From positions 78,969 through 142,968 of the forward strand of contig CALFZX010000016.1 in NCBI GenBank assembly GCA_937952315.1: a stretch of DNA of 64,000 nt, in the 5' to 3' direction. This document shows positions 1-64,000 of this stretch, one piece after another; positions within the stretch are counted from its first letter, which is position 1; each line of letters opens with the position of its first letter. Source of the stretch: an uncultured bacterium (lineage in GTDB: Bacteria > Patescibacteriota > Minisyncoccia > CAIUEV01). The notes under the pieces were generated by a model. That model worked only from the letters and a program-made list of their open reading frames with translations, had not been told where the DNA came from and searched no databases. The position numbers and the translations under genes were made by a program.

Positions 1-1310
1 ATTTGAGCGAACTGTAAATAGAGATTGCGATCAAACTGGTTCATAAATTCTGGGTCAAGGCCAACAATGTAGTAATTTTTTCTATTCAAATAAAAGTATA
101 GAGGAAAAACATCCCAGTCATCTGCAAAAATGATGTCTCCCGCATTTGAATTCTTCTTAATATAATCATGCGCTTTGGCGGCTAAATTTACCTCGAAATC
201 GGAAGTGGTGTCGTTGAAGGCCGTTTGCCATTGATTTTTGGCATAAATAAAGGAAAAGATTGTGAAAGCCAGAAAGCAGAAAAAGACGAAGGCGGATTTA
301 TGCAAACTTTTGATCCAGATTTTCAGACTCGGTCCGATCAGAATTATTCCGCTCAGTGAAGCCCAGAGGGGCCAGTATTCAATGAACCGTTTTGATTTGA
401 GTTGCGCTACGAGCAGAAAGGCGCTGTAAATTAAAATTGACAGATTTATCGGTCCGATCTTTTTGCCTCTTATCAGTGCGGTAGCAATTCCCAGCCCCCA
501 AATAAAAAGAGGAACAATGCACATACTAAACCAAAACCAAGTGTCGTACGGACGCCATTCGCCACCAACATATTCTTTCGCCTGCAGACCGGTTTTCCAA
601 ACTTGGACAATAAAAAGGTTTATGTTGGTTGGAAAATAAGGATTGACGATTAAAGAGAGAAGAGTTCCTAAAATAGGGTAAAAAAATATTTTTCGATCAA
701 TTTTGCCAGAGGTAATAAAATTTGAAAAAGAATATATCACCGTCAAACCTATTAAAAATAAAAATCCGCCCCCCATATAAAGCCAGCCGTAGCAAAAAGA
801 AGCTAAAATTAGGGATTTATATTTTTTGTGAATCATCAAATAAAGAACTAGAAGGAGGAATAAAAGTGACGGGGCGGGATTTCGAATAAAAGCTAGGCGA
901 AAATAAAAATCGGATGGAAGAAGAAAAAAAAGTAGAGCGGTTGAAATCAATGCAGTTTTTTTGGAAAAAAATTTGAGAATGTGAAAGACTAAGAAAAAAA
1001 TACCGCCGGCGCATAGCGCGATAAAAATTTTCGGCCCGATAACATTTCCAAAAATGAGAATAAAGGGAATAAGGAATAGATGAAAAAGCAGATGAGACTC
1101 AACAAAATTTTGATTTAATACGGTGAAATAAAGATGGGGAAATTCAAAAGGCAAGCCGTTATTCCAAATTTCTTCTGCCATGCCAATATGATAATAGCTG
1201 TCATAGCCGGAAAAATAAGGATTATTTGGATTAAATTCTAAAAAAAGAAAAACCAAAAATGGAACAGTAAAGGCTAACAGGGGCTCGATTATTTTTTTAA
1301 AATTGATCAT
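1..1310 (-). CDS. Polytopic membrane protein, possibly a GT-C-fold glycosyltransferase (ArnT/PMT/YkcB-like). C-terminus is cut by the window edge.
   Basis: My own translation from the ATG at 1310 (minus strand) reads open for about 436 codons to the window edge, so it is absent from the ORF track. The protein is very hydrophobic with many predicted TM helices. The N-terminus MINFKKIIEPLLAFTVPFLVFLFLEFNPNNPYFSGYDSYYHIGMAEEIW resembles the first loop of GT-C enzymes. It lies tandem with a similar polytopic protein at 1336..2526. Confidence 0.4.
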   Translation of the reverse strand, partial: MINFKKIIEPLLAFTVPFLVFLFLEFNPNNPYFSGYDSYYHIGMAEEIWNNGLPFEFPHLYFTVLNQNFVESHLLFHLFLIPFILIFGNVIGPKIFIALCAGGIFFLVFHILKFFSKKTALISTALLFFLLPSDFYFRLAFIRNPAPSLLFLLLVLYLMIHKKYKSLILASFCYGWLYMGGGFLFLIGLTVIYSFSNFITSGKIDRKIFFYPILGTLLSLIVNPYFPTNINLFIVQVWKTGLQAKEYVGGEWRPYDTWFWFSMCIVPLFIWGLGIATALIRGKKIGPINLSILIYSAFLLVAQLKSKRFIEYWPLWASLSGIILIGPSLKIWIKSLHKSAFVFFCFLAFTIFSFIYAKNQWQTAFNDTTSDFEVNLAAKAHDYIKKNSNAGDIIFADDWDVFPLYFYLNRKNYYIVGLDPEFMNQFDRNLYLQFAQ

Positions 1311-1335
1311 TTTTAGTTTTTATAATGTTTAAATT

Positions 1336-2526
1336 TTATCCGACCCAATACCAATTAAAGGATTGGAGGGCGAAAATACTTAAAAATAAAATGGAAATTA
1401 AGCTGATCAGCCAACCGATCAGCGGTTTTTTGCGACTTAAAATTCCCAGCAGTATAAAATGAGGAAACGAAACGGACAAATATCTGGTTAACGACATAGT
1501 CTGGCCGGAGAGCTGAGGCAGAAGAATAATGGCCAAAGAGTAAAAAAAATAAGAAACTCTAATTTTAGAGTAACAAGCAATGAGTGAAAGTAGAAATATA
1601 AGCCCGAAAAGAAAATCAATTTTTGAATTGTGAAAACCGTGTAGGGGGAGATCCCAAAAGCGGTAGAAACGATCACTCAGCAAGTGGATAAAGTTGACCG
1701 GGCTTATGCTATCTCTGCCCCACCATTCGAGCGCCTCAAAATAGGCGAAAAAATTTCCGGTGATGAAAAAAAGAAAAAGAAAATAAGCAAAAGTGCCGAG
1801 AGGAGCGCCGATTGGCGTGATCAGGGTTCGATAATTTTTCTTTAAAAAAATCTTCCAATCCTTAAAACCGAACTCTCTAAAAAACATTAAATATTCTATG
1901 ACGAAGGGTATGGCGAGTAAAATACCATTTGGTCGACATATCCCTCCCAGAAAAGCGACAATAAAGGCAAACCACCATTTTCTTTTTCTTAAAAAATAGA
2001 ACATTGTTACTGACAGTAAAAAAAACAGACTTTCCGTGTAGACGGCTAAGAAAAAGAAGGCGGTCGGGTAGATGAGAAAAAATTTCACTGATTCAAAGGC
2101 GGTTTTACTGTCCCAATCGAGTCTAACGAGGCGGTAGAAAATCAGGGTTCCGGCTAAATGGGCAAAGAAGCTGATCAACAGTCCGGCTATCGTGTAGTCT
2201 CTACCGGTGTAAAAGGAAAAAATACTTATCAGGGCGGGGTAGAGGGGGAAGAACGCGCGTACTTTTTCGTCGAAATAGCCCATATTTTCGTAGCCGAAAT
2301 AGGCCAAGTTTAGATAATGGGGGCTGTCGTAAGGGGAAAGACCTTTTTCCCATTTCTCCTGGTTCTGTCCAAGAAAATGATCGCTATTGTTCTCGTAGTC
2401 CCATTGGCTGAAGGGTAGAAAATCGTAGCAACAAAGAATAAATAACAACAAAATCAGTTTAAACCCAAGAAACAAGAAAATAACGGATCCGCTTTTATTT
2501 TTACGCATAAGATTTTGATTAAACAT
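1336..2526 (-). CDS. Polytopic integral membrane protein, possibly a GT-C-type glycosyltransferase.
   Basis: 396-aa ORF with 10 or more hydrophobic segments. It abuts mutM with zero gap and is co-oriented with dnaG-mutM. No diagnostic catalytic motif could be confirmed by eye. Confidence 0.45.
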   Translation of the reverse strand: MFNQNLMRKNKSGSVIFLFLGFKLILLLFILCCYDFLPFSQWDYENNSDHFLGQNQEKWEKGLSPYDSPHYLNLAYFGYENMGYFDEKVRAFFPLYPALISIFSFYTGRDYTIAGLLISFFAHLAGTLIFYRLVRLDWDSKTAFESVKFFLIYPTAFFFLAVYTESLFFLLSVTMFYFLRKRKWWFAFIVAFLGGICRPNGILLAIPFVIEYLMFFREFGFKDWKIFLKKNYRTLITPIGAPLGTFAYFLFLFFITGNFFAYFEALEWWGRDSISPVNFIHLLSDRFYRFWDLPLHGFHNSKIDFLFGLIFLLSLIACYSKIRVSYFFYSLAIILLPQLSGQTMSLTRYLSVSFPHFILLGILSRKKPLIGWLISLISILFLSIFALQSFNWYWVG

Positions 2527-3423
2527 TCATTTTTGGCAACGAGGACAGTAGAAAGTAGATCTTTGCCCCTGCTTAAAAGCACTTATAATCTCTCCGCAAT
2601 TGGGGCATTTTTCCCCTTTGCGTTGATAAACTTTTCGAAATCGGCCGAATTCGCCCCTAAGGCCGTCGGTGTCGCGAAAATCACTGATGCTGGTCCCTCG
2701 GTGCTTGATTGCTTCTGTTAAAACTGCTCGGGTTTTGGATAGAATTTTCTGCAACTCCGCTTCGGTTAGTTTGGAGACTTTTTTCCGAGGATTGATTTTG
2801 GCCTCAAAAAGGATTTCGCTGGCGTAAATATTGCCAATACCACTAATGTTTTCCTGATCGAGAAGAAAAACCTTGACTTCCTTGTTTATGTTTTTTTTCT
2901 TTTTAGTACTTTCTATCAATTTTTCAAGATTAAAATCCGGTCCCATTGGCTCCGGACCGAGTTTTTTGTATTCTGTCCGCTCGAGCGTTTCGTCAATCCC
3001 GCAATCGTAGAAGCGGATTCGACCGAATTTACGAAGATCTGAGAAAGCCAGTTCTTTTTTAGGGCCAAAAAGAAAACGAAAATGGATATATTGATTGACT
3101 TTTTCTCTGAAAGGCCTTTTTGCGTCTTCTTTAACAATTTTGCTTGCTTCAAGGTCGAAATAATTGGTAGAACGCCAGAGTAAATGCCCCGTCATTTTAA
3201 GATGAATCACTACGGTGATGTCGGTTTCTAATTCAATAAAAATATTCTTGCCTCTTCTGGCTACTCGACCGACTTTTTTCCCGATTACGGCTCGACGGAA
3301 TTTTTTCAGTTCAATATTTTTAAGTATTTTTGGCCAATCGGTCCAAACGCCTGTAATTTTTTTGTTGACAATTTTTTTTTGCAAATCGGAAACAACGGTT
3401 TCCACTTCGGGCAGTTCCGGCAT
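2527..3423 (-). CDS. mutM: Formamidopyrimidine-DNA glycosylase (Fpg/MutM).
   Basis: N-terminus MPELPEVE has the catalytic Pro2 and Glu3. The C-terminal zinc finger is CPNCGEIISAFKQGQRSTFYCPRCQ. The length of 298 aa fits. Confidence 0.9.
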   Translation of the reverse strand: MPELPEVETVVSDLQKKIVNKKITGVWTDWPKILKNIELKKFRRAVIGKKVGRVARRGKNIFIELETDITVVIHLKMTGHLLWRSTNYFDLEASKIVKEDAKRPFREKVNQYIHFRFLFGPKKELAFSDLRKFGRIRFYDCGIDETLERTEYKKLGPEPMGPDFNLEKLIESTKKKKNINKEVKVFLLDQENISGIGNIYASEILFEAKINPRKKVSKLTEAELQKILSKTRAVLTEAIKHRGTSISDFRDTDGLRGEFGRFRKVYQRKGEKCPNCGEIISAFKQGQRSTFYCPRCQK

Positions 3424-3428
3424 ATCTT

Positions 3429-5240
3429 TTAAGTTACTATTTTAGAGGAAACGATTTTAAGCTGTTCAAAAAGTTTATTTAATTCCGTCTGATCATTTTT
3501 TGCTTGAGCCTTTTTTATTTCTTTTAAGATCTCGTTTTTTCTTTGAAGAAGCATTTCTCGACCTAGCAACTTTAAATTAGCATCAAATTCCTTTTCGAGC
3601 GTCTCCGGGTTATCAAAAAAATCTTCTCCCAGCTCATTTTCCAAGGTCAGGAAAATTTCTTTAGCCTTCAGAGAAGAAGCTCGATCGGAAAAAATTATGG
3701 CATCGCTTGTTAAATTTACTCCCTCGCTTTCCGTGAAGCCGGAAAGAAAAATTTTAATTTCCTCAAGCAGGCGAGCGTGCTCCGGATTTTCAAAATCAAG
3801 ACTTTCTATTTTTTCAAAATGAGAAAAGAAAAGGCGAGGAAAAGCGTAAATAAAGCCAATAATTCTTTTTTCCAACAGGTCCTGACGATTTTGTTTCGGG
3901 GAATTCGAAATATTTTCATCCTTTTTTTGCCAGCGATTATTGTATTTTTCCTTTTCCATAATGCGATTTATTTTCTCCCAAAGATGATTTTCCGGCACAT
4001 CGACCTCCTCGGCCAGTTTTTTTAAGTAGTGGGATTGCTCAACCGTTGAGGGGATGCCGGCTATCAATTTTAACAATTTTTCAGTTAAAATTTTTTTCTG
4101 ATCCAGGGTGAGTTTCCTATTTTTAAAGGAAAGATCGTAGAAATAGCCGACGACGCTTTTTCTTTGACGACTTTTCTTAATCCAAATATCCGCTTTTTTA
4201 GCGACCAAGTCAGCAACATCTTTTCCTTTTTCAATGGCGATAACCTTAACATCGAATTCCTCTTTCCAGGCGAGTTCCGCCGCCCTTTTCGTTGCTTTAA
4301 CGCCGGCCATATCGGCATCAAAGGCCAGGATTATTTTATCAATGTATCTTCTCAAAAATTTAAGCTGTTTTTCTCCGAGAGCGGTGCCACAGGTAGCTAC
4401 CGCTTGCTTTATTCCCGCTTGATGGCTCAAAACTACATCCAGGTTACCTTCTAACAAGATTACTTCGCTCGATTCCCGGATAGCTTTTTTCGCTTGAAAA
4501 AAACCGTATAACAAGGAGCCCTTATCGTAATGCTCCGTTTGAGGAGTGTTTATGTATTTACCTTGATCACTCTGGTCGCCTGGTAACACTCGAGCGGAAA
4601 ATCCGACTATCCGACCGAGACTATCGGTAATTGGAAAGATTAAACGATTACGAAAGCGATCGATATAGATATTTTGATTGTCCTTTTTATAAACGCTTCC
4701 GCTGGCGAGAATTTCCTTTTCGGTGAAACCGTTCTGCTTAAGAAAATCAAAAAGGGCGGTGAAAGTGTTGGGAGCATAGCCTAAACGAAAAATTTTGCGA
4801 CTTTCATTGTTCACTCCTCGATCAGCAAGATATTTCATTGCCGTTTCTCCTTCTTTTTCTAATAATTTTTGTTCAAAAAAAGAGGCGGTTTTTTCCAATA
4901 TTTGTCGAACTATTTCTCTTTGGCTAACATCTTTGGGGTTGAAACCGGCTTTTTGCCAAATCCGATAGTCTATTCCCGCTTTCTCCGCCAAAATTTTTAA
5001 TGCCTCTTTGAACTCCAGCCCTTCAATCTCTTGCATAAAGGTTATTACATCTCCTCCTTTAGAACAGCCGAAACAGTGAAATATTTGCTTCTCCCGACTT
5101 ACCATAAAAGAAGGCGTTTTCTCTCGATGAAAAGGACAAAGCCCCTTAAAATTACTGCCGGCCGGCATTATTTTAACATATCCGCCGATTACTTCGACAA
5201 TATCGTTTTTCGCTTTTATTTCGTCGATCAGAGAGCCCAT
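3429..5240 (-). CDS. dnaG: DNA primase DnaG.
   Basis: CHC2 zinc finger CPFHREKTPSF...HCFGCSKGGDVITF. A TOPRIM region (EGNLDVVLSHQAG...AFDADMAG) follows. Length 603 aa. Confidence 0.9.
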   Translation of the reverse strand: MGSLIDEIKAKNDIVEVIGGYVKIMPAGSNFKGLCPFHREKTPSFMVSREKQIFHCFGCSKGGDVITFMQEIEGLEFKEALKILAEKAGIDYRIWQKAGFNPKDVSQREIVRQILEKTASFFEQKLLEKEGETAMKYLADRGVNNESRKIFRLGYAPNTFTALFDFLKQNGFTEKEILASGSVYKKDNQNIYIDRFRNRLIFPITDSLGRIVGFSARVLPGDQSDQGKYINTPQTEHYDKGSLLYGFFQAKKAIRESSEVILLEGNLDVVLSHQAGIKQAVATCGTALGEKQLKFLRRYIDKIILAFDADMAGVKATKRAAELAWKEEFDVKVIAIEKGKDVADLVAKKADIWIKKSRQRKSVVGYFYDLSFKNRKLTLDQKKILTEKLLKLIAGIPSTVEQSHYLKKLAEEVDVPENHLWEKINRIMEKEKYNNRWQKKDENISNSPKQNRQDLLEKRIIGFIYAFPRLFFSHFEKIESLDFENPEHARLLEEIKIFLSGFTESEGVNLTSDAIIFSDRASSLKAKEIFLTLENELGEDFFDNPETLEKEFDANLKLLGREMLLQRKNEILKEIKKAQAKNDQTELNKLFEQLKIVSSKIVT

Positions 5241-5319
5241 TTCAAAGCTTTAATTAAAGTTAGAGTAGTTTCTCCTATTTATATCCTTTCTTATCTTTGT
5301 TGTAAAATGAAAAATAATT

Positions 5320-5346
5320 TTGGCACTCAAACTTGACGAGTGCTAA
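5320..5346. promoter_or_regulatory. CIRCE operator (HrcA binding site) upstream of groEL.
   Basis: TTGGCACTC-aaacttgac-GAGTGCTAA matches the CIRCE consensus TTAGCACTC-N9-GAGTGCTAA at 17 of 18 positions. It sits 56 nt upstream of the groEL ATG. Confidence 0.85.
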
Positions 5347-5362
5347 AATTATTGTATCATAA

Positions 5363-7045
<1,683 letters not shown>

Positions 7046-7064
7046 AATTTGATTATACAGTTAG

Positions 7065-7101
7065 AAAAAAAACGAGATGATTCTTATTCGTCTCGTTTTT
7101 T
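7065..7101. terminator. Bidirectional rho-independent terminator between groEL (+) and ddl (-).
   Basis: An A-tract, then stem ACGAGA (7072-7077), loop tgattcttattcg, stem TCTCGT (7091-7096), then a T-tract. It can serve both convergent genes. Confidence 0.6.
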
Positions 7102-8154
7102 TTATTTTTCTTGCGCTAATCTTATCAATGTGTCGATTAGTTGGGCATAAGAAATTCCGCTTTCTTGCCAAAGTTTCGGATACATGCTTATCGAAGTAAA
7201 GCCGGGGATGGTGTTTATCTCATTAACTAAAATTTTGTTATTTTTAGTGAGAAAAAAATCGACTCTTCCCATTCCGCGACAACATAAAACCTGAAAAACT
7301 TTGATGGCGATAGCTTGAATTTTTTTTTCGATGGCCGGCGCTATTTTGGCCGGAATAATTAAATCGGCCCCGCTTTTGTCCAGATACTTGGCTTTGTATG
7401 AATAAAAATTGTGTTTGGGAACAATTTCTCCCAATCGGGAAGCTTGCGGAAAATCGTTGCCAAGAATAGCACACTCGATTTCTCGGCCCTCAATTCCCTG
7501 CTCGATTATAACCTTGGAGTCATAGCGAAAAGCGCTTTTTATTGCTGGCATAAATTCTTTTTCATTCTCTACTTTGCTAATCCCCACTGATGATCCAAGG
7601 TTCGCCGGCTTAACAAAAAAAGGCAATCCCAAAGTTTTTTTGAGGTTTTTAAACCGAATTGAGTTTTTTTCAGATTTTTGAAAGACAACAAAATTCGGAA
7701 CTTGAAGACCTGCGTCTCTGAGCAGTCTTTTCATTATATCTTTGTCCATCCCGACGGCGGAGCCAACCACTCCCGCCCCTACGAACGGAACATTGAAAAA
7801 ATGCAGGAGACCTTGAATGGTTCCGTCTTCCCCAAACGGTCCGTGCAGAATGGGAAAAACCAAGTCGATTTGAGCTCTAATCTTTTTTCCCCGAATAAAG
7901 AATTTTTTATTTTCAAAAAAAGGAGAGACGAACTCGTTTATTTTCGTAAGAGAGAAATTTTTCTTGATAAAATCTTTTTCCGTAACCGAGACCCAGGAGC
8001 CGTTTTTCTTGATGCCGACAAGTAAAATTTGATATTTGCGCTTATTGATGGCGGGAAAAACATTCTGAGCCGAGATGATGGAGACTTCGTGTTCCGCCGA
8101 TCTTCCGCCGAAAAACAAAGCTATTTTAAGCCTTTTATTTTTTCTTGTGGCCAT
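7102..8154 (-). CDS. ddl: D-alanine--D-alanine ligase.
   Basis: N-terminus KIALFFGGRSAEHEVSIISA. An ATP-grasp region (EIVPKHNFYSYKAKYLD) retains the omega-loop Tyr typical of D-Ala-D-Ala (not D-Ala-D-Lac) ligases. 350 aa. Confidence 0.85.
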   Translation of the reverse strand: MATRKNKRLKIALFFGGRSAEHEVSIISAQNVFPAINKRKYQILLVGIKKNGSWVSVTEKDFIKKNFSLTKINEFVSPFFENKKFFIRGKKIRAQIDLVFPILHGPFGEDGTIQGLLHFFNVPFVGAGVVGSAVGMDKDIMKRLLRDAGLQVPNFVVFQKSEKNSIRFKNLKKTLGLPFFVKPANLGSSVGISKVENEKEFMPAIKSAFRYDSKVIIEQGIEGREIECAILGNDFPQASRLGEIVPKHNFYSYKAKYLDKSGADLIIPAKIAPAIEKKIQAIAIKVFQVLCCRGMGRVDFFLTKNNKILVNEINTIPGFTSISMYPKLWQESGISYAQLIDTLIRLAQEK

Positions 8155-8246
8155 GGAAATGCAATTAGAATTATTTGAAACAATTTTAACAAATAATTAA
8201 AAAAAGAAAAAAGAGACTCCGAAGAATCTCTCAGGGATGAAATCAT

Positions 8247-8585
8247 TTAATTGAATCTCAAAATCATAAATTTTTCATTTTTGTAACGATTGATTATTGC
8301 TTCTTGCTTTTTTCTGTCATCGGTGTAGAAAGCCCCGCATTGTGTGTTTCGACAAATATCCGGTCGGTTGGCATAATCAAGACAAAGGCCATTTTTTGAA
8401 TCAAAATTTAGACAACGAAAAGTTCGCAAACGAACCGCGTCAGGGTTGCTCTCCGGAATATAAATCTCTCCCGTTTCCACGAAGGGCCGACCGATTTTTT
8501 CCAGTTCGAGCAATGCATAGCCTCTGATTTTAACCGGACTGCAACAATCGCTACATTTGTGTTCTAGACAAACATTTTTTTCCAT
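8247..8585 (-). CDS. Small Cys-rich protein, YkgJ/UPF0153-like zinc/iron-chelating domain.
   Basis: A C-x4-C-x2-CC cluster (CLEHKCSDCC) near the N-terminus, with further Cys at 58, 68, 78 and 83. A canonical AGGAGG Shine-Dalgarno site lies 5 nt upstream, which is rare in this window. Confidence 0.4.
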   Translation of the reverse strand: MEKNVCLEHKCSDCCSPVKIRGYALLELEKIGRPFVETGEIYIPESNPDAVRLRTFRCLNFDSKNGLCLDYANRPDICRNTQCGAFYTDDRKKQEAIINRYKNEKFMILRFN

Positions 8586-8741
8586 AGAACCTCCTTTTGG
8601 ACTAAAGAGCTTTTTGCCAAATTAACACAGATTAAGCCAAAAAGCAACAATTTTCTTGTTTTTTTAAAAAAAATGAGCATAAAATAATTTGGTCGATCAA
8701 GAAAGCTCTTTAAAAAATTCAATATAAGATTAGGAGGCCCA

Positions 8742-9527
8742 ATGAATTTAGTTGAAAAACTAAAAAAAATGCCGATCAGAAGATTCGATTTTGATTATGA
8801 TTGGTATAAAGAGAACAAAAATTCGGGATTCCGAATGGCCAGAAGAATTTTTGTTCAAAAATTTCATCCAAAATGTCGAGAGGGGCTGATCAGCTGTTCC
8901 TCCCTGGGAATCATGAGTTTGAACTATTACAGTGAGGGACGCGGACGAAAAATTATTCACAATTCCGGTCGAAACAAAAAGAACGGTCTGGCTTTTGAAG
9001 ACAATGTTTTTTTGAGACAGAGCCTGGCTTTCGATCTCAAACTTATAGACTACCGGCTCAAACCTTTCGGTCTTAGACTTTTTATTTTAAGCGGATATCG
9101 AGATATTCGTTTGCAAAGACTGGCGATTGAAGGTTTGTCAAAGCAAAAAAGAAGAAAAAATGCCAGGCCGGTAACCGAGTTACTTTCTAATCCGGAGAAT
9201 TACTCTCCTCACACAACCGGTGGCGCAATCGATTGTGAGATTTGGGATGAAAAGAAGAAAAAATTACTTCTCACCAAGCTGGACGATAGAGAAAAAATAG
9301 ATCTTTTTTGGCTTGAAGATAAAAAGAATTTGAGTCAAAAAGAGGAAGAAGTCAAATTAAATCGTCGATTGTTGCATAATATTTTGGTTAGTGAGGAAAT
9401 TTTGGGTCAAAACCATTTTATCCATCACCCTTCCGAATACTGGCATTACGGTCGGCATGAAAGATTGGCCTCTTTTTTCTCGGGAGGTGGCCATCCTGCT
9501 TATTACGATGTGTTGAATCTTGATTGA
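8742..9527 (+). CDS. D-Ala-D-Ala dipeptidase, VanX/DdpX family (peptidase M15D).
   Basis: Motifs SGYRD, SPHTTGGAIDCEI (the SxHxxGxAxD zinc ligands) and EYWHY (the ExWH motif). An AGGAGG Shine-Dalgarno site lies 6 nt upstream. Confidence 0.7.
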   Translation: MNLVEKLKKMPIRRFDFDYDWYKENKNSGFRMARRIFVQKFHPKCREGLISCSSLGIMSLNYYSEGRGRKIIHNSGRNKKNGLAFEDNVFLRQSLAFDLKLIDYRLKPFGLRLFILSGYRDIRLQRLAIEGLSKQKRRKNARPVTELLSNPENYSPHTTGGAIDCEIWDEKKKKLLLTKLDDREKIDLFWLEDKKNLSQKEEEVKLNRRLLHNILVSEEILGQNHFIHHPSEYWHYGRHERLASFFSGGGHPAYYDVLNLD

Positions 9528-9632
9528 CGATTAAGCCCCACTCTTAGGAGTGAGGCTTTTTTCTTTTAATTCATTTTTTATGTTACTATAAAAAACATAG
9601 AAATTATTTTATTTTTAATTTTTTTTCAGATC

Positions 9633-10028
9633 ATGGTCTCTCTATTTAAAAAAAATTTTCGTTATTTACGATCAAGCCTTAATTTTGCCGTTAGAGGGAT
9701 AAAATACGCGTGGAAAACGGAGCAGAATTTTCGTTGGGAGCTTTTTGTCGCCGTTTTAGTTATTTTTTGCTCCGTCGCTTTGCCCCTGAGACCGATTGAA
9801 CAGTTGCTTGTCTGGTTGTTGGTAGTTTGGGTTCTGACGCTCGAAATAATCAATACCGTGCTGGAAAGAATGATCGATATCATCAAGCCTAAAAAGCATC
9901 CCTATGTTGGAGCAATAAAGGATTTAATGGCTGGTGCGGTGCTTGTCTCGGCCGTCGGTTCCGCTATCATCGGAATGATTCTTTTTTTTCCCTATTTTGA
10001 AAATTTGATTTTATCTATTATAAATTAG
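9633..10028 (+). CDS. Diacylglycerol/undecaprenol kinase family membrane protein (DgkA-like).
   Basis: 131 aa with 3 TM segments. The LEIINTVLE motif matches the DgkA E-x-x-N-T-A-x-E signature. Confidence 0.65.
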   Translation: MVSLFKKNFRYLRSSLNFAVRGIKYAWKTEQNFRWELFVAVLVIFCSVALPLRPIEQLLVWLLVVWVLTLEIINTVLERMIDIIKPKKHPYVGAIKDLMAGAVLVSAVGSAIIGMILFFPYFENLILSIIN

Positions 10029-10032
10029 CCCT

Positions 10033-11304
10033 ATGGAAAATAAAAAAATAAAGGTAATTACTGCCGATTGGGAAAGACCTGAAGCGTTTTTGCTTTCGGA
10101 CTATATTGTCGGCGGTGGTTTCTCCGTACTAAAAAAAATCATCAAAGGAGAAATTTCCGTCGCTGATGTGATCGAAGAATTGGAGCAGAGCGGATTAAGA
10201 GGGCGCGGGGGATCCGGCTTCCTCTTAGGGCTTAAATGGAAATTGGGACGGGAATATTCTCTGTCGGCCAAAAAATTTATTTTTCCGGCTCGATCCTCGG
10301 CCTATTTTATTTGTAATGCCGACGAGTCGGAGCCGGGAACTTATAAAGATCGTGCTATTTTGGAAAATAATCCCTATCCGGTTTTTGAGTCTATTATTGT
10401 CGGTTCTTATATTCTAGGAGCCAGCGAATCGTTTATTTATCTTAACGGGAACTACAAAGAAACGGCGGTTAAACTGAAGAAAACTATTTCGGAGCTAAAA
10501 AAGGCCGGCTGGTTGGGAAAAAATATTCAAGGAAGTGATTTTTCTTTAAAGATAAAGCTTTTTCAAGGAGCGGGTAGCTATGTCTGCGGAGAAGAGACGG
10601 CTTTAATCAACTCAATTGAAGGTAAAAGAGGCGAACCGAGGTTAAGACCTCCCTATCCGGTCGAGTCCGGTCTTTTCGGCCGTCCAACAGTGGTAAATAA
10701 TGTTGAAACATTAGCTAGCGTGCCATTCATTCTTCAGCACGGAGCGAGTAAATTTAAGAGTTTAAGCCGAAGCCAAGAAAGTTTTGGCACCAAGATCTTT
10801 TTACTGAACGGTCCGGTGAAAAAGCCAGGTCTTCATGAAGCGCCTCTGGGAATTACGATTAAAAAACTGATAGAGAAATTCGGAGGTGGCTTAAATACGA
10901 ATAAAAAAATAAAATTTGCTCAGGTTGGCGGATCCGGCGGGTCAATAATTATGCCTTCCGATTTTGATAAGCCGCTCGGTTTTTCCAAGGAGGAGATCCC
11001 GGCCGGTTCAGGTGCGATCCTCTTGGTTGAAGAAGGCTTCGATGTTCGAAAATTGATTTCTGCTTGGTCTGGTTTCTTTCGACGAGAATCGTGTGGCCAA
11101 TGTGTGCCTTGTCGAGAAGGGACTTATCAACTTTCGCTTTTGGCACAAAAATTGGCCAAAGGAAAACTCAATAAGAACGATCAAGAGAAGATTAAAGATA
11201 TTATTTTTACGATGGAAAGAGCTTCTTTTTGCGCCTTTGGAAATTTTGCGGTAAAGGGTTGGAAGGGAGTAATGGATAATTTAGTCGATGAGATTATCGA
11301 ATAA
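10033..11304 (+). CDS. NADH dehydrogenase 51-kDa flavoprotein subunit homolog (NuoF/HydB-like).
   Basis: GLRGRGGSGF, CNADESEPGTYKDR, the FMN site GAGSYVCGEETALINSIEG, and the [4Fe-4S] site ESCGQCVPCREG. No nuoE or nuoG partner is adjacent. Confidence 0.8.
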   Translation: MENKKIKVITADWERPEAFLLSDYIVGGGFSVLKKIIKGEISVADVIEELEQSGLRGRGGSGFLLGLKWKLGREYSLSAKKFIFPARSSAYFICNADESEPGTYKDRAILENNPYPVFESIIVGSYILGASESFIYLNGNYKETAVKLKKTISELKKAGWLGKNIQGSDFSLKIKLFQGAGSYVCGEETALINSIEGKRGEPRLRPPYPVESGLFGRPTVVNNVETLASVPFILQHGASKFKSLSRSQESFGTKIFLLNGPVKKPGLHEAPLGITIKKLIEKFGGGLNTNKKIKFAQVGGSGGSIIMPSDFDKPLGFSKEEIPAGSGAILLVEEGFDVRKLISAWSGFFRRESCGQCVPCREGTYQLSLLAQKLAKGKLNKNDQEKIKDIIFTMERASFCAFGNFAVKGWKGVMDNLVDEIIE

Positions 11305-11313
11305 AGTTTTAAG

Positions 11314-11766
11314 ATGGCAACACTATTAAGAAATAAAAGGGCTCTGTTTGACTATGAAATCCTGGAAACTTTTCGAGCCGGGATTTTTTTGGCGGGTAAA
11401 GAGGTCAAGTCGCTTAAAAACAAAAGAGGCAGACTGGAGGGATCGTATGCGCATATCCAGCGAGAAGAGCTTTATTTGATCAATTTTTCTATTCCGGTTT
11501 ATCAACCTAAGAATGTTCTAGGACAAGTGGAAAGTGATCGAACGCGAAAAATATTGCTCAGAAAAAAAGAAATAAAATCATTGATTGGAAAGATAAAAGA
11601 AAAGAAATTGACCCTCCTACCACTGAGAATTTTTACCGCCAAGGGAAAAATAAAAATTGAATTGGGATTGGGCAAAGGGAAAAGAAAAATTGACAAAAGA
11701 GAGACTATTAAGAAAAGAGAAAGCGACATTGAGATGGAAAGGGCAATGAAAAAATTAGCTTTTTAA
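11314..11766 (+). CDS. smpB: SsrA-binding protein SmpB.
   Basis: LFDYEILETFRAGIFLAGKEVKSLK...GSYAHI...LLLRKKEI. 150 aa with a basic C-terminal tail. Confidence 0.9.
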   Translation: MATLLRNKRALFDYEILETFRAGIFLAGKEVKSLKNKRGRLEGSYAHIQREELYLINFSIPVYQPKNVLGQVESDRTRKILLRKKEIKSLIGKIKEKKLTLLPLRIFTAKGKIKIELGLGKGKRKIDKRETIKKRESDIEMERAMKKLAF

Positions 11767-11788
11767 AGCAGTCCGGTTCACTTATTTT

Positions 11789-12928
11789 TTATTGTCTTTT
11801 ACATTTACCACCGGTGAAATTCTCTCCCGGCGGGCATTTGCACAAGCTACCGTCTTTAGTCCAATGACCTCCGGAATCTTCACACTTGGAGCGGGTTGTC
11901 ACCCCGCTATTATTTTTTTTGACAGGAGTGGAAGTCACCGGTTTTGTGGTTTTCGGTTGAGGAGCCGGTTCGTCTTCTTTTTTCACGGCAGAGCTTGTGG
12001 CTGTTTGATTATTAGTGTTTTCATTTTTTTCCGCTCCTACGGAAATAGATTCTTGATTGTCGAGATTGACATTTTGATTCTCGTTTTTAGTGTTGATATT
12101 GCTGTTTCCTTCTGGATTGGAATTTTCGTTAGCGGGATTGGCGTCTATCGGAGGAGTATCGGCAACTTCTACGGGTTCGGCCGGCTTATCTTCGGAGGAA
12201 GAAAAAGAATCCCTGAGAGGAGAAGTGAAATCTTTCTCTTCAAAAGCTACCACTTTTTTTTCTAACGGATTGATAATAATTTTTTCGTTCTCCCCCGCCT
12301 CTTGAGAACTCTTATCTTTATAGTTAACTTTCACCTTTCCTTTAAAAACATAAATCGTGCTATCTTTCTCCTCTACTTTAACAACTAAATCGGTTCCCAG
12401 GACGGAGATCTCGCCATCGCTTAAAATTATTTTAAAAGCTTTTCTTTTATCATTCTTTTCAACTAAATAGCGGACTTCTCCATCGGTTTGGGACCAAGAA
12501 ATTTCCCCTTGATTTTTAAGGAGAATCAGTCGGGCGAAATTACCCATAGTTATTGTGCTACCGTCATTGGAACTTATCTTAGCCTTTCCGTCGGCCAAAG
12601 TTCTCATTTCATAAGCGATTTTTCCTTCCAAGGGCAGTTTTTCCGGCTCCATCCATGAATTTTGGCTACTGTCTCTATACTCAAGCCCTCCCTCTTTTTC
12701 GGTAACTTTTACAGGGTATTCTTCCCCCAGAGAACTAAAATAAAAGCTAAGACCGAATCCGCCGGCGGCTAAAATAATCAAATACAAAAACCAACGAAGT
12801 GACTTTCGTTGATTCAAGGCCGTACGATTGTTGGTCTGATTTGGATAAGAATAGGGGCTATAAGCGTTAATCATTTTTAAGCTTTTAGAAAAAAATATAA
12901 AGCAATTAAGATTTTCCGCTTGTATCAA
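11789..12928 (-). CDS. Membrane-anchored protein with a FecR-like beta domain and a Cys-rich C-terminus.
   Basis: One TM helix after about 45 cytoplasmic residues. FecR-like strands (EISVLGTDLVVKVEEKDSTIYVFKGKVKV). A low-complexity N/E/Q-rich linker, and 4 Cys in the last 35 aa. Confidence 0.4.
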   Translation of the reverse strand: MIQAENLNCFIFFSKSLKMINAYSPYSYPNQTNNRTALNQRKSLRWFLYLIILAAGGFGLSFYFSSLGEEYPVKVTEKEGGLEYRDSSQNSWMEPEKLPLEGKIAYEMRTLADGKAKISSNDGSTITMGNFARLILLKNQGEISWSQTDGEVRYLVEKNDKRKAFKIILSDGEISVLGTDLVVKVEEKDSTIYVFKGKVKVNYKDKSSQEAGENEKIIINPLEKKVVAFEEKDFTSPLRDSFSSSEDKPAEPVEVADTPPIDANPANENSNPEGNSNINTKNENQNVNLDNQESISVGAEKNENTNNQTATSSAVKKEDEPAPQPKTTKPVTSTPVKKNNSGVTTRSKCEDSGGHWTKDGSLCKCPPGENFTGGKCKRQ

Positions 12929-13316
12929 GAGTCTCTGCCAAATTTTCTATTTCCGAAGCCGATAAGCCTTTTTTGACTACCATGACTAGATCGTCCTTTG
13001 AATTCTTTGAAATCTGAGCATTCTTGGGAAAAATTTTCTCAAGCCTTCTCCAAATATAAAGCTTGGGCTTAGAAAGATAAAGTAATACGCTACCGCAAAA
13101 AGCTACCAAGCTTTGGTTGTAGGGACGAACAAAAGCAAAAGACGCGGAAATCCCCATGATTATAATTCCGACAAAAACAAAAACCTGAAATTCGATCAGC
13201 TTCCAAAGAAGCAAGCAAATCCCTCCCCCACCGCCAAGCCAGCCAAGTTGCTTGACGGTAAGGGGGCCAACTATTCTATCTTCAATATCGACATCTTTGG
13301 GAACTTTGAATCTCAT
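12906..13316 (-). CDS. PrgI-family protein (Gram-positive conjugation/T4SS VirB3-like component).
   Basis: N-terminus MRFKVPKDVDIEDRIVGPLTVKQLGWLGGGG followed by two TM helices matches the PrgI-family signature (KVPxDV...IxGPLTxKQ). 136 aa. Confidence 0.55.
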   Translation of the reverse strand: MRFKVPKDVDIEDRIVGPLTVKQLGWLGGGGGICLLLWKLIEFQVFVFVGIIIMGISASFAFVRPYNQSLVAFCGSVLLYLSKPKLYIWRRLEKIFPKNAQISKNSKDDLVMVVKKGLSASEIENLAETLDTSGKS

Positions 13317-13368
13317 GGATTTTTTATTTTTAATTTTTGCTCATACTTGCTTGGCTCAAAAAGCTTTT

Positions 13369-14043
13369 CTACTGTTGAGGCTTGTTCTCTTCAGGGGCTT
13401 TGCCACTAGCTTGTTCCTGCTTGTATCTGGTTATGGCATCTGTTACTTTTGAATCGTTTTTAAGATCCTCGACAAAAACCACCTGATCTTTGTTGATCAT
13501 CATTCTGTCTTCCGGACCGTGGAGTTCATTGCCAAGCTTGACTAAGGAAAGCTCGGTTTTTTGTTCTTGCTGTTTAGCAGTGTTCGTGTTATCGTTATCG
13601 TTTCCTTCCGATTGTTGCAAAACCGGTTTAACTTGTAGGTAGTAGATGTCGGAGAGTCCAATGTAAGAAGGGTCATGAAAATCAATTCTACCGAAGTAGA
13701 CTTGACCGTTTGTTAAAAAAACAGCTTGATATTTTGCTGGGTCTATCTTCATTGAATCGTTGCCCGATCCGCCGGTGACAATCTTTTCTCTTTCGATTAT
13801 TCTTTCGCCACCAACTCCGTTCGTCCCCTTCATTTCTTTAACAATCATGAAGACGATACCGGCTACGACGGCCAAACCGATCAAAATTACCAAGCCCCAA
13901 AGAACGCCTTTTTTACCTTCACCGTTGGATCGAGAGCTTCTTCTGGGGGCAACATCCCAATCGTCATCTTCTCTCGGACGACGACTTTCTCCAGTTCTTT
14001 CCAGAAAGGAGTCAATCTTATGATCTTTTTCTTCGTTTCTCAT
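13369..14043 (-). CDS. Hypothetical single-pass membrane protein.
   Basis: The ORF track gives 13369..14145, but the likely start is the MRNEEKD Met at 14043, which avoids overlap with the upstream gene. TM helix VLWGLVILIGLAVVAGIVFMIV, followed by an extracytoplasmic domain. Confidence 0.4.
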   Translation of the reverse strand: MRNEEKDHKIDSFLERTGESRRPREDDDWDVAPRRSSRSNGEGKKGVLWGLVILIGLAVVAGIVFMIVKEMKGTNGVGGERIIEREKIVTGGSGNDSMKIDPAKYQAVFLTNGQVYFGRIDFHDPSYIGLSDIYYLQVKPVLQQSEGNDNDNTNTAKQQEQKTELSLVKLGNELHGPEDRMMINKDQVVFVEDLKNDSKVTDAITRYKQEQASGKAPEENKPQQ

Positions 14044-14129
14044 TTTTTTTGATTTTTTAATTATTAAAAATGAAAGAACTCTGATAAACATTTTAAGCGA
14101 TTTTTTTGAAAAACAAAATTTAGCTAATT

Positions 14130-14717
14130 TTATTCGATACAACAATCTATAGCTTTTCTTAGCAGTTCTCTTAATTTCAATTTAAATCCGACCGGTTTTT
14201 TATCGTGTTTATTTAGAGCCGAGGCGGGAATTTTTTTTATGGCAGTACCTTTTTGGGTATTTTCCGCCATTGTTTTCTTAATGTCATTTGTGCCGATGAG
14301 TTTCATATTTAAAGCCCAGAACATTCCGTAAAGATCGTAAGCCTTATGAAAAAGATCTCTCGCATCTTCTTTATTCCCCATCCCTTGCTGTTTGGTGCCT
14401 ACTTCCATCAAGCGCATGGAGGCGGCTAAAAGATGCTTAGAAATACACCAAACTTCACCTTCGTATTCTTTAATGATTTTTTTGAGCAATTCGCCTCTCA
14501 TTTTTCTAACTTCCTGCAATAAATCAAAATATTCGTCTTTGCCGGTTTTTTCAGCGGTAAAAAAGAAATGCTCCTCAATGCTGATTAGATTCATGATTGC
14601 AATACTCAAATCTTGATCGGAAGAAAGATCCATTTTATCTTTTTTCTTCATCTCGTCTATTCTTTCGACAAATTTATTTAAGTTCTCGATCGGTCCCTTT
14701 TTTATATTTTCATTCAT
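14130..14717 (-). CDS. Hypothetical cytoplasmic protein.
   Basis: 195-aa ORF, helical and charged, with no recognised motif. Confidence 0.35.
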   Translation of the reverse strand: MNENIKKGPIENLNKFVERIDEMKKKDKMDLSSDQDLSIAIMNLISIEEHFFFTAEKTGKDEYFDLLQEVRKMRGELLKKIIKEYEGEVWCISKHLLAASMRLMEVGTKQQGMGNKEDARDLFHKAYDLYGMFWALNMKLIGTNDIKKTMAENTQKGTAIKKIPASALNKHDKKPVGFKLKLRELLRKAIDCCIE

Positions 14718-14741
14718 GGAATTATTTTTTAGAGTAAAAAT

Positions 14742-16133
14742 TTATTCTTGAAGAGTAATGCCTAGTTCATCTAATTGATCGGGGACAACGACGGTTGGTC
14801 CGTCCATTAGGGGGTCTCTTCCCTCTCCTGTTTTGGGAAAAGCAATGGTTTCTCGAATATTCGGTTCATTTAGCAAGAGCATCATAATCCGGTCAAAGCC
14901 AAAGGCGATTCCCCCGTGAGGCGGAGTGCCCGATCCCAAAGCTTTGAGCATATGAGAAAAATTGTTTTCGATTTTTTCTTTTGAATAACCCATAATTTCA
15001 AAGACTTTTTGGAGAGCCTCGGGATTGTGGTTTCTTAATCCGCCGCCACCGATTTCATAGCCATTTAGAACAATATCGTACTGAGCTGCTTGAATATTTC
15101 CAATATTTTTCTTTTTGGCTAAGTCTTCCATCGAAGATTCTATCGGCGCGGAAAAGGGATTATGAGTGAAAGTCCAGCCGCCATCATCGTCTCTTTCAAA
15201 GAAAGGAAAATCGATTACCCAGCAAAAGGCTAAAAGGTCCGGGTCGGTTTTGTCTTCCCGTAAATCAGGTTTATCGGTCCCGTACTTCTTCATCGCTTCC
15301 TTAAAAGATAATCGGGGGAATGGCTCCGTTTGAATTTTTTTATTTGGAAAAACTGTCTTGACAAAAGCGATTAGCATATCTTCGCTAGTTTGCATTATTT
15401 TTTTTTGGTTTTCAAAACTTGTTTCTACATCAATTTGAGTGAATTCCGGCTGACGATCGCCTCTCGTGTCTTCGTCGCGGAAACAGCGAGCAATTTGAAA
15501 ATACTTTTCAAAACCGGCCGACATCAAGAACTGCTTATACTGTTGAGGTGATTGAGGCAAGGCGTAAAACTTTCCCGGGTCTATTCTTGCCGGCACTAAA
15601 AAATCTCTCGATCCTTCCGGTGTGGATTTGGTAAGACAAGGAGTTTCTATCTCGAGAAATCCGTTTTTCGAATAAAAATTCCTAACGAATTGCAAAGCTT
15701 CGTGTCTTTTAACCATATTATTTTTCATTCTTTCTCGGCGCAGATCAATATAGCGAAAACGCAAACGGATTTCCTCACTCACCTCTTTGCCGTCTCCCTC
15801 AACTTCAAAGGGGGGCGTTTCCGCTTTATTGAGAACGGATATTTGCAAAATTTCCAGTTCGATGTCACCGTTAAACTTGTCTTTCTGAACGGCTCTTTCC
15901 GGTCGAGGGTTGACTTTTCCTCTCACTTCCACTACCCATTCGGGGCGAACCTCCGAGCCTGTCGCATGCGCTTCATTGTTATTAGGCAAAATTACTCCTT
16001 GGACTTTGCCGGAGAAATCTCGAAAATCAAGAAAAATCAATTTTCCTTGATCTCTTCTAACATCGATCCAAGCGCTTATTTTTACTTCTTTCCCCAATGA
16101 TTCTTTAAGTTTTGCAATCGGAGTTCTTTCCAT
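14742..16133 (-). CDS. aspS: Aspartate--tRNA ligase (compact form lacking the GAD insertion).
   Basis: Class II motif 2 FRDEDTRGDRQPEFTQIDVE and motif 3 GGIAFGFDRIMMLL. QSPQQYKQFLMSAGFEKYFQIARCF matches bacterial AspRS. It is 463 aa, versus about 590 for typical bacterial AspRS. Confidence 0.85.
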   Translation of the reverse strand: MERTPIAKLKESLGKEVKISAWIDVRRDQGKLIFLDFRDFSGKVQGVILPNNNEAHATGSEVRPEWVVEVRGKVNPRPERAVQKDKFNGDIELEILQISVLNKAETPPFEVEGDGKEVSEEIRLRFRYIDLRRERMKNNMVKRHEALQFVRNFYSKNGFLEIETPCLTKSTPEGSRDFLVPARIDPGKFYALPQSPQQYKQFLMSAGFEKYFQIARCFRDEDTRGDRQPEFTQIDVETSFENQKKIMQTSEDMLIAFVKTVFPNKKIQTEPFPRLSFKEAMKKYGTDKPDLREDKTDPDLLAFCWVIDFPFFERDDDGGWTFTHNPFSAPIESSMEDLAKKKNIGNIQAAQYDIVLNGYEIGGGGLRNHNPEALQKVFEIMGYSKEKIENNFSHMLKALGSGTPPHGGIAFGFDRIMMLLLNEPNIRETIAFPKTGEGRDPLMDGPTVVVPDQLDELGITLQE

Positions 16134-16221
16134 ATCAAAAATATTTTAGTTCTTTAAAAGCTGGCAATAGGATAGCAAAAAGATAAAAATGTGGCAAAAA
16201 ATCAAAAAATACCAAAATCAC

Positions 16222-16250
16222 TTGACTTTTCTGTAATCTTTCCATAATGT
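16222..16250 (+). promoter_or_regulatory. Sigma-70-like promoter for the Ivy-like gene.
   Basis: TTGACT (16222-16227), a 17-nt spacer, then TAATGT (16245-16250). A GGAGA Shine-Dalgarno site lies before the ATG at 16302. Confidence 0.45.
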
Positions 16251-16301
16251 TTAGCGTTCAAGTACTTTGCAAAATCTATATCAAGGAAGGAGAATGCTAT
16301 C

Positions 16302-16775
16302 ATGATTAAAACATTTTTTGTGCCTCTGCTTATCGGTTTGGCGTTGAGCAATGTTTTCGGCGCCGGTCCGGAGACGATTCCGATGGACGGACTAAAAACA
16401 TTTTCGGCCCAGGCCGCCTATCGCGAGTATCTCCAAAGCCTCAATGAGACTTACGGAGAATATAATCATGAAACTCTAAAAAGGCACCCCGAGATAACGG
16501 ATTCTATTCTGAGGGTCAAGCCGGATTTTAAGAAAAAGGACATCGCCACGGCTTTCCCCAATGTTTTTTTTAAAACGAAGGATGGCCGAATGCTGCTGAT
16601 TTTGAGAGGATGTACGCCGCACGATTGTGCCGGCACCGTCCATATCATCGCCTATGACACTCTCGCTCGAAAAGCCTATGTTCTGAGGGAGAAGTATGAT
16701 CGCGAGGCAGTGCAAATTTATGGCACTCCCGATCAGACAGTCAGGCAGGTTATGATCAATGTTTATCTGGAATAG
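16302..16775 (+). CDS. Secreted Ivy-like protein (inhibitor of vertebrate lysozyme family).
   Basis: 157 aa with a signal peptide (MIKTFFVPLLIGLALSNVFGA). The RGCTPHDCAG loop matches the conserved CKPHDC lysozyme-inserting loop of Ivy proteins. GC content is visibly higher than in the flanks. Confidence 0.5.
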   Translation: MIKTFFVPLLIGLALSNVFGAGPETIPMDGLKTFSAQAAYREYLQSLNETYGEYNHETLKRHPEITDSILRVKPDFKKKDIATAFPNVFFKTKDGRMLLILRGCTPHDCAGTVHIIAYDTLARKAYVLREKYDREAVQIYGTPDQTVRQVMINVYLE

Positions 16776-16800
16776 TCGGCCATTTTCTCCCAAACAACAA

Positions 16801-16830
16801 AAGACTCCCTTGAACCAGGAGTCTTTTTAA
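16801..16830 (+). terminator. Rho-independent terminator after the Ivy-like gene.
   Basis: Stem AAGACTCC (16801-16808), loop cttgaacca, stem GGAGTCTT (16818-16825), then TTTTAAAT. Confidence 0.6.
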
Positions 16831-16833
16831 ATC

Positions 16834-16909
16834 TGGTCGGGATGCCGGGACTCGAACCCGGAGTCTCACGAACCCGAATCGTGCGCCTTACCAATTAGGC
16901 CACACCCCG
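16834..16909 (-). tRNA. tRNA-Pro (anticodon CGG).
   Basis: Hand-folded cloverleaf: acceptor CGGGGTG/CATCCCG, D-stem GCCT/AGGC, anticodon stem CACGA/TCGTG with loop TTCGGGT, T-arm CCGGG-TTCGAGT-CCCGG, and an encoded CCA end. Confidence 0.8.
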
Positions 16910-17162
16910 AGATAATTTTCAATTTTCAAACAGTGATTAATTTATTAATGTCTCAATTTTTCAAAAAAAATCAGATATTGATTCGTGTTTGAAAATTAAA
17001 AAATTAAATCATTGAAAATTGTTTAGAAATTAGAAATTGAAAATTAAAAATTATATTCCTCCACCAGCTTATTAAAGACTAAATAAAACAAAACCGTCAA
17101 CTCTACCCTCACTATCTTTCATCTTTCATCTTTCAACTTTTAATTTTTTAACTGTTCTCTCT

Positions 17163-18989
17163 CTACCAACTTCCCCCTCCGCCGCCTCCGAAACCGCCGC
17201 CGGAAAATCCGCCGCCTCCGAAACCGCTCCCGCCGCCGGCAGAGACTCCGCCCTCGTTTTTTGTTCCCATCGCCAGGTTTGTAACTTCGGAGAAGGCGCT
17301 GAGTGAATTAACAAAGTAAAGCGCATTAAAAGTGTTGAGATTACCTGATCCTTCATACCAAGAAGGATTTTGATTGTAGATTCCTTCAAATTGTTTGGCC
17401 CAGGCTCTTTCGACTCCTAAAATCATAGCGTAGGGGAGAAGTTTTTCAAATAATTCCGGTCTTTTGGTTGGAGCATTATGAAAATTAATGCGATCTTTCT
17501 CCGCCACTTCCAGATATTCTTTCAGCCCGAGAATTTTTTCTTTGGCGTTGACGCCTTTAAGGGTTTTCTTTGGCATAAAATAGCCAAAAATAATGACTAA
17601 AAGACCGGTTAAAATAATACTGCCGGCGCCAATTAGACCGAAAGCGTTGCCGGCAAAAATAAAGCCGACAATGGCGATAACCAAACCGATTAGAAAATAA
17701 GTGCTTCTAACTTTGTGAGGATTGCGCGGAAAGTAACCTTTGCTAACGAGACCGGTATACGCCAAGTCTCGAAAATTGTTTATTTTTTGAGGAAAAACAT
17801 TTTGAAGCTGTTCTAGAGTGACGGCCGATTGGGCACCAAGACCGAGAATAGTCGCATAAATTTCTCTTTCGACGCCGGCCGGAAGATCATTTTGTTTAAG
17901 AAAAAATATTTGATAATTCGGTCGATTTTTGAAAATACCAAAGAGGGGCTTTTTCTCGATCTCTCGAATTCTAAGATACCCCTTAACTGCCAAATTGATG
18001 ATTGAAGAAGAAAAATCTCTGGGATCGGCCTTTTCGTCGATGAGAGTACCGACTTCAACAGGACTGAGATTGTCCGGTGGCCCATAAAAAGGAATAATTG
18101 TTTCTTTGCCCCTGGGATCTCTGCCTTTAAGAAACCAAAGAATAAGCAAAAAAACGGCGGTTGTTAAGGGAAGAGCGAGAAATCCGTAATAAATTAGATT
18201 ATATTTCAGTATCAGCCAAAAACTTTGACTTAAATTCGGTTTTTCGATGAGACCGTGAGGCAGACCGGTGATAATACTCAGTCCGTTATTTTTGGGCAAT
18301 GACCATTTAGAATTAAAATGAACTTTATTTTTACCCGTAGCTTCAAAAAGACATTCTTCTTCCGTTGATCCGAGAACGCCGGTGAAGCAACCGAAGGCCC
18401 ATTGGGAAGTGTCAATTTCTGCGGGAAATATAACGGTGGCTTCCGCTTTTTCGATGGAAACGCCCCAACCATTGCCCGTAACATTCCAGAAGAATTCATC
18501 TCTTTTCTCGTTGCCCGCCGGTTGATAAGCGATTACATTTTGAACGGAATACTTTAATCGATAAATGCGTTTCCCTTCGACTGTTGATTCTTCTCGGCCG
18601 AGTCGAATATTTTTATTGTTTGATTCGGTTGTTAAATTATAAGGAACTTCGTTCCAGCTTTGACCATCTTGTGATTCTTCCGCGGAAATTAATTTAAAAT
18701 TAACTTTGTAGGCGGTTTTTTTATTTGGAGATTTTTCAACTTCGTATTTATACGGTAAGTATCTGATAATTCCGTGTTTCGGCTGAGGAAAAAAGTAGCT
18801 TATCTCTTCCGTAACTAGAACTTCACTGTTGGATTGGATAACAATCTCCGATTTGAAGTGCTCAATTTTTTCTTCATTTTCAGCCAAAGTAGATTGTAAG
18901 CAGAAAAAAAATCCAAATAAGCCGGTAACAAAGAAAATAACAAAATTTCGTGGTCTTATCTTCACTGTTAGAGATTTAAAAATAATCAA
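17163..18989 (-). CDS. DUF2207-type membrane protein with a C-terminal Gly-rich tail.
   Basis: A signal/TM segment, a large extracellular domain, TM helices at about 255-280 and 430-470, and the tail GGGSGFGGGGFSGGGFGGGGGGSW, which is typical of the DUF2207 family. Confidence 0.55.
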   Translation of the reverse strand: MIIFKSLTVKIRPRNFVIFFVTGLFGFFFCLQSTLAENEEKIEHFKSEIVIQSNSEVLVTEEISYFFPQPKHGIIRYLPYKYEVEKSPNKKTAYKVNFKLISAEESQDGQSWNEVPYNLTTESNNKNIRLGREESTVEGKRIYRLKYSVQNVIAYQPAGNEKRDEFFWNVTGNGWGVSIEKAEATVIFPAEIDTSQWAFGCFTGVLGSTEEECLFEATGKNKVHFNSKWSLPKNNGLSIITGLPHGLIEKPNLSQSFWLILKYNLIYYGFLALPLTTAVFLLILWFLKGRDPRGKETIIPFYGPPDNLSPVEVGTLIDEKADPRDFSSSIINLAVKGYLRIREIEKKPLFGIFKNRPNYQIFFLKQNDLPAGVEREIYATILGLGAQSAVTLEQLQNVFPQKINNFRDLAYTGLVSKGYFPRNPHKVRSTYFLIGLVIAIVGFIFAGNAFGLIGAGSIILTGLLVIIFGYFMPKKTLKGVNAKEKILGLKEYLEVAEKDRINFHNAPTKRPELFEKLLPYAMILGVERAWAKQFEGIYNQNPSWYEGSGNLNTFNALYFVNSLSAFSEVTNLAMGTKNEGGVSAGGGSGFGGGGFSGGGFGGGGGGSW

Positions 18990-19011
18990 GCAAAAAATAT
19001 CTTATTCAATT

Positions 19012-21093
19012 CTACAATTCTATTTCTTTTTCGTCACTCCAAGTTTTTTCGTTAATTATTTTTATTTTTTCCTCTCCGATTACGAACATATAGTCATCGA
19101 TGTAGACGGCTCTTTTGACTTGAAATCCGCCGACGGCCCGTTCGAGCTTTATTCCTCCTTCATAGGAAAAAATATAGCCACCCTCACCGCCGGGAATAAA
19201 GAAAACTTTTTGTTTCTCGTCCAGCAAAAAAGCGTGATGGTTGCTACCCGCTTCGCTCCAACTTTCTTCCATACGATAAGTGGAAACTTCTTTAGGATTG
19301 CTTGGGTCACTGACATCAAAGGAGGAAATTTTAACTTGACCGTTTTCCTCGCCGATACCTAAAATTTGACCGTTGGGTAGGGGATGCAAATAGGAGGAAT
19401 AACCCGGGATTTTTAGTTCTCCTTTAAGCTTGGGATTGTTTGGAGAAGACAAATCCAAGACGAAAAAGGGGTCGATCTGCTTGAAAGTAACAACGAATCC
19501 TCGATCCTGCAAAAATCTTACGGCATAAATTCTTTCTCCCTTTCCCATGTCTTCAACGGCGCCGACTTGATTTAAGTTTTCATTCAAAATATAAACATCG
19601 CTAGCTTGTTCGTTTCGGCTATTAACATAAAACCCGCCGGGAAAATAGTCTAAAGGCTCAAAAGTGACTGCGATGCGAAGATTTCCCTTGTATTCATCTA
19701 AGGAAAATTGATTTAGCGGGCGGCCCGGCACTTCGCCGTTGGCTTTAAATTCAAGATTATCGTTGCCGATTTTAACGATTCCCGTCATTTGATGCCTTTT
19801 TCCTTCTTTCTTCGCAAATTCCGCTAGTTGATTGTTGACTTCGTTGCGAAGCTTGGTTAGTTCATCTTTGCCGAGAGAACGAAGTTCTGTCTCGATCAAT
19901 GACTCCAGCTCCGTATTTTTGGCCCTGGAACTGATATCGTAATCCTCAAGTTTTTTTATCTTCTGAGCTAAATTCGTTTTGAAAATATTGGGGTTGTCTC
20001 TGAGAAAAGCGGTAAAAAGCTTAATTTCATCCGTCGGTTTTTGATAGGTCAAATAAATTGCATTTTCAGACATATAAACTTCCGATCCGTAGTTGGAACC
20101 AACAAAAGCGGTTTTATCAGTCACTTTGCCGGTTTCGATATCCAGAGCGATGAAAGAATAGGTCGTATCGGCGGGAATCGGCTCAGTCGGGTGGTAAATC
20201 TCGGTGCAACTTAGTTCTATCGATTCCTCGTTTCGAACCATCGGACGAATCGGGCAGGGACTTTCAATGTCATTATAGCGGTTAGTAACGAGAAAAATTT
20301 TTCCGTTCATCATCCTTGAGGCGACAATTTGATTCTGCTCCTCAAAACTCCAACTCCATTTTTCCTTGGGTTGCTCAGGGTTCGAAACATCGTAAGCGTA
20401 TATTTTTTGTTTATTCTCGGCGAGAATAACTAAAGTTTTATCCTTTAGAAAAAGATTACCATTGTTTTCCAGGCGGCCGATTTTTTTAGCCTCAGCAATA
20501 GGAAAGGCTTTGATAATTTGAGTTTCGTCAATTGACCGAGGTCGATCAGGGTAAGGGGGAACAATACCAATTTTCTCGCTCATTCGTTCATCCATAATTA
20601 TTGGATCGGAACGATAAAAATCAAAACTTCTCTCTTTGGAGTAATAAATATTTTGGCCGTCCGTCTTGACGATATCCGGTTCGTCAATACTTAAGACTTG
20701 TCTATTAGTTTCGGAAAATCGATTCGGTTCCGCGACTTCCGTCGAAAGGTTCATCATCTTGTTAGAGGCTTGGCTGCTGCCAGCCTCCGAGTTCCCCGCG
20801 AAGCTTTTATCGGCCGGCATACTCATTGTTTCCATTTGAGCAAGTCCCGAAGAGTATTGTCGTTGAGATTGATTTTCCTCTAAATACGCTTTGAAATCAG
20901 CTTCGGAAGCAAAAGGTTCGATAGCAGAAGATGTTGAAACGGAATCTTTTATCTCGTCTAATTTTTTCCTAAAAATTGTTTTTTCCTCGCCGGAATAATC
21001 TATTCTGCTCCAAAAGACGAAGATTGTCCCCACTAACAGCAATGTCAGACCAATAATAATCGCTATGCCGGCGCGACTGTTTATTTTTTGCAT
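19012..21093 (-). CDS. Secreted or membrane-anchored beta-propeller domain protein (PF09826-like).
   Basis: 693 aa with an N-terminal TM helix (IAIIIGLTLLLVGTIFVFWS). Repeated beta-strand-rich segments, with length and composition like the beta-propeller-domain family. Confidence 0.4.
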   Translation of the reverse strand: MQKINSRAGIAIIIGLTLLLVGTIFVFWSRIDYSGEEKTIFRKKLDEIKDSVSTSSAIEPFASEADFKAYLEENQSQRQYSSGLAQMETMSMPADKSFAGNSEAGSSQASNKMMNLSTEVAEPNRFSETNRQVLSIDEPDIVKTDGQNIYYSKERSFDFYRSDPIIMDERMSEKIGIVPPYPDRPRSIDETQIIKAFPIAEAKKIGRLENNGNLFLKDKTLVILAENKQKIYAYDVSNPEQPKEKWSWSFEEQNQIVASRMMNGKIFLVTNRYNDIESPCPIRPMVRNEESIELSCTEIYHPTEPIPADTTYSFIALDIETGKVTDKTAFVGSNYGSEVYMSENAIYLTYQKPTDEIKLFTAFLRDNPNIFKTNLAQKIKKLEDYDISSRAKNTELESLIETELRSLGKDELTKLRNEVNNQLAEFAKKEGKRHQMTGIVKIGNDNLEFKANGEVPGRPLNQFSLDEYKGNLRIAVTFEPLDYFPGGFYVNSRNEQASDVYILNENLNQVGAVEDMGKGERIYAVRFLQDRGFVVTFKQIDPFFVLDLSSPNNPKLKGELKIPGYSSYLHPLPNGQILGIGEENGQVKISSFDVSDPSNPKEVSTYRMEESWSEAGSNHHAFLLDEKQKVFFIPGGEGGYIFSYEGGIKLERAVGGFQVKRAVYIDDYMFVIGEEKIKIINEKTWSDEKEIEL

Positions 21094-21112
21094 TTTTAAA
21101 ATTAAATATTAA

Positions 21113-22021
21113 TTAACCTTTTTTCTTAATCAGAACAAAAAGGAAAAATCCAACCATAAGCATTGCTAAAAACATCAAAAAGAAAATTACTCGAATATCC
21201 TCAAAAACAGGTGAAAATTTAACATTCATACCGAAGATGGAAGCCAGAATTCCTACCGGTAAAAAACTGACGGAGAAAGCGGTGAGAATATTGACTATCT
21301 TATTCAGCTTATGGGAAAGCAAGGTGTTGTTGGTGCGATGAAGAGTGTTGGCCGTTTCCCAGTAATTCTCCAGGGTATTCCAAATTTGAACATTGGTGGA
21401 GAGAATGTCTTCCGCATAAACGGAGAGAAAATTATCCTTCTTGACTTCTTCCTTGGAAAAAATAGATTTAAAAACAGGCAATTGTGGTTTTAGAATCCGT
21501 CTGGCGTCCAGAATATCTCTCTGTAAAAAAGTTATTTCTTTGAGAGTTTTACTTTCCTTGTTGTCAAAAAGATCGTTCTCGATGGCGTCGGTTTTGGTGG
21601 CCAGTTGATCGAGAAAAGGAAAATAACTGTTTAGAATTTGACTGATCAAAATGAGTAGAAGATAGTAAGGTCCTCTCTGAAAATATTTTTTTGAAAATTC
21701 GATATTTCTTTGACACTGATTAAAGAATGCTTCAATCGGAGAGTCTCCTTTCGAACAGACGGTGACGACAAATTTTTCATTGACTAGAATATCAATCTCT
21801 CCAACTTCTTTAAAGCTACCGTTTTTAAAAAAAATCGGAAAATGTAAAACCAAGAATAAATAGCCGTCGTGTTCGTTAAACTGGGGTCGATAGAGGGGGG
21901 AAGTCAGTTTACCGATAATCAAGGGATGCAAATTAAACTCTTTCTGAACAAACGAGATGTCTTCCGCCTTGATATCCTCAACGAAGATCCAGGAGAATTT
22001 TTGATGGGAAATCGATTGCAT
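21113..22021 (-). CDS. corA: CorA-family Mg2+/Co2+ transporter.
   Basis: Two C-terminal TM helices carrying the GMN motif (IFGMNVKF). 302 aa. Confidence 0.7.
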   Translation of the reverse strand: MQSISHQKFSWIFVEDIKAEDISFVQKEFNLHPLIIGKLTSPLYRPQFNEHDGYLFLVLHFPIFFKNGSFKEVGEIDILVNEKFVVTVCSKGDSPIEAFFNQCQRNIEFSKKYFQRGPYYLLLILISQILNSYFPFLDQLATKTDAIENDLFDNKESKTLKEITFLQRDILDARRILKPQLPVFKSIFSKEEVKKDNFLSVYAEDILSTNVQIWNTLENYWETANTLHRTNNTLLSHKLNKIVNILTAFSVSFLPVGILASIFGMNVKFSPVFEDIRVIFFLMFLAMLMVGFFLFVLIKKKG

Positions 22022-22041
22022 TTTTTTTTATATTTTTTATT

Positions 22042-23361
22042 TTATTTTTTGACGATTCGACCGGTTAAACTGAGCGGTCCGACACTCTCAATTCGCGCCC
22101 ACGCCCAGTCGCCTTTGCTTATTTTATTATCGATTTTTTTTTCGATTGCGCAAATTGTTTTTTCCTCGAAGCTTTTACCCAAGATAATAAGCCCATCTCC
22201 TTTTTCTTTAATGCTATTGACAATAAATTTTATTTTTTTACCTAAAAATTTTTGATTATTTTGAACGGATATTTTTTTCCAAAGTTGATCCAGCTCTTGC
22301 TGGCGTCGTTTTTTTTCTAAAGCGTCAACGGTTTCTTTGAGTCTTCCGGCGGCCGTTTCCGGTCTTTTGGAGTATTTAAGGCTATAGAGCATTTCAAAAC
22401 GAACTTTTTCAATTATTTTTTTCGATTGCTCAAAATCTTTTAGAGTTTCTCCCGGAAAGCCGACGATAATATCCGAAGAGATAACAATTTCAGGGTGGAT
22501 CTTTTTCGCCATAGCGATAATTTTTAGATATCGTTCAACGGTGTATTTTCGATTCATCAAACTTAATATTTTGTCACTGCCCGCCTGGATTGGTAAGTGG
22601 AGATTGGAAGAAACTTTTTGGCAATCTCGCATCGCCGATATCAACTTGGAAGTGACATCTTTCGGATGAGAAGAAATAAATTTGATCCAGAAATCGCCTT
22701 TCAAATCGTTAATCCTTCTGATTAGATCGGGAAAATCCCATTTTTGGCCGTTGCGATCCAAACCTTTATAGCTATTGACATTTTGACCAAGTAAAAAAAT
22801 TTCTTTTCCTCCGTTTTCTATCGCCTCCTTTGTTTCTCCAATAATATTTTCCGGCGAACGAGAAATTTCTCGACCACGAGCAAAGGGCACAACGCAATAG
22901 GCGCAAAAATTATTACACCCCGTCATTATGGGAATAAAAGCGCGAAAAGGTTCTTCTCTCAGTGGCTTGAGGGAATAAAAATTTTCAAACGCCTTGCCTT
23001 TTTTTTGAATTATTTTTTCTATCTCGTGCTGAAAATCACCCAAGCGACCGGCGGGAATAAAAATATCGACAATATCGTTAAGCGTTTTTCGAACATCGGG
23101 TCGGTGAGCGAGACATCCGGTCAGAATCAGATGGGTCTCCGGCTGATCTTGCTTGATTTTTTTGATAAGACTGATAGCTTTTTGCTCCGCCGTCTGTCGG
23201 ACGCCGCAACTGACAAAGACAATCAAATCACTTTGGTTCTTGTTAGATAAAATTCCTCCTCTCTCCACCAAAAAAGCGGAAAACCTTTCGGCGTCCGCTT
23301 GATTCATTTGACAACCGAAAGTTTTGATAATAAACGAAAATACTTCGGTTTTTAAGGGCAT
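22042..23361 (-). CDS. miaB: tRNA-i6A37 methylthiotransferase MiaB (radical SAM MTTase).
   Basis: MTTase N-terminal domain IKTFGCQMNQAD, the radical-SAM site CNNFCAYCVVPFARGRE, and a C-terminal TRAM domain. 439 aa. Confidence 0.8.
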   Translation of the reverse strand: MPLKTEVFSFIIKTFGCQMNQADAERFSAFLVERGGILSNKNQSDLIVFVSCGVRQTAEQKAISLIKKIKQDQPETHLILTGCLAHRPDVRKTLNDIVDIFIPAGRLGDFQHEIEKIIQKKGKAFENFYSLKPLREEPFRAFIPIMTGCNNFCAYCVVPFARGREISRSPENIIGETKEAIENGGKEIFLLGQNVNSYKGLDRNGQKWDFPDLIRRINDLKGDFWIKFISSHPKDVTSKLISAMRDCQKVSSNLHLPIQAGSDKILSLMNRKYTVERYLKIIAMAKKIHPEIVISSDIIVGFPGETLKDFEQSKKIIEKVRFEMLYSLKYSKRPETAAGRLKETVDALEKKRRQQELDQLWKKISVQNNQKFLGKKIKFIVNSIKEKGDGLIILGKSFEEKTICAIEKKIDNKISKGDWAWARIESVGPLSLTGRIVKK

Positions 23362-23371
23362 TGTATTTTAA

Positions 23372-23869
23372 CTATTTTTCAATCTTCTTATTTTTTGGTT
23401 TCTTTTCTTTCTTCTCTGTCTCCACGAATGATCCGCCGACTTTTTCAACGCCCTGCCGAGCCTTTTTCGAAAGCATCAGCCCTTTGAAGGAGAGCTTTTT
23501 GTCTAATTTTCCATTAGCCAAAATTTTTATTTGCGCCTTTCTTTTGGTTCGACTTCTCTTGTTTAGCTTAACAATACCTTTTTCTCGTAAGCTCTTGGGA
23601 GAGACTTCCTCTCCGTCTTGGAAATGTTTTTCAAGAACTTGAAAATTTAAAATAATATTCTTTAGTTTAGGAGAGGAGAAGCCGGATATCTTAGGAGCGC
23701 GAGCAACCATAGTGGTGTCTCGACCTTCAAAGCCGGGAGCGATATTGCCACCAGATCGAGCTTTTTGACCTTTATTGCCTTTGCCTGAGTAAGTGCCTCT
23801 CTTTCCTCCTCGACCGATCGCTCGTTTCTCCTTTTGCCACTTCGGCTTTTTAATCTCATGAATTTGCAT
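23372..23869 (-). CDS. rplO: 50S ribosomal protein L15.
   Basis: GRGGKRGTYSGKGNKGQKARSGGNIAPGFEGRDT matches the L15 Gly/Arg-rich core. It has a Lys-rich C-terminal extension. Confidence 0.8.
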   Translation of the reverse strand: MQIHEIKKPKWQKEKRAIGRGGKRGTYSGKGNKGQKARSGGNIAPGFEGRDTTMVARAPKISGFSSPKLKNIILNFQVLEKHFQDGEEVSPKSLREKGIVKLNKRSRTKRKAQIKILANGKLDKKLSFKGLMLSKKARQGVEKVGGSFVETEKKEKKPKNKKIEK

Positions 23870-23908
23870 AATGTAAAATTTATAAACTTAAGCTTTTAAC
23901 GATAAAAA

Positions 23909-24508
23909 CTATCTTTCTTGTTTTTTCGACTTGGATTTATTTTCTTCCTTAATCGGTTCGGCCGGTTTTTCAACTTGAGTTTCTCCCTCTATTTTTTTAC
24001 TTTCCGTTTCTGTCTTTTTTCCCTCAATCGTCTGAGATTTTTCAGTATTTTTCAGATTCTTTAAAGCGCCCAACATTGCTTTAGCAGTGTTGATTTTGTT
24101 GTTCGAACCGAGGCTTTTAGCGGTTAAATCCTTGATTCCGCCTAAATCGGCCAAAATTCGAAGCGCTCCGCCGGCGACAATTCCCTTTCCTTCCTTCGCC
24201 GGTTTCAATATGATTCGAGCACTTTCATATTTAAAATCGATTTCGTGGGGAATCGTGCTCCCCCTTCTGACAAAAGATACCAAATGTTTTTTGGCGTCGT
24301 GGATAGCTTTACCGATAGCCAAAGAAACATCCGATCCTTTTGCCACGCCAACGCCAACCTTACCTTTGCGATCGCCAATTGCAACTGTTGCTCGAAAACT
24401 GAATCGTCTTCCGCCCTGGACCACCCTGGCGACGCGAGCGACATGCAACAAGCTGTGATCAAAATCTTTCTCTCTCTTGTCTCTTCTTCTGTGACTATTT
24501 TCCTTCAT
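23909..24508 (-). CDS. rpsE: 30S ribosomal protein S5.
   Basis: VARVARVVQGGRRFSFRATVAIGDRKGKVGVGVAKGSDV...GKGIVAGGALRILADLGGIKD. A Lys/Glu-rich C-terminal extension. Confidence 0.85.
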   Translation of the reverse strand: MKENSHRRRDKREKDFDHSLLHVARVARVVQGGRRFSFRATVAIGDRKGKVGVGVAKGSDVSLAIGKAIHDAKKHLVSFVRRGSTIPHEIDFKYESARIILKPAKEGKGIVAGGALRILADLGGIKDLTAKSLGSNNKINTAKAMLGALKNLKNTEKSQTIEGKKTETESKKIEGETQVEKPAEPIKEENKSKSKKQER

Positions 24509-24539
24509 TTGGATTCAAAAATAATAAATAAAAATAAAA

Positions 24540-24908
24540 CTAAAAAATCAATCCGCCCTCTCTGGCTGAATCGGCCAAGGCTTTGACTTTACCGTGATAT
24601 TTATAACCACCACGATCAAAGACTACTTTGGACACGCCTTTCTCTACGGCCATTGTTGCCAATTTTTTGCCGACTATTTTTGCCCAGTCAACTTTTGTTT
24701 GAGGAGTTTTTGCCTCTTTTTTCAGTTTGAGACTGTTCACGGCAAACAAAACCTTGTTATTCTCATCATCTATCAATTGGGCGTAGACAAATTTGAGACT
24801 AAAAAAAACATTCAGTCTCGGCATCTCGGCCGTTCCTTTAACTTTTCCTCGAACCCGAGAATGGCGTGACTGACGAGCGATATTTCTGGAATTCTTTTGA
24901 CTTGGCAT
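24540..24908 (-). CDS. rplR: 50S ribosomal protein L18.
   Basis: ARQSRHSRVRGKVKGTAEMPRLNVF...VFDRGGYKYHGKVKALADSAREGGLIF. The start was moved to the internal Met (MPSQKN) at 24908; the ORF track begins at 24929. Confidence 0.8.
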   Translation of the reverse strand: MPSQKNSRNIARQSRHSRVRGKVKGTAEMPRLNVFFSLKFVYAQLIDDENNKVLFAVNSLKLKKEAKTPQTKVDWAKIVGKKLATMAVEKGVSKVVFDRGGYKYHGKVKALADSAREGGLIF

Positions 24909-25005
24909 AATGATTATAAATAAAAACAAACTAAAAATAGCTTTAACAGAAAGCTCTTAAAACTTGGTTGTTATTATTAACAATAAATTCGGATTGAGCA
25001 AATTT

Positions 25006-25836
25006 TTACCAGACAATCTCTTCTTCATTCTTCACCTCTCGTTGTTTTGTGCTATCCGTTTCTTGGTTTTTAATAAAATTTTGAGAGTCAAAAAGGTTGC
25101 TGGTAACATAAAAAGAAGGAACCCCGCCTTTTTCGAAGGAATGAGTCCAGAAAATTCGAAAATCCCTTGTTTGGCCGGCTAAAATTGAATTGACGGTAGT
25201 TTGATTAATGGCAATAATGGCCTGATTTACATCTTTGACGATTGAAAAAATCTCAACCGTTTTTAGGTCGAAGGGGCTTCGGTTAATGATGCGACCTCTA
25301 ACCTCGGCGAATTCGTAAGGGCTATCAAGATAATTCAGCTTAAAGTCAGAAATTTGAAGATCCGGCTTGGTGAAACTTCTGAAAAAACTCCATTCTTTGG
25401 CGTCGCCAATTTTAAGTTCCGGCACAAAATCATCTTGACAAACTAAATTGTATTCGGCAAGGTATCTTTCTTCCCCAGGATAAATATAAAATTCATCTTT
25501 TTTTATTGTTTTGTCTCCCCAACTGAAACTGTATGGAATTTTTTGTCCGGCCAAGCTATTGTTGGGATTGTTTATAACAGCGACTAAGTCACATTTATTG
25601 TTGCCTCCCCTGATAATTTCGAAACTTTTGGTTACAATTTTGTCCGCTTTTGGCGTTTCGGTTTTGCAAGCCTTTTCACAGGCAGTTCCGCAATCAACGC
25701 CTTCTTCTTCTCCATTTTTGATACCGTCGAAACAAGTCGGATCGGTTTTTAGAAGACGGTTGATGAGAAAAACCGAGCTTCCGATCAGCAGAAGGACTGT
25801 GAGCACTATAATTATTTGTTTTACGCTCCTTTTCAT
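25006..25836 (-). CDS. Hypothetical secreted or membrane-anchored protein.
   Basis: An N-terminal TM/signal segment (IIIVLTVLLLIGSSVFLI) followed by a Cys-containing extracellular domain. No recognised motif. Confidence 0.4.
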   Translation of the reverse strand: MKRSVKQIIIVLTVLLLIGSSVFLINRLLKTDPTCFDGIKNGEEEGVDCGTACEKACKTETPKADKIVTKSFEIIRGGNNKCDLVAVINNPNNSLAGQKIPYSFSWGDKTIKKDEFYIYPGEERYLAEYNLVCQDDFVPELKIGDAKEWSFFRSFTKPDLQISDFKLNYLDSPYEFAEVRGRIINRSPFDLKTVEIFSIVKDVNQAIIAINQTTVNSILAGQTRDFRIFWTHSFEKGGVPSFYVTSNLFDSQNFIKNQETDSTKQREVKNEEEIVW

Positions 25837-25974
25837 TTTTTTATTTTATTTATTTCTAATTCTTTTTATAATGATCCAAAAAGCGGTAATTGGAAGCCAC
25901 AAAAAAGTTGTCTTTTTCAAGACGAATTCTGACCAAACTTCGATTTTTGCTTTGTCCCTGGCCATTTCAATAAA

Positions 25975-26532
25975 TTAAAATTTCAAATAGCGAGCCACCC
26001 GATCGCTGAAACTTTCCTCTTGCTCTTCTTCTCGCAAAAAACTAACTAGCATTTTCCGAATTTTTATAGGATCTTCATCGCCAAAAGGAATATGTATGTG
26101 CGGAAGATAGGCTTTTTTGTGTTTTAGGCTGATAACTTTGAACTCTGGCGGTTCGAAAAAAATCCAAAAAGAATTCAAATCCTTGTAAGGGTAAGTAAAT
26201 TTATCGACAGAAATTCCTCGATTGCCAATGCTGCAAGTAATTTTTCGCGGTTTTTTGATGGAGAACATATAAACGGTTATACCGAGCAGAATAAAGGTTA
26301 TTGAGGTAATAATTTGTTTTGAAATAACAAAGTATCCGACCAAAACAAAAAATAAAAGACCGCCCACCACAAACCAAAGTTTAGATTTATGATAATAATT
26401 GAATTCGTCCGTCTCCCAGCTCATCAGAACATTTTGTTCGCCGATCGGCGAAAAGACGGCTTGGTTTTCGGCCAAATCGTTTTTTACTTCCCCCTTCGAA
26501 TCGCCAGTTTTTTTTCTCAAATCTAAAATCAT
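25975..26532 (-). CDS. Hypothetical membrane protein, translationally coupled to the hydrogenase gene.
   Basis: 185 aa with two central TM helices. Its start at 26532 abuts the hydA stop at 26533. Confidence 0.4.
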   Translation of the reverse strand: MILDLRKKTGDSKGEVKNDLAENQAVFSPIGEQNVLMSWETDEFNYYHKSKLWFVVGGLLFFVLVGYFVISKQIITSITFILLGITVYMFSIKKPRKITCSIGNRGISVDKFTYPYKDLNSFWIFFEPPEFKVISLKHKKAYLPHIHIPFGDEDPIKIRKMLVSFLREEEQEESFSDRVARYLKF

Positions 26533-28338
26533 TTATTTTTTGAATTTGAATTTATAGGGATAATGTTTAGTGTGTAGCAGTTTTTCCGCTTTGCGACTCA
26601 ACGGACGATAAAGAAAATCTCGATAAACTTGCTCTACCACCGGATTTTTATGAGATTCGCGAATGGCCATTTGCTTATCCGTATCATAAATGGCTTTAAT
26701 CCTAGCTTTTCTGATCGTATCATCTGTCGGTATCGGCTGTCCCCCGCCACCGATGCATCCACCCGGGCAAGCCATAATCTCAACAAAATCGTAAGGGCAT
26801 TTTTCTTTTAGCACTTTCTCCACTATTTTTCTGGCGTTTTCCAGTCCGTGAGCCACCGCTATTCGGATCTCTTTGCCGGCCAAATTTATGCTTGCTTCTT
26901 TTATCCATTTTATACCACGAACTTCTGAAAATTCCAATCGCGGAAAACTTTTTCCCGTTAAATAAAAATGAGCGGTTCTTAGGGCGGATTCGGTTACTCC
27001 TCCACTGGCGCCGAAAATAAGACCGGATCCGGAGGGTACTCCCAGCGCGGGATCAAAATCCGAGTCGGGCAATTCATTGAAGGGAATGCGAAAATTCTTA
27101 ATCAAATGGGCCAGTTCTCTCGTAGTGAGAACAAAATCAATATCTTTTTGGCCGTTATTACAAAATTCTCGACGATCAATTTCGTATTTTTTGGCAGTGC
27201 AGGGCATTATTGAAACAACCACAATTTTTTTCGGATTGAGACCGTTTTTTTTGGCATAATAATTTCTAATTAAGGAAGCTAACATAAGTTGAGGTGATTT
27301 TGCGGAAGAAAGATGAGGGAGAATAGCGGGATAGTGTTGCTCTGCAAAAAGCACCCAGGCCGGACAACAGCTGGTAAAAAGAGGTAAATGACAACTGCTA
27401 TTTTTATTTTTGACTATTTCCAAAAATTCGGAACCTTCTTCGACAATGGTAAAATCGGCGCCCGTGACTACATCAAAAATCGTATCGAAGCCGCATTTTC
27501 GGAGAGCGGTAACCATTTTACCGGTAACGACGGTGCCGGGCATAAGTCCGAACTCTTCCCCCAGGGTGACTCTAACTGAAGGAGCGACTTGAGCGATAAC
27601 AATTTTGTCCGGGTCTTTAATAGCCCTGACGACATCGACTAAATTACTTTTTTCTATAATGGCGCCGGTTGGGCAATGGAGAGCGCATTGTCCACAAAAA
27701 GTACACTCCAAGGGCGTGTAATTTTCAGTTCCGATGCCTAAATTGATACCTCTTTTTTGAGTGTTCAGAGCTTTAACCTTTTGAATTTCGTCACAAGCTT
27801 TAACACAGCGACGACATTCAATGCATTTCGTGCTTTCTCTGGCGATAGAAGGGTTTTCTCGATCAATAACTCGACGACTTAAGTTGTCTCGCAATCGTTC
27901 AAGAGCTTCTTCGCTTTTCATCTCGGCGACTTTCGGAACGAATCTAAACTCGTCAATCGAATATTTAACGGCTAAATCTTGGAGTTCGCAATCTTGATTA
28001 CGAAAACAGGTGGAACAAAGTCCGGCGTGCTCCATAAAGAGCATTTCCAAGAGAGTATTTCTGATTTTTGAAATATCTCCGTCGTCTGTTATAATTTCCA
28101 TCCCTTCCATTGTTTTAACAGAGCAACTGGGCACAAATTTAAAATCTTCATTTTCTCCAAAGCGAATTTTCACAAGACAAATTCGGCAATAAGCATTACT
28201 TTTTTCGAAATCGGGATGAGAGCAGAGAGTGGGAATTTCGAATCCGTTATCTTCCAGAAAATCAATTAAGCCGATGCCGATTTTTGACTCAAAAAATTTA
28301 CCGTTAACTTTGATTTTTGTTTTCTTTTTAATCTCCAT
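26533..28338 (-). CDS. [FeFe]-hydrogenase catalytic subunit (HydA-type, with N-terminal 2Fe-2S and 4Fe-4S ferredoxin domains).
   Basis: H-cluster signatures L1 FTSCCPAWV, L2 IMPCTAKKYE and L3 EIMACPGGCIGGGGQP. An N-terminal plant-type ferredoxin fold, and two 4Fe-4S motifs (CIECRRCVKACD, CTFCGQCALHCP). Confidence 0.85.
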   Translation of the reverse strand: MEIKKKTKIKVNGKFFESKIGIGLIDFLEDNGFEIPTLCSHPDFEKSNAYCRICLVKIRFGENEDFKFVPSCSVKTMEGMEIITDDGDISKIRNTLLEMLFMEHAGLCSTCFRNQDCELQDLAVKYSIDEFRFVPKVAEMKSEEALERLRDNLSRRVIDRENPSIARESTKCIECRRCVKACDEIQKVKALNTQKRGINLGIGTENYTPLECTFCGQCALHCPTGAIIEKSNLVDVVRAIKDPDKIVIAQVAPSVRVTLGEEFGLMPGTVVTGKMVTALRKCGFDTIFDVVTGADFTIVEEGSEFLEIVKNKNSSCHLPLFTSCCPAWVLFAEQHYPAILPHLSSAKSPQLMLASLIRNYYAKKNGLNPKKIVVVSIMPCTAKKYEIDRREFCNNGQKDIDFVLTTRELAHLIKNFRIPFNELPDSDFDPALGVPSGSGLIFGASGGVTESALRTAHFYLTGKSFPRLEFSEVRGIKWIKEASINLAGKEIRIAVAHGLENARKIVEKVLKEKCPYDFVEIMACPGGCIGGGGQPIPTDDTIRKARIKAIYDTDKQMAIRESHKNPVVEQVYRDFLYRPLSRKAEKLLHTKHYPYKFKFKK

Positions 28339-28350
28339 TTTTTTCTATGA

Positions 28351-29073
28351 TTAAGGCACTATTGTTTTCTCCGCTTCTTCGCTTTCATCCGACTCCTCTT
28401 CGAGTAAAGCTTCTTCTTCCTCAAGGGAGTCCAGCTCCTCCTCTGTCATCTTCTCTTCAGAATCAACCATTTCCGCCAGATAGTCTATTTTTGTCCATTT
28501 ATCATTAGTTTCATTGTAGCCGTATTCTTCGTAATAATAATCGAAAAATTTATCTTCTCCGCTGATCAGTTGCCAATCCTCCTCGCCCTCTTTATATTTA
28601 GCTAACTCTTTAAGTTTCGGTGCGTCACCGGAAAAATCTTCCACTTGATAGAGTGCTTTCATCCCACCAATTTCCGACTCGCTAGGAAAAATTTCCAAAT
28701 AAACAAAAGTGTTGCCAACAAAAGAAATGCCGGCGCTTGATATATCCCACTTATCATTTTTTGGCGGGAAAATCAATGTGTCCAGATTCTTTATTAAATA
28801 AGCGATTACCTTTTGTCTTTTATTTTCATCGGGTAATTCGTCAAGTTTTTTTTCTTCCTCCAGCGGTTCGGTGTCCTCTATCTCCACTTCTTCCGCATCG
28901 GCCTTGGATTGATCGGCCTGATTTTCCGACGGTGTTTGAAGCGATGGATTCTCTTGGTCTATCGGTTTATCTTGATTTTTATTTTTTACAGAATAGCCGA
29001 GCATTGCGAGACCGATGATCAAAACCGAAGCGCCGACCGACCAATAGATTTTTGAATTTTTAATTTTTTGCAT
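28351..29073 (-). CDS. Hypothetical membrane-anchored acidic protein.
   Basis: An N-terminal TM segment, a central domain, and a highly acidic E/D-rich C-terminus. Confidence 0.4.
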   Translation of the reverse strand: MQKIKNSKIYWSVGASVLIIGLAMLGYSVKNKNQDKPIDQENPSLQTPSENQADQSKADAEEVEIEDTEPLEEEKKLDELPDENKRQKVIAYLIKNLDTLIFPPKNDKWDISSAGISFVGNTFVYLEIFPSESEIGGMKALYQVEDFSGDAPKLKELAKYKEGEEDWQLISGEDKFFDYYYEEYGYNETNDKWTKIDYLAEMVDSEEKMTEEELDSLEEEEALLEEESDESEEAEKTIVP

Positions 29074-29100
29074 AATCTTATTTTAATTCTTATTTAAAAA

Positions 29101-30879
29101 CTAATCGAATTGTCTTTCCACCTCGTCTCTTTTTTTTCGTAAAAAATCGATCCAAGCTTCAAAAGCTCTGATAATAAATTTAAACGGGGCCTCTACCAAG
29201 AAATCTAAAATGAAAATAAAGACATTGATACGAGAAAACTTGACAGAAAGAAGACGACCAATGCGGACGAACGGCAGGAGAGCGGTATCGAAAATAAGAC
29301 TGAAAATACCTTCTTTATCCTTTGTGACTACCAAATCACGAGTTGATTGTCTGATTAAGGCGCCAAAAAAACTGACCGTACCGGTAAAAATAAGGAAGAT
29401 TAGGGTGGCGACAATGTTAAAATTCAAATAGCCGAGCAATTTTATCAGAAGATAAAGCACTGTAAAGAGCACTGTGATGTAAAATAAATCAAGCATCCTT
29501 TCCGCCCAAGCGCTCTCTCGGTCGGAGATATTTATCGTTTTTAGCTCCTCTTCCAGCTTTGCTCGATAAACGAGAGTGCTGACGCCTTTTAAAATTTCTT
29601 TGGTGTTTTCTTCGTCCGGTTTTCGGGCGGAAGAGGCGATCAAGCTTAGTAAGATCGGTGGAAAAAAGAGATTGATTGCAAGTGATTTGTATTCTATTGA
29701 TTTTGCTTTGAGCATCATTTCGTAGGGGACTTCCAAGAGTATGGCTACTATCATTTTCGTTAAAAAAACATAGAGAATCCCGCGACCGATTCTTTTTTTC
29801 AGTTTTTTGCTTTCCGCCAAGTAACGCAAATTGCATTTGTTTTTAACTTTATCCCAGAGCAGGTATTCTTGAAGGGTAACGGCGCGCGCCTCGGCCGGAT
29901 TGTCCATCACGGCTTCGTAGAAAAAAGCGGAGCAGAGCATATATTTTTTAATCGGGAAAAGAATTTTTGGCATCAAAGGATGCTCGGCGATAACTTCCAT
30001 TTCAAATCTCTTTCTTTTTAACAATTTTATGGCTTCTAAAATTTCATTTTCATTTTGTTCTTTCAGGCTGGTCCATTTGGGAAAATAAATATTGAAAACC
30101 AAGAACCTGATCATGGCGCGATCCGATTTTCGCAGATTACGGAAAACGGCCAAGTAAATTAGCAGATTTAGCAGTTTTTTTTCATCGAAAAAACAATTTT
30201 TTTGAGAAGCTTTTTTCTGCTCTCCCATTATAGAATTTTCAATCGGTTCGACTAGTGATCCAACGCCCAAATATTCTTCCGCTAAATTTTGAACCCCCTT
30301 GATTTTTGAGCCCGGTAGAGGGAACGGAGGACGACTTAAGTTGAACTTGATTTTTGGTCTTAAAGTCTCATAAATAGCATAAATTAGGGCCATTTTTTCT
30401 TTCTGAGGATTGATTTGGTTCTCGATCTCCTCAGAGGCTAAGGAAAAAAACCACCGTCTAATTTTTAAATTTTCAGTGGCACTTTTTATTCGGCTGTTAA
30501 TAATTTGCAAAGCTTTGAGGTATCGAGCGATTATGTTTTCTACTTTTTCAAACAGCTCGTCATTGGCGTCAGACTGATTGATGTGTCCGGCCATAACTAA
30601 TTCTTTGAAAAGCGCATAAGCCAGATCTCGTTTGGTTTTTCTTTGTTCGATGTCCACCAGTCTTTTTAGGATGCGATAAATGGTGGTTCTACGAAGTAAG
30701 TGCTCCTCTTTGTATTGGACGGCACTTCTAACTTTTTCATACCATAAAGCCATTTGACCGGCAATTTCAGAAGTTTCCATTCTAAAAATGGTCTGCCTGG
30801 AGGTATTTTTCTCTTGAGCCGTCTTTTCCACGACTTCAAGAAAATATTCAACGGAAGGATTAATAATTTCTTTTGTCAT
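29101..30879 (-). CDS. Large hypothetical protein: a cytoplasmic N-terminal domain of about 440 aa plus a C-terminal multi-TM region.
   Basis: 592-aa ORF with no recognisable catalytic motif. Four or more hydrophobic helices in the last 150 aa. Confidence 0.4.
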   Translation of the reverse strand: MTKEIINPSVEYFLEVVEKTAQEKNTSRQTIFRMETSEIAGQMALWYEKVRSAVQYKEEHLLRRTTIYRILKRLVDIEQRKTKRDLAYALFKELVMAGHINQSDANDELFEKVENIIARYLKALQIINSRIKSATENLKIRRWFFSLASEEIENQINPQKEKMALIYAIYETLRPKIKFNLSRPPFPLPGSKIKGVQNLAEEYLGVGSLVEPIENSIMGEQKKASQKNCFFDEKKLLNLLIYLAVFRNLRKSDRAMIRFLVFNIYFPKWTSLKEQNENEILEAIKLLKRKRFEMEVIAEHPLMPKILFPIKKYMLCSAFFYEAVMDNPAEARAVTLQEYLLWDKVKNKCNLRYLAESKKLKKRIGRGILYVFLTKMIVAILLEVPYEMMLKAKSIEYKSLAINLFFPPILLSLIASSARKPDEENTKEILKGVSTLVYRAKLEEELKTINISDRESAWAERMLDLFYITVLFTVLYLLIKLLGYLNFNIVATLIFLIFTGTVSFFGALIRQSTRDLVVTKDKEGIFSLIFDTALLPFVRIGRLLSVKFSRINVFIFILDFLVEAPFKFIIRAFEAWIDFLRKKRDEVERQFD

Positions 30880-30908
30880 TTATTTTTTAAAAGAGTTGAT
30901 TCGAAATG

Positions 30909-30980
30909 AGCCACCCATCGGAATCGAACCGATAACCTATTGTTTACAAAACAATTGCTCAACCATTGAGCTAGGGTGGC
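30909..30980 (-). tRNA. tRNA-Thr (anticodon UGU).
   Basis: Cloverleaf: acceptor GCCACCC/GGGTGGC, D-arm GCTC-AATGGTT-GAGC, anticodon stem ATTGT/ACAAT with loop TTTGTAA, T-arm ATCGG-TTCGATT-CCGAT. CCA is not encoded. Confidence 0.8.
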
Positions 30981-31040
30981 GTAAGGCCTACCACCTCACC
31001 TCAAGATTCTAAGCTAAAAATAAAAAAAGATAAAGTATTT

Positions 31041-31361
31041 TTATCTACTAAGAGCTTCAATTGCTTCAACTAAGCCTTCTTCCGATTGCAGACCTATTTT
31101 CCGGTCAACTTCTTTGCCGTCGAGAAAAAGCACGATCGTCGGGATAGACATGACTCCGAAGCGAGAGGCGATAGACTGGTTCTCGTCTACATTCAACTTA
31201 TACACTTTGGCTTTGCCTTCAAGCCTTTTGGCCAGTGACTCTAAAATTGGTCCCATGGCTTGACAGGGTCCGCACCAAGGAGCCCAAAAATCAACTATCG
31301 TTACCCCCTTCGATTCGACAACGGATTGATTAAAATCCTTTTCGTTAATTTCCAAAGACAT
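31041..31361 (-). CDS. trxA: Thioredoxin.
   Basis: WAPWCGPCQAMGPILE active site (WCGPC). 106 aa. Confidence 0.9.
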   Translation of the reverse strand: MSLEINEKDFNQSVVESKGVTIVDFWAPWCGPCQAMGPILESLAKRLEGKAKVYKLNVDENQSIASRFGVMSIPTIVLFLDGKEVDRKIGLQSEEGLVEAIEALSR

Positions 31362-31384
31362 AATTTTTTAGTTTAAAAATTAGT

Positions 31385-31741
31385 TCAACCTTTTAATAAA
31401 TCATCTATAGTTAGAACAATAGCGTAGCCCAACAGACCAATGACCAGCCCCACCACTCCGGCCGTTACCGCTTTTTTCGCTCTTTCTATATTTCTATACT
31501 CCCCCTGAGCTGTCAAGTAAAGAATCCCGGCTACAATGAAAGAGATAACCGCCAAAATGCCGAAAATACTGAGCAACCAATTGAGAACTCTCATCAACAC
31601 GGAGGCGATGGGGTGATCTTCTCCCGCACCCGGATCGGGCACTCCGCCTTTTCCCGACCAACCGTCAAAGATGCTTCCGTAGAGAAAGATTTTTCCTTTT
31701 AGTTTATCCGACCAGCGGACTATTTTATCCTTAATCTTCAT
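31385..31741 (-). CDS. VirB2/TrbC-like small membrane protein (pilin-like), paralog 1 of 5.
   Basis: A hydrophilic N-terminal region, then hydrophobic helix 1 (LLSIFGILAVISFIVAGILYLTAQGE), a short charged loop, and hydrophobic helix 2 (AGVVGLVIGLLGYAIVLTI). This is the same architecture as the four upstream paralogs. Confidence 0.45.
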   Translation of the reverse strand: MKIKDKIVRWSDKLKGKIFLYGSIFDGWSGKGGVPDPGAGEDHPIASVLMRVLNWLLSIFGILAVISFIVAGILYLTAQGEYRNIERAKKAVTAGVVGLVIGLLGYAIVLTIDDLLKG

Positions 31742-31767
31742 TTAAGCTGAATTAAAGTATTATTTTT

Positions 31768-32319
31768 TTATTGAACCATGTCGGGAGAAACGGGTAAAGC
31801 TCCTCCGCCCCCCGCTCCCGGACTGTACGGTCTTTGATAGCCACTGGCCGGATCATTCATGTTAACGGGATCTTGAGGAGTGGCCGAATCGTTTCCTCCG
31901 CCGGGACTGCTATCTTGATTCGGGCTGCCAGTATTTACACCGCGACCGGAGACGATAGAATCGATAGTTGAAACAGCGACAAACCCTAAAATTGACACGA
32001 TCACCCCAACTACCGCATAGAGAATGATTTTCTTAGCCTGTTCGATTTTGTCGCTTTCTCCCTGAGAAGTAAGGTAAATAAAGCCACCGTAAATAAAAAT
32101 TATAACGGCCAAAATCCCGATGAAAGTTATGGCCCAGTTGACAACGGAAGTCAAGATGGAAAAAAGGGAGCGATCGGTTAGGCCGGTTACTTTCAGTGAT
32201 CCCGGGTCCCATCCGTCGGCCCCGGCCTCCTTGAATAAAAGAAAAAGCAAACAAATAAAAAATAAAGAAGATATATTAACAATAGATTTTTTAGCTAAAT
32301 TTTTTTTCTCTTTTTCCAT
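31768..32319 (-). CDS. VirB2/TrbC-like small membrane protein, paralog 2 of 5, with a Pro/Gly-rich C-terminal extension.
   Basis: Core AITFIGILAVIIFIYGGFIYLTSQGESDKIEQAKKIILYAVVGVIVSILGFVAVSTI. A 60-aa low-complexity tail (SPNQDSSPGGGNDS...PGAGGGGALP). Confidence 0.45.
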   Translation of the reverse strand: MEKEKKNLAKKSIVNISSLFFICLLFLLFKEAGADGWDPGSLKVTGLTDRSLFSILTSVVNWAITFIGILAVIIFIYGGFIYLTSQGESDKIEQAKKIILYAVVGVIVSILGFVAVSTIDSIVSGRGVNTGSPNQDSSPGGGNDSATPQDPVNMNDPASGYQRPYSPGAGGGGALPVSPDMVQ

Positions 32320-32346
32320 TTGTTTTTTTAAATGTTTTTAAAAATT

Positions 32347-32640
32347 TCAGATGAATAATTTTGCTACAAAAAACAGAAAAATTGATAAAAGAATCATCCC
32401 GAAGGAAAGAAACAATGAATTATGGGCTTGGATCATTCTATCCTCATCGCCCGCTCCCAAAAAATAGGAAAAAAGAGTGATGAAAAGCATAACTGTTCCA
32501 ATGCCACCGACAAAGACAGAAACGGCCAAAAGAAACGGGGAAATAAACTCCGCTCGCGAAGAAGAAGCGGAAATCGAAGGAACACTTACATCCGCTTCTC
32601 TAAAATTATTACCGATAATTTCAAATAAAAAACTGAGCAT
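32347..32640 (-). CDS. VirB2/TrbC-like small membrane protein, divergent paralog 3 of 5.
   Basis: VFVGGIGTVMLFITLFSYFLGAGDEDRMIQAHNSLFLSFGMILLSIFLFFV. Same helix-loop-helix layout, with GxGDE in the loop. Confidence 0.4.
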   Translation of the reverse strand: MLSFLFEIIGNNFREADVSVPSISASSSRAEFISPFLLAVSVFVGGIGTVMLFITLFSYFLGAGDEDRMIQAHNSLFLSFGMILLSIFLFFVAKLFI

Positions 32641-32669
32641 TTAAATTTTTTCTATTTATTTCGCTAAAA

Positions 32670-33017
32670 TTAGGATCCTTGATTACCTTGAGTGATCATC
32701 TGGACAGTGTAGACGGCGACAAAGCCTAACATGGCTACAACCAAACCGACAATAGCGTAGGTCATGGCATTTTTCGCTTTTGTGACTTTTGCTTCGTCAC
32801 CGGCGGCGGTCATATACATAAAACCTGCATAAATAAACATAATAACTCCTAGAACTCCAATTGCCGTGATGGCGAAATTGATAAATTTCAAAGCCATGTC
32901 GAAAATCGATCCTTTGGCTATTCCAGGGGCTTGGCTCGCTACGCTGGTAAGACCCGCCTGAGCTACGGGAACAAATCCCAAGTACTTTCTGGCACTTTTT
33001 TCTTTTTCGTGATTCAT
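32670..33017 (-). CDS. VirB2/TrbC-like small membrane protein, paralog 4 of 5.
   Basis: ITAIGVLGVIMFIYAGFMYMTAAGDEAKVTKAKNAMTYAIVGLVVAMLGFVAV. About 70% identical to paralog 5 over the core. Confidence 0.5.
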   Translation of the reverse strand: MNHEKEKSARKYLGFVPVAQAGLTSVASQAPGIAKGSIFDMALKFINFAITAIGVLGVIMFIYAGFMYMTAAGDEAKVTKAKNAMTYAIVGLVVAMLGFVAVYTVQMITQGNQGS

Positions 33018-33042
33018 TTTTTTTCAATAAATTATTAAAAAA

Positions 33043-33372
33043 TTATTTAGTAATCATATCAATCGTCTTGACGACCACAAATCCCATTAAAGAAACGATT
33101 ATACCTACGATGGCATATGTCATAGTGCTTTTGGCTTTACTGATCTTCGATTCGTCTCCGCTGGCCGTTAAGTACATAAAGCCGGCGTAAATGAAAATTA
33201 TAACAGCCAAGACACCAATAGCGGTAATGGAAAAATCAATAAATTTAGTTGCTATTGTAAAAAAATTACCTCTTGGCATCTCAACATCATCCAAACCATC
33301 ACCAAATCCAGCTTGGGCGATCGGAAATAGCGATAATAGGTTTACAGTCCATTCCTCTCTTTTTGTTTTCAT
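33043..33372 (-). CDS. VirB2/TrbC-like small membrane protein, paralog 5 of 5.
   Basis: Signal-like N-terminus (LLSLFPIAQAGFG), then ITAIGVLAVIIFIYAGFMYLTASGDESKISKAKSTMTYAIVGIIVSLMGFVVV. This matches the VirB2/TrbC pilin two-helix core. Confidence 0.5.
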   Translation of the reverse strand: MKTKREEWTVNLLSLFPIAQAGFGDGLDDVEMPRGNFFTIATKFIDFSITAIGVLAVIIFIYAGFMYLTASGDESKISKAKSTMTYAIVGIIVSLMGFVVVKTIDMITK

Positions 33373-33450
33373 TTTTTTTGTTTAAAAATTTTTAATAATT
33401 ATTTCTTCTGCAAAAAATTGGCAAAAAAGATAATTATTAAAAATCGATCT

Positions 33451-33477
33451 GGTCTCGGGCTTTAAAAACCCGAGACC
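33451..33477 (-). terminator. Strong hairpin terminator after the KH-protein gene, separating it from the pilin-like array.
   Basis: A 9-bp perfect stem GGTCTCGGG/CCCGAGACC with loop ctttaaaaa. On the minus strand a T-tract follows. Confidence 0.55.
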
Positions 33478-33490
33478 AAGCTTTCGATTT

Positions 33491-33847
33491 CTAAAGTTTC
33501 AAGTCACTAACTACTTCGTCAATTTCACGATTGCTGTTCTCTTCTGAGGGTTTTTCCTCTCGAACAGTGTCCTTGTCCTCTCTTCTTGGTCGGCGACCAC
33601 CTTCTGGCTCGCTAATCTTTAAGTTCACTCGAGCATTGTTTCGTGCTCCCACCACTCGAAGAAGAGTTCTTAAAGCTTTGGCCGTGCTTCCGTCTCGACC
33701 AATAACCATTCCCATGTCCTCGGGATGAACGCTGAGAGTCACTAAAACTCCCATTTCGTCGACTCTTCTTTCCGCTTTTACTTCTTCCGGGTGGTCGACG
33801 ATGGATTTAACCACGAACTCCACAAATTCGGCGTCTTTCGGTGTCAT
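33491..33847 (-). CDS. KH-domain RNA-binding protein (KhpA/YlqC-like).
   Basis: VIGRDGSTAKALRTLLRVVGARNNARVNLKI matches the KH GXXG core of the KhpA family. A charged C-terminal tail. Confidence 0.7.
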   Translation of the reverse strand: MTPKDAEFVEFVVKSIVDHPEEVKAERRVDEMGVLVTLSVHPEDMGMVIGRDGSTAKALRTLLRVVGARNNARVNLKISEPEGGRRPRREDKDTVREEKPSEENSNREIDEVVSDLKL

Positions 33848-33929
33848 CTTGTCAAATTTAAGGATTAAATTTATCTGACTTATATAATAAAATTAAATGA
33901 CTATTTTTTACCTGTCAAAATATTTTGGC

Positions 33930-34382
33930 TTATTTTATGAAAACACAGTAAGAATCATTGCCGGCCGGCCCACCCGTGTCGGTATTGGCGCATTGAGTAC
34001 CTTCCAATAAGCAAGTGGCGCATATTCGATAGAGCCCGTAATTTGGCGCCCCGGTGCAATTGCAGGTAGTGCAATTGCAGAGAGTGTAGACCGTCGATCC
34101 GTCTTCTTGATTAGATACATTGTCAATCAATTGAGCGCTTACCAAAGAATTCATCATAGTTGACCAATTATCCATAGTTGGCCAAGTTCCCTTCATCGAA
34201 TAATACATGGAAAGAGACCCTCTGACATTTTCTACATTGGACATTCTCCTAGTGTCTTTTGCGTTCTTCTGTGATCTTGAAAAAGAAGTAATCATAAGAG
34301 CGGTCAGAATACCGATTATTGCGATAACAACGAGCATTTCAATTAGGGTGAACGCTGATTTTTGTTTTTTTGTTTTTGTCAT
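33930..34382 (-). CDS. Type IV pilin/pseudopilin with a Cys-rich C-terminal domain.
   Basis: Class III signal with the N-methylation motif KSAFTLIEMLVVIAIIGILTAL. 8 Cys in the last 50 aa (CNCTTCNCTG...CATC...QC...YC). The gene starts 8 nt after the rpoD stop. Confidence 0.75.
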   Translation of the reverse strand: MTKTKKQKSAFTLIEMLVVIAIIGILTALMITSFSRSQKNAKDTRRMSNVENVRGSLSMYYSMKGTWPTMDNWSTMMNSLVSAQLIDNVSNQEDGSTVYTLCNCTTCNCTGAPNYGLYRICATCLLEGTQCANTDTGGPAGNDSYCVFIK

Positions 34383-34390
34383 TTTTAAAA

Positions 34391-35659
34391 TTAAAAATCT
34401 TTTAGTTTTTCCGCTAAGCCGTGCTTCCTTAATCTTTCCAAAGCTTTAGCCTCGATTTGTCGAATTCTTTCTCGAGTGACACCGAATTTATGCCCGACTT
34501 CTTCCAGCGTTCGAGTGACACCATCCTCCAAACCGAACCGAATACTTAAGATCTTTTTTTCGCGCAAAGTTAAATCGGAAAGAGCGTCTTTTAATTGTTC
34601 TCTCAATAAAGTATGACTGGCAATCTGGGTTGGCAAATTGACTTCTTCGTCGGGGATAAAATCACCCAAGACGGTTGTGTCCTCGTTATCGCTGTCACCG
34701 ACGCTGGTTTCCAAGGAAATCGTTTCCTGAGATATTTTTTGAATATGCAAGGCGCGTTCCGTATCGATACCCAATTCGGCGGCGATTTCCTCCGGAAAGG
34801 GTTCTCGACCTAGCTCTTGAACTAAACGACGACTGGCCTGAGTGTATTTGTTAATGGTTTCGACCATGTGGACGGGGATACGAATGGTTCTTGATTGGTC
34901 GGCTAGAGCTCTGGTTATAGCTTGACGAATCCACCAAGTAGCATAAGTAGAAAATTTATAGCCTTTTCGGTAGTCGAATTTTTCTACGGCGCGGAAAAGG
35001 CCAAGATTACCTTCCTGGATTAAGTCCAGTAAGCTCAAGCTACTTGATCGGCCGACATATTTTTTTGCGATGCTGACGACCAACCTCAAGTTAGCTTCGG
35101 TTAATCTTTGCCGAGCCAATTTATCTCCCTTTTCAATTCTTTTGGCCAGCACAACTTCCTCCTCCGATGAAAGCAACTTGACTTTTCCGATTTCCCGCAA
35201 ATACATTTGAATGGTATCTCCGCCTAGAGGTTCGTCCTGTGAAACTTTTTTGTTTTTCTTGCTTTTTTTCGGCTCCTTTTTTTCACGAGTTTCGTCGAGC
35301 AACTCCGCCTCGCCCTCGACTATTTCAACGCCGGCCAAAGAAAGATTCTTGTAAAGTTCTTCTATCATTTCTATTTGTTCTTCCGTTTCCGGCACCACCT
35401 CAAGAATTTCCGCTTCGGTGACAAAGCCCCTTTGCTTTCCCTCTTGGATCAAACTTTCAATCTTGTGTTTATGCAAATCCGCAGTTTTATTCGGCTTTTT
35501 TTCTTTTAGTTGCCGTTTGTTGTTTTTGATAACGGATTTGTTCGGTTTTTTGACATTTTTTATTTTTTCCGACGATTTTTTTAATTTAACCTCTTTTTTT
35601 TGAGGATTTTTCTTTATTACCTTGGCGGTTTTTTTTGAACCTTCTTTGGTTTTCTTCAT
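34391..35659 (-). CDS. rpoD: RNA polymerase sigma-70 factor RpoD with a Lys-rich N-terminal extension.
   Basis: Region 2 [61 protein letters not shown]. Region 4 [45 protein letters not shown]. The N-terminal ~70 aa are strongly basic. Confidence 0.9.
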
Positions 35660-35689
35660 GAGAAATAGTAAAATTAAAAGAGATCGTTA

Positions 35690-36055
35690 TTATTCCTTCC
35701 GTTCCTTGCAACGGATACAAACTTGGGCTTGCGGTCGAACGGCCAATCTTTCCCAAGGAATATCTTCATTACAGTTTTCACATCGTCCGTAAGAGCCATT
35801 TTCAATTTTTGTCAAGGCTTTTTCCACTGAGGCAAGTTCTTCTTCCAGCGAGTGCTCGCGCGAAATATTTTGTTCATATTCCGTTACTTCTTCCGCGTTA
35901 TCGTCAATTTCATCACCTAAATTGGGAAAAGGTGTTTTATAATTGCCTTCGATCGCATTATCTTTTTTGGCGAATCGGGAAAGTTGTTCTTCGATATTGG
36001 ATTTTTCTGCCAGTAATTTTTCTTTGGCAATCTTGATTTGTTCCTCGGTTAGCAT
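35690..36055 (-). CDS. DksA/TraR-family C4-type zinc-finger protein.
   Basis: A coiled-coil N-terminus and a C-terminal CENC...CIRC four-Cys finger. 121 aa. Confidence 0.6.
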   Translation of the reverse strand: MLTEEQIKIAKEKLLAEKSNIEEQLSRFAKKDNAIEGNYKTPFPNLGDEIDDNAEEVTEYEQNISREHSLEEELASVEKALTKIENGSYGRCENCNEDIPWERLAVRPQAQVCIRCKERKE

Positions 36056-36073
36056 TTGTGAAAATTAAAAAAC

Positions 36074-38041
36074 TTAATTATTTTCGGTTTTTACCTTAAA
36101 AATCGCTATAGATTCACTTGAATAAATGGGATCAAAAAAATCGGATTTCCAAAAAAGAAAATCATCTCCCTTAGGTTTCAATATAACATAATTTGTTTGA
36201 GTTTGTCCATAACACGATTTTGATTGCTTGCTATCGGGGACAATTATCATTTCACGAGGACAAGTATCAATTTCGTTATAGGGGTCCACCGTTTCATACT
36301 TGTAGTCATAAGTTCGAGAGATAAAATAATCATAGCCTCGTTGCAGAAAAAATTTGATCCAACTGTCACCGGAAAGAGTGCTGTGATCTTTCAGCATGAC
36401 CGAGTTAGTTTCGGTTTTTTCGGCTAAATATTTAGAGGCTTCATACAATTCTACCGTTTCTTGAAACTTATTTAAACTGCTGTAAGTGGAGCGAAAATCT
36501 TTTGTCCCGTCAAACAGAAAAATGGCGATTAGGATAAATAAGACAAGAATAAAACGGCGATTGTCTAAACGAGTTTTCATTGCGGATAGAAAAAACGCTA
36601 ATCCGTAAGCGGAAAGTACGGTTAAAGGAAATATGAGATAAGTGGCGACTCGGCGACTGGGAATGGAAATATTAAAAATTTGGGGGAAAAAGGATAACAA
36701 AAAAAGAGGCAAGAACCAGCTAAAAACAAAAGCAAATTTGAGCCAAGAAAAATTTTTAAAAATCAACGCCAGACCGAAAACGGAAAAAATAATTTTCAGC
36801 CAACCGAATTTACCCGGCAGAGATGCCCACTCAATGCCGGTGTGGCTTGCTTTTAGAGGCTCTCTGGCCACGGTTTCAACCGCATTATTCTCCAAATAGA
36901 AAGGCAAATAAACAAAAGCGGTTAAAATAAAAATAAAAATTAAAACAAAAATCAATTGGGGAGAAAAGAAGAGGTTTTTGACGAATAAAAAAATATGCTG
37001 ACTGATTTTTCGCGATTCTTTCTTGAGGATAAAAAAAGTGGCAAAAAGCCAAAACAAAAAGAAGAAAAATAAATTGAAAAGCAGAAGAAAAGAGCTGAGG
37101 TGATGAGTGTAGAGAATGCCGACGAGAAGAATCAAAATCAAAGCTAAAATCGAGGATAAGGCTGAATATTTTATTTTTTTACAATCTTGTTTCAGGCTCT
37201 TAAACCAAGAAAATCCGAATAGAAAAACTAAAATTAAAATAGAGCAAATCAAATAATTGCCGAAAGTGTTGCCGACCACTCCTCCGTTAACATAACGACC
37301 TTGAGGCGGATCAATGGTGTAGTAAGCACCAAAAAAGGCTAACGCCAACAATGCGGTTCGACTTTTACCGGTAAGAACAAAAGTGAAAAAAGCAATGCTT
37401 AACGCTGTCAGCAAATTAAAAAAAGCCAGCAAAATCAAAGGCAAGGCGGAAAGCAGGCTTATATTTGTTGTTATTGAAAGAAAGGCAAAAATCAAATGCT
37501 CCCCGATGATAACTTCAGCGGTGTCGTAAGCGGGAACCTTCCCTTGGCTGACAATATTTTGAGAAAAATACATATGGTGACCGAGATCGGTGTCCTGAGG
37601 CAAAACATCGGGTAAATAAAATAAAACGCGAATAGTAACGGTAAAAATCCAGATCAAGGCCAGAAGAAGAAACAGACTTTTTTTGGTCGAAATAGACTTT
37701 TTCAAGCCATTCGATTTTTGCTTTTTAACAAAGAAGAATCCGGCTATCAGGCAAAATAGAGAAAAAAAAGTCAAAGACCAGAAAGAAAATTTTATTTGCC
37801 AATAATCAAGGAAAATCATTAAAAAATTGACAAAAACGAGTCCCGTCGCCGGAGCAAACAAAAAATAAAAATAGCGATTCAAATAGGGGCGAAAATTTTT
37901 CGATAGAGCTTTTCCGAACCAAGCAAGATTTTTTTCAGTAATCAAAAGGCGAGCTAAAAGATAGCCCGGCAATAAGACCAGAGAAAAAAAAGTCAATACA
38001 AAAACAAGATAATCAAACAGGGCGAAAGCAAAAATTGGCAT
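36074..38041 (-). CDS. Large polytopic membrane protein, putative envelope glycan polymerase/transferase.
   Basis: About 655 aa with 14 or more TM helices in the N-terminal 500 aa and a soluble C-terminal domain. The start is taken at the internal Met (MPIFAFAL) at 38041 to avoid a 46-nt overlap with the upstream GT4 gene. No catalytic motif confirmed. Confidence 0.45.
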   Translation of the reverse strand: MPIFAFALFDYLVFVLTFFSLVLLPGYLLARLLITEKNLAWFGKALSKNFRPYLNRYFYFLFAPATGLVFVNFLMIFLDYWQIKFSFWSLTFFSLFCLIAGFFFVKKQKSNGLKKSISTKKSLFLLLALIWIFTVTIRVLFYLPDVLPQDTDLGHHMYFSQNIVSQGKVPAYDTAEVIIGEHLIFAFLSITTNISLLSALPLILLAFFNLLTALSIAFFTFVLTGKSRTALLALAFFGAYYTIDPPQGRYVNGGVVGNTFGNYLICSILILVFLFGFSWFKSLKQDCKKIKYSALSSILALILILLVGILYTHHLSSFLLLFNLFFFFLFWLFATFFILKKESRKISQHIFLFVKNLFFSPQLIFVLIFIFILTAFVYLPFYLENNAVETVAREPLKASHTGIEWASLPGKFGWLKIIFSVFGLALIFKNFSWLKFAFVFSWFLPLFLLSFFPQIFNISIPSRRVATYLIFPLTVLSAYGLAFFLSAMKTRLDNRRFILVLFILIAIFLFDGTKDFRSTYSSLNKFQETVELYEASKYLAEKTETNSVMLKDHSTLSGDSWIKFFLQRGYDYFISRTYDYKYETVDPYNEIDTCPREMIIVPDSKQSKSCYGQTQTNYVILKPKGDDFLFWKSDFFDPIYSSESIAIFKVKTENN

Positions 38042-38052
38042 AAAAAAATTAT

Positions 38053-39177
38053 TTATTTTTGAAATTCCTTTAAATAAATTTTGCCTATAACAGACCAATC
38101 GAAATGATCTTTGACAAATTGACGAGCTTTTTTGGCTAAGCTGATTCTAAAATTCGGATTTTCGATTAAAAAATTGATGGTGTCAATCCATTTTTTGTTG
38201 TCCTTCTGGGGCAGAATCAGACCGTTCCTCTTTTGAACGACAGCGTCCTTCAGGCCCTCAATGCCGGTCACTAACGGTAATAACTCAGTTGCGCCGGCCT
38301 CGATCGCCGTTATACCGAAGCCTTCCTTGTCTCCCGGTACTTCAATATTGGGCATAACCAAAAGATCGGAGGCGTTCAGCAGAAACTTTTTTAATTTGTT
38401 AGAGACGAAGCCCAGTCGAAGCACTCTTTCAGTTAAATGATTATTTTCGATTATTGTTTTGACTCGGGCTTCAAACGGGCCGGACCCGGCCACTATCAAT
38501 TTTACATTGGTTGGCAGTTCGGTGAGAACATTTTCGATGAACCAATGCAACCCCTTTCTTTCCACGATTCGACCTAAAAAAAGAATAATGAAATTTTTTT
38601 CATCTTCGAAAAAATTGTTTTTAACGAGCATTTTAGCTTCCATCGCTTTTTTTCGGGCGAAATTTTCTTTCAGGGGCGATCGGTAGTTTTCCTCCGTTGC
38701 CGTTCCGTTGGGGATGACTAAAATTTTTGCGCGATCCAGACCGAATTTAATTCCCGTATTTTTCGTATCGTGGCTGACGGCGATCAATCGGTCCAGTCGG
38801 TTGATGGCCGGCAAATTAATCTTTCGATAGATTGAGGATTTATCCGCGTAAGTGATGTCCAAACCGTGAAGATTGCAAAAAACTTTAGTTTTTCTGAAAA
38901 AAAGCTTTAAGATTACTCCCAGAGGCGCCATTACGCCGTCCGAAAGATGAACTACCCGAATATCGTGCATTAAAATGAGAAAAAAAGCTTTAATTAAGGC
39001 CCACGGGAGAAAAAGAGGAAGCAATTTTTTACCGTAACGATTAACAATGGCCTTCGTTGGCACTAATTGGCCGACGGTCTTTATCAGGTTGAAGCTCAAG
39101 GTTTCCATGCCCCCCAAAACGGGAGGATAGGTTCTGCTGATAAACAGGATCGGTCGAGAAGGGCTTTGTTCTTCCAT
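38053..39177 (-). CDS. Glycosyltransferase family 4 (GT-B, group 1).
   Basis: A C-terminal nucleotide-sugar-binding region, PNIEVPGDKEGFGITAIEAGATELLPLVTGIEGLKDAV, which is the GT4 E-x7-E motif. Confidence 0.7.
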   Translation of the reverse strand: MEEQSPSRPILFISRTYPPVLGGMETLSFNLIKTVGQLVPTKAIVNRYGKKLLPLFLPWALIKAFFLILMHDIRVVHLSDGVMAPLGVILKLFFRKTKVFCNLHGLDITYADKSSIYRKINLPAINRLDRLIAVSHDTKNTGIKFGLDRAKILVIPNGTATEENYRSPLKENFARKKAMEAKMLVKNNFFEDEKNFIILFLGRIVERKGLHWFIENVLTELPTNVKLIVAGSGPFEARVKTIIENNHLTERVLRLGFVSNKLKKFLLNASDLLVMPNIEVPGDKEGFGITAIEAGATELLPLVTGIEGLKDAVVQKRNGLILPQKDNKKWIDTINFLIENPNFRISLAKKARQFVKDHFDWSVIGKIYLKEFQK

Positions 39178-39204
39178 CGGTGATTTTAAAATTATTTTAT
39201 TCTA

Positions 39205-40521
39205 ATGCTAACGAAAAAGATTTTTCCGAAAATTTTTACTTTATTAATTCTAACGGCTGTTTTCTCTCCCACCTACTCTTTTGAGTTAATAAATAAATCT
39301 TTCGGTTCAACTGTCTTTCCGAAAATTTTGGTCTATCTTTTTGATTTTGTCACTCTTCTTTTTATTTTAAGCTCAACGGCTTTTTTTTGTGTGAATCGAA
39401 AAGCCTTGCAACTATTAAAAAATTTTTTAAATCGCAATCGTTTTTTTATTTTTTGCGCTTCTATTTTTGCTCTTTTGCCAAGTTTATCCGCCGGCTGGAG
39501 CGGCGACCCGGAAATTTCTTTCATAACGGGTGCCCGGTTTTTTCTGATTAGTGTAGCGATTCTTACGGTAATTTTTCTAACTTCCCACTCCTTCTTTTTT
39601 TACCGTATTTTTTTTCTTACCATTGTTTTCTCAGCGATTACACAATCATTTTTCGCCATAGGCCAATTCTGGTCGGGAGGTTCTTTGGGCTTCAATCTGC
39701 TGGGTGAAAGTTATTTGGGAGGAGAAGTGCTCGGGTTGGCGCGAATCTATTTGGGAGAAAATTTATTTTTAAGAGCTTACGGTACTTTGCCCCATCCCAA
39801 TGTTCTTGGCGGTTTTCAGCTTTTTGCTTTTTCGGTGGTGCTATATGATTTTTTAAAAAACAAAAAGATTTTTTCCTCGAAAACTTATCCGTTAATTTTT
39901 TTCAGTTTTTTACCGGGTTTAATTCTTTCTTTTTCTCGTTCGGCTACGGTGGGACTGCTTTTAATGTTGGCGGGGACAATCTTATTTGTTAAAAAGAAAA
40001 ATTTTTGGATCAAATCCGGCTTTGGAATTATGGTTTCGATTCTCTTGATCCCGTTGCTATTTGTTATTTTTGCTTTCAGTTCACGAGGATTAGTTGACGG
40101 TTCAATTTGGAAAAGCGAATCGGTCGTTTTAAGAGCGGAGCTGATAAAAGCTAACTGGGAACGACTTGTTTCTCAGCCAATTTTCGGAAGAGGCTGGGGA
40201 GCCGGACCGGGGGAACTGTCGGCTTTTTCCGATTTTCCCTTTTATTTTTTTGAAAAACAGCCAGTACACAATATTTTTGTTCTTGTCTTGGCCGATTTGG
40301 GAGCAATCGGAGGAATTTTATTCTTTTTAATCTTATTCTGGTCGCTTGTCCATTCTTTTCGATCGAATCGGTTAATCGCGTTAACGACGGTCATTTTTTT
40401 GAGCATCGGTCTCTTGGATCATTATTTATTAACTCTACCGATTGGTAATTTTATCTTTTTTTGGTTGGTTTTTGGGTTCTTAAGAGAAGAAGAGCCAAGG
40501 CGAAGAAAAGCAATGCGATAG
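39205..40521 (+). CDS. O-antigen ligase / Wzy_C-domain membrane protein.
   Basis: 438 aa with about 12 TM helices. A periplasmic loop with SRSATVGLL (the SRSAxxG ligase-family motif) and RGWGAG. Confidence 0.55.
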   Translation: MLTKKIFPKIFTLLILTAVFSPTYSFELINKSFGSTVFPKILVYLFDFVTLLFILSSTAFFCVNRKALQLLKNFLNRNRFFIFCASIFALLPSLSAGWSGDPEISFITGARFFLISVAILTVIFLTSHSFFFYRIFFLTIVFSAITQSFFAIGQFWSGGSLGFNLLGESYLGGEVLGLARIYLGENLFLRAYGTLPHPNVLGGFQLFAFSVVLYDFLKNKKIFSSKTYPLIFFSFLPGLILSFSRSATVGLLLMLAGTILFVKKKNFWIKSGFGIMVSILLIPLLFVIFAFSSRGLVDGSIWKSESVVLRAELIKANWERLVSQPIFGRGWGAGPGELSAFSDFPFYFFEKQPVHNIFVLVLADLGAIGGILFFLILFWSLVHSFRSNRLIALTTVIFLSIGLLDHYLLTLPIGNFIFFWLVFGFLREEEPRRRKAMR

Positions 40522-41461
40522 GTAGAAACAAAAATATTTTGTTCGCCGTTTGAAAAATTAAAGCGCCGATTCCCAGCGCCGCAGTGACCGCGCCAAGAAA
40601 AAGAGTCACTTTCCAGGCAGGCCAACCGCAAGCAATTAACCTTTGATGCAAATGTAGCCGGTCTCCACCGAAAACCGGCGCTCGTCCCTTTAAAATTCTT
40701 TCAAGCGAGACCAACACAAAATCAAAAATCGGGATGCTCAGGACTAGGGCGGTGGTTGCCACTTTACCGCCGGAATAAAGCGAAACGGTCGTTATTAAAA
40801 AACCTAAAGTCCAGATTCCAACCGTGCCGAGATAAAAACGAGCGGGTGGAAGATTAAAGGCCAAAAATAAGATCAATAAAAAAAACATAGCGAAACAGAG
40901 GTGAGCGGTGCTGGGTTGGTTGACTTTTTCCGTCAGGCTAAGAAAACCGAGAGTGCCAAAAGTTATAAGGCTGACAGTGCCGGCCAGACCGTCAATGCCG
41001 TCAATCCAGTTGAGAGAGTTGATTATAATAATCAGCCAAAAATAAGTAAGAACGATTCCGATCAAGATTCCCGGGAAAATAACCTCTCCCTGCGGTAGGC
41101 GAATGTGTTGGATTGAATCGCCGGCCAAAATTAGAATCAACGCCAAAAGACTTTGAATTGAGATTTGGTATTTCCACGACATTTTTTTTAGATCGTCCAG
41201 CGTTCCGAAAAGCAAAATCAAAATAAGTCCGATCGTCAAACTGATGAAATCTTTATTGAGTAGGAAGCCGCTATGGCGAAGTTGAGTCAAACAAATAAAG
41301 CAGAGAATGACTAGCAAAATAAACAGACCGCCCATTCGTTTATTCTTCAGAGCTTGAAAGAGCCAACCAGATAGGAGCTGATTTAAGAAATTGGCCAACG
41401 CCAAGACAATTAAAATCGAGGAAAAAAGGGTAATAAATATTTCAAAAACCGAAAATTGCAT
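40451..41461 (-). CDS. Polyprenyl-phosphate sugar-1-phosphate transferase (MraY/WecA/TagO family).
   Basis: NSLNWIDGIDGLAGTVSLI matches the conserved N-x-x-D-G-I-D-G-L motif of the MraY/WecA superfamily. 336 aa with about 10 TM helices. Confidence 0.7.
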   Translation of the reverse strand: MQFSVFEIFITLFSSILIVLALANFLNQLLSGWLFQALKNKRMGGLFILLVILCFICLTQLRHSGFLLNKDFISLTIGLILILLFGTLDDLKKMSWKYQISIQSLLALILILAGDSIQHIRLPQGEVIFPGILIGIVLTYFWLIIIINSLNWIDGIDGLAGTVSLITFGTLGFLSLTEKVNQPSTAHLCFAMFFLLILFLAFNLPPARFYLGTVGIWTLGFLITTVSLYSGGKVATTALVLSIPIFDFVLVSLERILKGRAPVFGGDRLHLHQRLIACGWPAWKVTLFLGAVTAALGIGALIFQTANKIFLFLPIALLFFALALLLLRTQKPTKKR

Positions 41462-41479
41462 ATCGAAGCAGATTAAACT

Positions 41480-41953
41480 TTATTCATATCGCAGAATTAT
41501 TTTTCTATCTTTTAAGTTTTTAGCAAAGGAAATTTCCATTTGATAGATTTTTCGTTGAGGTGCGATAGCTTTAATTTTTTTAGCTAAATCTAAATCGGCA
41601 ATGCATTCCGGCCACTCAATCAAAACCAGATTGTCCCGATTGCTGATAATATTTTCAAAAGCTAGATCTTGAATTTGAGAATAGCTGTTGAGACGATAAA
41701 AATCGAAATGAAGAATTTTTTTAGGAACATTTTTCAAATTAAAGGAATACTCACGACAAAGAGCAAAAGTGGGGCTGACCACCGTCTCTTTGACTCCTAA
41801 GCTTTTTGCTATCAGACTCGAAAAAAAAGTTTTGCCCGCTCCTAAAACACCGGATAGCAAAACTGCTTCATTCGCGGAAAAGTGCGAAGCGATTCTTTCG
41901 GCCAACAATTCCATTTCTTGTTTTGAAGCGATTTGGAAAACTTCTCTTTTCAT
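41480..41953 (-). CDS. tsaE: tRNA t6A37 threonylcarbamoyl-adenosine biosynthesis protein TsaE.
   Basis: P-loop LLSGVLGAGKTFFSSLIAKSLG and the VVSPTFAL motif. 157 aa. Confidence 0.75.
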   Translation of the reverse strand: MKREVFQIASKQEMELLAERIASHFSANEAVLLSGVLGAGKTFFSSLIAKSLGVKETVVSPTFALCREYSFNLKNVPKKILHFDFYRLNSYSQIQDLAFENIISNRDNLVLIEWPECIADLDLAKKIKAIAPQRKIYQMEISFAKNLKDRKIILRYE

Positions 41954-41955
41954 TT

Positions 41956-43020
41956 CTAAAAACTTAAACCTAAAGAATTGGATATTCGGGCATTCGTAAC
42001 CCCGATTAAGATTTGTTTGGGGTCGTCAATTTTGGTTAGAATTTTATTCAGGCGACGAGAAACTTCAAATTGAATCGGTTTCCATCGCCTACCTTCGTCA
42101 AAACTCAAGTACATGGCCATTCCGGCCAAGGCAATCCAGCCGTTATTTTGACCACTTTCGATCAAAGCTAAATCAAGGACGGGATTATTTTTGGGATCAC
42201 TCAAAACGGAAATTTTTTGCCAAGTTTCGCCTTCGTCTTGACTGCGAAATAAACCTTTTTCCGTCGAAACGAAAAGACCGGTTCGATTCTTCTTGAGAAA
42301 ATAAAAATTATTACCCAAAGAGCCATATTCGCCCAATTGAATCTTAACAAAATTTAATCCGTTTTCTGAAGATTTCCAAAGATTTTGATCGGTTAAAACC
42401 CAAATTTGACCATTTTTTTCTTCATCGACAACTAAATTTTTAACTTTTTCCGGAAAAGAAAAAAGCGCTTGCCAGGTCAGTCCGCCGTCGTTACTGCCCG
42501 TTAATAAATTCAAAGAATTAACGGCAAAGACCGTGTTAGGGGTAAAGGAGTGGCTTGCAACTCGTTCCACCACGCTTTCCTCTCCGCTTTCAGTGTAGAC
42601 TTCTCGCCAATCCAAACCGCCGTTTTCCGTTTTTAGGATTTTACCGCGATTATTCAATTTGGCTGATAAATAAAAAACTCCCTTCTCTTTTCTCTCCGGA
42701 GCCAGTGAGTACACTGTGTCGGTTTCGGGTATGATTCTTTTCCAACTGTCACCAAAATTATTGCTAACGAAAAGCCCCATTCCCTCAATCAACCAAAAAA
42801 CAACAGCTGGATTGTTCGGATCGGCAACCAAATCCAAGGTGTTGGTCGAGCTTAAATTATTTTTTTCGTCCTCCTCGATTTTAGTGTTTTGAGACCAATT
42901 TCCGCCCATGTCTGTTGTTTTATAAATACCACCGTCATCCTGTTGAAAAGAGCAGCTGGGCAGAGAAGTAGGCAAAAAGGCTAGCGGAGCAAGAACGAAA
43001 AGACGCCAAAATTTTGACAT
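41956..43020 (-). CDS. Secreted lipoprotein with BNR/Asp-box repeats (Ycf48/sialidase-like beta-propeller).
   Basis: A lipobox-like N-terminus (LAFLPTSLPSCSF). Repeated S/T-x-D-x-G-x-T/S-W motifs: TDMGGNWSQ, ENGGLDWRE, SNDGGLTWQA, SQDEGETWQK, FDEGRRWKP. Confidence 0.55.
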   Translation of the reverse strand: MSKFWRLFVLAPLAFLPTSLPSCSFQQDDGGIYKTTDMGGNWSQNTKIEEDEKNNLSSTNTLDLVADPNNPAVVFWLIEGMGLFVSNNFGDSWKRIIPETDTVYSLAPERKEKGVFYLSAKLNNRGKILKTENGGLDWREVYTESGEESVVERVASHSFTPNTVFAVNSLNLLTGSNDGGLTWQALFSFPEKVKNLVVDEEKNGQIWVLTDQNLWKSSENGLNFVKIQLGEYGSLGNNFYFLKKNRTGLFVSTEKGLFRSQDEGETWQKISVLSDPKNNPVLDLALIESGQNNGWIALAGMAMYLSFDEGRRWKPIQFEVSRRLNKILTKIDDPKQILIGVTNARISNSLGLSF

Positions 43021-43220
43021 TTTTTGCTTTTTTTAAATTAAAAAATTAGACTGAAAAAAGTTTTTTGCGAAATATGACTTTGGTCAGCCCGAAAGGACAA
43101 AATAATTTTAATCTTTATTTATCGAAAAATCCAAATTTTTCGATAAGGGATGAAATTATTGCAAATCTCATATAATTATTTTAGAAAGAATATATCTAAT
43201 TTAAAATTAAGAATTGTAAA

Positions 43221-43667
43221 ATGCAGAAGATCCATAGCGAAATTAAAGGTCAGCTTAGATCCATAAAATTTCCCGAATTCAAGATCGGTGATTTGGTGAG
43301 AGTACATCGTCGGGTTAAAGAGGGGAATAAGGAGCGTGTTCAGATTATCGAAGGGGAAATTATTGCTCATAAACATGGTTTTGAACCGGGAGGGGCTATT
43401 ACTTTGAGAAGGGTGACGATGGGGGTGGCGGTTGAACTGGTGATTCCGGTTTTTTCTCCCTTGACGGAAAAAATGGAGATAGTAAAAAGACAGAAGGTGA
43501 GAAGAGCTAAATTATATTTTCTTAGACGAAGCAAGGATAGGAGAATAAAATTGAAGGAAGACATGAATGCCACGGCACTTATCAGGGAGGAAAATGCTCG
43601 TTTGAAGATAGAGGAGAAAAAAGAGAAAGAGGCGGCTAAGGCGAAGGAGGCGGAAGAGAAAAAATAG
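43221..43667 (+). CDS. rplS: 50S ribosomal protein L19.
   Basis: KFPEFKIGDLVRVHRRVKEGNKERVQIIEGEIIAHKHGF...ITLRRV. A Lys/Glu-rich C-terminal extension. Confidence 0.9.
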   Translation: MQKIHSEIKGQLRSIKFPEFKIGDLVRVHRRVKEGNKERVQIIEGEIIAHKHGFEPGGAITLRRVTMGVAVELVIPVFSPLTEKMEIVKRQKVRRAKLYFLRRSKDRRIKLKEDMNATALIREENARLKIEEKKEKEAAKAKEAEEKK

Positions 43668-43696
43668 TCGGATTGAGGCTTAAAGGCTTCGATTTC

Positions 43697-43770
43697 GGGC
43701 ATATAGCTCAGTTGGTTAGAGCGCGTCACTGATAATGACGAGGTCCTAGGTTCAAATCCTAGTATGCCCA
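43697..43770 (+). tRNA. tRNA-Ile (anticodon GAU).
   Basis: Acceptor GGGCATA/TATGCCC, D-arm GCTC-AGTTGGTTA-GAGC, anticodon stem CGTCA/TGACG with loop CTGATAA, T-arm CTAGG-TTCAAAT-CCTAG. Confidence 0.85.
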
Positions 43771-43847
43771 CCGGAAAAAATAATTATCGAAAAGGAATTG
43801 GCGCGTTGATAAATTTTTTCGATCGATAATTTTTTATATCTAAGAAT

Positions 43848-43921
43848 GCGTTCGTAGCTCAACTGGATAGAGCGCTTGGCTTCGGACCAAGAGGTTGAGG
43901 GTTCGAGTCCTTCCGGACGCA
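43848..43921 (+). tRNA. tRNA-Arg (anticodon UCG).
   Basis: Acceptor GCGTTCG/CGGACGC with one G-U pair, D-arm GCTC-AACTGGATA-GAGC, anticodon stem CTTGG/CCAAG with loop CTTCGGA, T-arm GAGGG-TTCGAGT-CCTTC. Confidence 0.75.
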
Positions 43922-43943
43922 CTATTTAAGAAGCAAAAAGCCT

Positions 43944-44801
43944 ATGACTGTCTACAATATCCTCTTTCCTTTTCTAATTTTGGCAGCTTTGGGGGTGGTG
44001 ATTTTTATTTTGGTTAGACACCTGGGGGAAGTACCGGCCTATCCGGAAGCGCATGTAAAAGAGGAGAAAAAAAGATGGTGGCAAATATTTTTAGGCAAGG
44101 GAGAAGGTTTTTTGAGAATGCTTCGATCTTTTATTTTGAGTATTGACGATAAATTAAACGATTCAATTAAAACAGTCCGGGAAAGAAAAAACGATATCGG
44201 TCGAAGCCTTAAGGACTTTAGGGAAAAAAAGAGGCAACAGCCCGCGGAAAGGGTTGAAAATTTTTCAAGTCAAAACTTAGAGCGTCGGGAACCAAAAATT
44301 GAAGTATCCTCAGATATAAATTCCCAGGAAGAATCGCCCGCTCCGGTGAAAGAAGAGGCTAAAAGCTATCCTTTGGGTGTCGTCTCGGAAGAATTTTCAG
44401 TGAGCAAAGAAAAATTATCAAGAGAGGCCTCGCCGGATATGGTTAATTTACCGCCGGAGATAAAATCGACACCACCCGTAAAGAAACCTATTCGTTTTAA
44501 ATTTCCTTTTCCAAAGGAGACTATTCCTGTTCAAGAAATAGTGAAAAAAACTTTTACGGCCGATGAACTAAAAAACGAAAGAAAAGAATATTGGAAGAAA
44601 AAAGAAGCTATGCTCATTCAAAGCATTGTTCGGGAGCCGAAGAATGTCAATCTTTTTTTGCAATTGGGCCGTCTTTATTGCAACCAGAAAAATTGGATTG
44701 ACGCTAAGAATGCCTTCTATGAAGTTTTGAAACTGGATAAAATGAACATAAAAGCCAAAGAAGAACTTAAAAGAATCGAGAAGAACGAAAATAAAGACTA
44801 A
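43944..44801 (+). CDS. Hypothetical membrane-anchored protein with a TPR-like C-terminus.
   Basis: N-terminal TM helix (ILFPFLILAALGVVIFILV), a charged linker, and C-terminal helical repeats (LGRLYCNQKNWIDAKNAFYEVLKLD). Confidence 0.4.
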   Translation: MTVYNILFPFLILAALGVVIFILVRHLGEVPAYPEAHVKEEKKRWWQIFLGKGEGFLRMLRSFILSIDDKLNDSIKTVRERKNDIGRSLKDFREKKRQQPAERVENFSSQNLERREPKIEVSSDINSQEESPAPVKEEAKSYPLGVVSEEFSVSKEKLSREASPDMVNLPPEIKSTPPVKKPIRFKFPFPKETIPVQEIVKKTFTADELKNERKEYWKKKEAMLIQSIVREPKNVNLFLQLGRLYCNQKNWIDAKNAFYEVLKLDKMNIKAKEELKRIEKNENKD

Positions 44802-44850
44802 CAGAATATCGAGTTTGAAATAAAAATTTACTCTTAAACCATTTTTTATT

Positions 44851-46503
44851 ATGGCCAGTACTTTCTATCGCATATACCGACCCAAAAAATTTTCCGAGTT
44901 GGTGGGTCAGGAAGAAATAAGAAAAATTTTGGAAAAATCACTGGTGGAAGATCGGCCAGGTCATGCCTATCTTTTTACGGGGCCTCGAGGAACGGGCAAA
45001 ACAACGACAGCCAGGATCTTTGCCAAAGCGCTTAATTGCCTTCTTCCCTTAAGAGAAAGGGACGGGGCGGAACCTTGCGGTAAATGTTCAAACTGTCAGT
45101 TGATCGATAAAGGGCAAACTACGGATTTGGTTGAAATTGATGCCGCTTCTTACACGGGGGTTGACAATATTCGTCAACTTACGGAAAACATCAATCTGGC
45201 TCCCGCCAATTTGAATTATCGAATTTTTATCATAGACGAAGTGCATATGCTAAGCAAGGGTGCTTTTAACGCGTTGCTTAAAACACTGGAGGAACCTCCT
45301 TCCCACGCGGTTTTTATTCTGGCAACTACGGAATTTACCAAGGTGCCGGCTACCGTCGCTTCTCGTTGTCAAAAATATTTTTTTCGGCTTTTTCGGCCGG
45401 AAGAAATTGTTGGAAAGTTGAAAAAAATAGCTCGGCAAGAGCAAATCGAAATCGAGGATGAGAGTCTTAAACTGATTGCGGAAGCTGCCGAGGGAGGAAT
45501 GAGAGATGCGGAAAGCATTTTTGCGCAGGTTGCTTCCGTCGGTGATAAAAAAATTACTTCGGAAGCAGTTAGGTCCGTTTTAAGAATATCCGGTAGCGAA
45601 GAAGAAAATATTTTATTGGAAAATTTATTAAAAAAAGATATAATAGCCAGCCTTTCCGGCTTTGACGAATTGGTCAAAACCGGAGCGGAGCCTTTCATGC
45701 TTTCTCACCGAATGCTAAATAAATTGAGAAAAATTTTATTGTTAAAAATCAATCCGGAGGGAAAAAATTTATTGATTGCAGAAAGTGAGGCTTCAAAAAT
45801 GCAGAGCATTACAAAATTGGCAAATAAGATTAATATCTCGGAAATTTCCAATTTGATGATGAAAATAATCCAAAATCAACCCCTGATTAAAAACTCCAGT
45901 CTGCCCTTCTTGCCTCTCGAACTATTGATTATCGATTATTGCAAAACCGGAATGGACAGTTCGAATGTGCCAAGCAATGCCAGCTCCGTCGGTGAATTGC
46001 CCAAGGAAAATTCTGAGAAGAAAAATCAAGAGTCTGCCAAGGTTAATAAAAAATCGAAAGAGCCGTTACGGACGGAAGAAGATAAAATTCCCAATGAAAT
46101 ATTCAATGAAAAATTAGACCAAAAACATAGTAAGATCAATAGCGAAAAAGAGGAAAAAGAACTTTTAAGCGAGAAGCGAAATGATAATTTTGATATAAAA
46201 GCGGTTTTAGAAAGCTGGCCAAAAATTTTGGAAAAAATGAAAGATTTACAGCCGGCCCTGCTGTCCATTTTGAGAGTCTGCAGTCCGGTGAAAATTGAAA
46301 ATGAAACTTTGATTATTTCCACTCCGTTTAAATTTCATCAGGAGAGGCTTAATGAGGCAAAGAATCGAGCTCTGTTTTGCGCTGAGTTAAAGACGGCTAC
46401 CGGTATCGAAAGAATCTGTGTTCTAGAAGATAAAGCGGTCAAAGCCGAACCAAAAAAAGAAGATGAGCTGGTGGATCAAGTTAAAAATTTACTTAATTTA
46501 TAA
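44851..46503 (+). CDS. dnaX: DNA polymerase III subunit gamma/tau.
   Basis: AAA+ P-loop GPRGTGKTTTARIFAKALNC, the zinc module CGKCSNCQ, the IFIIDEVHML box, and the sensor LLKTLEEPPSHAVFILATTE. Confidence 0.85.
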   Translation: MASTFYRIYRPKKFSELVGQEEIRKILEKSLVEDRPGHAYLFTGPRGTGKTTTARIFAKALNCLLPLRERDGAEPCGKCSNCQLIDKGQTTDLVEIDAASYTGVDNIRQLTENINLAPANLNYRIFIIDEVHMLSKGAFNALLKTLEEPPSHAVFILATTEFTKVPATVASRCQKYFFRLFRPEEIVGKLKKIARQEQIEIEDESLKLIAEAAEGGMRDAESIFAQVASVGDKKITSEAVRSVLRISGSEEENILLENLLKKDIIASLSGFDELVKTGAEPFMLSHRMLNKLRKILLLKINPEGKNLLIAESEASKMQSITKLANKINISEISNLMMKIIQNQPLIKNSSLPFLPLELLIIDYCKTGMDSSNVPSNASSVGELPKENSEKKNQESAKVNKKSKEPLRTEEDKIPNEIFNEKLDQKHSKINSEKEEKELLSEKRNDNFDIKAVLESWPKILEKMKDLQPALLSILRVCSPVKIENETLIISTPFKFHQERLNEAKNRALFCAELKTATGIERICVLEDKAVKAEPKKEDELVDQVKNLLNL

Positions 46504-46514
46504 TTAAAAAAATA

Positions 46515-47360
46515 ATGAACAGTCTAAAAACAATTTTTCTTTTCGGTTTGTTGGGGTTATTTCTCGTTTTTTTGGGAAGAATTTTCGGCGGATCGACCGG
46601 AATGTACGGGATGCTGGTTTTTTCATTGATTATGAATGTGGGGATGTATTTTTTTTCCGATCGAATTGCGATAAAATCGGCCGGCGCTAAAAAGATGAGT
46701 CGAAAAAAATATCCCGGTATCTATCGGGCCGTTGAAAGTTTGTCCAAGGAGGCTAAAATACCGATGCCAAAAATATATCTTAGCGGTATGAATCAGCCGA
46801 ATGCCTTTGCTACCGGAAGAAACCCTCAGAATTCAGCCGTCGTTTTGACAAAGGGTCTAATCAACAACCTTTCTCCGGCAGAGGTAAAGGGAGTGATTGC
46901 CCACGAATTAGCTCATATAAAAAATCGGGATATCTTACTGGCCACTATCGCTTCCGTGATTGCCTCTTCCGTTTTTGCTCTTTCCGATTTCATTCGTTTC
47001 GGTAGCCTGTTCGGATCTTCCGATGAAGACAGAAACCCGATTTATGATATTTTGATTTCTCTATTGGCGCCGTTGGTGGCTATTATTATCCAGATGGCTA
47101 TTTCTCGAGAAAGAGAATTTAAGGCCGATGCAACGGGGTCAAAAATCAGCGGAGACTCGGAAAATCTGGCTCTTGCATTGGAAAAAATAGAGAATTTAGC
47201 TCATCGAACGGAGACGCCGGAGGTTAATCCCGCCTTTGCCAGTCTGTATATTAGCAATCCGTTTGGAGGAGGAGAGATTTCCGGTTTTATTCAGAAACTT
47301 TTTTCTACTCATCCACCGGTGACGGAAAGAGTAGAAAGGCTGAGAAATATGCGTAGATAA
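46515..47360 (+). CDS. htpX: Membrane zinc metalloprotease HtpX (M48).
   Basis: N-terminal TM helices, the HELAHIKNRD (HExxH) motif, and a downstream Glu in EREFKAD. Confidence 0.85.
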   Translation: MNSLKTIFLFGLLGLFLVFLGRIFGGSTGMYGMLVFSLIMNVGMYFFSDRIAIKSAGAKKMSRKKYPGIYRAVESLSKEAKIPMPKIYLSGMNQPNAFATGRNPQNSAVVLTKGLINNLSPAEVKGVIAHELAHIKNRDILLATIASVIASSVFALSDFIRFGSLFGSSDEDRNPIYDILISLLAPLVAIIIQMAISREREFKADATGSKISGDSENLALALEKIENLAHRTETPEVNPAFASLYISNPFGGGEISGFIQKLFSTHPPVTERVERLRNMRR

Positions 47361-47407
47361 TTAACATTCGGTTTTTTATAATATGGTTGGCGATAAAGTT
47401 TAATTAA

Positions 47408-47443
47408 GAAAAACGCCCCGATTCTGCTCGAGGCGTTTTTTTA
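47408..47443. terminator. Bidirectional terminator between htpX (+) and dnaK (-).
   Basis: AAAAACGCC, a 14-nt loop, then GGCGTTTTTTT. A-tract and T-tract flank the hairpin. Confidence 0.5.
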
Positions 47444-47467
47444 TACTTACCGCTTTGAGAAACTCGA

Positions 47468-49396
47468 TTAATCCTTCTTTTCTTTGTCGCCCGAATCGGT
47501 TCCTTTTCCTTCTTGATCCGAACTTTGATCTTTTGATTCGGCGGAATCATCTTTGGGTTGCTCGGCGCTTGGCTGGCCGTCTTTCATGTTCTGATAAAGA
47601 ATTTGACCGATTTTTTGAGCGACTTCACTCAGCTCTTCCGTGGCCTTTTTAATTGCCTCTTTATCGTTTCCTTCTTTAATCTCCTTCAGAATCTTAATCT
47701 TGGCTTCAACCGGCTCTTTATCGGTTGCAGGAATTTTATCGCCAGCTTCTTTAATCGCTTTTTCAGTCGTGAAAATTAAAGTATCGGCAATATTTTTTGC
47801 CTCAACCAATTCTTTTTTTTCTTTATCTTCGCTGGCATGCACCTCCGCGTCTTTTCTCATTTTTTCCACTTCTTCTTCGGAAAGACCGGAAGAAGCTTCA
47901 ATCCTAATCGACTGCTCTTTCCCCGTTGCCTTGTCCTTAGCGGTGACATTAAGAATACCACTGGCATCAATATCAAACTTAACGGCAATTTGAGGCACTC
48001 CTCTTGGTGCGGGCGGAATGCCGTCTAAGTGAAAACGGCCTAAAGTTTTGTTGTCATTGGCCATTTCTCTCTCTCCCTGTAGCACATGAATTTCAACAGA
48101 AGTTTGGCTATCCGAAGCGGTAGAGAAAACTTGCTCTTTAGAGGTCGGAATAGTGGTATTTCTTTCAATTATAGGCGTTCTAATTCCTCCCATCGTCTCG
48201 ATTCCAAGAGTCAAAGGGGTTACATCCAAAAGTAGAACATCTTTCACATCGCCTCTTAGCACCCCTCCCTGAACAGCTGCGCCCAAAGCGACAACTTCAT
48301 CCGGGTTGAGAGAAACATTCGGTTTTTTTCCAAAAAACTCTTCCACTTTTTTCTGAACCAAAGGCATTCGAGTTTGACCGCCGACCAAAATTACTTCGTT
48401 AATCTCCTCTTTTTTAATTTTAGCGTCTTCAAGGGCTTTTTTGCACGGCTCCAAAGTTTTGGTAACTAAATCGGAAACCAATTCTTCCAATTTGGCGCGA
48501 CTGATTTTCAGGTTTAGGTGACGCGGTCCATCGTTTCCCATAGTAATAAAGGGTTGATTGATCTCCGTTTCTTGAGCGGTAGAAAGTTCGATTTTAGCTT
48601 TTTCCGCACTTTCTTTAACTCTTTGCAACGCCATTGAATCTTTTGAGAGGTCGATACCCTCCGTTTTTTTGAATTCGGCAATAATCCAATCGATAATAAC
48701 CTGGTCGAAATCGTCGCCCCCCAAGTGAGTATCTCCGCTGGTTGATTTTACTTCAACCGACTTATCCTCACCGCCAACCACTTCAAGAACGGAAACATCA
48801 AAGGTTCCGCCACCCAAGTCGTACACAATAATTTTTTCATCTTTATTGCGATTAAAACCGTAGGCTAAAGCGGCTGCTGTTGGCTCATTTATCACTCTTT
48901 CCACTTCAAAGCCGGCAATTTTACCGGCGTCGCGAGTGGCTTTTCTTTGAGCGTCATCAAAATAGGCCGGTACGGTGATCACGACTTTATCAATTTTTTC
49001 GCCCAACTTCGCCTCTGCATCCGCCTTCATTTTTTGTAAGATCATCGCAGAAATTTCTTGTGGCTTTTTCCAGTCATCACCGATCTTAATTTCAATACCG
49101 CCGTCACTACTTTTTTGCAGTTGAAAGGGAAACAGCTTTATATCTTGCTGAACTTCTTGGTCATCAAATCTTCTTCCAATCAATCTTTTAGCGGAAAAAA
49201 CGGTATTTTCCGCATTGGTAACAGCTTGTCTTTTCGCCGGCACTCCGACCAGTCTTTCTTTGGTTTTGGAGAAGGCTACAATGGATGGGGTGGTACGATT
49301 CCCTTCCTGATTCTCGATGACTTTTGGCTTATCTCCCTCCATAATTGCCATGCAGGAGTTGGTAGTGCCCAAGTCAATACCTAAAATCTTACTCAT
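47468..49396 (-). CDS. dnaK: Chaperone DnaK (Hsp70).
   Basis: [31 protein letters not shown], and a full substrate-binding domain. 642 aa with an acidic C-terminal tail. Confidence 0.95.
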
Positions 49397-49454
49397 GGTG
49401 TTTAAATTTAATTATTATTTATTATTTTTTATCAAATTGATTTTAAAAAATATT

Positions 49455-49481
49455 TTAGCACTCGTCAAGTTTGAGTGCTAA
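49455..49481. promoter_or_regulatory. CIRCE operator (HrcA site) upstream of dnaK.
   Basis: TTAGCACTC-gtcaagttt-GAGTGCTAA is a perfect consensus. It lies 59 nt upstream of the dnaK start. Confidence 0.9.
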
Positions 49482-49573
49482 AAATAGTTTATGCAATTTT
49501 TTATTTTTTTTTATCGTAATAAAACTAGGATATAATAAATCGATAGTTTTTTTATTTAAATCAAAAAATAGAG

Positions 49574-50761
49574 ATGAAGAAAGCTTATTATTACTGGGCC
49601 TTAGCTCTTTTTATTGTTTTGGGTGGAATCTATTATTGGTATACCGGCAATCAATCGACTGATAATCAAGTCGAGTATATAACGGAAAAAGTTAGCAGGG
49701 GCACTCTTACTACGACCGTTTCTGCCAGTGGTAATGTTGTCGTCGATCAGCTGGCGACCGTTGATCCGACCATTTCCGGCACCGTCACGAATCTTTCCGT
49801 TAAGGTGGGCGATTCGGTTGAAAAGGGGCAACCGCTTTTTGAGATTATAAACGATGATTTGGAAGTGGCGGTTAGAAAATCGGCCGATTCCTTAAAACAG
49901 GCGGAGCATAATGTTGAAACAAAAGAAGTGGCAGAGGATCAGGCGGAGGCGGACTACGAAGCCGCCGTTAAAAAAGACAAGAAAGACCCAACCGCTTACA
50001 CAAAGGAACAGCTGGAGGTTTTAAAAGATAAAATTGAATTAGCGGAAAATGCGGTCGAAGAAGCTGAAAAATCTTTGGAAACCGGCCGATTGGAATATCA
50101 AAATCAGAAAAATGAGGCGGACAAAAGAAGAGTCATCTCCCCGATCAATGGAACGGTGAATGAAATTAACATTAAAAACGGTGACGATTTAGGAAAAAAT
50201 TCAACCTCTAACACCGCAAACGCCCCGATTATTATTGGCGATCTGAAAACTTTAAGAGCGGAAGTGGCTGTCAACGAGGTAGATATTGCCAAGGTGAACA
50301 TTGGCCAAAAAGCGGTTTTAAAATTAAATTCTTTGGATGAGATGTCTGTTTCTGGCAAGGTGGAAAAAATAGACTCATTGGGAACTGCCAGTCAGGGAGT
50401 GGTAACCTACAAAGTCACCATCAGCTTTGACATTCTCGATGAACGAATTAAGCCGGAGATGAGCGTGACGGCTTCAATCATTACCGAGGTGAAACAAGAT
50501 ATTTTAATAGTACCGAACGGAGCCTTAAAACAGTCCGGAGAGTTTAATCTTGTAGAAATAATGGAAAATGGGAAACCCAAGCAAATTGAAGTTCTGACCG
50601 GATTGGCGAATGACACCGAAACTGAGATTAAAAGCGGACTTTCCGAAAATCAAGAAATAATAACTCAAACTATAAATAACGCTGACGGCAATACCAATAA
50701 AAATAGAAGTAGCACTTCCGGTTTTAGAATGCCCGGTATGGGGGGAGGAATGCCAAGATAG
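49574..50761 (+). CDS. Efflux transporter periplasmic adaptor (HlyD/MacA family).
   Basis: N-terminal TM helix, a biotin-lipoyl-like hairpin (GNVVVDQLATVDPTISGTVTNLSVKVGDSVEKGQPLFEI), a coiled coil, and a beta-barrel. Confidence 0.7.
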   Translation: MKKAYYYWALALFIVLGGIYYWYTGNQSTDNQVEYITEKVSRGTLTTTVSASGNVVVDQLATVDPTISGTVTNLSVKVGDSVEKGQPLFEIINDDLEVAVRKSADSLKQAEHNVETKEVAEDQAEADYEAAVKKDKKDPTAYTKEQLEVLKDKIELAENAVEEAEKSLETGRLEYQNQKNEADKRRVISPINGTVNEINIKNGDDLGKNSTSNTANAPIIIGDLKTLRAEVAVNEVDIAKVNIGQKAVLKLNSLDEMSVSGKVEKIDSLGTASQGVVTYKVTISFDILDERIKPEMSVTASIITEVKQDILIVPNGALKQSGEFNLVEIMENGKPKQIEVLTGLANDTETEIKSGLSENQEIITQTINNADGNTNKNRSSTSGFRMPGMGGGMPR

Positions 50762-50774
50762 TTAAAATATTTTC

Positions 50775-51488
50775 ATGATTAAATGTAAAAATTTAACCAA
50801 AATTTATCGTAATGGAGATGTCGAAACGATCGCTCTGGGTGGTGTTTCCTTCACTATAAAAAAGGGGGAATTTGTTTCGATCATCGGGCCTTCCGGATCG
50901 GGAAAATCAACTTTAATGCACATACTGGGGGCTTTGGATAATCCAACCGACGGAAAATATTTTTTGGATGGGCAGGAGGTCTCTCGATTGAATGAAAATC
51001 AATTGGCCGATTTGCGTAGAGAGAAAATCGGTTTTGTTTTTCAATCTTTTAATCTTTTAAAGAGGACAACTGTTCTTCGTAATGTAATGTTACCTTTGAT
51101 TTATTCCGGGATTTCAATCAAAGAGCGAGAAAAAATGGCGCGAGAGGCTCTAAAATATGCCGGTATGGAAGAAGGCAAATTTAATAACCTTTCAAATCAA
51201 CTTTCCGGCGGGCAGATGCAAAGAGTAGCCATTGCCCGAGCGCTCATCAATAAACCGGCTATTTTGCTGGCGGACGAACCGACGGGAAATTTGGACACAA
51301 AAACCAGTCGCTTGGTAATGGAATATTTTAAAGAACTTCATGATCGAGGGCATACGATTATTATTATCACCCACGAAGACGAGGTCGCCGATTACGCCGA
51401 AAGAATTATTTCCATTCGAGACGGGAAAATAGAATCCGATCGAATCAATAAAAAATTTAAATATCTAAGAAAAAAAGATGCTGATTGA
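50775..51488 (+). CDS. ABC transporter ATP-binding protein (MacB/LolD-type).
   Basis: Walker A GPSGSGKSTLMHILG, the signature LSGGQMQRVAIARAL, and Walker B ILLADEPTGNLD. Confidence 0.85.
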   Translation: MIKCKNLTKIYRNGDVETIALGGVSFTIKKGEFVSIIGPSGSGKSTLMHILGALDNPTDGKYFLDGQEVSRLNENQLADLRREKIGFVFQSFNLLKRTTVLRNVMLPLIYSGISIKEREKMAREALKYAGMEEGKFNNLSNQLSGGQMQRVAIARALINKPAILLADEPTGNLDTKTSRLVMEYFKELHDRGHTIIIITHEDEVADYAERIISIRDGKIESDRINKKFKYLRKKDAD

Positions 51489-52695
51489 TTTATTGCGGGA
51501 AACAGTTTGGTCTTTAGCGGGGAATAAAGCCAGATCCAGTTTAACAATTTTAGGAATTGTTATCGGTATCGCTTCCGTAATTACTATGGTTTCAATCGGA
51601 CAGGGAGCTCAAGCCTCAATTGAAAACAGCATCCAATCAATCGGATCAAATTTAATTATCATTTATCCGGGAGCCGGCAGGAATGAAGGACCGGTAAGAT
51701 CCAGTCGCGGTAGCGCTAAAACTTTGACGATGGAGGACGCGGAAGCGGTAAAAAATCAAATTGTCGGGTTGAAAGGCGTCTCCCCCGAGATTGCTAACCG
51801 CTATCAAGTGAGGGCTAAAGGTCAAAATACCAACACCCAAGTAACCGGCACTACTCCAAGCTACACAACGGTTAGAAACATAAAAATTTCCATCGGCACT
51901 TTTTTTAGTGAACAACAGGCAAAAAGCTCCGCTAAAGTGGCCGTACTCGGGCCGACGACACGAGATGATCTTTTTGGCGAAAACGCTAATCCGGTTGGAT
52001 CAACTGTTTCTATCAATAATGTTGAATTTAAAGTCATTGGCGTTACCGAGTCAAAAGGTGGATCCGGTTTTAACAATCCGGATGATGCTATTTATATTCC
52101 GATTCTAACGGCCGGTAATTTTTTGGCCGGTGAAAGTTATTTATCTTCGATTAGCGTAGCGACGGAAAAACAAAGTGCCATGGACTCATTGCAGGAAGAA
52201 ATAACCAATTTACTACTTAAAAGGCATAAAATAAACGATATCGCCAGTGCCGATTTTAATCTGATGAACCAAACCGACATTATCAGTACCGCTTCCAGCA
52301 TTACCGGAACTTTCACTATTTTGCTCTCCTCCATCGCCGGCATTTCTTTGTTAGTTGGGGGAATCGGCATTATGAACATGATGCTCACCACCGTAACGGA
52401 GCGAACTAGAGAGATCGGTCTGAGAAAAGCGGTTGGCATTAGAAAAATTTATATCAATCTGCAATTTTTAGCGGAGGCCGTCGTTTTAACCTTTATTGGA
52501 GGAGGAATCGGCGTTGTTTTGGGCTGGATGGCTTCATTGGGGGCGACTCAATTTTTTAATATCAACACGGAAATATCAATTTCATCGATTTTAATGGCTT
52601 TCGGAGTCTCAGCGGTTGTCGGGGTGGTCTTCGGTTTTTATCCCGCTCGTCGCGCTTCCAACCTCAGCCCGATTGAAGCTTTAAGATATGAATAA
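51478..52695 (+). CDS. ABC transporter permease (FtsX/MacB-like).
   Basis: An N-terminal TM helix, a large periplasmic domain, and a C-terminal FtsX 3-TM bundle. An 11-nt overlap with the ATPase gene suggests translational coupling. Confidence 0.8.
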   Translation: MLIDLLRETVWSLAGNKARSSLTILGIVIGIASVITMVSIGQGAQASIENSIQSIGSNLIIIYPGAGRNEGPVRSSRGSAKTLTMEDAEAVKNQIVGLKGVSPEIANRYQVRAKGQNTNTQVTGTTPSYTTVRNIKISIGTFFSEQQAKSSAKVAVLGPTTRDDLFGENANPVGSTVSINNVEFKVIGVTESKGGSGFNNPDDAIYIPILTAGNFLAGESYLSSISVATEKQSAMDSLQEEITNLLLKRHKINDIASADFNLMNQTDIISTASSITGTFTILLSSIAGISLLVGGIGIMNMMLTTVTERTREIGLRKAVGIRKIYINLQFLAEAVVLTFIGGGIGVVLGWMASLGATQFFNINTEISISSILMAFGVSAVVGVVFGFYPARRASNLSPIEALRYE

Positions 52696-52710
52696 TTTTT
52701 AAATTATATT

Positions 52711-53181
52711 ATGCGTTACAAACAAAATGAAATTATCATCGCTGCAATAGCCATGATAGCCGTTGCCGGTCTTTCTTTTTACGGTGGCACTTTTTATCAA
52801 AAAAATTACGGTCAAAAAAAAATCGGTGCTTTTAGTCGAGACGGCCAAAACGGATCGTTTAATCGACAGGGAAGAATCGGTGGAGGAAATTTTAACGGTA
52901 ATCCAGGCAATCGGCCTAATCGCGATGGATCTTTTGCCACCGGCGAAATTATTTCTAAAGATGACAAAAGTTTGACGGTAAAAACTATGGACGGCGGATC
53001 GAAAATTATTTATTTCTCCGATGCCACTACTATAGGTAAGTCTATCGCCGGTAGCAGAGACGATTTAAATGAAGGTGTTTCGGTAATGATAAACGGGAAA
53101 AACAACAGTGACGGTAGCTTAACGGCCGAAAATATTCAGATTCGACCGGTCGGAGACGCGACGAAACCGATGCGTCAGTAG
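52711..53181 (+). CDS. Hypothetical secreted protein (Gly/Asn-rich linker plus a small beta domain, DUF5666-like).
   Basis: An N-terminal TM/signal segment, a [12 protein letters not shown] low-complexity region, and a C-terminal beta-rich domain. Confidence 0.4.
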
Positions 53182-53259
53182 GCAAAAATAAAATGATGAA
53201 AAAAATAGAGCGCTCTAAAAAGAGGGCTCTATTAAATTATAAAAAATGCGACTTTGCCT

Positions 53260-54780
53260 TTATTTCTTTTCTTCAACTTCAAATTTTCCCAGATGGGAAG
53301 CCATTTTTTTCTTCAGTTCTTCAGCTACTTCGTCTTCCAATACTCCGGCTTCATCAATTTTCTTCAATAACTTCTCTGCTGTGTTATCCAAATATTCATG
53401 CAAGGATTTTTCCGCTTCTCTGATTTTCTCTACGGGTACCCGATCGAGTAGTCCTTCGTTAACAGCTAAGACAATTGCTACTTGATGGCTAACCGACATC
53501 GGCTCGTATTGGTTTTGTTTGGAAATTTCGATCAAGCGTTTTCCTCTTTCGATCTGATTTCGCGTTGATTCGTCCAGATCGGAAGCAAATTGAACGAAGG
53601 CGGCCAATTCTCGGAATTGCGCCAAATCAAGTCTCATTTGACCGGCTACTTTTTTAATTGCTTTTGTTTGAGCAGCCGATCCCACCCTTGAAACGGATAA
53701 TCCAACATTTAAAGCCGGCTTGATTCCTTGATTGAACAATTCATTTTCCAAGTAGATTTGTCCGTCGGTAATGGAGATAACATTCGTTGGAATATAAGCG
53801 GTGACATCGCCAGACTGTGTTTCGACAATCGGCAGAGCGGTAATTGAACCGCCTCCGTGATCGTCACTCAGGCGAGCGGCTCTTTCCAGCAATCGAGAAT
53901 GCAAGTAAAAAATATCGCCAGGATAGGCTTCTCTTCCGGGCGGTCTTCTAAGAAGTAAGGAGATTTGACGATAAGCCCAAGCATGCTTTGAAAGATCGTC
54001 ATAGATGATCAACACATCTTTGCCTTGATCCATAAAGTATTCTCCAATCGCGCAACCGGCATACGGAGCCAAGAAGGAAAGTGACGCGGGATCTGAAGAT
54101 CCGGCTAAGACAACAATCGTGTTATCCATCGCGCCCTTCTCTCGAAGTCGACTGACAATTTTTGCCACTTTGGATTTTTTTTGGCCGATAGCTACATAAA
54201 TACAAATAACTCCTTTGTCTCTTTGGTTGATGATCGTGTCAATTGCTATGGCCGTTTTCCCGGTCTGGCGATCGCCGATAATCAACTCTCGCTGACCGCG
54301 TCCAATCGGGACAATCAAATCGATTGCCTTAATTCCTGTTTGCAAAGGCGTGGTAACAGCTTTTCGAGCAATAACACCGTGAGCAATTTTTTCAATTGGA
54401 TAAAATTTTTCTGGGCGGAATCCCTTTTCACCGTCCAGGGGCTGACCTAGCGGATCGACAATTCGACCGACCACCTCCTCGCCGACCGGAATGGAAAGAA
54501 TCTTGCCCGTTGATTTTACGATATCTCCTTCGTGAATTTTTTTAGCGTCACCCAATATGACAGCACCGACGCTGTCTTCCTTAAGATTAAGCACTACTCC
54601 TTGGACACTGTTTTCGCCGATTTCCACCATTTCAGAGGCCATCGCCTCATCCAGACCGGAAATTAATGCCACACCGTCTCCAACCTCAATGACTTTACCG
54701 ATTTTTTGGATTTCTACTTTTTTCTCGAATTTTTCGATTTCTCTTTTGAGAGAATTCAAAATTTGCTCTTTGGCTTGCAT
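53260..54780 (-). CDS. atpA: F1 ATP synthase alpha subunit.
   Basis: P-loop [18 protein letters not shown], and the C-terminal helical domain. Confidence 0.9.
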
Positions 54781-54810
54781 TGTATGATAAAATTATTCAG
54801 TTATTTAGCT

Positions 54811-55185
54811 TTAAATTGAAAATCTTTGCTTAATTTTTTCCAGCTGAGAAGCGACCGAGCTGTCCACTAAATAATTATCCCAAATTATTTTAGTTCCTCC
54901 AATCAAAGAAGGATCAACTTTCCATTCCGGCTCCGCTCCACTGTCTTTTAGGTATTCTTCCCATAGTTTTTTCTCCTTTTCATCGCTTAAAACTATGACA
55001 ACTTTATTCTTTCGGCTTTCTATTTCCTCGTTTATCAACCTTTTAAATTTCTTCATTTCCTCCAACCGATGGTGCTTGTCTAAAAGTTTAAACCAAGAAT
55101 CGATAATGGATTTCTGCTCTTTTTCATCTTTTGCTTTGACAAGCATTTCGCTGACGGACTCAACATAGTTTTTCAGGGAATACAT
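54811..55185 (-). CDS. atpH: F1 ATP synthase delta subunit (OSCP), short form.
   Basis: The C-terminal VDPSLIGGTKIIWDNYLVDSSVASQLEKI matches the delta-subunit signature. It is only 124 aa, versus about 180 typical. Confidence 0.6.
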   Translation of the reverse strand: MYSLKNYVESVSEMLVKAKDEKEQKSIIDSWFKLLDKHHRLEEMKKFKRLINEEIESRKNKVVIVLSDEKEKKLWEEYLKDSGAEPEWKVDPSLIGGTKIIWDNYLVDSSVASQLEKIKQRFSI

Positions 55186-55194
55186 GAAAAAATC

Positions 55195-55704
55195 TTAAAG
55201 CTTAGATTTCTGGCTGAGTGCTTTTTTTGCCTCTTCATTCCAGTCTTTACGGTCCGTATCCGAAATTTTTTCCTTCAAAAATTTACCGGCCAGCTCAACA
55301 ATCAGATCTCCCGACTCCTGCCTTATCTCATCCATAATTTTTGCCTTTTCTCTTTCCAGTTGCACTCTTGTCTCTTCTTTGAAATTTAGAATTTCTTCTC
55401 GCGCTTTATTTAACGCTTTCTCTCGGCTATCCCTTGCTTCCGATTTTGCCTTTTCCAAAATCCGGTCAGCCTCCAGCGTTGCCTCTTTGATCTTTCCCGC
55501 TATGTTTTTTTCCGCTTCAGCTAAAACTTGTTCCGCTTTTTGAGCGTTATTCAAGCCTTCTTTGATTTTCTTTTCTCTTTTTTGAATGATATCGAGCAAC
55601 GGCTGATAAAGATAGCGTTTCAGAATATACATCAAGAGAAAAAAATTCACTACCTGCGCTAGGAGAATCTTACCATTGATGCCTAACTTATCAAGAATTT
55701 CCAT
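55195..55704 (-). CDS. atpF: F0 ATP synthase subunit b.
   Basis: A single N-terminal TM helix (ILLAQVVNFFLLMYIL), then a long charged coiled coil. Confidence 0.7.
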   Translation of the reverse strand: MEILDKLGINGKILLAQVVNFFLLMYILKRYLYQPLLDIIQKREKKIKEGLNNAQKAEQVLAEAEKNIAGKIKEATLEADRILEKAKSEARDSREKALNKAREEILNFKEETRVQLEREKAKIMDEIRQESGDLIVELAGKFLKEKISDTDRKDWNEEAKKALSQKSKL

Positions 55705-55736
55705 CTTGTTTCAAAAACTAAAAAACCTTAATTAAA

Positions 55737-56000
<264 letters not shown>

Positions 56001-56029
56001 TTAAAATTAAATTAAAACAAATAAATTAA

Positions 56030-56755
56030 TTAATGCTTTACCGTAGCCATTTTTAGAAAGACTAAAGTTAAAGTGGTGAAAACCAAAGCCTGAATCAGGC
56101 CCACAAATATTTCTAACATAAAAAATGGCAAAGGCAAAATGTAAGGAACGAGAAACATCATCGCCACCAGCAAGACTTCCCCCGCAAAAACATTCCCAAA
56201 AAGTCGAAAGGAAAAGGAAATCATTTTGGAAATTTCTCCGATCAGCTCAAGAACTCCTACAAAAAAATCGATGGGGCTCTTGAAATTAAAAAATTTGGAA
56301 GCGTGCCCTTTGAAGCCCAGAGCAACGAAGCCGGTCACCTGGACGGTAATCACCGAAATAACGGCCCAGGCAATCGTTGCGTTCAAGTCAGAGTTCAATG
56401 AGCGAAAGAAAGGTACGAATTCCCCTTCGTGATTCTCAAAACCGAAGGTGCCAACTCCCGGTAAAAGACCGAACCAATTGGAGAAAAGAATAAAAATAAA
56501 AAGCGTAGCCAAAAAGGGAAAAAATTTTAGCACCTTCTCTCGATCGGGCCAGACGCTCTCGAAAAAATTCAGCAATGCCTCCAAAATCTGTTCCGCAATG
56601 CCTTGGAGTTTACTCGGCATCATTTTTGGTTTTTTTCCGGCGACAAAACCGACCAAAATCAAAAAAGCCATTACAATCCACGCCGTCACAAGTGTATTTG
56701 TAATTACAAAATTTCCAATTTTGGCGATGGTCTCCGGCACCAAGGAAATATGCAT
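56030..56755 (-). CDS. atpB: F0 ATP synthase subunit a.
   Basis: Five TM helices with the conserved Arg in the penultimate helix (SFSFRLFGNVFAGE). Confidence 0.8.
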   Translation of the reverse strand: MHISLVPETIAKIGNFVITNTLVTAWIVMAFLILVGFVAGKKPKMMPSKLQGIAEQILEALLNFFESVWPDREKVLKFFPFLATLFIFILFSNWFGLLPGVGTFGFENHEGEFVPFFRSLNSDLNATIAWAVISVITVQVTGFVALGFKGHASKFFNFKSPIDFFVGVLELIGEISKMISFSFRLFGNVFAGEVLLVAMMFLVPYILPLPFFMLEIFVGLIQALVFTTLTLVFLKMATVKH

Positions 56756-56785
56756 TTTTTTTGATTTCGATTTATAATTTAGAAG

Positions 56786-56858
56786 TGCGTCGTGAGGGAT
56801 TCGAACCCCCGACCAATTGGTTAAGAGCCAACTGCTCTACCAGCTGAGCTAACGACGC
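56786..56858 (-). tRNA. tRNA-Lys (anticodon CUU).
   Basis: Acceptor GCGTCGT/ACGACGC, D-arm GCTC-AGCTGGTA-GAGC, anticodon stem GTTGG/CCAAT with loop CTCTTAA, T-arm GGGGG-TTCGAAT-CCCTC. It lies 30 nt upstream of atpB on the same strand. Confidence 0.8.
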
Positions 56859-56999
56859 TAAAAATCTGCGGTAATTCCGCAGATTGTTTCGCTCTGTGAA
56901 TATTAAAGTAAGCAAAAACAGCTTTGTCAAAAAAATTAATTCTTTGTCTTTTTAGTTTTTATTTTCTATCATTCATTAAAACAATCTTAAGCGATCAAA

Positions 57000-57830
57000 A
57001 TGAATAAAAAAGAATTTGTACTGGCCGCCAATTGGAAAATGAATCCCGTCACCCTCAAGGAGGCGGAAAGAATGTTGGACGGCATTGAAACGGGTATCGC
57101 GCGACTGGGACGACAGGACTGCGGAACCTCCCTTAATGTTATCGCTTTCCCGCCGGCCGTTTATTTAGGCGCGCTGGAGAAAAGAAAGACGATTCCCTTC
57201 GGTATCCAAAATATCGGCTGGGAGTGGAAAGGCGCCTATACGGGAGAGATTTCCTATCCGATGGCGGAGAATATCGGCTGCAAATATGCGATAATCGGTC
57301 ATTCGGAAAGGCGTCGCATGTTCGGTGAAACGGACGCAACGGTCAATCTAAAGTTGCGCTCGATACTCCAAGGCAACCTTAAACCGATTGTTTGCATCGG
57401 TGAAACGAAGGAGGAAAAAGATAAAGGCCTAACCGCCAAAGTGCTGAAAGAACAAATTCGAACGGCCTTTGAGAAGGTCAGCGTTCTCGCTTTGCCTAAA
57501 ATAATGATTGCCTATGAGCCGGTTTGGGCTATCAGTAGCATGGAAAAAGGTGTAAAAGGCGAAGCGGATGATCCTAGTAATGTTCTGAGCGCTTTAATTT
57601 TAATCCGTAAAACACTTTTCGAGATTTATCATTCCGATGTGATTTCCAAAGTAAAAATTATTTACGGTGGAAGCGTAAACGGAAAGAATGTTGACGGATT
57701 TATTGCGCTAGATAAATTGGACGGCCTTCTAATCGGCGGGGCCAGTTTAAATATTTTTGAGTTTCTTACCATCGCCAGAAAAGCTTACGAAGGCAGTCAG
57801 CTGACTTTGGAAAAAATTATTCATCATTAA
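57000..57830 (+). CDS. tpiA: Triosephosphate isomerase.
   Basis: ANWKMN (catalytic Lys), IIGHSERR (His), CIGETKEEKD (Glu), IAYEPVWAI and YGGSV. Confidence 0.9.
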   Translation: MNKKEFVLAANWKMNPVTLKEAERMLDGIETGIARLGRQDCGTSLNVIAFPPAVYLGALEKRKTIPFGIQNIGWEWKGAYTGEISYPMAENIGCKYAIIGHSERRRMFGETDATVNLKLRSILQGNLKPIVCIGETKEEKDKGLTAKVLKEQIRTAFEKVSVLALPKIMIAYEPVWAISSMEKGVKGEADDPSNVLSALILIRKTLFEIYHSDVISKVKIIYGGSVNGKNVDGFIALDKLDGLLIGGASLNIFEFLTIARKAYEGSQLTLEKIIHH

Positions 57831-57845
57831 AATCAAATAGTTAAT

Positions 57846-59069
57846 ATGATTTCTTCTCCCCCGGATATTTTGATGATTGCGCCCACCCCCTTTTTTGAAA
57901 ATCGAGGTTGCCATTTAAGAATTCGAGAGGAAGCCGAATCTCTTCAAAGGGCCGGTTGTTCCATTTTGATCGCTGCTTTTAGACAAGGAAACGAAGTAAA
58001 AAATCTTAGAATCGAGCGATCGTCGCTGGACTTGATTAATTTTGACAAAGGTCCGACAGCCAGCTGGAAAAAAATTCCCGCTTCTTTCTTCCTTTTTTTA
58101 ACTACCTTAAGATTAGTTTTTAAATATCGGCCCAAAGCAATCTATTGTCACTTGTTGGAAGGGCTGTCAATTGGCATCGTAACGCTATCAGTGGTTAGAA
58201 TTTTTTCCCTTTGGACCTATAAACCGATTTTGATTTTTGACAGTCAAGGTAGCCGCGCCGATGAAATGAAAAGTTACGGCATGATTGAAAATTCTACCAT
58301 TTTGAATTTTTTTCGCGGATTGGAAAAATTTTTACTTCGTTTTCCCGATAAAATTTTCGTTAGCTCAATCAATTACCTCAAAAAAATAAAGGAAATGCCC
58401 GGTCTAAAAGATCGAACGGAACAATTAGCCGATGGACCGTCCTTTTCTCCGGGAAAAGATATTGTTCGACGAGAAGAAAAAATAAAAAATCTAAAAAAAA
58501 TAAATCATTGTTTTGAAAAAAATGATTATCAAAGAGTGAATAAATGGCTCGAAGAAGAAAAATTTATCATAATCTATACCGGTAACTTCGGTCCGGCCAA
58601 AGGATTGCCCGACTTTATCAGACAAATACTCCCCCATTTTAGCAAGAAAGATTCGATTCGCTTTATTTTTGCCGGCGAGGGCGATTTGAAAACAAAAAAC
58701 GAGGAGATTGCGGTTTATTCGTCGAAGCTTGAAATTGAGAATCTTCCGCTCCTGCTTTCGCTGGCCGATATTGGCCTCGACCCAAAGCCAAAAACCAGCA
58801 CTGAAAGCAGTGGCAAATTAATTAATTATATGGCCGCTGGATTGCCGGTTTTAGCTATAAAAAGTCCTAATAGTTTATACTTCGTTGGCGACGAAAGACA
58901 GTTGGTAAATAGATTTAAAGAATTAAAAACGGCCATTACCAAACTGGCCAAAAATAAACGGGAGCTAGAGATGATGGGCAAGAAAAATCTTCAAAGAGTT
59001 AAGGAAAAATTTTCTTGGGATTTGCAAATAAGAAAAATATTGGCGATAATAGGCCACCGATCAATTTAA
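57846..59069 (+). CDS. Glycosyltransferase, probably family 4.
   Basis: N-terminus ILMIAPTPFFENRGCHLRIREEAESLQRAG resembles GT4 N-termini. The C-terminal half has YTGNFGPAKGL and GLPVLA, consistent with a GT-B donor site. Confidence 0.5.
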   Translation: MISSPPDILMIAPTPFFENRGCHLRIREEAESLQRAGCSILIAAFRQGNEVKNLRIERSSLDLINFDKGPTASWKKIPASFFLFLTTLRLVFKYRPKAIYCHLLEGLSIGIVTLSVVRIFSLWTYKPILIFDSQGSRADEMKSYGMIENSTILNFFRGLEKFLLRFPDKIFVSSINYLKKIKEMPGLKDRTEQLADGPSFSPGKDIVRREEKIKNLKKINHCFEKNDYQRVNKWLEEEKFIIIYTGNFGPAKGLPDFIRQILPHFSKKDSIRFIFAGEGDLKTKNEEIAVYSSKLEIENLPLLLSLADIGLDPKPKTSTESSGKLINYMAAGLPVLAIKSPNSLYFVGDERQLVNRFKELKTAITKLAKNKRELEMMGKKNLQRVKEKFSWDLQIRKILAIIGHRSI

Positions 59070-59091
59070 AAGAATTAAAGAATCTATCTCA

Positions 59092-59559
59092 ATGGAGACA
59101 TTCGTGCTTGTTTTTTCAGTTATTTTTGGCGTTATTCTGCTTATTTTCAATGTAATAACTTGGCTTAAAGTCAGAAAAATCGAGAACAAAGAAAACATTC
59201 TCCTGGCCGAGGGGAAAAAATTGGACTGGGAAAGTCTTATCCCGGCGGTAACCCGAATCGATCGCGATGTAAAAGATCTTTATGATATCAGCAGTCAGCT
59301 TAATCGAGTGAGCAAGAAGGGCGTTTGTAAAATGGGTATTTGCAAATTCAACTCTCTGGGAGAAAAAAGTGGCAACCAAAGTTTCGCTTTAGCCTTACTG
59401 AATTATAAAGATACCGGTATTATCGTTTCCTACTTGAAAACGGCCAACGATTCGAGAATGTTTATTCGAAACATCAAAGAAGGCAAAAATGATCAGGATA
59501 CGCAGTTGTTGGAAGAAGAAATTAAGGCATTGGAACGAGCCAAACAAGTTGTTTTTTAA
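59092..59559 (+). CDS. Hypothetical membrane-anchored protein.
   Basis: N-terminal TM helix (FVLVFSVIFGVILLIFNVITWL) and a cytoplasmic domain of unknown function. Confidence 0.35.
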   Translation: METFVLVFSVIFGVILLIFNVITWLKVRKIENKENILLAEGKKLDWESLIPAVTRIDRDVKDLYDISSQLNRVSKKGVCKMGICKFNSLGEKSGNQSFALALLNYKDTGIIVSYLKTANDSRMFIRNIKEGKNDQDTQLLEEEIKALERAKQVVF

Positions 59560-59582
59560 TTTTAAACTATAATTTTACTAAT

Positions 59583-61379
59583 ATGCAAGAAGAAGCAGAG
59601 AAGAAAAAAATTGCTCTGCCGGAAAATATTTCAGTGAAAGAATTCGCTAAATTAACCGGTAAAACTGTCTCCGAGGTGATTGCCGTTTTAATGCAAAACG
59701 GCTTTCTGGCTACGATCAATGAATCTTTGGATTCGGAAACGGCCACTATCGTTGCTTACGATTTGGGTTTTGAGATCGAAACTCAAATTGAAAACGAAAA
59801 TAAAGAATCGGAGAGAGACAGCGATCTTAACGCCATAATTCGGAAAGACACCGCCGACGAAGACCAATTGGAAAACCGACCGCCAATCGTGACTATTCTC
59901 GGGCATGTAGATCACGGCAAGACCACTTTGCTTGACACAATCAGAAAAACTAAAGTAGTCGACCAAGAGTCGGGCGGAATCACTCAACACATTACCGCCT
60001 ACCAAGTTATGATCAAGAACAAGAAAATTACTTTTGTTGATACGCCCGGTCACGAAGCTTTCGAAAAAATGCGTTCGCGTGGCGCGCATATTTCCGATAT
60101 TGCCATCATTATTATTGATGCTTGCGACGGAGTTAAGCCTCAGACTAAAGAAGTTATCGAAAAAGTGTTAAAGAATAACATCCCCTTTTTGGTCTGTCTG
60201 AACAAAATCGATAAACCGGAGGCCAATCCGGAGAGAGTCAAAGGGCAACTGGCGGAATTGAATGTTTTGGTCGAGGGTTGGGGTGGGAAAGTTCCCCTGG
60301 TGGAAATTTCCGCCAAAGAAAACAAGAATATCGATGAATTGCTGGAGACCATCTTGCTGGTAGCGGAAATTGAAGATTTTAAAGCCAATCCCAAAGCTAA
60401 GGCAGTCGGGCTGGTCTTGGAATCTCATTTGGATAAGAATCGGGGACCGGTTGCAACCTTAATTGTCAAAAATGGGACTCTGAATATTTGCGATTTTGTC
60501 GTCGCCGGAAGAGAAAGCGGGAGAATTAAATTGATCGAGGACTACAAGGGTGAAAAAATCAAGGAGGCGGCTCCGTCAACTCCGATCACCGTTTTAGGTT
60601 TTGAAAACTTGCCGGAGGCGGGTAGTATTTTTCAGACGAAAATTAAAACTAGAAATTGCAAGAAGGCGAACGAATGGGAATCGATACAAGCTAAAGAAAA
60701 TCGATCTCGCTCTCCGCTGAAAAGAATCGAGAAATCATTGAAGAAAGAACAGTACAAAAAACTCAATGTAGTTGTGAAGGCAGATACTCAAGGCTCTCTC
60801 GAGGCACTGGAACAAATTTTAAACACTTTGATAGCTTCCGATGTGATGATTAAAATTGTTAAATCGGGTGTCGGTCAGATCACCGAATCCGATTTGGTGA
60901 TGGCGAAAATCAGCGACGCCATTCTTTATGGTTTTCGAGTCAACGCCAACGCTAGCGCTAAAGAGGCGGAAGATCAAACAAAGGTTAAGCCCAAAATTTT
61001 CGATGTTATTTATCATCTGGTCGAGGATATTAAAAACGAAATGGAAAAAAATGTTACCATCGAAGAAGTCAGAGTAGACAGAGGAACGGTCAAAATTTTA
61101 GCCATTTTTAAAACCGGAAAAAAGGATATGATTATCGGAGGAAGAATCTTGGAGGGTAAATTGGCCAAAGGCGATTTTGTTGATATAATTAGAAACGAAG
61201 AAAATATCGGTAGTGGGAAAATTGTTGAAATTAAAAAAGGCAAAGAAGGGGTTGAAGAGGCGGTTGAAGGCGATGAATGCGGTATGAGTTTCGAGTCGAC
61301 AGGTAATTTTAATAAGATAAAAGAGGGGGATAAACTTTTAGTTTATGCTCTTGAAAATCAAACAAAAACAATCGATTGA
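59583..61379 (+). CDS. infB: Translation initiation factor IF-2 (short form).
   Basis: G-domain GHVDHGKTTLLD, DTPGHEAF and NKID, followed by beta-barrel domains. 598 aa. Confidence 0.9.
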   Translation: MQEEAEKKKIALPENISVKEFAKLTGKTVSEVIAVLMQNGFLATINESLDSETATIVAYDLGFEIETQIENENKESERDSDLNAIIRKDTADEDQLENRPPIVTILGHVDHGKTTLLDTIRKTKVVDQESGGITQHITAYQVMIKNKKITFVDTPGHEAFEKMRSRGAHISDIAIIIIDACDGVKPQTKEVIEKVLKNNIPFLVCLNKIDKPEANPERVKGQLAELNVLVEGWGGKVPLVEISAKENKNIDELLETILLVAEIEDFKANPKAKAVGLVLESHLDKNRGPVATLIVKNGTLNICDFVVAGRESGRIKLIEDYKGEKIKEAAPSTPITVLGFENLPEAGSIFQTKIKTRNCKKANEWESIQAKENRSRSPLKRIEKSLKKEQYKKLNVVVKADTQGSLEALEQILNTLIASDVMIKIVKSGVGQITESDLVMAKISDAILYGFRVNANASAKEAEDQTKVKPKIFDVIYHLVEDIKNEMEKNVTIEEVRVDRGTVKILAIFKTGKKDMIIGGRILEGKLAKGDFVDIIRNEENIGSGKIVEIKKGKEGVEEAVEGDECGMSFESTGNFNKIKEGDKLLVYALENQTKTID

Positions 61380-61380
61380 A

Positions 61381-62541
61381 ATGATTAAAAAGAATCAATC
61401 ACCAACCATAGGCATTGATGCGGCCGATCTTTGCTATTCCCGAATCGACGGCACAAGAATCTATATAAAAAATTTGCTTGAAAGGTTCGGCGCTTTAGCT
61501 CCCGAAACCAATTTTGAAATTTATCTTAAGGGAGACATCAATCCCGGTTTAAAGTTTAAAAAATATCCTAATTATCGGATTCACAAAGCAAATCTTCCTT
61601 TTCTTTGGACTCAATTGCGATTTCCTTTTATGCTTCGGCAAACACAGCCCGATGTTTTGTGGATGCCGTTGCACAACCTACCTTTTTTTAAGCCCAAGAA
61701 TCTTAAAACGGTGGTAACGGTTCACGATCTGGCCTTTAAAATTTTTCCCGATTTCTTTCCCAAAAAAGACTTGGTCCTTCTGAACAAACTGACCGCTTAC
61801 GCTGTCAAAAATGCCGATCGAATTATTGCTGTTTCTCGCTCTACAGCTAACGATTTGGCGGAAATCTACGGGGTTTCACCTTACAAAATAAAAGTAATCT
61901 ATCACGGCTATGATCATAAACTTTTTCACCTCCCTAGCGATAAAGAAAAAGCGAAAATTCATGAATTTTTGGAGAAATTTAAAATTCCGAAAAACGCTAA
62001 ATACCTTATTTATGTCGGCGCTATTCAGCCAAGAAAAAATTTGGGAGTATTAGTCAGCGCCTTTGAAAGAATAAAAACTCTTCATTCTTTCAAAGATTGG
62101 AAACTGGTTTTAGCCGGTGAAGAAGCGTGGCTGTTCGATGAGCTGAAAAAACAAATCAAAACTTCTATCTGGAGTAAAGATATAATCATGACCGGGAAGT
62201 TCGAGACCTCCGATTTGCCATATCTATTATGGGGAGCGGAAACATTTATTTTCCCCTCTCTTTATGAAGGCTTTGGCATCCCGATTCTCGAGGCTATGGC
62301 TTGCGGAGTGCCCGTTATTACGGCAAAAAACTCCAGCTTAGTTGAAGTGGCGGGAGAGGCGGGTCTCTATTTTGACGCTAGACGAGTTGACCAACTGGCT
62401 GCTCTGGTTAAAGATATAAATCATAACCCCGAAAAGAAAAAAGAAATGGTGGAGCGAGGTTTGGCTCGATGCCCAAGATTCTCCTGGGAGAAAACCGCTA
62501 AAGAAACTTTCAATTACCTGATTGACACCGCCCTGCGCTAG
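61381..62541 (+). CDS. Glycosyltransferase family 4.
   Basis: EGFGIPILEAMACGVPVITAKNSSLVEVAGEAGLYFD is the GT4 E-x7-E donor motif. The start is taken at Met 61381 (MIKKNQ); the ORF track begins at 61345, overlapping infB. Confidence 0.75.
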   Translation: MIKKNQSPTIGIDAADLCYSRIDGTRIYIKNLLERFGALAPETNFEIYLKGDINPGLKFKKYPNYRIHKANLPFLWTQLRFPFMLRQTQPDVLWMPLHNLPFFKPKNLKTVVTVHDLAFKIFPDFFPKKDLVLLNKLTAYAVKNADRIIAVSRSTANDLAEIYGVSPYKIKVIYHGYDHKLFHLPSDKEKAKIHEFLEKFKIPKNAKYLIYVGAIQPRKNLGVLVSAFERIKTLHSFKDWKLVLAGEEAWLFDELKKQIKTSIWSKDIIMTGKFETSDLPYLLWGAETFIFPSLYEGFGIPILEAMACGVPVITAKNSSLVEVAGEAGLYFDARRVDQLAALVKDINHNPEKKKEMVERGLARCPRFSWEKTAKETFNYLIDTALR

Positions 62542-62594
62542 TTTTTTTGCTACTTTGAATTATTTGTGATATAAAGCTGAAAGTTAAAAAATAA

Positions 62595-62921
62595 GTGTTT
62601 GCTATGAAAAAAGGTATTCATCCCAACTACGGTCCAAGTGTAATTAAATGTGCCTGTGGCAATGAAGTTCAGACTTACAGTACTGTTTCTGAACTTTCCA
62701 TAGAAATTTGTAGTGCTTGCCATCCTTTTTATACCGGGCAGAAGAAAATTGTTGACAGCGCCGGTCGAGTTGATCGCTTCAAGAAACGGCTTGAGATTGG
62801 TAAAAATTTGAAAGAGGAGAAGCAAAAACAAAATGCCCTCAAAAAGCCACGCAAGAAAAAATCCGTTGCAAAAGCTGAAATTATCAAAATTGCTCCAAAG
62901 AAAATTAAGAGTAAAAAATAA
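62595..62921 (+). CDS. rpmE: 50S ribosomal protein L31 with a Lys-rich C-terminal extension.
   Basis: MKKGIHPNY, the zinc ribbon CACGNE...[10 protein letters not shown], and a basic tail. Confidence 0.85.
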
Positions 62922-62933
62922 ACAGTTTTAAAA

Positions 62934-63476
62934 ATGAAATCCTCGATTCGTCCCTCTTGGGATGCTTATTTTATGGCGCTAGCTAAACTGGTCGCTTCTC
63001 GTTCAACTTGTCTCTCTCGACCAACCGGTTGCGTCATTGTCAAGGATAAACAAATAATTTCAACCGGATATAACGGTTCAATGCCCGGGGTAGCTCACTG
63101 CTCCGAAGAAGGACGGTGTTACCGACGGAGCATTCAAGCTCCCGATGCCGGAAAATACGATTTTTGTCGCAGTATTCACGCTGAGGCTAACGCCGTGGCC
63201 TTGGCAAGTAAAAAAGGGTTGGACTTGGAAGGAAGTGTCGTTTATGCCACCCTTTTTCCTTGTTTCGTCTGTACAAAGCTTTTAGTTCGCGCCGGTGTCA
63301 AGGAAATCATCTTTGAGAAAGGTTATGAATCGGTCGATAAAAACCGCGATCAACATTGGAAGGAGGCGCTTGAGTCAACGGGCGTCAAAGTCAGACCCTT
63401 CAAAATTGAAAGTGAAGATATCCAATTTATGCTAAATTTTCTCCAAGGTGACACTTCGGAAAGACGAATCAAATGA
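62934..63476 (+). CDS. dCMP/CMP deaminase (ComEB-like).
   Basis: The zinc site HAEANAV and PCFVCTKLL (the HxE...PCxxC motif). Confidence 0.8.
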   Translation: MKSSIRPSWDAYFMALAKLVASRSTCLSRPTGCVIVKDKQIISTGYNGSMPGVAHCSEEGRCYRRSIQAPDAGKYDFCRSIHAEANAVALASKKGLDLEGSVVYATLFPCFVCTKLLVRAGVKEIIFEKGYESVDKNRDQHWKEALESTGVKVRPFKIESEDIQFMLNFLQGDTSERRIK

Positions 63477-63501
63477 ATAAATAAAAAATAATAAATTCGA
63501 A

Positions 63502-64000
63502 ATGGATTGGCCAATCTATTACAAAGATATTTTGAGACTGGGAAGCGAAAAATCCACTTTAGGCATAGCGACCGGTTGGACTATTTGCGATAAAATCACA
63601 GGAAAATGGCCCAAAAGCCTTTATGCGGTCAGTGGTCAGCTTTATACGCGCACGGGGATCAATTTTTTGGTCAGAAACTTGCTGGCAAACAAAAAAATCC
63701 GCCACTTGGTTATTTGCGGACAGGATAGAGGCGACGCCGGAAAAGAGCTAATTTCTCTCTGGAATAAAAAAACAAGCGATTATTTGGACAAAGAAATCTC
63801 GAAAAAAGCAATTTTCGAGATGATCGATCATGTCGAACTGATTAATATGCTTGGTGAAGATAACCCCGTTACTATAAAACGACAAGCGGAGAAATTCAAC
63901 CAAAGCTTACCCGCTTACGGTGAGGCGGAGATATTTCCCGAGACCAAAAAACTTGATTACAACGAACTTTATTGCCACTTCCCTACCGACTCTTCAGTTT
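63502..64000 (+). CDS. Hypothetical protein. The 3' end is cut by the window edge.
   Basis: Open frame from the ATG at 63502 through to the window end (MDWPIYYKDILRLGSEKSTLGIATGW...). No motif recognised. Confidence 0.35.
   Translation, partial: MDWPIYYKDILRLGSEKSTLGIATGWTICDKITGKWPKSLYAVSGQLYTRTGINFLVRNLLANKKIRHLVICGQDRGDAGKELISLWNKKTSDYLDKEISKKAIFEMIDHVELINMLGEDNPVTIKRQAEKFNQSLPAYGEAEIFPETKKLDYNELYCHFPTDSSV

Follow-up and report, generated by a model that had tools for sequence, protein, structure and literature searches.

Within a 64,000-nucleotide (64-kb) stretch of DNA from an uncultured, ultra-small Patescibacterium of the Moranbacteria type, hereafter called the window, we identified a prgI/virB3 homolog that is not adjacent to virB4 and whose sequence relationships indicate a relocated, functional VirB3 rather than a decayed duplicate. 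The gene sits in a three-gene cluster confined to a narrow Moranbacteria sublineage. The order of this conserved unit is a gene for a Sm-like-domain membrane protein, prgI, and a gene for a FecR-domain membrane protein, the whole being convergent with smpB (Table 1). The orphan PrgI cluster is a modest, lineage-specific variation on the T4SS already described for these bacteria.

Table 1. Features of the orphan prgI region and of the pilin array in the window.
Feature	Position	Strand	Basis or remark
smpB, convergent neighbour	11314..11766	+	PF01668 in relatives; constant across nearly all such loci
Bitopic FecR-domain surface protein, 361 aa, start ATG 12874	11789..12874	-	PF04773, homologs, gene calls
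Cys-rich C-terminal module, TTRSKCEDSGGHW...C.CPPGENF.GGKC	11792..11899	-	Four invariant Cys
FecR (PF04773) domain	12275..12553	-	Residues 108-200 of the 379-aa ORF, ~90-182 of the corrected protein
prgI/virB3 homolog, 136 aa	12906..13316	-	PF12666 match, motif, AF2 model, homologs
224-aa single-pass membrane protein, first gene of conserved cluster	13369..14043	-	P0059, AF2, Foldseek
195-aa protein, no TM segment, outside conserved cluster	14130..14717	-	Restricted to closest relatives
Five T4SS_pilin (VirB2-like) paralogs	31385..33372	-	PF18895; 18 kb from prgI

An earlier note on this DNA had assigned the 136-aa product to the PrgI family on the strength of a hallmark N-terminus and two TM helices, and our analysis bears this out. 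Judged by its sequence, the product is a genuine PrgI/VirB3-family member: it scored 34.6 bits against Pfam PrgI (PF12666; gathering cut-off 27; E 2.9e-8), residues 4-73 aligning with positions 1-74 of the 91-position profile, and gave a second, weaker Pfam match to TcpE. PF12666 was likewise present in 57 of the 58 PrgI homologs retrieved. The N-terminus, MRFKVPKDVDIEDRIVGPLTVKQ, fits a motif that is kept throughout 88 unique aligned PrgI sequences, is common to orphan and VirB4-linked relatives, and has invariant residues at M1, V5, P6, G17, L19, T20 and Q23 (15- and 39-sequence alignments); inside the orphan clade the first 23 residues are 96% conserved. An AlphaFold (AF2) model places membrane-region helices at residues 21-40 and 43-62 (pLDDT >90) and further helices at 70-82, 88-95 and 120-133, an amphipathic and a C-terminal helix amongst them. 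As modelled, the 136-aa length, two TM helices and C-terminal helix agree with the published description of VirB3 (PMC12857230) as a protein of 10-15 kDa that has a pair of TM helices and short cytoplasmic termini and carries an alpha-helix at its C-terminus. Foldseek did not match the model to solved VirB3 structures, sequence-based comparison with solved structures was also without a match, and tblastn with plasmid PrgIs detected no BLAST-level similarity.

The gene downstream of prgI encodes, as had been noted, a membrane-anchored FecR-domain protein with a Cys-rich C-terminus. It scored 46.4 bits against PF04773 (cut-off 24) and consists of ~25 cytoplasmic residues, one TM segment (residues 26-44), an extracytoplasmic FecR domain, a low-complexity linker rich in N, S, E and P, and a four-Cys tail. 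The tail has the consensus TTRSKCE[DN]SGGHW..C.CP...F..G.C, with C331, C345, C347 and C358 invariant in the ortholog alignment, and is 58% identical over 41 aa to that of one related locus (L001); the remaining linker is unalignable. In a profile comparison the FecR domain weakly resembled PDB 4m0n/4m0h, annotated as a 'putative anti-sigma factor', and the protein reached 18.7 bits against the NCBIfam FecR equivalog, whose cut-off is 385. Since homolog alignments start at Met19 of the longest ORF (TTG 12928) and separate gene calls on identical contigs gave 361 aa, we place the start at the ATG 31 nt past the prgI stop, so that the 23-nt overlap previously claimed for the two genes is an artefact of the longest ORF.

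This FecR-like family is tiny and limited to the orphan-PrgI lineage. Of 1.84 billion representative clusters searched exhaustively, 8 matched at E<=1e-10, and a word-index search gave just 6 close matches. PrgI lies upstream in every FecR-family locus from an independent locus scan, and neither that scan nor the representative search found the family without PrgI; amongst the neighbours, strict co-occurrence with orphan PrgI is seen for the FecR-like protein only. The FecR-like protein has evolved ~2.6 times faster than PrgI, and in some species its orthologs have added FN3-like modules, both of which fit surface exposure.

Upstream of prgI, the earlier note had described a single-pass membrane protein and a second protein, neither with a recognizable function. 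The membrane topology stands, as does the lack of a TM segment in the 195-aa protein, and neither protein matched Pfam, NCBIfam, PHROG or PADLOC, nor did the 195-aa protein match the PDB; the reported 258-aa ORF is, however, a 224-aa gene starting at 14043, and its product shares 100% identity over 224 aa with the database protein P0059. We rejected a phage or defence origin on the PHROG and PADLOC results. The 224-aa protein has a charged cytoplasmic N-terminus, one TM segment and an extracytoplasmic Sm/LSm-like beta-barrel with a helix. The AF2 model of its ectodomain shows a five- to six-strand barrel plus helix (core pLDDT >90), with 3by7 as its best Foldseek/PDB match (TM-score 0.76, normalised to target) and Sm/LSm proteins as the top matches. 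The protein belongs to an uncharacterised, CPR-wide family of 2,635 homolog clusters that occurs outside the orphan lineage in unrelated contexts, with PrgI not adjacent. Besides the window's strain, the 195-aa gene was seen at a single other locus (L010).

Given the CPR-wide spread of the one family and the restriction of the other to the closest relatives, the suggestion that these unannotated neighbours are missing T4SS components was not upheld. VirB6, VirB8 and TrbL, the candidates put forward, are ruled out for the genes flanking prgI, as one product is Sm-like, the other carries a FecR domain and both are single-pass; for the 224-aa protein, a VirB8-like identity is further opposed by a predicted Sm/LSm-like barrel in place of an NTF2 fold. 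In VirB4-linked loci prgI is preceded by a gene for a soluble protein, and homology of either neighbour to this gene was also ruled out (hhalign probability 1.4% for the 224-aa and 0.1% for the FecR-like protein). Searching 75 VirB4-linked loci with HMMs of both neighbour families gave no hit, and in a tblastn search of the window with T4SS-locus proteins from relatives neither neighbour of PrgI resembled any of them.

The cluster and smpB were found together in 13 distinct loci, reaching down to 51% PrgI identity. Across these the gap between the PrgI and FecR-like genes is 14-46 nt, and wherever a locus extends far enough, the FecR-like gene is followed by smpB. The upstream flanks vary (aspS/195-aa, DUF2207/166/120-aa, or ndk) through at least three rearrangements, with the three-gene block unbroken. 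Promoter and terminator scans gave results at chance level, and tRNA and Rfam scans nothing relevant. When the 80 best PrgI loci from 79 GTDB species genomes (5 orphan, 74 linked) were compared, 5 had the orphan arrangement and the other 75 were PrgI-TrsD-VirB4; relatives at 30-46% PrgI identity lie directly before TraC-like/TrsD and VirB4 genes, in loci near dnaA.

We see an even chance that PrgI is the VirB3 subunit of a Moranbacteria-type (MPF-FATA-like) T4SS, a relocated sole copy serving a remote ATPase. In one narrow sublineage prgI no longer lies upstream of trsD-virB4 but in the three-gene cluster; on this account it would, by relocation and not duplication, be the only virB3 of these genomes. 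PrgI would still tether to the membrane a TrsD/VirB4 ATPase whose genes lie in another part of the genome, and would work in one machine with the pilins of the separate array. We infer a functional link between PrgI and the FecR-like protein from gene order only. More speculatively, the latter may be a lineage-specific accessory whose TM segment or tail contacts PrgI, and whose exposed, beta-rich ectodomain might recognise or attach to the surface of the host, so that contact is linked to assembly of the T4SS. The adjacency of the 224-aa gene may be inherited synteny only, because its family is elsewhere unlinked to T4SS genes.

The T4SS parts present in the window are PrgI and pilins alone. 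The VirB2-like array reported 18 kb away is real: four of its genes pass PF18895 (29.5-36.7 bits; cut-off 26.6) and the fifth, divergent paralog matches its array neighbours (E 4e-5), all having two TM segments and 30-56% identity. As these pilins are encoded apart from prgI in the same window, this genome carries its T4SS genes in dispersed positions, as the earlier note had proposed; the 'non-canonical' character it saw in this is not new (PMC12102498), and nothing here points to the DNA-uptake system it offered as an option. Its observation that VirB4 is not adjacent was extended: VirB4, TrsD, VirB6 and VirD4 were not found in the window (Pfam scans of 54 ORFs, including all large ones, and tblastn with relatives' T4SS-locus proteins) nor in the 10 kb that follow its 3' end, where only housekeeping genes were seen. 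Neither VirB4 nor TrsD was found in the +/-10 kb flanks of ~12 related loci, or seen in ~250 kb of lineage sequence, much of which consists of overlapping regions around the cluster.

These results would suit an exaptation after T4SS loss, in which TrsD and VirB4 are gone and PrgI has become the membrane core of another envelope complex with the FecR-like and perhaps the Sm-like protein, for example a surface-signal or adhesion module with no relation to secretion. The same reading could draw on rnpA, which in the window's genome does not lie beside yidC, dnaA or T4SS genes as it does in linked relatives, on the strict co-occurrence of PrgI with a lineage-specific partner, on the lack of a linked PrgI locus in all five GTDB orphan genomes, and on the ~20% of Patescibacteria assemblies without VirB4 (present in 2,417 of 3,035; PMC12102498). 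We nevertheless consider it unlikely. The N-terminal cytoplasmic motif is nearly unchanged relative to VirB4-linked PrgIs, which suggests the same conserved cytoplasmic partner; the window still carries five intact T4SS pilin genes, whose products are not known to act without VirB4; and the VirB4 search covered only a small part of any lineage genome. Given the five intact pilin paralogs and the prevalence of VirB4 in Patescibacteria, the orphan lineage has probably retained a T4SS.

The descent of the gene also bears on its status. Orphan PrgIs form a single clade nested inside VirB4-linked Moranbacteria PrgIs (monophyletic in 28/30 bootstraps), with a VirB4-linked group (L014/L015/L018) as sister; in the sequence tree, then, the clade descends from VirB4-linked PrgIs. 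A linked copy was present in 0/5 orphan genomes and an orphan in 0/74 linked genomes, counts that come from a pattern-based scan of incomplete MAGs and are limited by the fact that only 2/76 linked sequences match both patterns. The pN of prgI (0.088) is near that of smpB (0.074), with saturated synonymous differences (0.66-0.79), and the orphan PrgI is under strong purifying selection. The nested clade, zero co-occurrence and SmpB-like slow rate together underlie the relocation set out above; the decayed duplicate of a complete locus that the earlier note had considered is not what we found.

It is also rather improbable that a normal PrgI-TrsD-VirB4 locus is kept elsewhere and that the orphan is a specialised second copy, which, together with the FecR-like protein, might bring the ATPase to another site or into a modified machine. 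T4SS paralogs are common in CPR, as the pilin arrays and the two full loci (L071, L073) in MAG JBDRKH01 illustrate, and the scan's incomplete MAGs and few two-pattern matches give this option some room. Against it stand the 0 co-occurrences in 79 genomes, the origin of the orphan clade's sister sequences in other genomes lacking the orphan, and our failure to recover the closer linked sister sequence expected from an in-lineage duplication. We give equally little credence to the idea that the T4SS virB3 simply came to lie between two envelope genes that have no part in secretion and share at most a transcript with it: the Sm-like family does occur in unrelated contexts in other CPR, T4SS-locus proteins of relatives resemble neither neighbour, and with all loci in one narrow lineage the conserved order may reflect common descent instead of selection, but the block is intact despite the upstream rearrangements, the short PrgI-FecR spacing is kept, and the FecR-like family was not found without PrgI. 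A doubtful proposition, finally, is that the FecR-like (possibly with the Sm-like) protein is a new, lineage-specific T4SS subunit docked on PrgI, with a VirB8-type role or as a host-contact sensor gating assembly, or else that PrgI was exapted into a secretion-independent envelope complex in a VirB4-less lineage.

The orphan virB3, fixed beside the gene of a rapidly evolving surface protein, is of interest since the only Patescibacterium amenable to genetics needs its T4SS to grow as an epibiont (PMC10633639), and the envelope-spanning parts of Patescibacteria T4SS are largely unidentified; it makes the FecR-like protein a tangible candidate for an accessory subunit or one that senses contact. 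The scope is narrow, at one Moranbacteria sublineage and ~8 FecR-partner clusters at 50% identity. For annotators, the locus is a warning that some parts of these systems escape searches centred on virB4 neighbourhoods.

Compared with known systems, the FecR-like protein resembles FecR/PupR-type anti-sigma factors in having an extracytoplasmic PF04773 domain that follows one N-terminal TM segment, and differs in its long low-complexity linker, Cys-knot tail and the FN3-like modules of its orthologs. Its ~25 cytoplasmic residues leave no room for an anti-sigma domain (~80-90 residues). No ECF sigma factor or TonB-dependent transducer lies near the gene, where the neighbours are aspS and the genes for the 195-aa protein, Sm-like protein, PrgI and SmpB; the window yielded one sigma factor only, a 422-aa housekeeping-type sigma-70 (34391..35659). 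With VirB8/PrgL, both flanking proteins share a bitopic topology (short cytoplasmic tail, one TM segment, ectodomain), with a Sm-like barrel and a FecR domain in place of the NTF2-like ectodomain; VirB8 is largely undetected in Patescibacteria (PMC12102498).

PrgI itself has the hallmarks of PrgI (pCF10)/VirB3 (TrwM of R388) and TcpE-type proteins, namely PF12666, a mass of ~15 kDa, a pair of TM helices, short cytoplasmic termini and a helix at the C-terminus, yet its gene is not beside virB4 and is instead co-oriented with a FecR-domain gene 14-46 nt off. A close parallel is the published chromosomal T4SS of Patescibacteria (MPF-FATA-like; PMC12102498; Wang et al. 2023, PMC10633639), in which only 880 of 1,649 VirB3 homologs are near virB4 (Quinonero-Coronel et al. 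2025, PMC12102498). The scattering of CPR T4SS genes and their pilin arrays are already known from the 2025 work, which does not mention a FecR-domain partner ('FecR' has 0 occurrences in the article) and whose supplement does not contain the five orphan-lineage MAG accessions. Its clusters, defined by virB4, trsD and others within ~20 genes, have no counterpart in the window: relatives at 30-46% identity have PrgI-TrsD-VirB4-pilin loci near dnaA, whereas here prgI occupies its own conserved cluster beside smpB, the pilins lie in a third place, and VirB4/TrsD were not seen in the searched sequence. What the two have in common is the PrgI family and a divergent VirB2-like PF18895 pilin array, here of five paralogs.

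The window covers a housekeeping region of a Moranbacteria-type Patescibacteria (CPR) chromosome that carries dnaG, groEL, ddl, smpB, aspS, ribosomal protein genes, an [FeFe]-hydrogenase, rpoD, dnaX, dnaK, ATP synthase genes and infB, and whose closest named relatives are Candidatus Moranbacteria/Moraniibacteriota MAGs. Downstream of aspS lie four co-oriented minus-strand genes, with smpB converging on the last of them. Homolog alignments begin at Met19 of the ORF listed as 379 aa and Met35 of that listed as 258 aa, gene calls on identical contigs give lengths of 361 and 224 aa, and the product of the gene upstream of prgI has a 224-aa database match at 100% identity; we therefore place the starts of these genes at 12874 and 14043, respectively. 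The 23-nt overlap of the PrgI-like and FecR-like genes described in the earlier note is consequently absent, the FecR-like start lying 31 nt past the PrgI stop, and the upstream ORF listed as 258 aa is the 224-aa gene. The 195-aa gene is limited to the window's strain and a single close relative and lies outside the conserved unit; apart from a weak match to DUF7307 (Pam3 gp33-like, E 0.045), its product has no family or structure match. The [FeFe]-hydrogenase and NuoF-like genes, 15 kb apart, are likely parts of one fermentative hydrogenase in split locations.

Features of the window (window positions)
Feature	Position	Strand	Remark
NuoF-like (Complex1_51K) gene	10033..11304	+	beside smpB
smpB	11314..11766	+	convergent with FecR-like gene
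FecR-like gene, 361 aa	11789..12874	-	PF04773; corrected start
PrgI-like gene, 136 aa	12906..13316	-	PF12666
224-aa gene	13369..14043	-	corrected start
195-aa gene	14130..14717	-	no TM segment; protein ends CCIE
aspS	14742..16133	-	upstream of four-gene run
[FeFe]-hydrogenase large subunit	26533..28338	-	N-terminal ferredoxin/NuoG-like region
ORF, 240 aa	28351..29073	-	single-pass
ORF, 592 aa	29101..30879	-	five TM segments in C-terminal half
Flank of pilin array	31041..31361		array flanked by thioredoxin gene and KhpA-like KH-domain gene
Pilin array	31385..33372	-	five tandem paralogs
Flank of pilin array	33491..34382		flanking genes as above; N_methyl-motif type IV pilin-like gene and rpoD follow

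The 136-aa protein belongs to the PrgI family, as first proposed: it matches Pfam PrgI (PF12666) at 34.6 bits (cut-off 27) with TcpE below threshold, 57 of its 58 database homologs carry PF12666, and NCBI records already name relatives "PrgI family protein". An AlphaFold model built with 39 homologs predicts a membrane hairpin (helices 21-40 and 43-62, pLDDT above 90) followed by an amphipathic helix, a disordered stretch and a C-terminal helix, which is the VirB3 architecture given in a review of type IV secretion systems (T4SS; PMC12857230). Decay, which the earlier note named as a possible refutation, is contradicted by the level of non-synonymous differences from the closest species, 0.088 for PrgI against 0.074 for smpB, 0.126 for the 224-aa gene and 0.230 for the FecR-like gene, with synonymous sites saturated (0.66-0.79), and by 96% conservation of the first 23 PrgI residues among orphan homologs, which retain the motif M.F.VP...DIED.I.GPLT.KQ common to VirB4-linked PrgIs.

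PrgI homologs occur in two clearly separate types of context. In type 1, PrgI is followed by TraC-like/TrsD (PF26593), VirB4 (DUF87/P-loop_TraG) and often a pilin; in type 2, the window's arrangement, a 224-aa homolog, PrgI and a FecR-like protein are followed by convergent smpB. With each GTDB species represented by one genome, a scan yielded 407 PrgI loci, the best 80 of which comprised 75 of type 1 (30-46% identical to the window's PrgI) and 5 of type 2 (55-86%). Seven further loci came from a metagenome scan seeded with the FecR-like protein, and wherever these were long enough PrgI lay upstream and smpB downstream. In 13 distinct loci, 14-46 nt separate PrgI from the FecR-like gene and -11 to 130 nt separate it from the gene before it, while the genes upstream of the three-gene block vary (aspS and the 195-aa gene; DUF2207 and two small genes; divergent ndk). 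prgI is now fixed in a three-gene block with two bitopic envelope proteins. Three Paceibacterota genomes show an intermediate degree of uncoupling, PrgI adjoining TrsD-VirB4 divergently on the opposite strand. The MAG JBDRKH01 has two separate PrgI-TrsD-VirB4 loci, which may reflect duplication of the T4SS locus or a bin of mixed strains.

The last gene of the block encodes the membrane-anchored FecR-domain protein with a Cys-rich C-terminus that had been recognised earlier (PF04773, 46.4 bits, cut-off 24; one TM segment; a conserved C-terminal motif with four invariant cysteines). True FecR proteins have a cytoplasmic anti-sigma domain, whereas this protein has none, with about 25 residues before the TM segment, and no sigma or transducer partner was found near its gene. 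The FecR domain is followed by a low-complexity linker that varies and a Cys-knot that is conserved, and some species add FN3-like modules, one or two of which (W..GG...W.V.....YP...YR.V......Y.W....YYFRVC) stand before or after the Cys-knot in orthologs from three relatives (L001 10429..11799, L003 5203..6627, L008 10424..11974). Species differ in this modular ectodomain, and these traits are typical of a surface protein that is exposed and evolves fast. When 1.84 billion representatives were searched exhaustively, only 8 FecR-like clusters reached E<=1e-10, separated by a gap from generic FecR-domain proteins; the family is confined to the window's sublineage.

The 224-aa protein, by comparison, is not specific to the PrgI cluster. 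Its homologs form 2,635 clusters across CPR, Doudnabacteria and Komeilibacteria among them, and outside the sublineage they adjoin unrelated genes (those for giant surface proteins or a YkuD transpeptidase, or infC-rpmI-rplT). The family has no Pfam model, its ectodomain motif is near-invariant (YQAVFLTNGQVYFGK ... LVKLGNELHGP.D.M.IN.DQ), and it is an uncharacterised, strongly conserved Patescibacteria envelope protein. In the model, a TM helix (46-73) leads into a beta-barrel and helix of high confidence, predicting a membrane-anchored protein with an extracytoplasmic Sm/LSm-like barrel. A VirB8-like identity was rejected, as Sm/LSm-like proteins match best in the PDB (3by7, TM-score 0.76 on target, E 3.6e-4). 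The soluble protein whose gene precedes prgI in type-1 loci shows no profile similarity to the 224-aa protein.

As originally remarked, no VirB4 adjoins PrgI and the window holds a VirB2-like pilin array. Pfam scans of 54 window ORFs, including all large ones, found no VirB4, TrsD/TraC-like, VirB6 or VirD4 protein; tblastn of the window with all proteins of two relatives' VirB4-containing loci matched only PrgI and pilins; and the 10 kb past the 3' end hold no VirB4 but thyA, alaS, rnpA, a class I aminoacyl-tRNA synthetase and ribosomal protein genes. There rnpA (13935..14294 of L101, the sequence reaching past the window, ~3.4 kb beyond its end) follows alaS, away from yidC-rpmH-dnaA, whereas in two type-1 relatives (L005, L007) the T4SS lies between ksgA and yidC-rnpA-(rpmH)-dnaA, which suggests that the origin-proximal region is rearranged in the window's lineage. 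Four pilin genes exceed the PF18895 (T4SS_pilin) cut-off and the fifth, a divergent paralog, resembles its neighbours; the paralogs are 30-56% identical with two TM segments each. The N_methyl-motif gene beside them places two kinds of pilin genes together. The 592- and 240-aa ORFs have no family match and no tblastn match among relatives' T4SS-locus proteins.

As the most likely mechanism, we infer that PrgI still anchors to the membrane a TrsD/VirB4 ATPase of the CPR T4SS whose genes lie elsewhere: the cytoplasmic motif that faces the partner has not changed, the window retains five intact pilin genes and 80% of Patescibacteria assemblies have VirB4. In a less likely rival reading VirB4 was lost and PrgI exapted; the absence of VirB4 from the searched region speaks for this, the kept motif and pilin genes against it. 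More speculatively, the FecR-like protein might touch PrgI in the membrane, coupling an external cue or attachment to assembly of the machine. Another rival to the main reading, also less likely, is adjacency of the block's genes without functional coupling.

Neighbour joining of 88 unique PrgI sequences placed the 12 of type 2 in a single clade (28 of 30 bootstraps) nested among type-1 Moranbacteria PrgIs, with a type-1 group (L014/L015/L018) as sister. That the orphan is a specialised second copy is made unlikely by the co-occurrence of both types in none of the 79 represented genomes, an exclusion improbable for an extra copy at plausible MAG completeness, although the scan's sensitivity for type-1 PrgIs is uncertain (2 of 76 fit both search patterns). 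This exclusion and the nested clade favour, but do not prove, relocation of a single virB3 gene over duplication. The orphan prgI is a bona fide, selectively maintained VirB3/PrgI gene descended from VirB4-linked ancestors.

The published description of the Patescibacteria T4SS (PMC12102498) agrees with the type-1 arrangement of the relatives. CPR T4SS, their MPF-FATA affinity, pilin arrays and proximity to dnaA, essentiality in Southlakia, and the location of only 880 of 1,649 VirB3 homologs near virB4 are all on record (PMC12102498, PMC10633639, PMC12857230). "FecR" is absent from the main text of the first of these papers and from the 12 top-ranked CPR papers of a literature search, and the pairing of PrgI with a FecR-like protein beside smpB, conserved in one Moranbacteria sublineage, appears undescribed; otherwise modest, it would gain weight should the FecR-like protein turn out to be a subunit or sensor of the T4SS.

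Follow-up and report, generated by a model that had tools for sequence, protein, structure and literature searches.

The physiological target of Ivy is disputed between animal lysozyme and the cell's own lytic transglycosylases. The reference proteins are Ivyp1/PA3902 of P. aeruginosa (PDB 1UUZ, 4PS6) and Ivy/YkfE of E. coli (PDB 1GPQ, 1XS0), and the two cysteines of the inhibitory loop form a structural disulfide in the solved structures (PDB 1GPQ, 1UUZ). To our knowledge, that loop has no function other than inserting into the active site of lysozyme-type enzymes. Ivy is characterised by a CKPHDC motif and by inhibition of lytic transglycosylases (PMC3660660, PMC10139938), and it inhibits c-type lysozymes at nanomolar concentrations (PMC2267010). 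In one study E. coli Ivy inhibited lytic transglycosylases only weakly (PMC10139938), and the family has been described from no more than a few species of proteobacteria (PMC2267010). A non-canonical Ivy-like protein, Hypo_04657 of E. coli O121, carries the loop CKANTC and has been proposed to act against phage lysozyme (bioRxiv 10.1101/2024.04.20.590424). The PliC/MliC, PliI and PliG inhibitors are small exported or membrane-anchored proteins that insert a loop into the lysozyme active site (PMC2267010).

How does the locus described here compare with these systems? The window, by which we mean the whole 64,000-nt stretch of DNA that was analysed, contains a gene for a 157-residue protein of the Ivy superfamily with the following features.

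16302-16775, + strand: CDS of the 157-aa Ivy-superfamily protein, ATG start, stop codon included
16302-16364, + strand: predicted Sec signal peptide, residues 1-21, MIKTFFVPLLIGLALSNVFGA, cleavage near FG-A/G (hydrophobicity heuristic and inspection)
16605-16634, + strand: loop RGCTPHDCAG, residues 102-111, counterpart by alignment of the Ivy CKPHDC inhibitory loop

Like E. coli Ivy, which also has 157 residues, this is a small protein predicted to be exported. It shares with Ivy a fold (by model comparison), profile-level homology, a Cys-x-Pro-His-Asp-Cys loop at the matching place after the second strand, and a C-terminal YG.P...R.LL helix that is nearest to that of the Pseudomonas protein. 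It differs from Ivy in having Thr for Lys in the loop, in an identity of about 11-18% to the solved proteins, in a single-sequence score below the Pfam threshold, and in an N-terminal segment of its own that cannot be aligned to Ivy by sequence or profile. The setting is different as well, since the genomes concerned are labelled Patescibacteria and are believed to lack an outer membrane and hence a periplasm, and many subfamily members appear to have, in place of a short signal peptide, either an N-terminal membrane anchor with a linker or a lipobox. As with Hypo_04657, the Ivy-like domain was recognised by structure prediction and not by annotation, and the proposed role is against lysozymes other than those of vertebrates. 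However, Hypo_04657 no longer has the Pro-His-Asp and bears a helical membrane domain at its C-terminus, whereas the protein described here keeps Pro-His-Asp and consists of a single domain. Membrane-anchored MliC offers a parallel to the anchored members of the subfamily, but PliC/MliC, PliI and PliG are unrelated to it in fold and sequence, and searches with Pfam, NCBIfam and Foldseek against the PDB gave no matches to these families.

A conserved gene for a predicted exported protein

The open reading frame is a genuine gene, and purifying selection on it is strong. Across orthologs with protein identities of 85, 81, 68 and 66%, dN/dS is about 0.07-0.11; a database protein, P0001, is 100% identical. 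The N-terminus is of the signal type that the original prediction had described, as judged by a hydrophobicity heuristic: MIKTFFVPLLIGLALSNVFGA combines a Lys-containing n-region, a hydrophobic core (Kyte-Doolittle 15-residue maximum 2.13) and a small-residue c-region with VFGA. The FGA motif is invariant in five close orthologs, and an N-terminal hydrophobic segment is present in 80 of 109 family representatives.

The protein belongs to a divergent Ivy-like subfamily with the loop consensus G-C-T-P-H-[D/N]-C-G-G-T and a strongly conserved, subfamily-specific N-terminal segment (YGEY..ETL...P.I.D.I.K.KPDFK..D..T.FP). Its closest members sit in genomes labelled Patescibacteria (candidate phyla radiation). 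A genome-collection scan from 17 sequences with the narrow pattern GCTPH[DN]C[GA]G found four loci, a lower bound, labelled Patescibacteria, Saccharibacteria or Gracilibacteria, or 'uncultured bacterium'; because the pattern is narrow, these four loci cannot prove that the subfamily is restricted to the Patescibacteria lineage. Some family representatives, with high-GC-type N-termini, probably come from other phyla. The assignment of the window itself to Patescibacteria draws on the labels of its syntenic relatives, on T4SS-pilin and PrgI genes, and on gene starts that are poor in Shine-Dalgarno sequences.

Remote homology to Ivy in sequence and fold

A search against Pfam Ivy (PF08816), the check that had been proposed for the Ivy assignment, gave a divided answer. 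The single protein scored 16.8 bits (E 0.0079), below the gathering score of 21, but Ivy was the top match of all five close orthologs (all sub-threshold, best E 0.006) and of 33 of 57 wider family members, at E <= 0.01 (best 3.6e-7). PF08816 is precomputed in the database for two proteins, P0002 and P0003, where it is marked 'faint'; a search of the protein against NCBIfam gave no match. When the single protein was compared with the PDB by phmmer, the best matches were P. aeruginosa Ivy, with CTPHDC placed on CKPHDC. A profile of the 57 sequences retrieved only Ivy chains from the PDB by hmmsearch (4ps6 and 1uuz at E 2.9e-7 and 3.4e-7, 1gpq and 1xs0 at E 3e-4), in alignments spanning the loop and the C-terminal YG.P....R.LL helix, and hhalign of the family against E. 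coli Ivy gave a probability of 95.5% (E 1.3e-8). A profile built from only five orthologs lost Ivy in the PDB and matched its N-terminal EYL.SL..TYGEY stretch to Parkia lectin repeats, a short-motif coincidence that was gone with the 57-sequence profile.

The AlphaFold2 model built on the 57-sequence alignment has a pLDDT of 91.9 and a pTM of 0.84, with strands at residues 88-91, 97-105, 114-119, 124-130 and 136-140 and a C-terminal helix at 145-156. Foldseek against the PDB placed Ivy chains at the top (4ps6, 1uuz and 1gpq among them) with probabilities of 0.96-1.00 and TM scores of 0.58-0.65 on the target; the rmsd was 3.6-3.7 Å over about 115 columns in four of five Ivy chains and 5.3 Å over 139 columns for 4ps6. 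All non-Ivy matches had probabilities below 0.2, and an earlier, weaker structure model gave identical top matches. The model thus predicts an Ivy fold, a five-stranded antiparallel sheet packed by helices. The designation Ivy-like stands in the sense that profiles, hhalign and Foldseek support a genuine but remote homology in which the loop is kept and family-level profiles detect the characterised Ivy proteins, while the individual sequence falls short of the Pfam threshold.

The match of RGCTPHDCAG to CKPHDC, on which the assignment had originally turned, was borne out. In phmmer, hhalign and hmmsearch alignments CTPHDC meets the CKPHDC of P. aeruginosa and E. coli Ivy column for column with a single K-to-T substitution, such that Cys104 and Cys109 bracket Pro106-His107-Asp108. 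The flanking positions are nearly invariant in the 57 members (G103 in 57, C104 in 55, C109 in 54), and D or N at position 108 occurs in 47. P106 and H107 are each found in 40; since His107 is not universal, the members need not all share a target. In the AlphaFold2 model the loop block has a pLDDT of 97 and comprises the end of strand 97-105 and the loop that follows, a position structurally equivalent to that of CKPHDC in Ivy.

A self-contained transcription unit

The signals predicted around the gene are as follows.

16222-16250, + strand: sigma-70-type promoter, -35 box TTGACT at 16222-16227, 17-nt spacer, -10 box TAATGT at 16245-16250
16251-16267, + strand: invariant block TTAGCGTTCAAGTAC(+2), directly after the -10 box, predicted transcription start and early leader
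16287-16292, + strand: Shine-Dalgarno sequence AAGGAG, 9 nt before the ATG
16799-16827, no strand assigned: hairpin terminator, 10-bp stem AAAAGACTCC/GGAGTCTTTT with arms at 16799-16808 and 16818-16827, 9-nt loop

The promoter had been described as near-consensus, which holds for the presence of both boxes and the 17-nt spacing but overstates the match, as the -35 box agrees with the consensus at five of six positions and the -10 box at only three (T1, A2, T6). A consensus promoter scanner did not report TTGACT-17-TAATGT. The -35 box, the spacing and TA[A/C]TGT are nevertheless kept in four genomes (that of the window and the related L001, L002 and L007), and this conservation is better evidence for the predicted promoter than the consensus match. 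An RpoD gene lies in the window at 34391-35659. Directly downstream, TTAGCGTTCAAGTAC(+2) is identical in the four genomes, in which synonymous sites are near saturation; no such conservation is seen in the intergenic region beyond tRNA-Pro. Within the block, TCAAGT forms an inverted repeat with an ACTTGA that overlaps the -35 box, and the block may possibly be an operator. No conserved RNA structure was found in the leader, and no further copies of the block beyond chance were found in the window.

A Shine-Dalgarno match of 6 nt or longer precedes the first start in only 3 of the 62 window ORFs of at least 100 aa, this gene included, which agrees with the rarity first noted for it, and orthologs keep a purine-rich GGAG or GGGG. 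The terminator hairpin is perfect, as had been stated, with a stem of 10 bp and not 8; it has a folding energy of -11.9 kcal/mol (z -3.2), an A-tract before it and a T-tract after it, and in the four genomes the stem is invariant and the loop variable. Since it lies between the gene and a convergent tRNA-Pro gene, it probably serves both. With a conserved promoter, Shine-Dalgarno sequence and terminator, all kept in relatives, the gene is, by its predicted signals, the self-contained unit that it had been taken for. The strong Shine-Dalgarno sequence, GC3-rich codons like those of GroEL and the tightly conserved promoter block together suggest high and possibly regulated expression.

Vertical inheritance beside tRNA-Pro

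The neighbouring tRNA gene lies as follows.

16834-16909, - strand: tRNA-Pro, anticodon CGG (ARAGORN and Rfam), convergent with the Ivy-like gene, its 3' end facing the gene

Is the gene a recent arrival, integrated next to this tRNA gene, as was originally proposed? Its composition, its position and its setting give that reading its appeal. At 0.470 its GC content is the second highest of the 62 ORFs (mean 0.407, z 2.1), and its GC3 of 0.532 is the highest (z 3.1; binomial p 0.0012, uncorrected for 62 genes). Moreover, its strong Shine-Dalgarno sequence is of a kind seldom used in this genome, the gene sits on the 3' side of the tRNA gene (58 nt from stop codon to tRNA-Pro, where 59 had been given), and the segment just beyond the Ivy-like gene differs among related genomes. 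The visible GC contrast, however, arises in part from very AT-rich intergenic flanks (GC 0.286 and 0.225) and a GC-rich tRNA-Pro (0.632). In three other genomes, whose local GC ranges over 0.37-0.42, the gene exceeds the local mean by about 0.01-0.04 in GC (about 0.04 in L001 and L007) and by about 0.06 in GC3; because this modest excess recurs in every ortholog despite differing genome GC, the gene has tracked each genome. Codon usage is no outlier (log-likelihood z -1.95, atypicality rank 6 of 62), and GC3 conditional on the amino-acid sequence has a z of 2.92, close to the 2.80 of GroEL by the same analytic calculation.

The arrangement of the locus also argues against acquisition. In the window the gene is flanked by aspS on the left and by tRNA-Pro, DUF2207, beta-propeller, CorA and MiaB genes on the right. 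The module of promoter, gene, terminator and tRNA-Pro is kept in three related genomes (L001, L002/L008 and L007) with orthologs 66-85% identical; tRNA-Pro occupies the matching relative position in L001, L002 and L007, and the right-hand neighbours common to the relatives are DUF2207, beta-propeller, CorA, MiaB and ribosomal-protein genes. The part that differs from genome to genome is the interval between the aspS promoter and the promoter of the Ivy-like gene, on the side away from tRNA-Pro. Among the orthologs synonymous divergence starts at about 1 and reaches saturation, which indicates a long residence of the gene at this site. A search of the 64 kb for the 25-nt 3' part of tRNA-Pro, with up to three mismatches allowed, found a single copy, no long direct repeats flank the gene, and no integrase, transposase or phage genes were found in the annotated parts of the window. 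On this comparison of genomes, the gene is an old resident, vertically inherited with tRNA-Pro and the downstream housekeeping genes, and tRNA-Pro is a conserved neighbour and not an integration scar. A recent acquisition is largely refuted, and we regard it as exceedingly improbable. A slightly GC-richer, self-contained gene beside a tRNA is thus insufficient grounds for calling horizontal transfer, and it is the three-genome comparison that shows stable inheritance.

Proposed function and alternatives

Our main reading, to which we assign a probability of roughly 0.6, is that the gene encodes an exported, vertically inherited protein of the Ivy superfamily whose loop blocks a lysozyme-fold peptidoglycan glycosidase at the exposed cell wall; by analogy with Ivy, a lysozyme-fold muramidase or lytic transglycosylase is the likely target. 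Expression of the gene would be high and possibly regulated. After export, a disulfide between Cys104 and Cys109 would stiffen the loop, which, with His107 at its tip, would plug the active-site cleft of a c-type-like lysozyme or lytic transglycosylase. E. coli Ivy plugs the cleft of hen lysozyme in this way in PDB 1GPQ. Patescibacteria are believed to have no outer membrane, which would leave their cell wall directly exposed. The inhibitor may work on or within that wall, where it would counter muramidases from partner cells, competitors, grazers or phages. Alternatively, it may restrain the cell's own wall-cutting enzymes. The differences from Ivy set out above count against this reading, namely the sub-threshold Pfam score, the low identity, the Thr for Lys, and a soluble secreted form in a cell presumably without an outer membrane as against Ivy's periplasmic setting. 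So do the presence of His107 in only 40 of 57 family members, the weak effect of E. coli Ivy on lytic transglycosylases, the lack of a muramidase gene beside this gene or two distant homologs, and a literature search that yielded no biochemical data on any subfamily member.

Could the protein have the Ivy fold and yet not inhibit peptidoglycan glycosidases, serving instead as an extracytoplasmic chaperone or binding protein, or as a paralog-type member with another loop partner? The homology is remote (about 11-18% identity, TM about 0.6), the sequence on its own is under the Pfam threshold, and the conserved N-terminal segment lies outside the stretch alignable to canonical Ivy by sequence or profile, although the Foldseek superpositions cover about 111-139 columns and with them the greater part of the Ivy chain. 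RefSeq also calls E. coli Ivy a 'periplasmic chaperone', and a peptidoglycan hydrolase or muramidase partner was sought beside the gene, its orthologs and two distant homologs and none was found. Against this stands the Ivy inhibitory loop, which is the most conserved part of the family (G103, C104 and C109 nearly invariant, P-H-[D/N] in most) and whose conservation would make little sense if the loop were not the functional site. For this reason we consider a non-inhibitory role unlikely, though by no means negligible.

The Cys-x-x-His-x-Cys cluster invites another thought, that of a secreted metal-binding or thiol-redox protein tied to copper resistance, as Cys and His are typical Cu ligands. 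In two of four related genomes, L001 and L007, a co-oriented copper cassette lies directly upstream; in L001 it comprises a metal-sensing repressor, an HMA-DsbD_2-cupredoxin protein and a CopA-type P-type ATPase, and in L007 it was recognised only as two ORFs of matching size. A glutaredoxin gene and a thioredoxin-reductase-like gene lie upstream in L002. However, the window has no such cassette, the Ivy-like gene keeps its own promoter in every genome, and in L001 the cassette has been cleanly gained or lost between two promoter blocks that are themselves conserved. Distant homologs are found among ThrRS/MiaA or ClpP/RpiB/PurF genes, no match to known copper chaperone families was found, and the equivalent cysteines of solved Ivy proteins are, as noted, engaged in a structural disulfide. 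A role in copper resistance is accordingly very unlikely, and inhibition of a peptidoglycan glycosidase remains the reading that we prefer.

Implications for the envelope of ultrasmall bacteria

What is new, as judged from sequence comparison, is a conserved but divergent relative of the known Ivy proteins in environmental ultrasmall bacteria that looks strongly expressed. A wider and more speculative hypothesis, which we think possible but rather doubtful, is that GCTPH[D/N]CGGT proteins form a lineage-wide, vertically inherited surface defence of ultrasmall bacteria that lack an outer membrane. Secreted or membrane-tethered inhibitors of the Ivy type would shield the wall from muramidases exchanged in episymbiotic contact, whether these are autolysins of the partner or enzymes with which the cell itself attacks, and their expression would be governed through the conserved promoter/operator block. 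If this is true, proteinaceous lysozyme inhibition would extend from the Gram-negative periplasm to monoderm-type cells and would have a role in symbiosis between bacteria rather than in evasion of animal immunity. Since Patescibacteria would have an exposed wall and live attached to microbes and not to vertebrates, they may offer a cleaner test of the hypothesis that Ivy-type inhibitors are directed at bacterial muramidases. The protein would then be a candidate envelope-protection factor for a lineage whose surface biology is almost unknown.

Homology to Ivy

The 157-residue product of the Ivy-like gene is, as judged from sequence profiles and a predicted structure, a remote yet genuine member of the Ivy superfamily that appears to keep the functional loop with one substitution, Thr in place of the Lys of canonical Ivy. 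A Pfam search with the single protein returned Ivy (PF08816) as the top match at a sub-threshold score (16.8 versus 21 bits, E 0.008), and the top PDB sequence match was P. aeruginosa Ivy (E about 0.08), with CTPHDC placed on CKPHDC. An exhaustive profile search gathered 105 family representatives at the 50% identity level, and an alignment and profile were built from 57 of them. In this alignment G103 is invariant, C104 and C109 are nearly invariant, and the loop (RGCTPHDCAG, residues 102–111) has the consensus GCTPH[N/D]CGGT; Pfam Ivy matches at E ≤ 0.01 occur in 33/57 members (best 3.6e-7). When the profile was compared with all PDB sequences, the only significant matches were four Ivy sequences (E 2.9e-7 to 3e-4), in alignments that begin in the strand preceding the loop and extend into the C-terminal YG.P....R.LL helix. 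A comparison by hhalign with the Ivy sequence of the E. coli K-12 genome gave 95.5%. The HMM match to Ivy that the original prediction called for thus fails threshold for the single protein but emerges as homology from the family profile.

The AlphaFold2 model from the deeper alignment has pLDDT 91.9 and pTM 0.84, with pLDDT 97 around the loop. Its high-probability Foldseek matches in the PDB were 4ps6, 1uuz and 1gpq only (0.96–1.00; TM 0.58–0.65 on the target), all non-Ivy structures scored below 0.2, and an earlier, shallower model gave the same outcome. Profile, hhalign and structural comparison therefore agree with the original reading of an Ivy-like protein with a CxPHDC loop. By inspection and hydrophobicity, the N-terminus MIKTFFVPLLIGLALSNVFGA resembles a Sec signal peptide, in line with the proposed one. 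An N-terminal hydrophobic segment is present in 80/109 family representatives, which is consistent with an extracytoplasmic role; in many of them this segment looks like an uncleaved anchor and leads into a low-complexity linker, and a lipobox occurs in a few.

Five wider-family database proteins (P0068, P0085, P0092, P0098 and P0105) carry the Ivy-like domain C-terminally in far longer chains (541–1058 aa), and the N-termini of P0068 and P0085 look kinase-like by eye. A DUF333 domain is also present in two wider-family members (alignment A2).

Gene organization and composition

Features of the gene and ORFs with a strong Shine-Dalgarno site (6-nt or longer match)
8247–8585, minus strand: strong Shine-Dalgarno ORF
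8742–9527, plus strand: strong Shine-Dalgarno ORF
16222–16250, plus strand: putative promoter (TTGACT, 17 nt, TAATGT), assigned from sequence
16302–16775, plus strand: Ivy-like ORF, ATG start, 157 aa; strong Shine-Dalgarno ORF
16834–16909, minus strand: tRNA-Pro(CGG), convergent with the Ivy-like gene

The 58-nt spacer between the gene and tRNA-Pro holds a perfect 10-bp hairpin (16799–16827; −11.9 kcal/mol, z −3.2 versus shuffles) with an A-tract in front and a T-tract behind. The promoter had been called near-consensus sigma-70; both boxes and the 17-nt spacing are present, but the −10 box matches consensus at just three positions (T1, A2, T6), and a consensus promoter scanner did not report it. 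The Shine-Dalgarno sequence AAGGAG lies 9 nt before the ATG, and such sites are indeed rare, with a match of this strength at the first start of 3/62 window ORFs (≥100 aa). The other two encode a CxxCxxCC protein and a VanY-like D-Ala-D-Ala carboxypeptidase, so that two of the three (VanY-like and Ivy-like) are cell-wall related; the remaining ORFs have A/T-rich leaders instead.

The "visibly higher GC" of the original prediction is correct for GC (0.470, rank 2 of 62, z 2.1) and GC3 (0.532, rank 1 of 62, z 3.1). In codon-usage log-likelihood (z −1.95) the gene is only sixth in atypicality among the 62. The contrast looks larger by eye because the intergenic flanks are AT-rich (GC 0.286 and 0.225) and tRNA-Pro is GC-rich (0.632). 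Given the amino-acid sequence, the GC3 excess has z 2.92, next to 2.80 for GroEL and more than 2.3 for three further genes. The composition of the gene is at the top edge of the window's range, still inside it.

Conservation in related genomes

Orthologs at 85%, 68% and 66% identity were found on contigs of other assemblies (loci L001, L002 and L007), and tRNA-Pro(CGG) follows the ortholog in 3/3. As in the window, L001 and L002 continue with DUF2207, a beta-propeller protein, CorA, a MiaB-like radical-SAM enzyme and ribosomal proteins L15/S5/L18; for L007 the downstream comparison is one of ORF sizes only. Purifying selection on the gene is strong (dN/dS 0.07–0.11; dS about 1 up to saturation), the terminator stem is invariant across the aligned genomes, and the intergenic DNA on the far side of tRNA-Pro is unalignable between relatives. 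The variable part is instead the slot that separates the aspS promoter from the divergent Ivy-like promoter.

Slot and conserved promoter/leader block
16134–16221, window: slot, empty
5840–9925, L001: slot with a roughly 4-kb copper cassette (metal repressor, HMA-DsbD_2-cupredoxin protein, CopA ATPase)
about 1800–5900, L007: slot with ORFs of a size matching the L001 copper cassette
844–2400, L002: slot with glutaredoxin and thioredoxin-reductase-like genes
16221–16267, window: promoter/leader block
about 9935–9980, L001: promoter/leader block
about 2490–2535, L002: promoter/leader block
about 5930–5975, L007: promoter/leader block

The most unexpected observation overall is the tight conservation of the promoter and leader. 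The upstream alignment is almost invariant in four genomes from the −35 box to roughly 17 nt past the −10 box (CTTGACTTTT ... TA[A/C]TGTTTAGCGTTCAAGTAC), with synonymous sites near saturation. A 6-bp inverted repeat brackets the promoter (ACTTGA at the −35 box, TCAAGT past the −10 box), and for this reason the block is a candidate operator and may act as one. No conserved RNA fold was found in the leader block and no second copy of it in the window.

The original prediction proposed horizontal acquisition at tRNA-Pro, which the comparison does not support. A recent genomic island at this tRNA gene is the least probable of the alternatives weighed here: the gene occupies the same site, with conserved regulatory DNA, in three relatives, and neither a second copy of the tRNA-Pro 3' end in the window, nor a flanking repeat around the gene, nor mobility genes in the annotated parts of the window were found. 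Moreover, the GC of the gene exceeds the local mean by about 0.01–0.04 in each genome, L001 and L007 being at about 0.04, and its GC3 does so by about 0.06; this constant offset across loci whose local GC runs from 0.37 to 0.42 indicates a gene-specific bias of a resident gene rather than unameliorated foreign DNA. The breakpoints of the L001 copper cassette lie precisely between the pair of conserved promoter blocks, and if anything moved near tRNA-Pro it was the contents of the slot rather than the Ivy-like gene. A transfer across phyla in the distant past may have occurred.

Other neighborhood DNA

The tRNA-Pro/DUF2207 intergenic region (window 16910–17162; L007 about 6610–6790; L002 3161–3373) is about 80 to about 250 nt long among relatives, extremely AT-rich in the window (GC 0.225), and holds many short A/T direct and inverted repeats, e.g. 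GAAAATTAAAAA, with tandem units AAAGTTTATAAAGTT in L007. The C-terminal tail of the DUF2207 protein (17163–17260, minus strand) is glycine-rich (GGGSGFGGGGFSGGGFGGGGGGSW) and coded by GCC/GCG repeats, prominent as direct-repeat family D1. The window otherwise contains housekeeping genes and the following:

31385–33017, minus strand: three tandem T4SS_pilin paralogs, adjoining thioredoxin and just downstream of rpoD
33930–34382, minus strand: type IV pilin (N-methylation motif)
12906–13316, minus strand: PrgI-like gene
13369–14717 (minus), 25006–26532 (minus), 28351–30879 (minus), 43944–44801 (plus): several ORFs of 185–592 aa without any Pfam match, of which two, with the PrgI-like gene on one side and aspS on the other, are conserved in L001

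Discussion

The window is read as part of a Patescibacteria chromosome, in keeping with its T4SS-pilin paralogs, PrgI-like gene and type IV pilin and with the lack of Shine-Dalgarno sites at most of its genes. Patescibacteria have peptidoglycan and are not known to have an outer membrane, and the known cultivated members are attached to other microbes. What would an Ivy-like protein inhibit in such a cell? After export, the two loop cysteines would form a disulfide that stiffens the loop, and His107 would reach into the cleft where a lysozyme-fold glycosidase carries out catalysis, by analogy with the complex of E. coli Ivy and lysozyme (1GPQ). Candidate targets are a muramidase of a partner or competitor, the lysozyme of a phage, or lytic transglycosylases of the cell itself. 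A microbial enzyme would be a likelier target than vertebrate lysozyme, because the sample names of the relatives suggest environmental sources and because Ivy proteins reportedly also act on lytic transglycosylases (PMC3660660, PMC10139938), an effect that is weak for E. coli Ivy (PMC10139938). No partner enzyme gene adjoins the Ivy-like gene or two distant homologs, which lie among housekeeping genes, and this argues against a toxin-immunity pair.

An Ivy fold serving some function other than glycosidase inhibition is unlikely though not negligible: the homology is remote and the N-terminal segment is specific to the subfamily, whereas the best-conserved element is the loop itself. It is far less probable that the protein has a metal or redox role tied to the copper cassette, a reading suggested solely by cassette adjacency in two genomes, for which the variable slot already accounts.

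Ivy has been described as confined to a few proteobacterial species (PMC2267010), and the literature searched yielded no link between lysozyme inhibitors and Patescibacteria. The fold and loop are already known, and automatic Pfam matches touch some members; the present protein is a divergent addition to the Ivy family. Sequence and model together establish an exported-type protein with a predicted Ivy fold and a Cys-x-Pro-His-Asp/Asn-Cys loop, encoded in what appears to be an autonomous conserved transcription unit. The horizontal-transfer angle drops out, and a lysozyme inhibitor in this lineage is a reasonable hypothesis.

Follow-up and report, generated by a model that had tools for sequence, protein, structure and literature searches.

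The window analysed here, a stretch of 64 kb of DNA, holds five genes on the minus strand, g1 (33043..33372), g2 (32670..33017), g3 (32347..32640), g4 (31768..32319) and g5 (31385..31741), which encode proteins of 109, 115, 97, 183 and 118 aa, respectively, and are separated from g1 to g5 by spacers of 25, 29, 27 and 26 nt. A sequence-only reading of this DNA had described five same-strand genes of 97-183 aa lying 25-29 nt apart and encoding two helices around a short charged loop. Both descriptions hold: the open reading frames and spacers are as it gave them, and hydropathy reveals in all five proteins two hydrophobic segments flanking such a loop (SGDES, AGDEA, AGDED, QGESD and QGEYR). In its AlphaFold2 model, g2 takes the shape of a helical hairpin (helices H38-70 and H75-113; core pLDDT ~85), and the charge distribution of the array proteins fits an out-in-out topology. 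Hydrophobic leaders and AXA-type motifs can be read from the pilin sequences, and leader cleavage is predicted. However, no convincing Sec signal peptide was read in the sequences of g3 and g5, which counts against a pilin model. The longest protein, g4, has a clear signal peptide, with an N-terminal hydrophobic segment at residues 8-34, and also the Pro/Gly-rich tail attributed to it by the sequence-only reading, where it figured as paralog 2. This acidic C-terminal tail, rich in Pro, Gly and Asp, and its terminal motif LP(V/I)SP(D/E)M-x-(Q/N) are kept in the related loci L007, L012 and L013. Sortase anchoring of g4 was considered and is unlikely, since the sequence, read by eye, has neither a hydrophobic segment nor a charged tail after LPVSP.

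The array is preceded by an intrinsic-terminator hairpin (33449..33479, minus strand) whose 14-bp stem includes 7 G-C pairs and closes a 3-nt loop, with a T-run (ATCGATTTTT) after it; this hairpin ends the upstream transcription unit composed of the genes for RpoD, a type IV pilin with an N_methyl motif and a KH-domain protein. The strong terminator seen in the sequence-only reading is real and conserved in related species: L007 and L012 keep the hairpin, and L013 has at the same place a different stem that is fully complementary (compensated). Between the hairpin and g1 lies a conserved region (33373..33448, minus strand) that may provide the leader and probable promoter of the array. The window, L007, L012 and L013 hardly differ in the ~37 nt 5' of the first start codon, despite saturation at synonymous sites. 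A 24-mer in this leader (33380-33403) occurs only once in the window, a weak sigma-70-like match is found at 33424-33395, and an Rfam search of the leader returned no known RNA family. The single leader and the 25-29-nt spacers imply that all copies are co-transcribed. The thioredoxin gene (31041..31361, minus strand; Pfam Thioredoxin in the annotation of identical contigs), which does begin 23 nt downstream of g5 as previously noted, is probably co-transcribed with them, and the array-thioredoxin order is kept only within a close clade (L007 and L012-L015). Across all five pilins there is one cysteine, in the g4 signal peptide, and the thioredoxin is devoid of a signal peptide. The surroundings are otherwise of a housekeeping nature (rpoD, KH, thioredoxin, hydrogenase), and two membrane proteins of 592 and 240 aa that are conserved downstream matched no family in Pfam or NCBIfam.

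Membership of the T4SS pilin family

Four of the five proteins pass the gathering cut-off of PF18895 (T4SS_pilin), set at 26.6 bits for the whole-protein score, with scores ranging from 29.5 to 36.7 bits (g1 29.5, g2 36.7, g4 35.8 and g5 33.9). The fifth, g3, which the sequence-only reading had singled out as divergent, has no match in the Pfam search, and its place in the family comes from profile-profile comparison and a lineage-specific HMM. Its orthologs align to the pilin family in hhalign with a probability of 97% (E 8.6e-11, 65 columns), an HMM of the other pilins built without g3 recovers g3 itself (E 1.7e-4) as well as the g3 orthologs (E down to 2.4e-10), and comparison with NF045849 gives E 0.01. 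Judged by these profiles, g3 is a remote member of the PF18895 family. The VirB2/TrbC-like pilin identity that had been proposed is upheld in its core, although not by the HMM first suggested for checking it: none of the proteins reaches the 27.9-bit gathering cut-off of PF04956 (TrbC/VirB2), to which g1 (17.0 bits) and g5 (20.4 bits) have sub-threshold similarity and the others no match, whereas the related pilin model PF18895 is passed by four. The family profile nevertheless aligns with six annotated VirB2/TrbC proteins from Agrobacterium, Sphingobium and Bradyrhizobium (hhalign 80%, E 1.4e-5), in an alignment of only 37 columns covering helix 1, in which hydrophobic composition could inflate the score. 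In NCBIfam, all five proteins match NF045849 (Mbov_0395) best, at 15.5-31.5 bits, below its 40-bit cut-off. The N_methyl prepilin cleavage/methylation motif (PF07963) is found in none of the five, and no holin or transporter family scores above threshold in Pfam or NCBIfam. A sequence search of the PDB with the family profile retrieved nothing meaningful and no relative with a solved structure, and in fold searches the array hairpin is indistinguishable from thousands of other hairpins.

On this profile evidence, the array proteins are VirB2/TrbC-like members of the T4SS pilin family in a CPR bacterium. The locus is a true tandem array of such genes, conserved in relatives, and it is far beyond chance because of the four Pfam matches above a curated cut-off and gene-for-gene conservation in six related species. 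A published definition of pilin arrays asks for at least two PF18895 or PF04956 genes in tandem or with one non-pilin gene between them (PMC12102498), and four Pfam-positive genes with g3 between them are what is found here.

Tandem pilin arrays of this kind were already described in 2023-2025, and as a system the present locus is of a known type. A survey identified 441 tandem arrays of VirB2-like pilins, comprising 2-11 genes, in 383 assemblies of Patescibacteria, most abundantly in Saccharimonadia or Microgenomatia; VirB4 was present in 2,417 of 3,035 assemblies, and pilins were far from virB4 in ~40% of cases (Quinonero-Coronel et al. 2025, Microb Genom, PMC12102498). In Southlakia epibionticum ML1, the pilin series, part of the T4SS cluster SEML1_0006-0019, is essential (Wang et al. 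2023, Cell, PMC10633639), and this is the only species in which the function of Patescibacteria pilin arrays has been tested. The present array resembles these arrays, including the 'Sec secreted array' of Nanosynbacter lyticus TM7x, in Pfam family, phylum and tandem layout of 2-11 divergent copies. Identity within the array (mean ~36-38%, maximum 52%) is similar to that of published arrays, with their mean of 25% and maximum of 54%. Unlike those known, it has a housekeeping setting that is free of T4SS genes for at least 30 kb and a host from a Moranbacteria-like lineage. Its proteins resemble the Gram-negative ones (Agrobacterium VirB2, RP4 TrbC) in being small and in having a leader, a pair of hydrophobic helices and a short loop; the profile similarity is weak, although consistent, and could owe something to hydrophobic composition. 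They score below the threshold of that family, are not encoded beside virB1, virB3 or virB4, and belong to a monoderm-like host. The Mbov_0395 pilin-like proteins of Mycoplasma ICEs come, like those of the present array, from wall-less or monoderm bacteria with reduced genomes; however, besides the sub-threshold scores, the present locus is not on an ICE.

Orthology, selection and the loss of g1

Synteny and one-to-one orthology of the array extend across six related species, each paralog having a positional ortholog in up to five species besides the present one. Orthologs are 55-88% identical (in the two remotest species, g3 falls to 31%), as opposed to 18-56% between non-orthologous genes; to their L007 counterparts, g1, g2 and g5 are 88%, 82% and 80% identical. 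Values of dN/dS against orthologs range from 0.04 to 0.19 (0.04 for g1 and 0.08 for g5 in the comparison with L007), which is indicative of purifying selection, and core conservation amounts to 80-96% for g1, g2, g4 and g5 and 68% for g3. Variability is highest in the N-terminal segment, which is predicted to be exposed, and in the g4 tail. Between paralogs, dS is saturated. The pair that the sequence-only reading had put at about 70% identity over the core, its paralogs 4 and 5, corresponds to g2 and g1; these are indeed the closest pair, but the actual figures are 66% over the core (48/73) and 52% overall, with the other pairs at 24-48%. Exact nucleotide matches between paralogs reach 12 nt at most and their alignment shows no gene-conversion tracts, so the suggestion that paralog similarity offers a substrate for recombination is not borne out.

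In other lineages, proteins with 2-8 fused pilin domains are found, up to eight of them behind a single signal peptide. Since each paralog has kept both its place and its sequence across species and the domains are fused elsewhere, the paralogs most likely act jointly, each as a specialised part of a single structure and not as a variant that could replace another; orthology, purifying selection and the lack of conversion tracts likewise argue for co-operating subunits over a recombining variant cassette.

The only rearrangement observed in the array concerns g1, which is missing in the strain variants L001, L003, L004 and L006 and in species L012-L015. A 12-nt direct repeat (AAAAAAAATGAA) spans the g1 start codon (33368..33379, minus strand) and recurs, 355 nt away, across the g2 start codon (33013..33024, minus strand). 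When a deletion between these two end-points is simulated, the product aligns gap-free with the four-gene strain L001, with 239/246 identical positions. As read from this alignment, some strains have lost g1 through a precise 355-bp microhomology deletion between the 12-nt repeats, and not through gene conversion. Such strains amount to a natural knockout, which suggests that g1 is dispensable and could be traced in natural populations.

Host, T4SS machinery and possible role of the array

The host is a Moranbacteria-like Patescibacterium. The nearest named relatives of its DnaK are from Candidatus Moranbacteria/Moraniibacteriota (71-88% identical), and the gap of 39 nt between the S5 and L15 genes is too short for an L30 gene. 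The best match in a scan of genome collections is 82% identical, and all 33 related genome loci are named after CPR lineages or bear generic labels of MAGs, with one Flavobacteriales label among them. As the sequence-only reading had stated, the window encodes no VirB4, VirB6 or coupling ATPase, and neither these nor other T4SS genes were found in the 64 kb or in the 10 kb past its right end. Using jackhmmer seeded with PrgJ of pCF10, a VirB4 was identified within 10 kb of the array in only two of the 33 related loci (L019 and L044), in the first of which the pilin series sits inside a T4SS cluster; jackhmmer searches with PrgH and PrgI yielded no VirB6- or VirB3-like protein anywhere. Among the best 120 matches to a profile of the L019/L044 VirB4, all were from Saccharimonadales (~90% identical to that of L019) and none from this genome or its 902-kb sister scaffold. 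Two other candidates for VirB4 were discarded: an 868-aa protein of L033 that emerged from a Walker-A scan of the related loci is T4CP-like by Pfam, and a large protein recurring upstream of arrays is GyrA.

Our preferred reading, held with moderate confidence, is that the locus is a chromosomal operon of five VirB2-like PF18895 genes providing the subunits of a surface structure that a T4SS would assemble. In the cytoplasmic membrane, the pilins would have their two ends on the outside and their Lys-rich loop on the inside. Leader cleavage would follow AQA in g1 and g2, and in g4 (perhaps also in g5) it would precede DGW. The subunits would then be extracted by a T4SS of the VirB4 type, whose genes would lie in another part of the genome, and assembled by it into a surface filament or conduit serving an epibiotic lifestyle, with g4 showing its acidic Pro/Gly tail on the surface. 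Pilus formation by these proteins is inferred. Counting against this reading are the lack of T4SS genes around the array, the scarcity of VirB4 near related arrays, the scores below the PF04956 cut-off and the uninformative fold and structure searches; moreover, no pilus of PF18895 proteins has been reported in any organism, and reviews go no further than a 'potential to elaborate conjugative pili'.

An alternative is that the genes are a variant cassette, as the sequence-only reading had proposed, in which alternative versions of a pilin are recombined or expressed singly and thereby change surface specificity or evade host defences. Several divergent copies do stand in tandem, the predicted exposed parts vary most and copy number differs among strains by the presence or absence of g1. 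Host-range versatility has moreover been raised for such arrays by analogy with Bartonella and Anaplasma (PMC12102498), whose T4SS likewise have tandem virB2 paralogs, thought to serve antigenic/host-range variation (as cited in PMC12102498). The paralogs studied here are, however, stably orthologous and under purifying selection, with positional orthologs in up to five other species far more alike than the saturated paralogs are, no conversion tract is seen among them, and no inverted repeat, recombinase or silent cassette turned up nearby. A common leader with short spacers implies joint expression and the fused polyproteins of other lineages imply simultaneous use of the pilin domains, so that a cassette is improbable. 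Even more so is the idea that the array encodes accessory parts of a type IV pilus or DNA-uptake (competence) apparatus, which we would give very little credence. It draws on the gene two places upstream (33930-34382), which encodes a type IV pilin bearing a prepilin methylation motif, in a neighbourhood kept in the close clade. Nevertheless, that motif is absent from all array genes, the conserved terminator divides the two units, the linkage is gone outside the close clade and the T4SS of S. epibionticum is still essential when competence is abolished.

A stronger competitor, although still an unlikely one, is that PF18895 proteins build a membrane or surface structure independently of VirB4, for example for nutrient capture with an extracellular solute-binding protein, or are small membrane/holin-like peptides. 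In 31 of the 33 related loci VirB4 is absent from the 10 kb on either side, nine loci from several CPR classes have a gene for a solute-binding protein directly adjoining or overlapping the first of the pilin genes, as many as eight fused domains behind one signal peptide are awkward for a simple homopolymeric pilus, and the name of the T4SS_pilin family reflects annotation rather than experiment. Yet the pilin series of Saccharibacteria lies inside an essential T4SS cluster, as does that of L019 in its own cluster, pilins are near virB4 in 1,135 assemblies (PMC12102498), and the proteins resemble VirB2/TrbC and the pilin-like family of Mycoplasma ICEs at the profile level and have no above-threshold match to holins or transporters. 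A bolder reading, possible but doubtful, is that the five paralogs are obligate partners which co-assemble with fixed positions or stoichiometry into one heteromeric surface filament or membrane conduit, maybe independently of a neighbouring T4SS and maybe, in other CPR, with the abutting solute-binding protein.

What is new here is the paralog-by-paralog synteny and orthology, the purifying selection, the lack of conversion tracts and the g1 deletion, which make the locus a clean comparative case that favours subunits specialised within a single structure rather than variant cassettes. This matters since few systems besides the T4SS genes and the associated pilin series have been shown to be essential to Patescibacteria living as epibionts. 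If obligate co-assembly were true, PF18895 arrays and the 'polypilins' of 2-8 domains would represent a new multi-subunit surface organelle and not spare conjugative pilins.

Five pilin-like proteins encoded in tandem

The array consists of five minus-strand genes, numbered here g1 to g5 in transcription order, which encode proteins of 109 aa (g1, 33043-33372), 115 aa (g2, 32670-33017), 97 aa (g3, 32347-32640), 183 aa (g4, 31768-32319) and 118 aa (g5, 31385-31741), exactly where the sequence-only reading had placed them. They are separated by A/T-rich spacers of 25, 29, 27 and 26 nt, and a thioredoxin gene starts 23 nt past g5, the distance previously given. The proposed two-helix architecture holds for all five proteins, each of which has two long hydrophobic segments with a short charged loop in between (SGDES, AGDEA, AGDED, QGESD and QGEYR across the paralogues), and an AlphaFold2 model of g2 predicts a helical hairpin (helices 38-70 and 75-113, core pLDDT ~85). 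The pair compared in the earlier reading, g1 and g2, is the closest (52% identity overall), with a core identity of 66% (48/73) rather than ~70%; the remaining pairs share 24-48%. The G+C content of the array (~39-41%) is that of the rest of the window. In g4, residues 8-34 are a classical N-terminal signal segment and ~59 residues make up a tail that is acidic and rich in Pro and Gly; the g4 C-terminus (31768-31800) bears a motif, LP(V/I)SP(D/E)M-x-(Q/N), kept in the window, in a 902-kb sister scaffold (L007) and in two related species (L012 and L013). A sortase signal was rejected because nothing follows this motif, which might serve in processing or recognition.

Four of the proteins (g1, g2, g4 and g5) match the Pfam family T4SS_pilin (PF18895) at 29.5-36.7 bits, above its curated cut-off of 26.6 bits, whereas TrbC/VIRB2 (PF04956), the family initially suggested, gives sub-threshold matches for g1 and g5. 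In NCBIfam, each of the five matches best to the family 'Mbov_0395 pilin-like conjugal transfer protein' of Mycoplasma ICEs, but with scores below its cut-off throughout. g3 has no match in a Pfam search, yet an HMM trained on the remaining pilins detects it at E 1.7e-4 and g3 orthologues down to E 2.4e-10, and a profile of six such orthologues can be aligned with that of the family across the two helices and the intervening loop (97% probability, E 8.6e-11). These profile comparisons place g3 in this family as a divergent member; the family numbers 66,022 representatives of 50%-identity clusters (E <= 0.001). A direct link to VirB2/TrbC was sought with six annotated genes located between virB1 and virB3 on plasmids of Agrobacterium, Komagataeibacter, Sphingobium, Bradyrhizobium and Sinorhizobium. 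The hhalign match (80%, E 1.4e-5) spans only 37 columns, corresponding to the amphipathic segment and helix 1, and is supportive but not conclusive. Fold searches with the g2 hairpin did not discriminate such hairpins, and a PDB sequence search with the family profile revealed no relative with a solved structure.

The main proposal of the sequence-only reading, a VirB2-like pilin array of a type IV secretion system (T4SS) in a CPR bacterium, is thus supported. Such arrays have been published in Patescibacteria, so the present one belongs to an already described kind. Using PF18895 and PF04956, VirB2-like pilins were identified in 1,948 assemblies also having VirB4, with a pilin gene near virB4 in 1,135 of them, and 383 assemblies were found to contain 441 arrays of 2-11 pilin genes; within an array, identity averages 25% and reaches 54% at most (Quinonero-Coronel et al., 2025; PMC12102498). 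In Southlakia epibionticum, the pilin series of the T4SS cluster is essential (Wang et al., 2023; PMC10633639). T4SSs of the Gram-positive type otherwise lack VirB2, and a 2025 review names this system as the sole exception (PMC12857230); its role is described elsewhere as still entirely unknown (PMC11665869).

Genomic neighbourhood, transcription and host

Upstream of the array are genes for a DksA/TraR zinc-finger protein, RpoD, an N_methyl type IV pilin and a KhpA-type KH protein. The type IV pilin gene (33930-34382), whose product has an N_methyl motif and a C-terminal half rich in Cys, evolves faster than any other gene of the neighbourhood (52% identity to L007, dN 0.38). The hairpin terminator noted earlier follows the KH gene (14-bp stem, 33479-33449, then a T-run) and is conserved; in L013 its position is taken by a different stem that is still fully complementary. 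The first pilin start codon is preceded by ~37 nt that hardly vary among four species, are unique within the window and stand before g2 in four-gene species and strains; no Rfam family matches this leader. Two copies of the palindrome ATAATTAT, ~35 nt apart in the leader (33373-33448), are possibly a regulator site. The short spacers and the lack of detectable terminators within the array imply a single transcript from the leader to g5, which probably includes thioredoxin.

Essentially every window ORF of at least ~130 aa was compared with Pfam, and the unassigned ones then with NCBIfam. All assignable ORFs are housekeeping genes (DnaG, GroEL, Ddl, NuoF-like, SmpB, AsnRS/AspRS-type, CorA, MiaB-like, ribosomal proteins, [FeFe] hydrogenase, glycosyltransferases, DnaX, DnaK, a MacB-type ABC system, ATP synthase, TIM and IF-2), with no VirB4, VirB6, VirB3 or T4CP among them. 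Jackhmmer searches seeded with PrgJ, PcfC, PrgH and PrgI of pCF10 gave no match in the window either, which bears out the previously reported absence of VirB4, VirB6 and a coupling ATPase, and no T4SS genes were found in a further 10 kb to the right. Arrays distant from virB4 are common, since only two of 33 related loci, L019 (Saccharimonadales) and L044, have VirB4 within 10 kb. These loci, drawn from one-genome-per-species contigs, nearly all contain 2-9 tandem pilin genes; their names are those of CPR lineages (Saccharibacteria, Peribacteria, Gracilibacteria, Paceibacterota, Staskawiczbacteria, Berkelbacteria and Sungiibacteriota), others bear generic MAG labels and one contig is labelled Flavobacteriales. 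With a published prevalence of 80% (2,417/3,035 Patescibacteria assemblies; PMC12102498), VirB4 is likely to be encoded elsewhere in this genome.

Saccharimonadales VirB4 forms >100 distinct 90%-identity clusters (P0025-P0144), each ~88-95% identical to the L019 protein, a conservation across many metagenomes that is unusually strong for a T4SS ATPase. Downstream of thioredoxin, a 592-aa membrane protein (29101-30879; 87% identity with the L007 protein) and a 240-aa protein (28351-29073) match no Pfam or NCBIfam family, and their conservation is confined to the close clade. A 185-aa protein of no known family (25975-26532) has homologues a few kb from pilin arrays in the distant loci L019 (E 3e-11) and L035 (E 3e-14), which could be coincidence.

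As for the host, DnaK is 71-88% identical to proteins named Candidatus Moranbacteria/Moraniibacteriota at NCBI. The genes for L18, S5 and L15 are adjacent (23372-24929), and the 39 nt between S5 and L15 leave no room for L30, whose absence is a recognised CPR trait; the gene after L15 is not secY but one for a MiaB-like radical-SAM protein. This small-genome bacterium also encodes an [FeFe] hydrogenase large subunit (26533-28338) and a NuoF-like flavoprotein (10033-11304).

Evolution of the paralogues

The neighbourhood (rpoD, type IV pilin, KH, array, thioredoxin, 592-aa protein, 240-aa protein, hydrogenase) is found in the same order in L007, with five pilin genes, and in four species representatives (L012-L015), with four pilin genes and no g1. 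A recombining variant cassette, as had been envisaged, is not supported by these comparisons. In each other species, the closest match of every window paralogue is the gene occupying the corresponding position (55-88% identity, or 31-64% for g3, versus 18-56% for non-orthologous genes), and dN/dS relative to L007 is 0.04-0.19 wherever dS is estimable. Likewise, the idea that paralogue similarity creates substrates for recombination does not hold, as exact nucleotide matches between paralogues reach 12 nt at most, dS between them is saturated and there is no sign of gene conversion among the five; judging from their sequences, they would be poor substrates for homologous recombination. Positional orthology, low dN/dS and the lack of detectable conversion argue instead for a long-standing functional specialisation of each paralogue. 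In the comparison with L007, conservation of the pilins is similar to that of adjacent housekeeping genes (g1 88%, g2 82% and g5 80% versus KH 90%, thioredoxin 82% and hydA 85%). Conservation of the two-helix core reaches 80-96% for g1, g2, g4 and g5 and 68% for g3, the leader, the N-terminal segment and the g4 tail being more variable.

Although g1 is the best-conserved paralogue between the window and L007, it is dispensable in some populations since strain contigs from one sequencing-run series (L001, L003, L004 and L006; 98-99% identical to the window) carry only g2-g5. The deletion junction is precise, the region upstream of g1 being joined to the g2 coding sequence inside a 12-nt direct repeat, AAAAAAAATGAA, whose copies (33368-33379 and 33013-33024) are 355 nt apart and span both start codons; a simulated deletion between them aligns to L001 without gaps. 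g1 is roughly as far from every g2 (46-56% identity) as the window g2 is from those of L014 and L015 (55-57%). It may be an ancient duplicate that was lost several times, or a more recent copy that diverged fast.

Putative assembly and related arrangements

The analysis establishes that the proteins belong to the family and have a hairpin architecture, and that their genes are laid out like an operon, are orthologous across species and are under purifying selection. Beyond this, the VirB2 paradigm and the charge distribution suggest that the leader would be removed, and that the N-terminal segment, which is acidic, and the C-terminus would lie outside, with the loop, rich in Lys, inside. A VirB4-type ATPase would then extract subunits into a putative filament or conduit, on which the acidic Pro/Gly tail of g4 would be exposed. 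Besides the variant cassette, less likely rival readings are a structure that works without VirB4, perhaps in connection with a solute-binding protein, and an accessory of the type IV pilus.

Other arrangements were seen elsewhere. In nine loci from several CPR classes (L024:7689-9017, L034:1879-3207, L009:7918-9315, L041:7543-8850, L022:8426-9922, L038:8392-9753, L039:8251-9537, L037:8096-9517 and L032:193-639), an extracellular solute-binding-protein gene (SBP_bac_1/8) is directly upstream of the first pilin gene, which it abuts or overlaps in most (gap <= 85 nt), often with gyrA just upstream; the window has no gene of this type. In Peribacteria-type loci (L016:72-1031, L017:8660-9703, L018:8580-9623, L021:8729-9772 and L023:1434-2474), a 347-aa T2SSE-family ATPase (PilT/VirB11 superfamily) is encoded directly upstream of a 3-5-gene pilin array.

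Finally, in other lineages, many members of the pilin family are fused 'polypilins', single polypeptides in which a lone signal peptide precedes 2-8 pilin domains (P0264, 552 aa, six domains; P0268, 820 aa, eight; P0275, 283 aa, three; L009:9325-9936, two). A term search of the 2025 survey found no mention of such fusions (PMC12102498). By the gene-fusion argument, their occurrence in one polypeptide suggests that the pilin domains act together in one structure, and these proteins bear on whether the paralogues of the array co-assemble.
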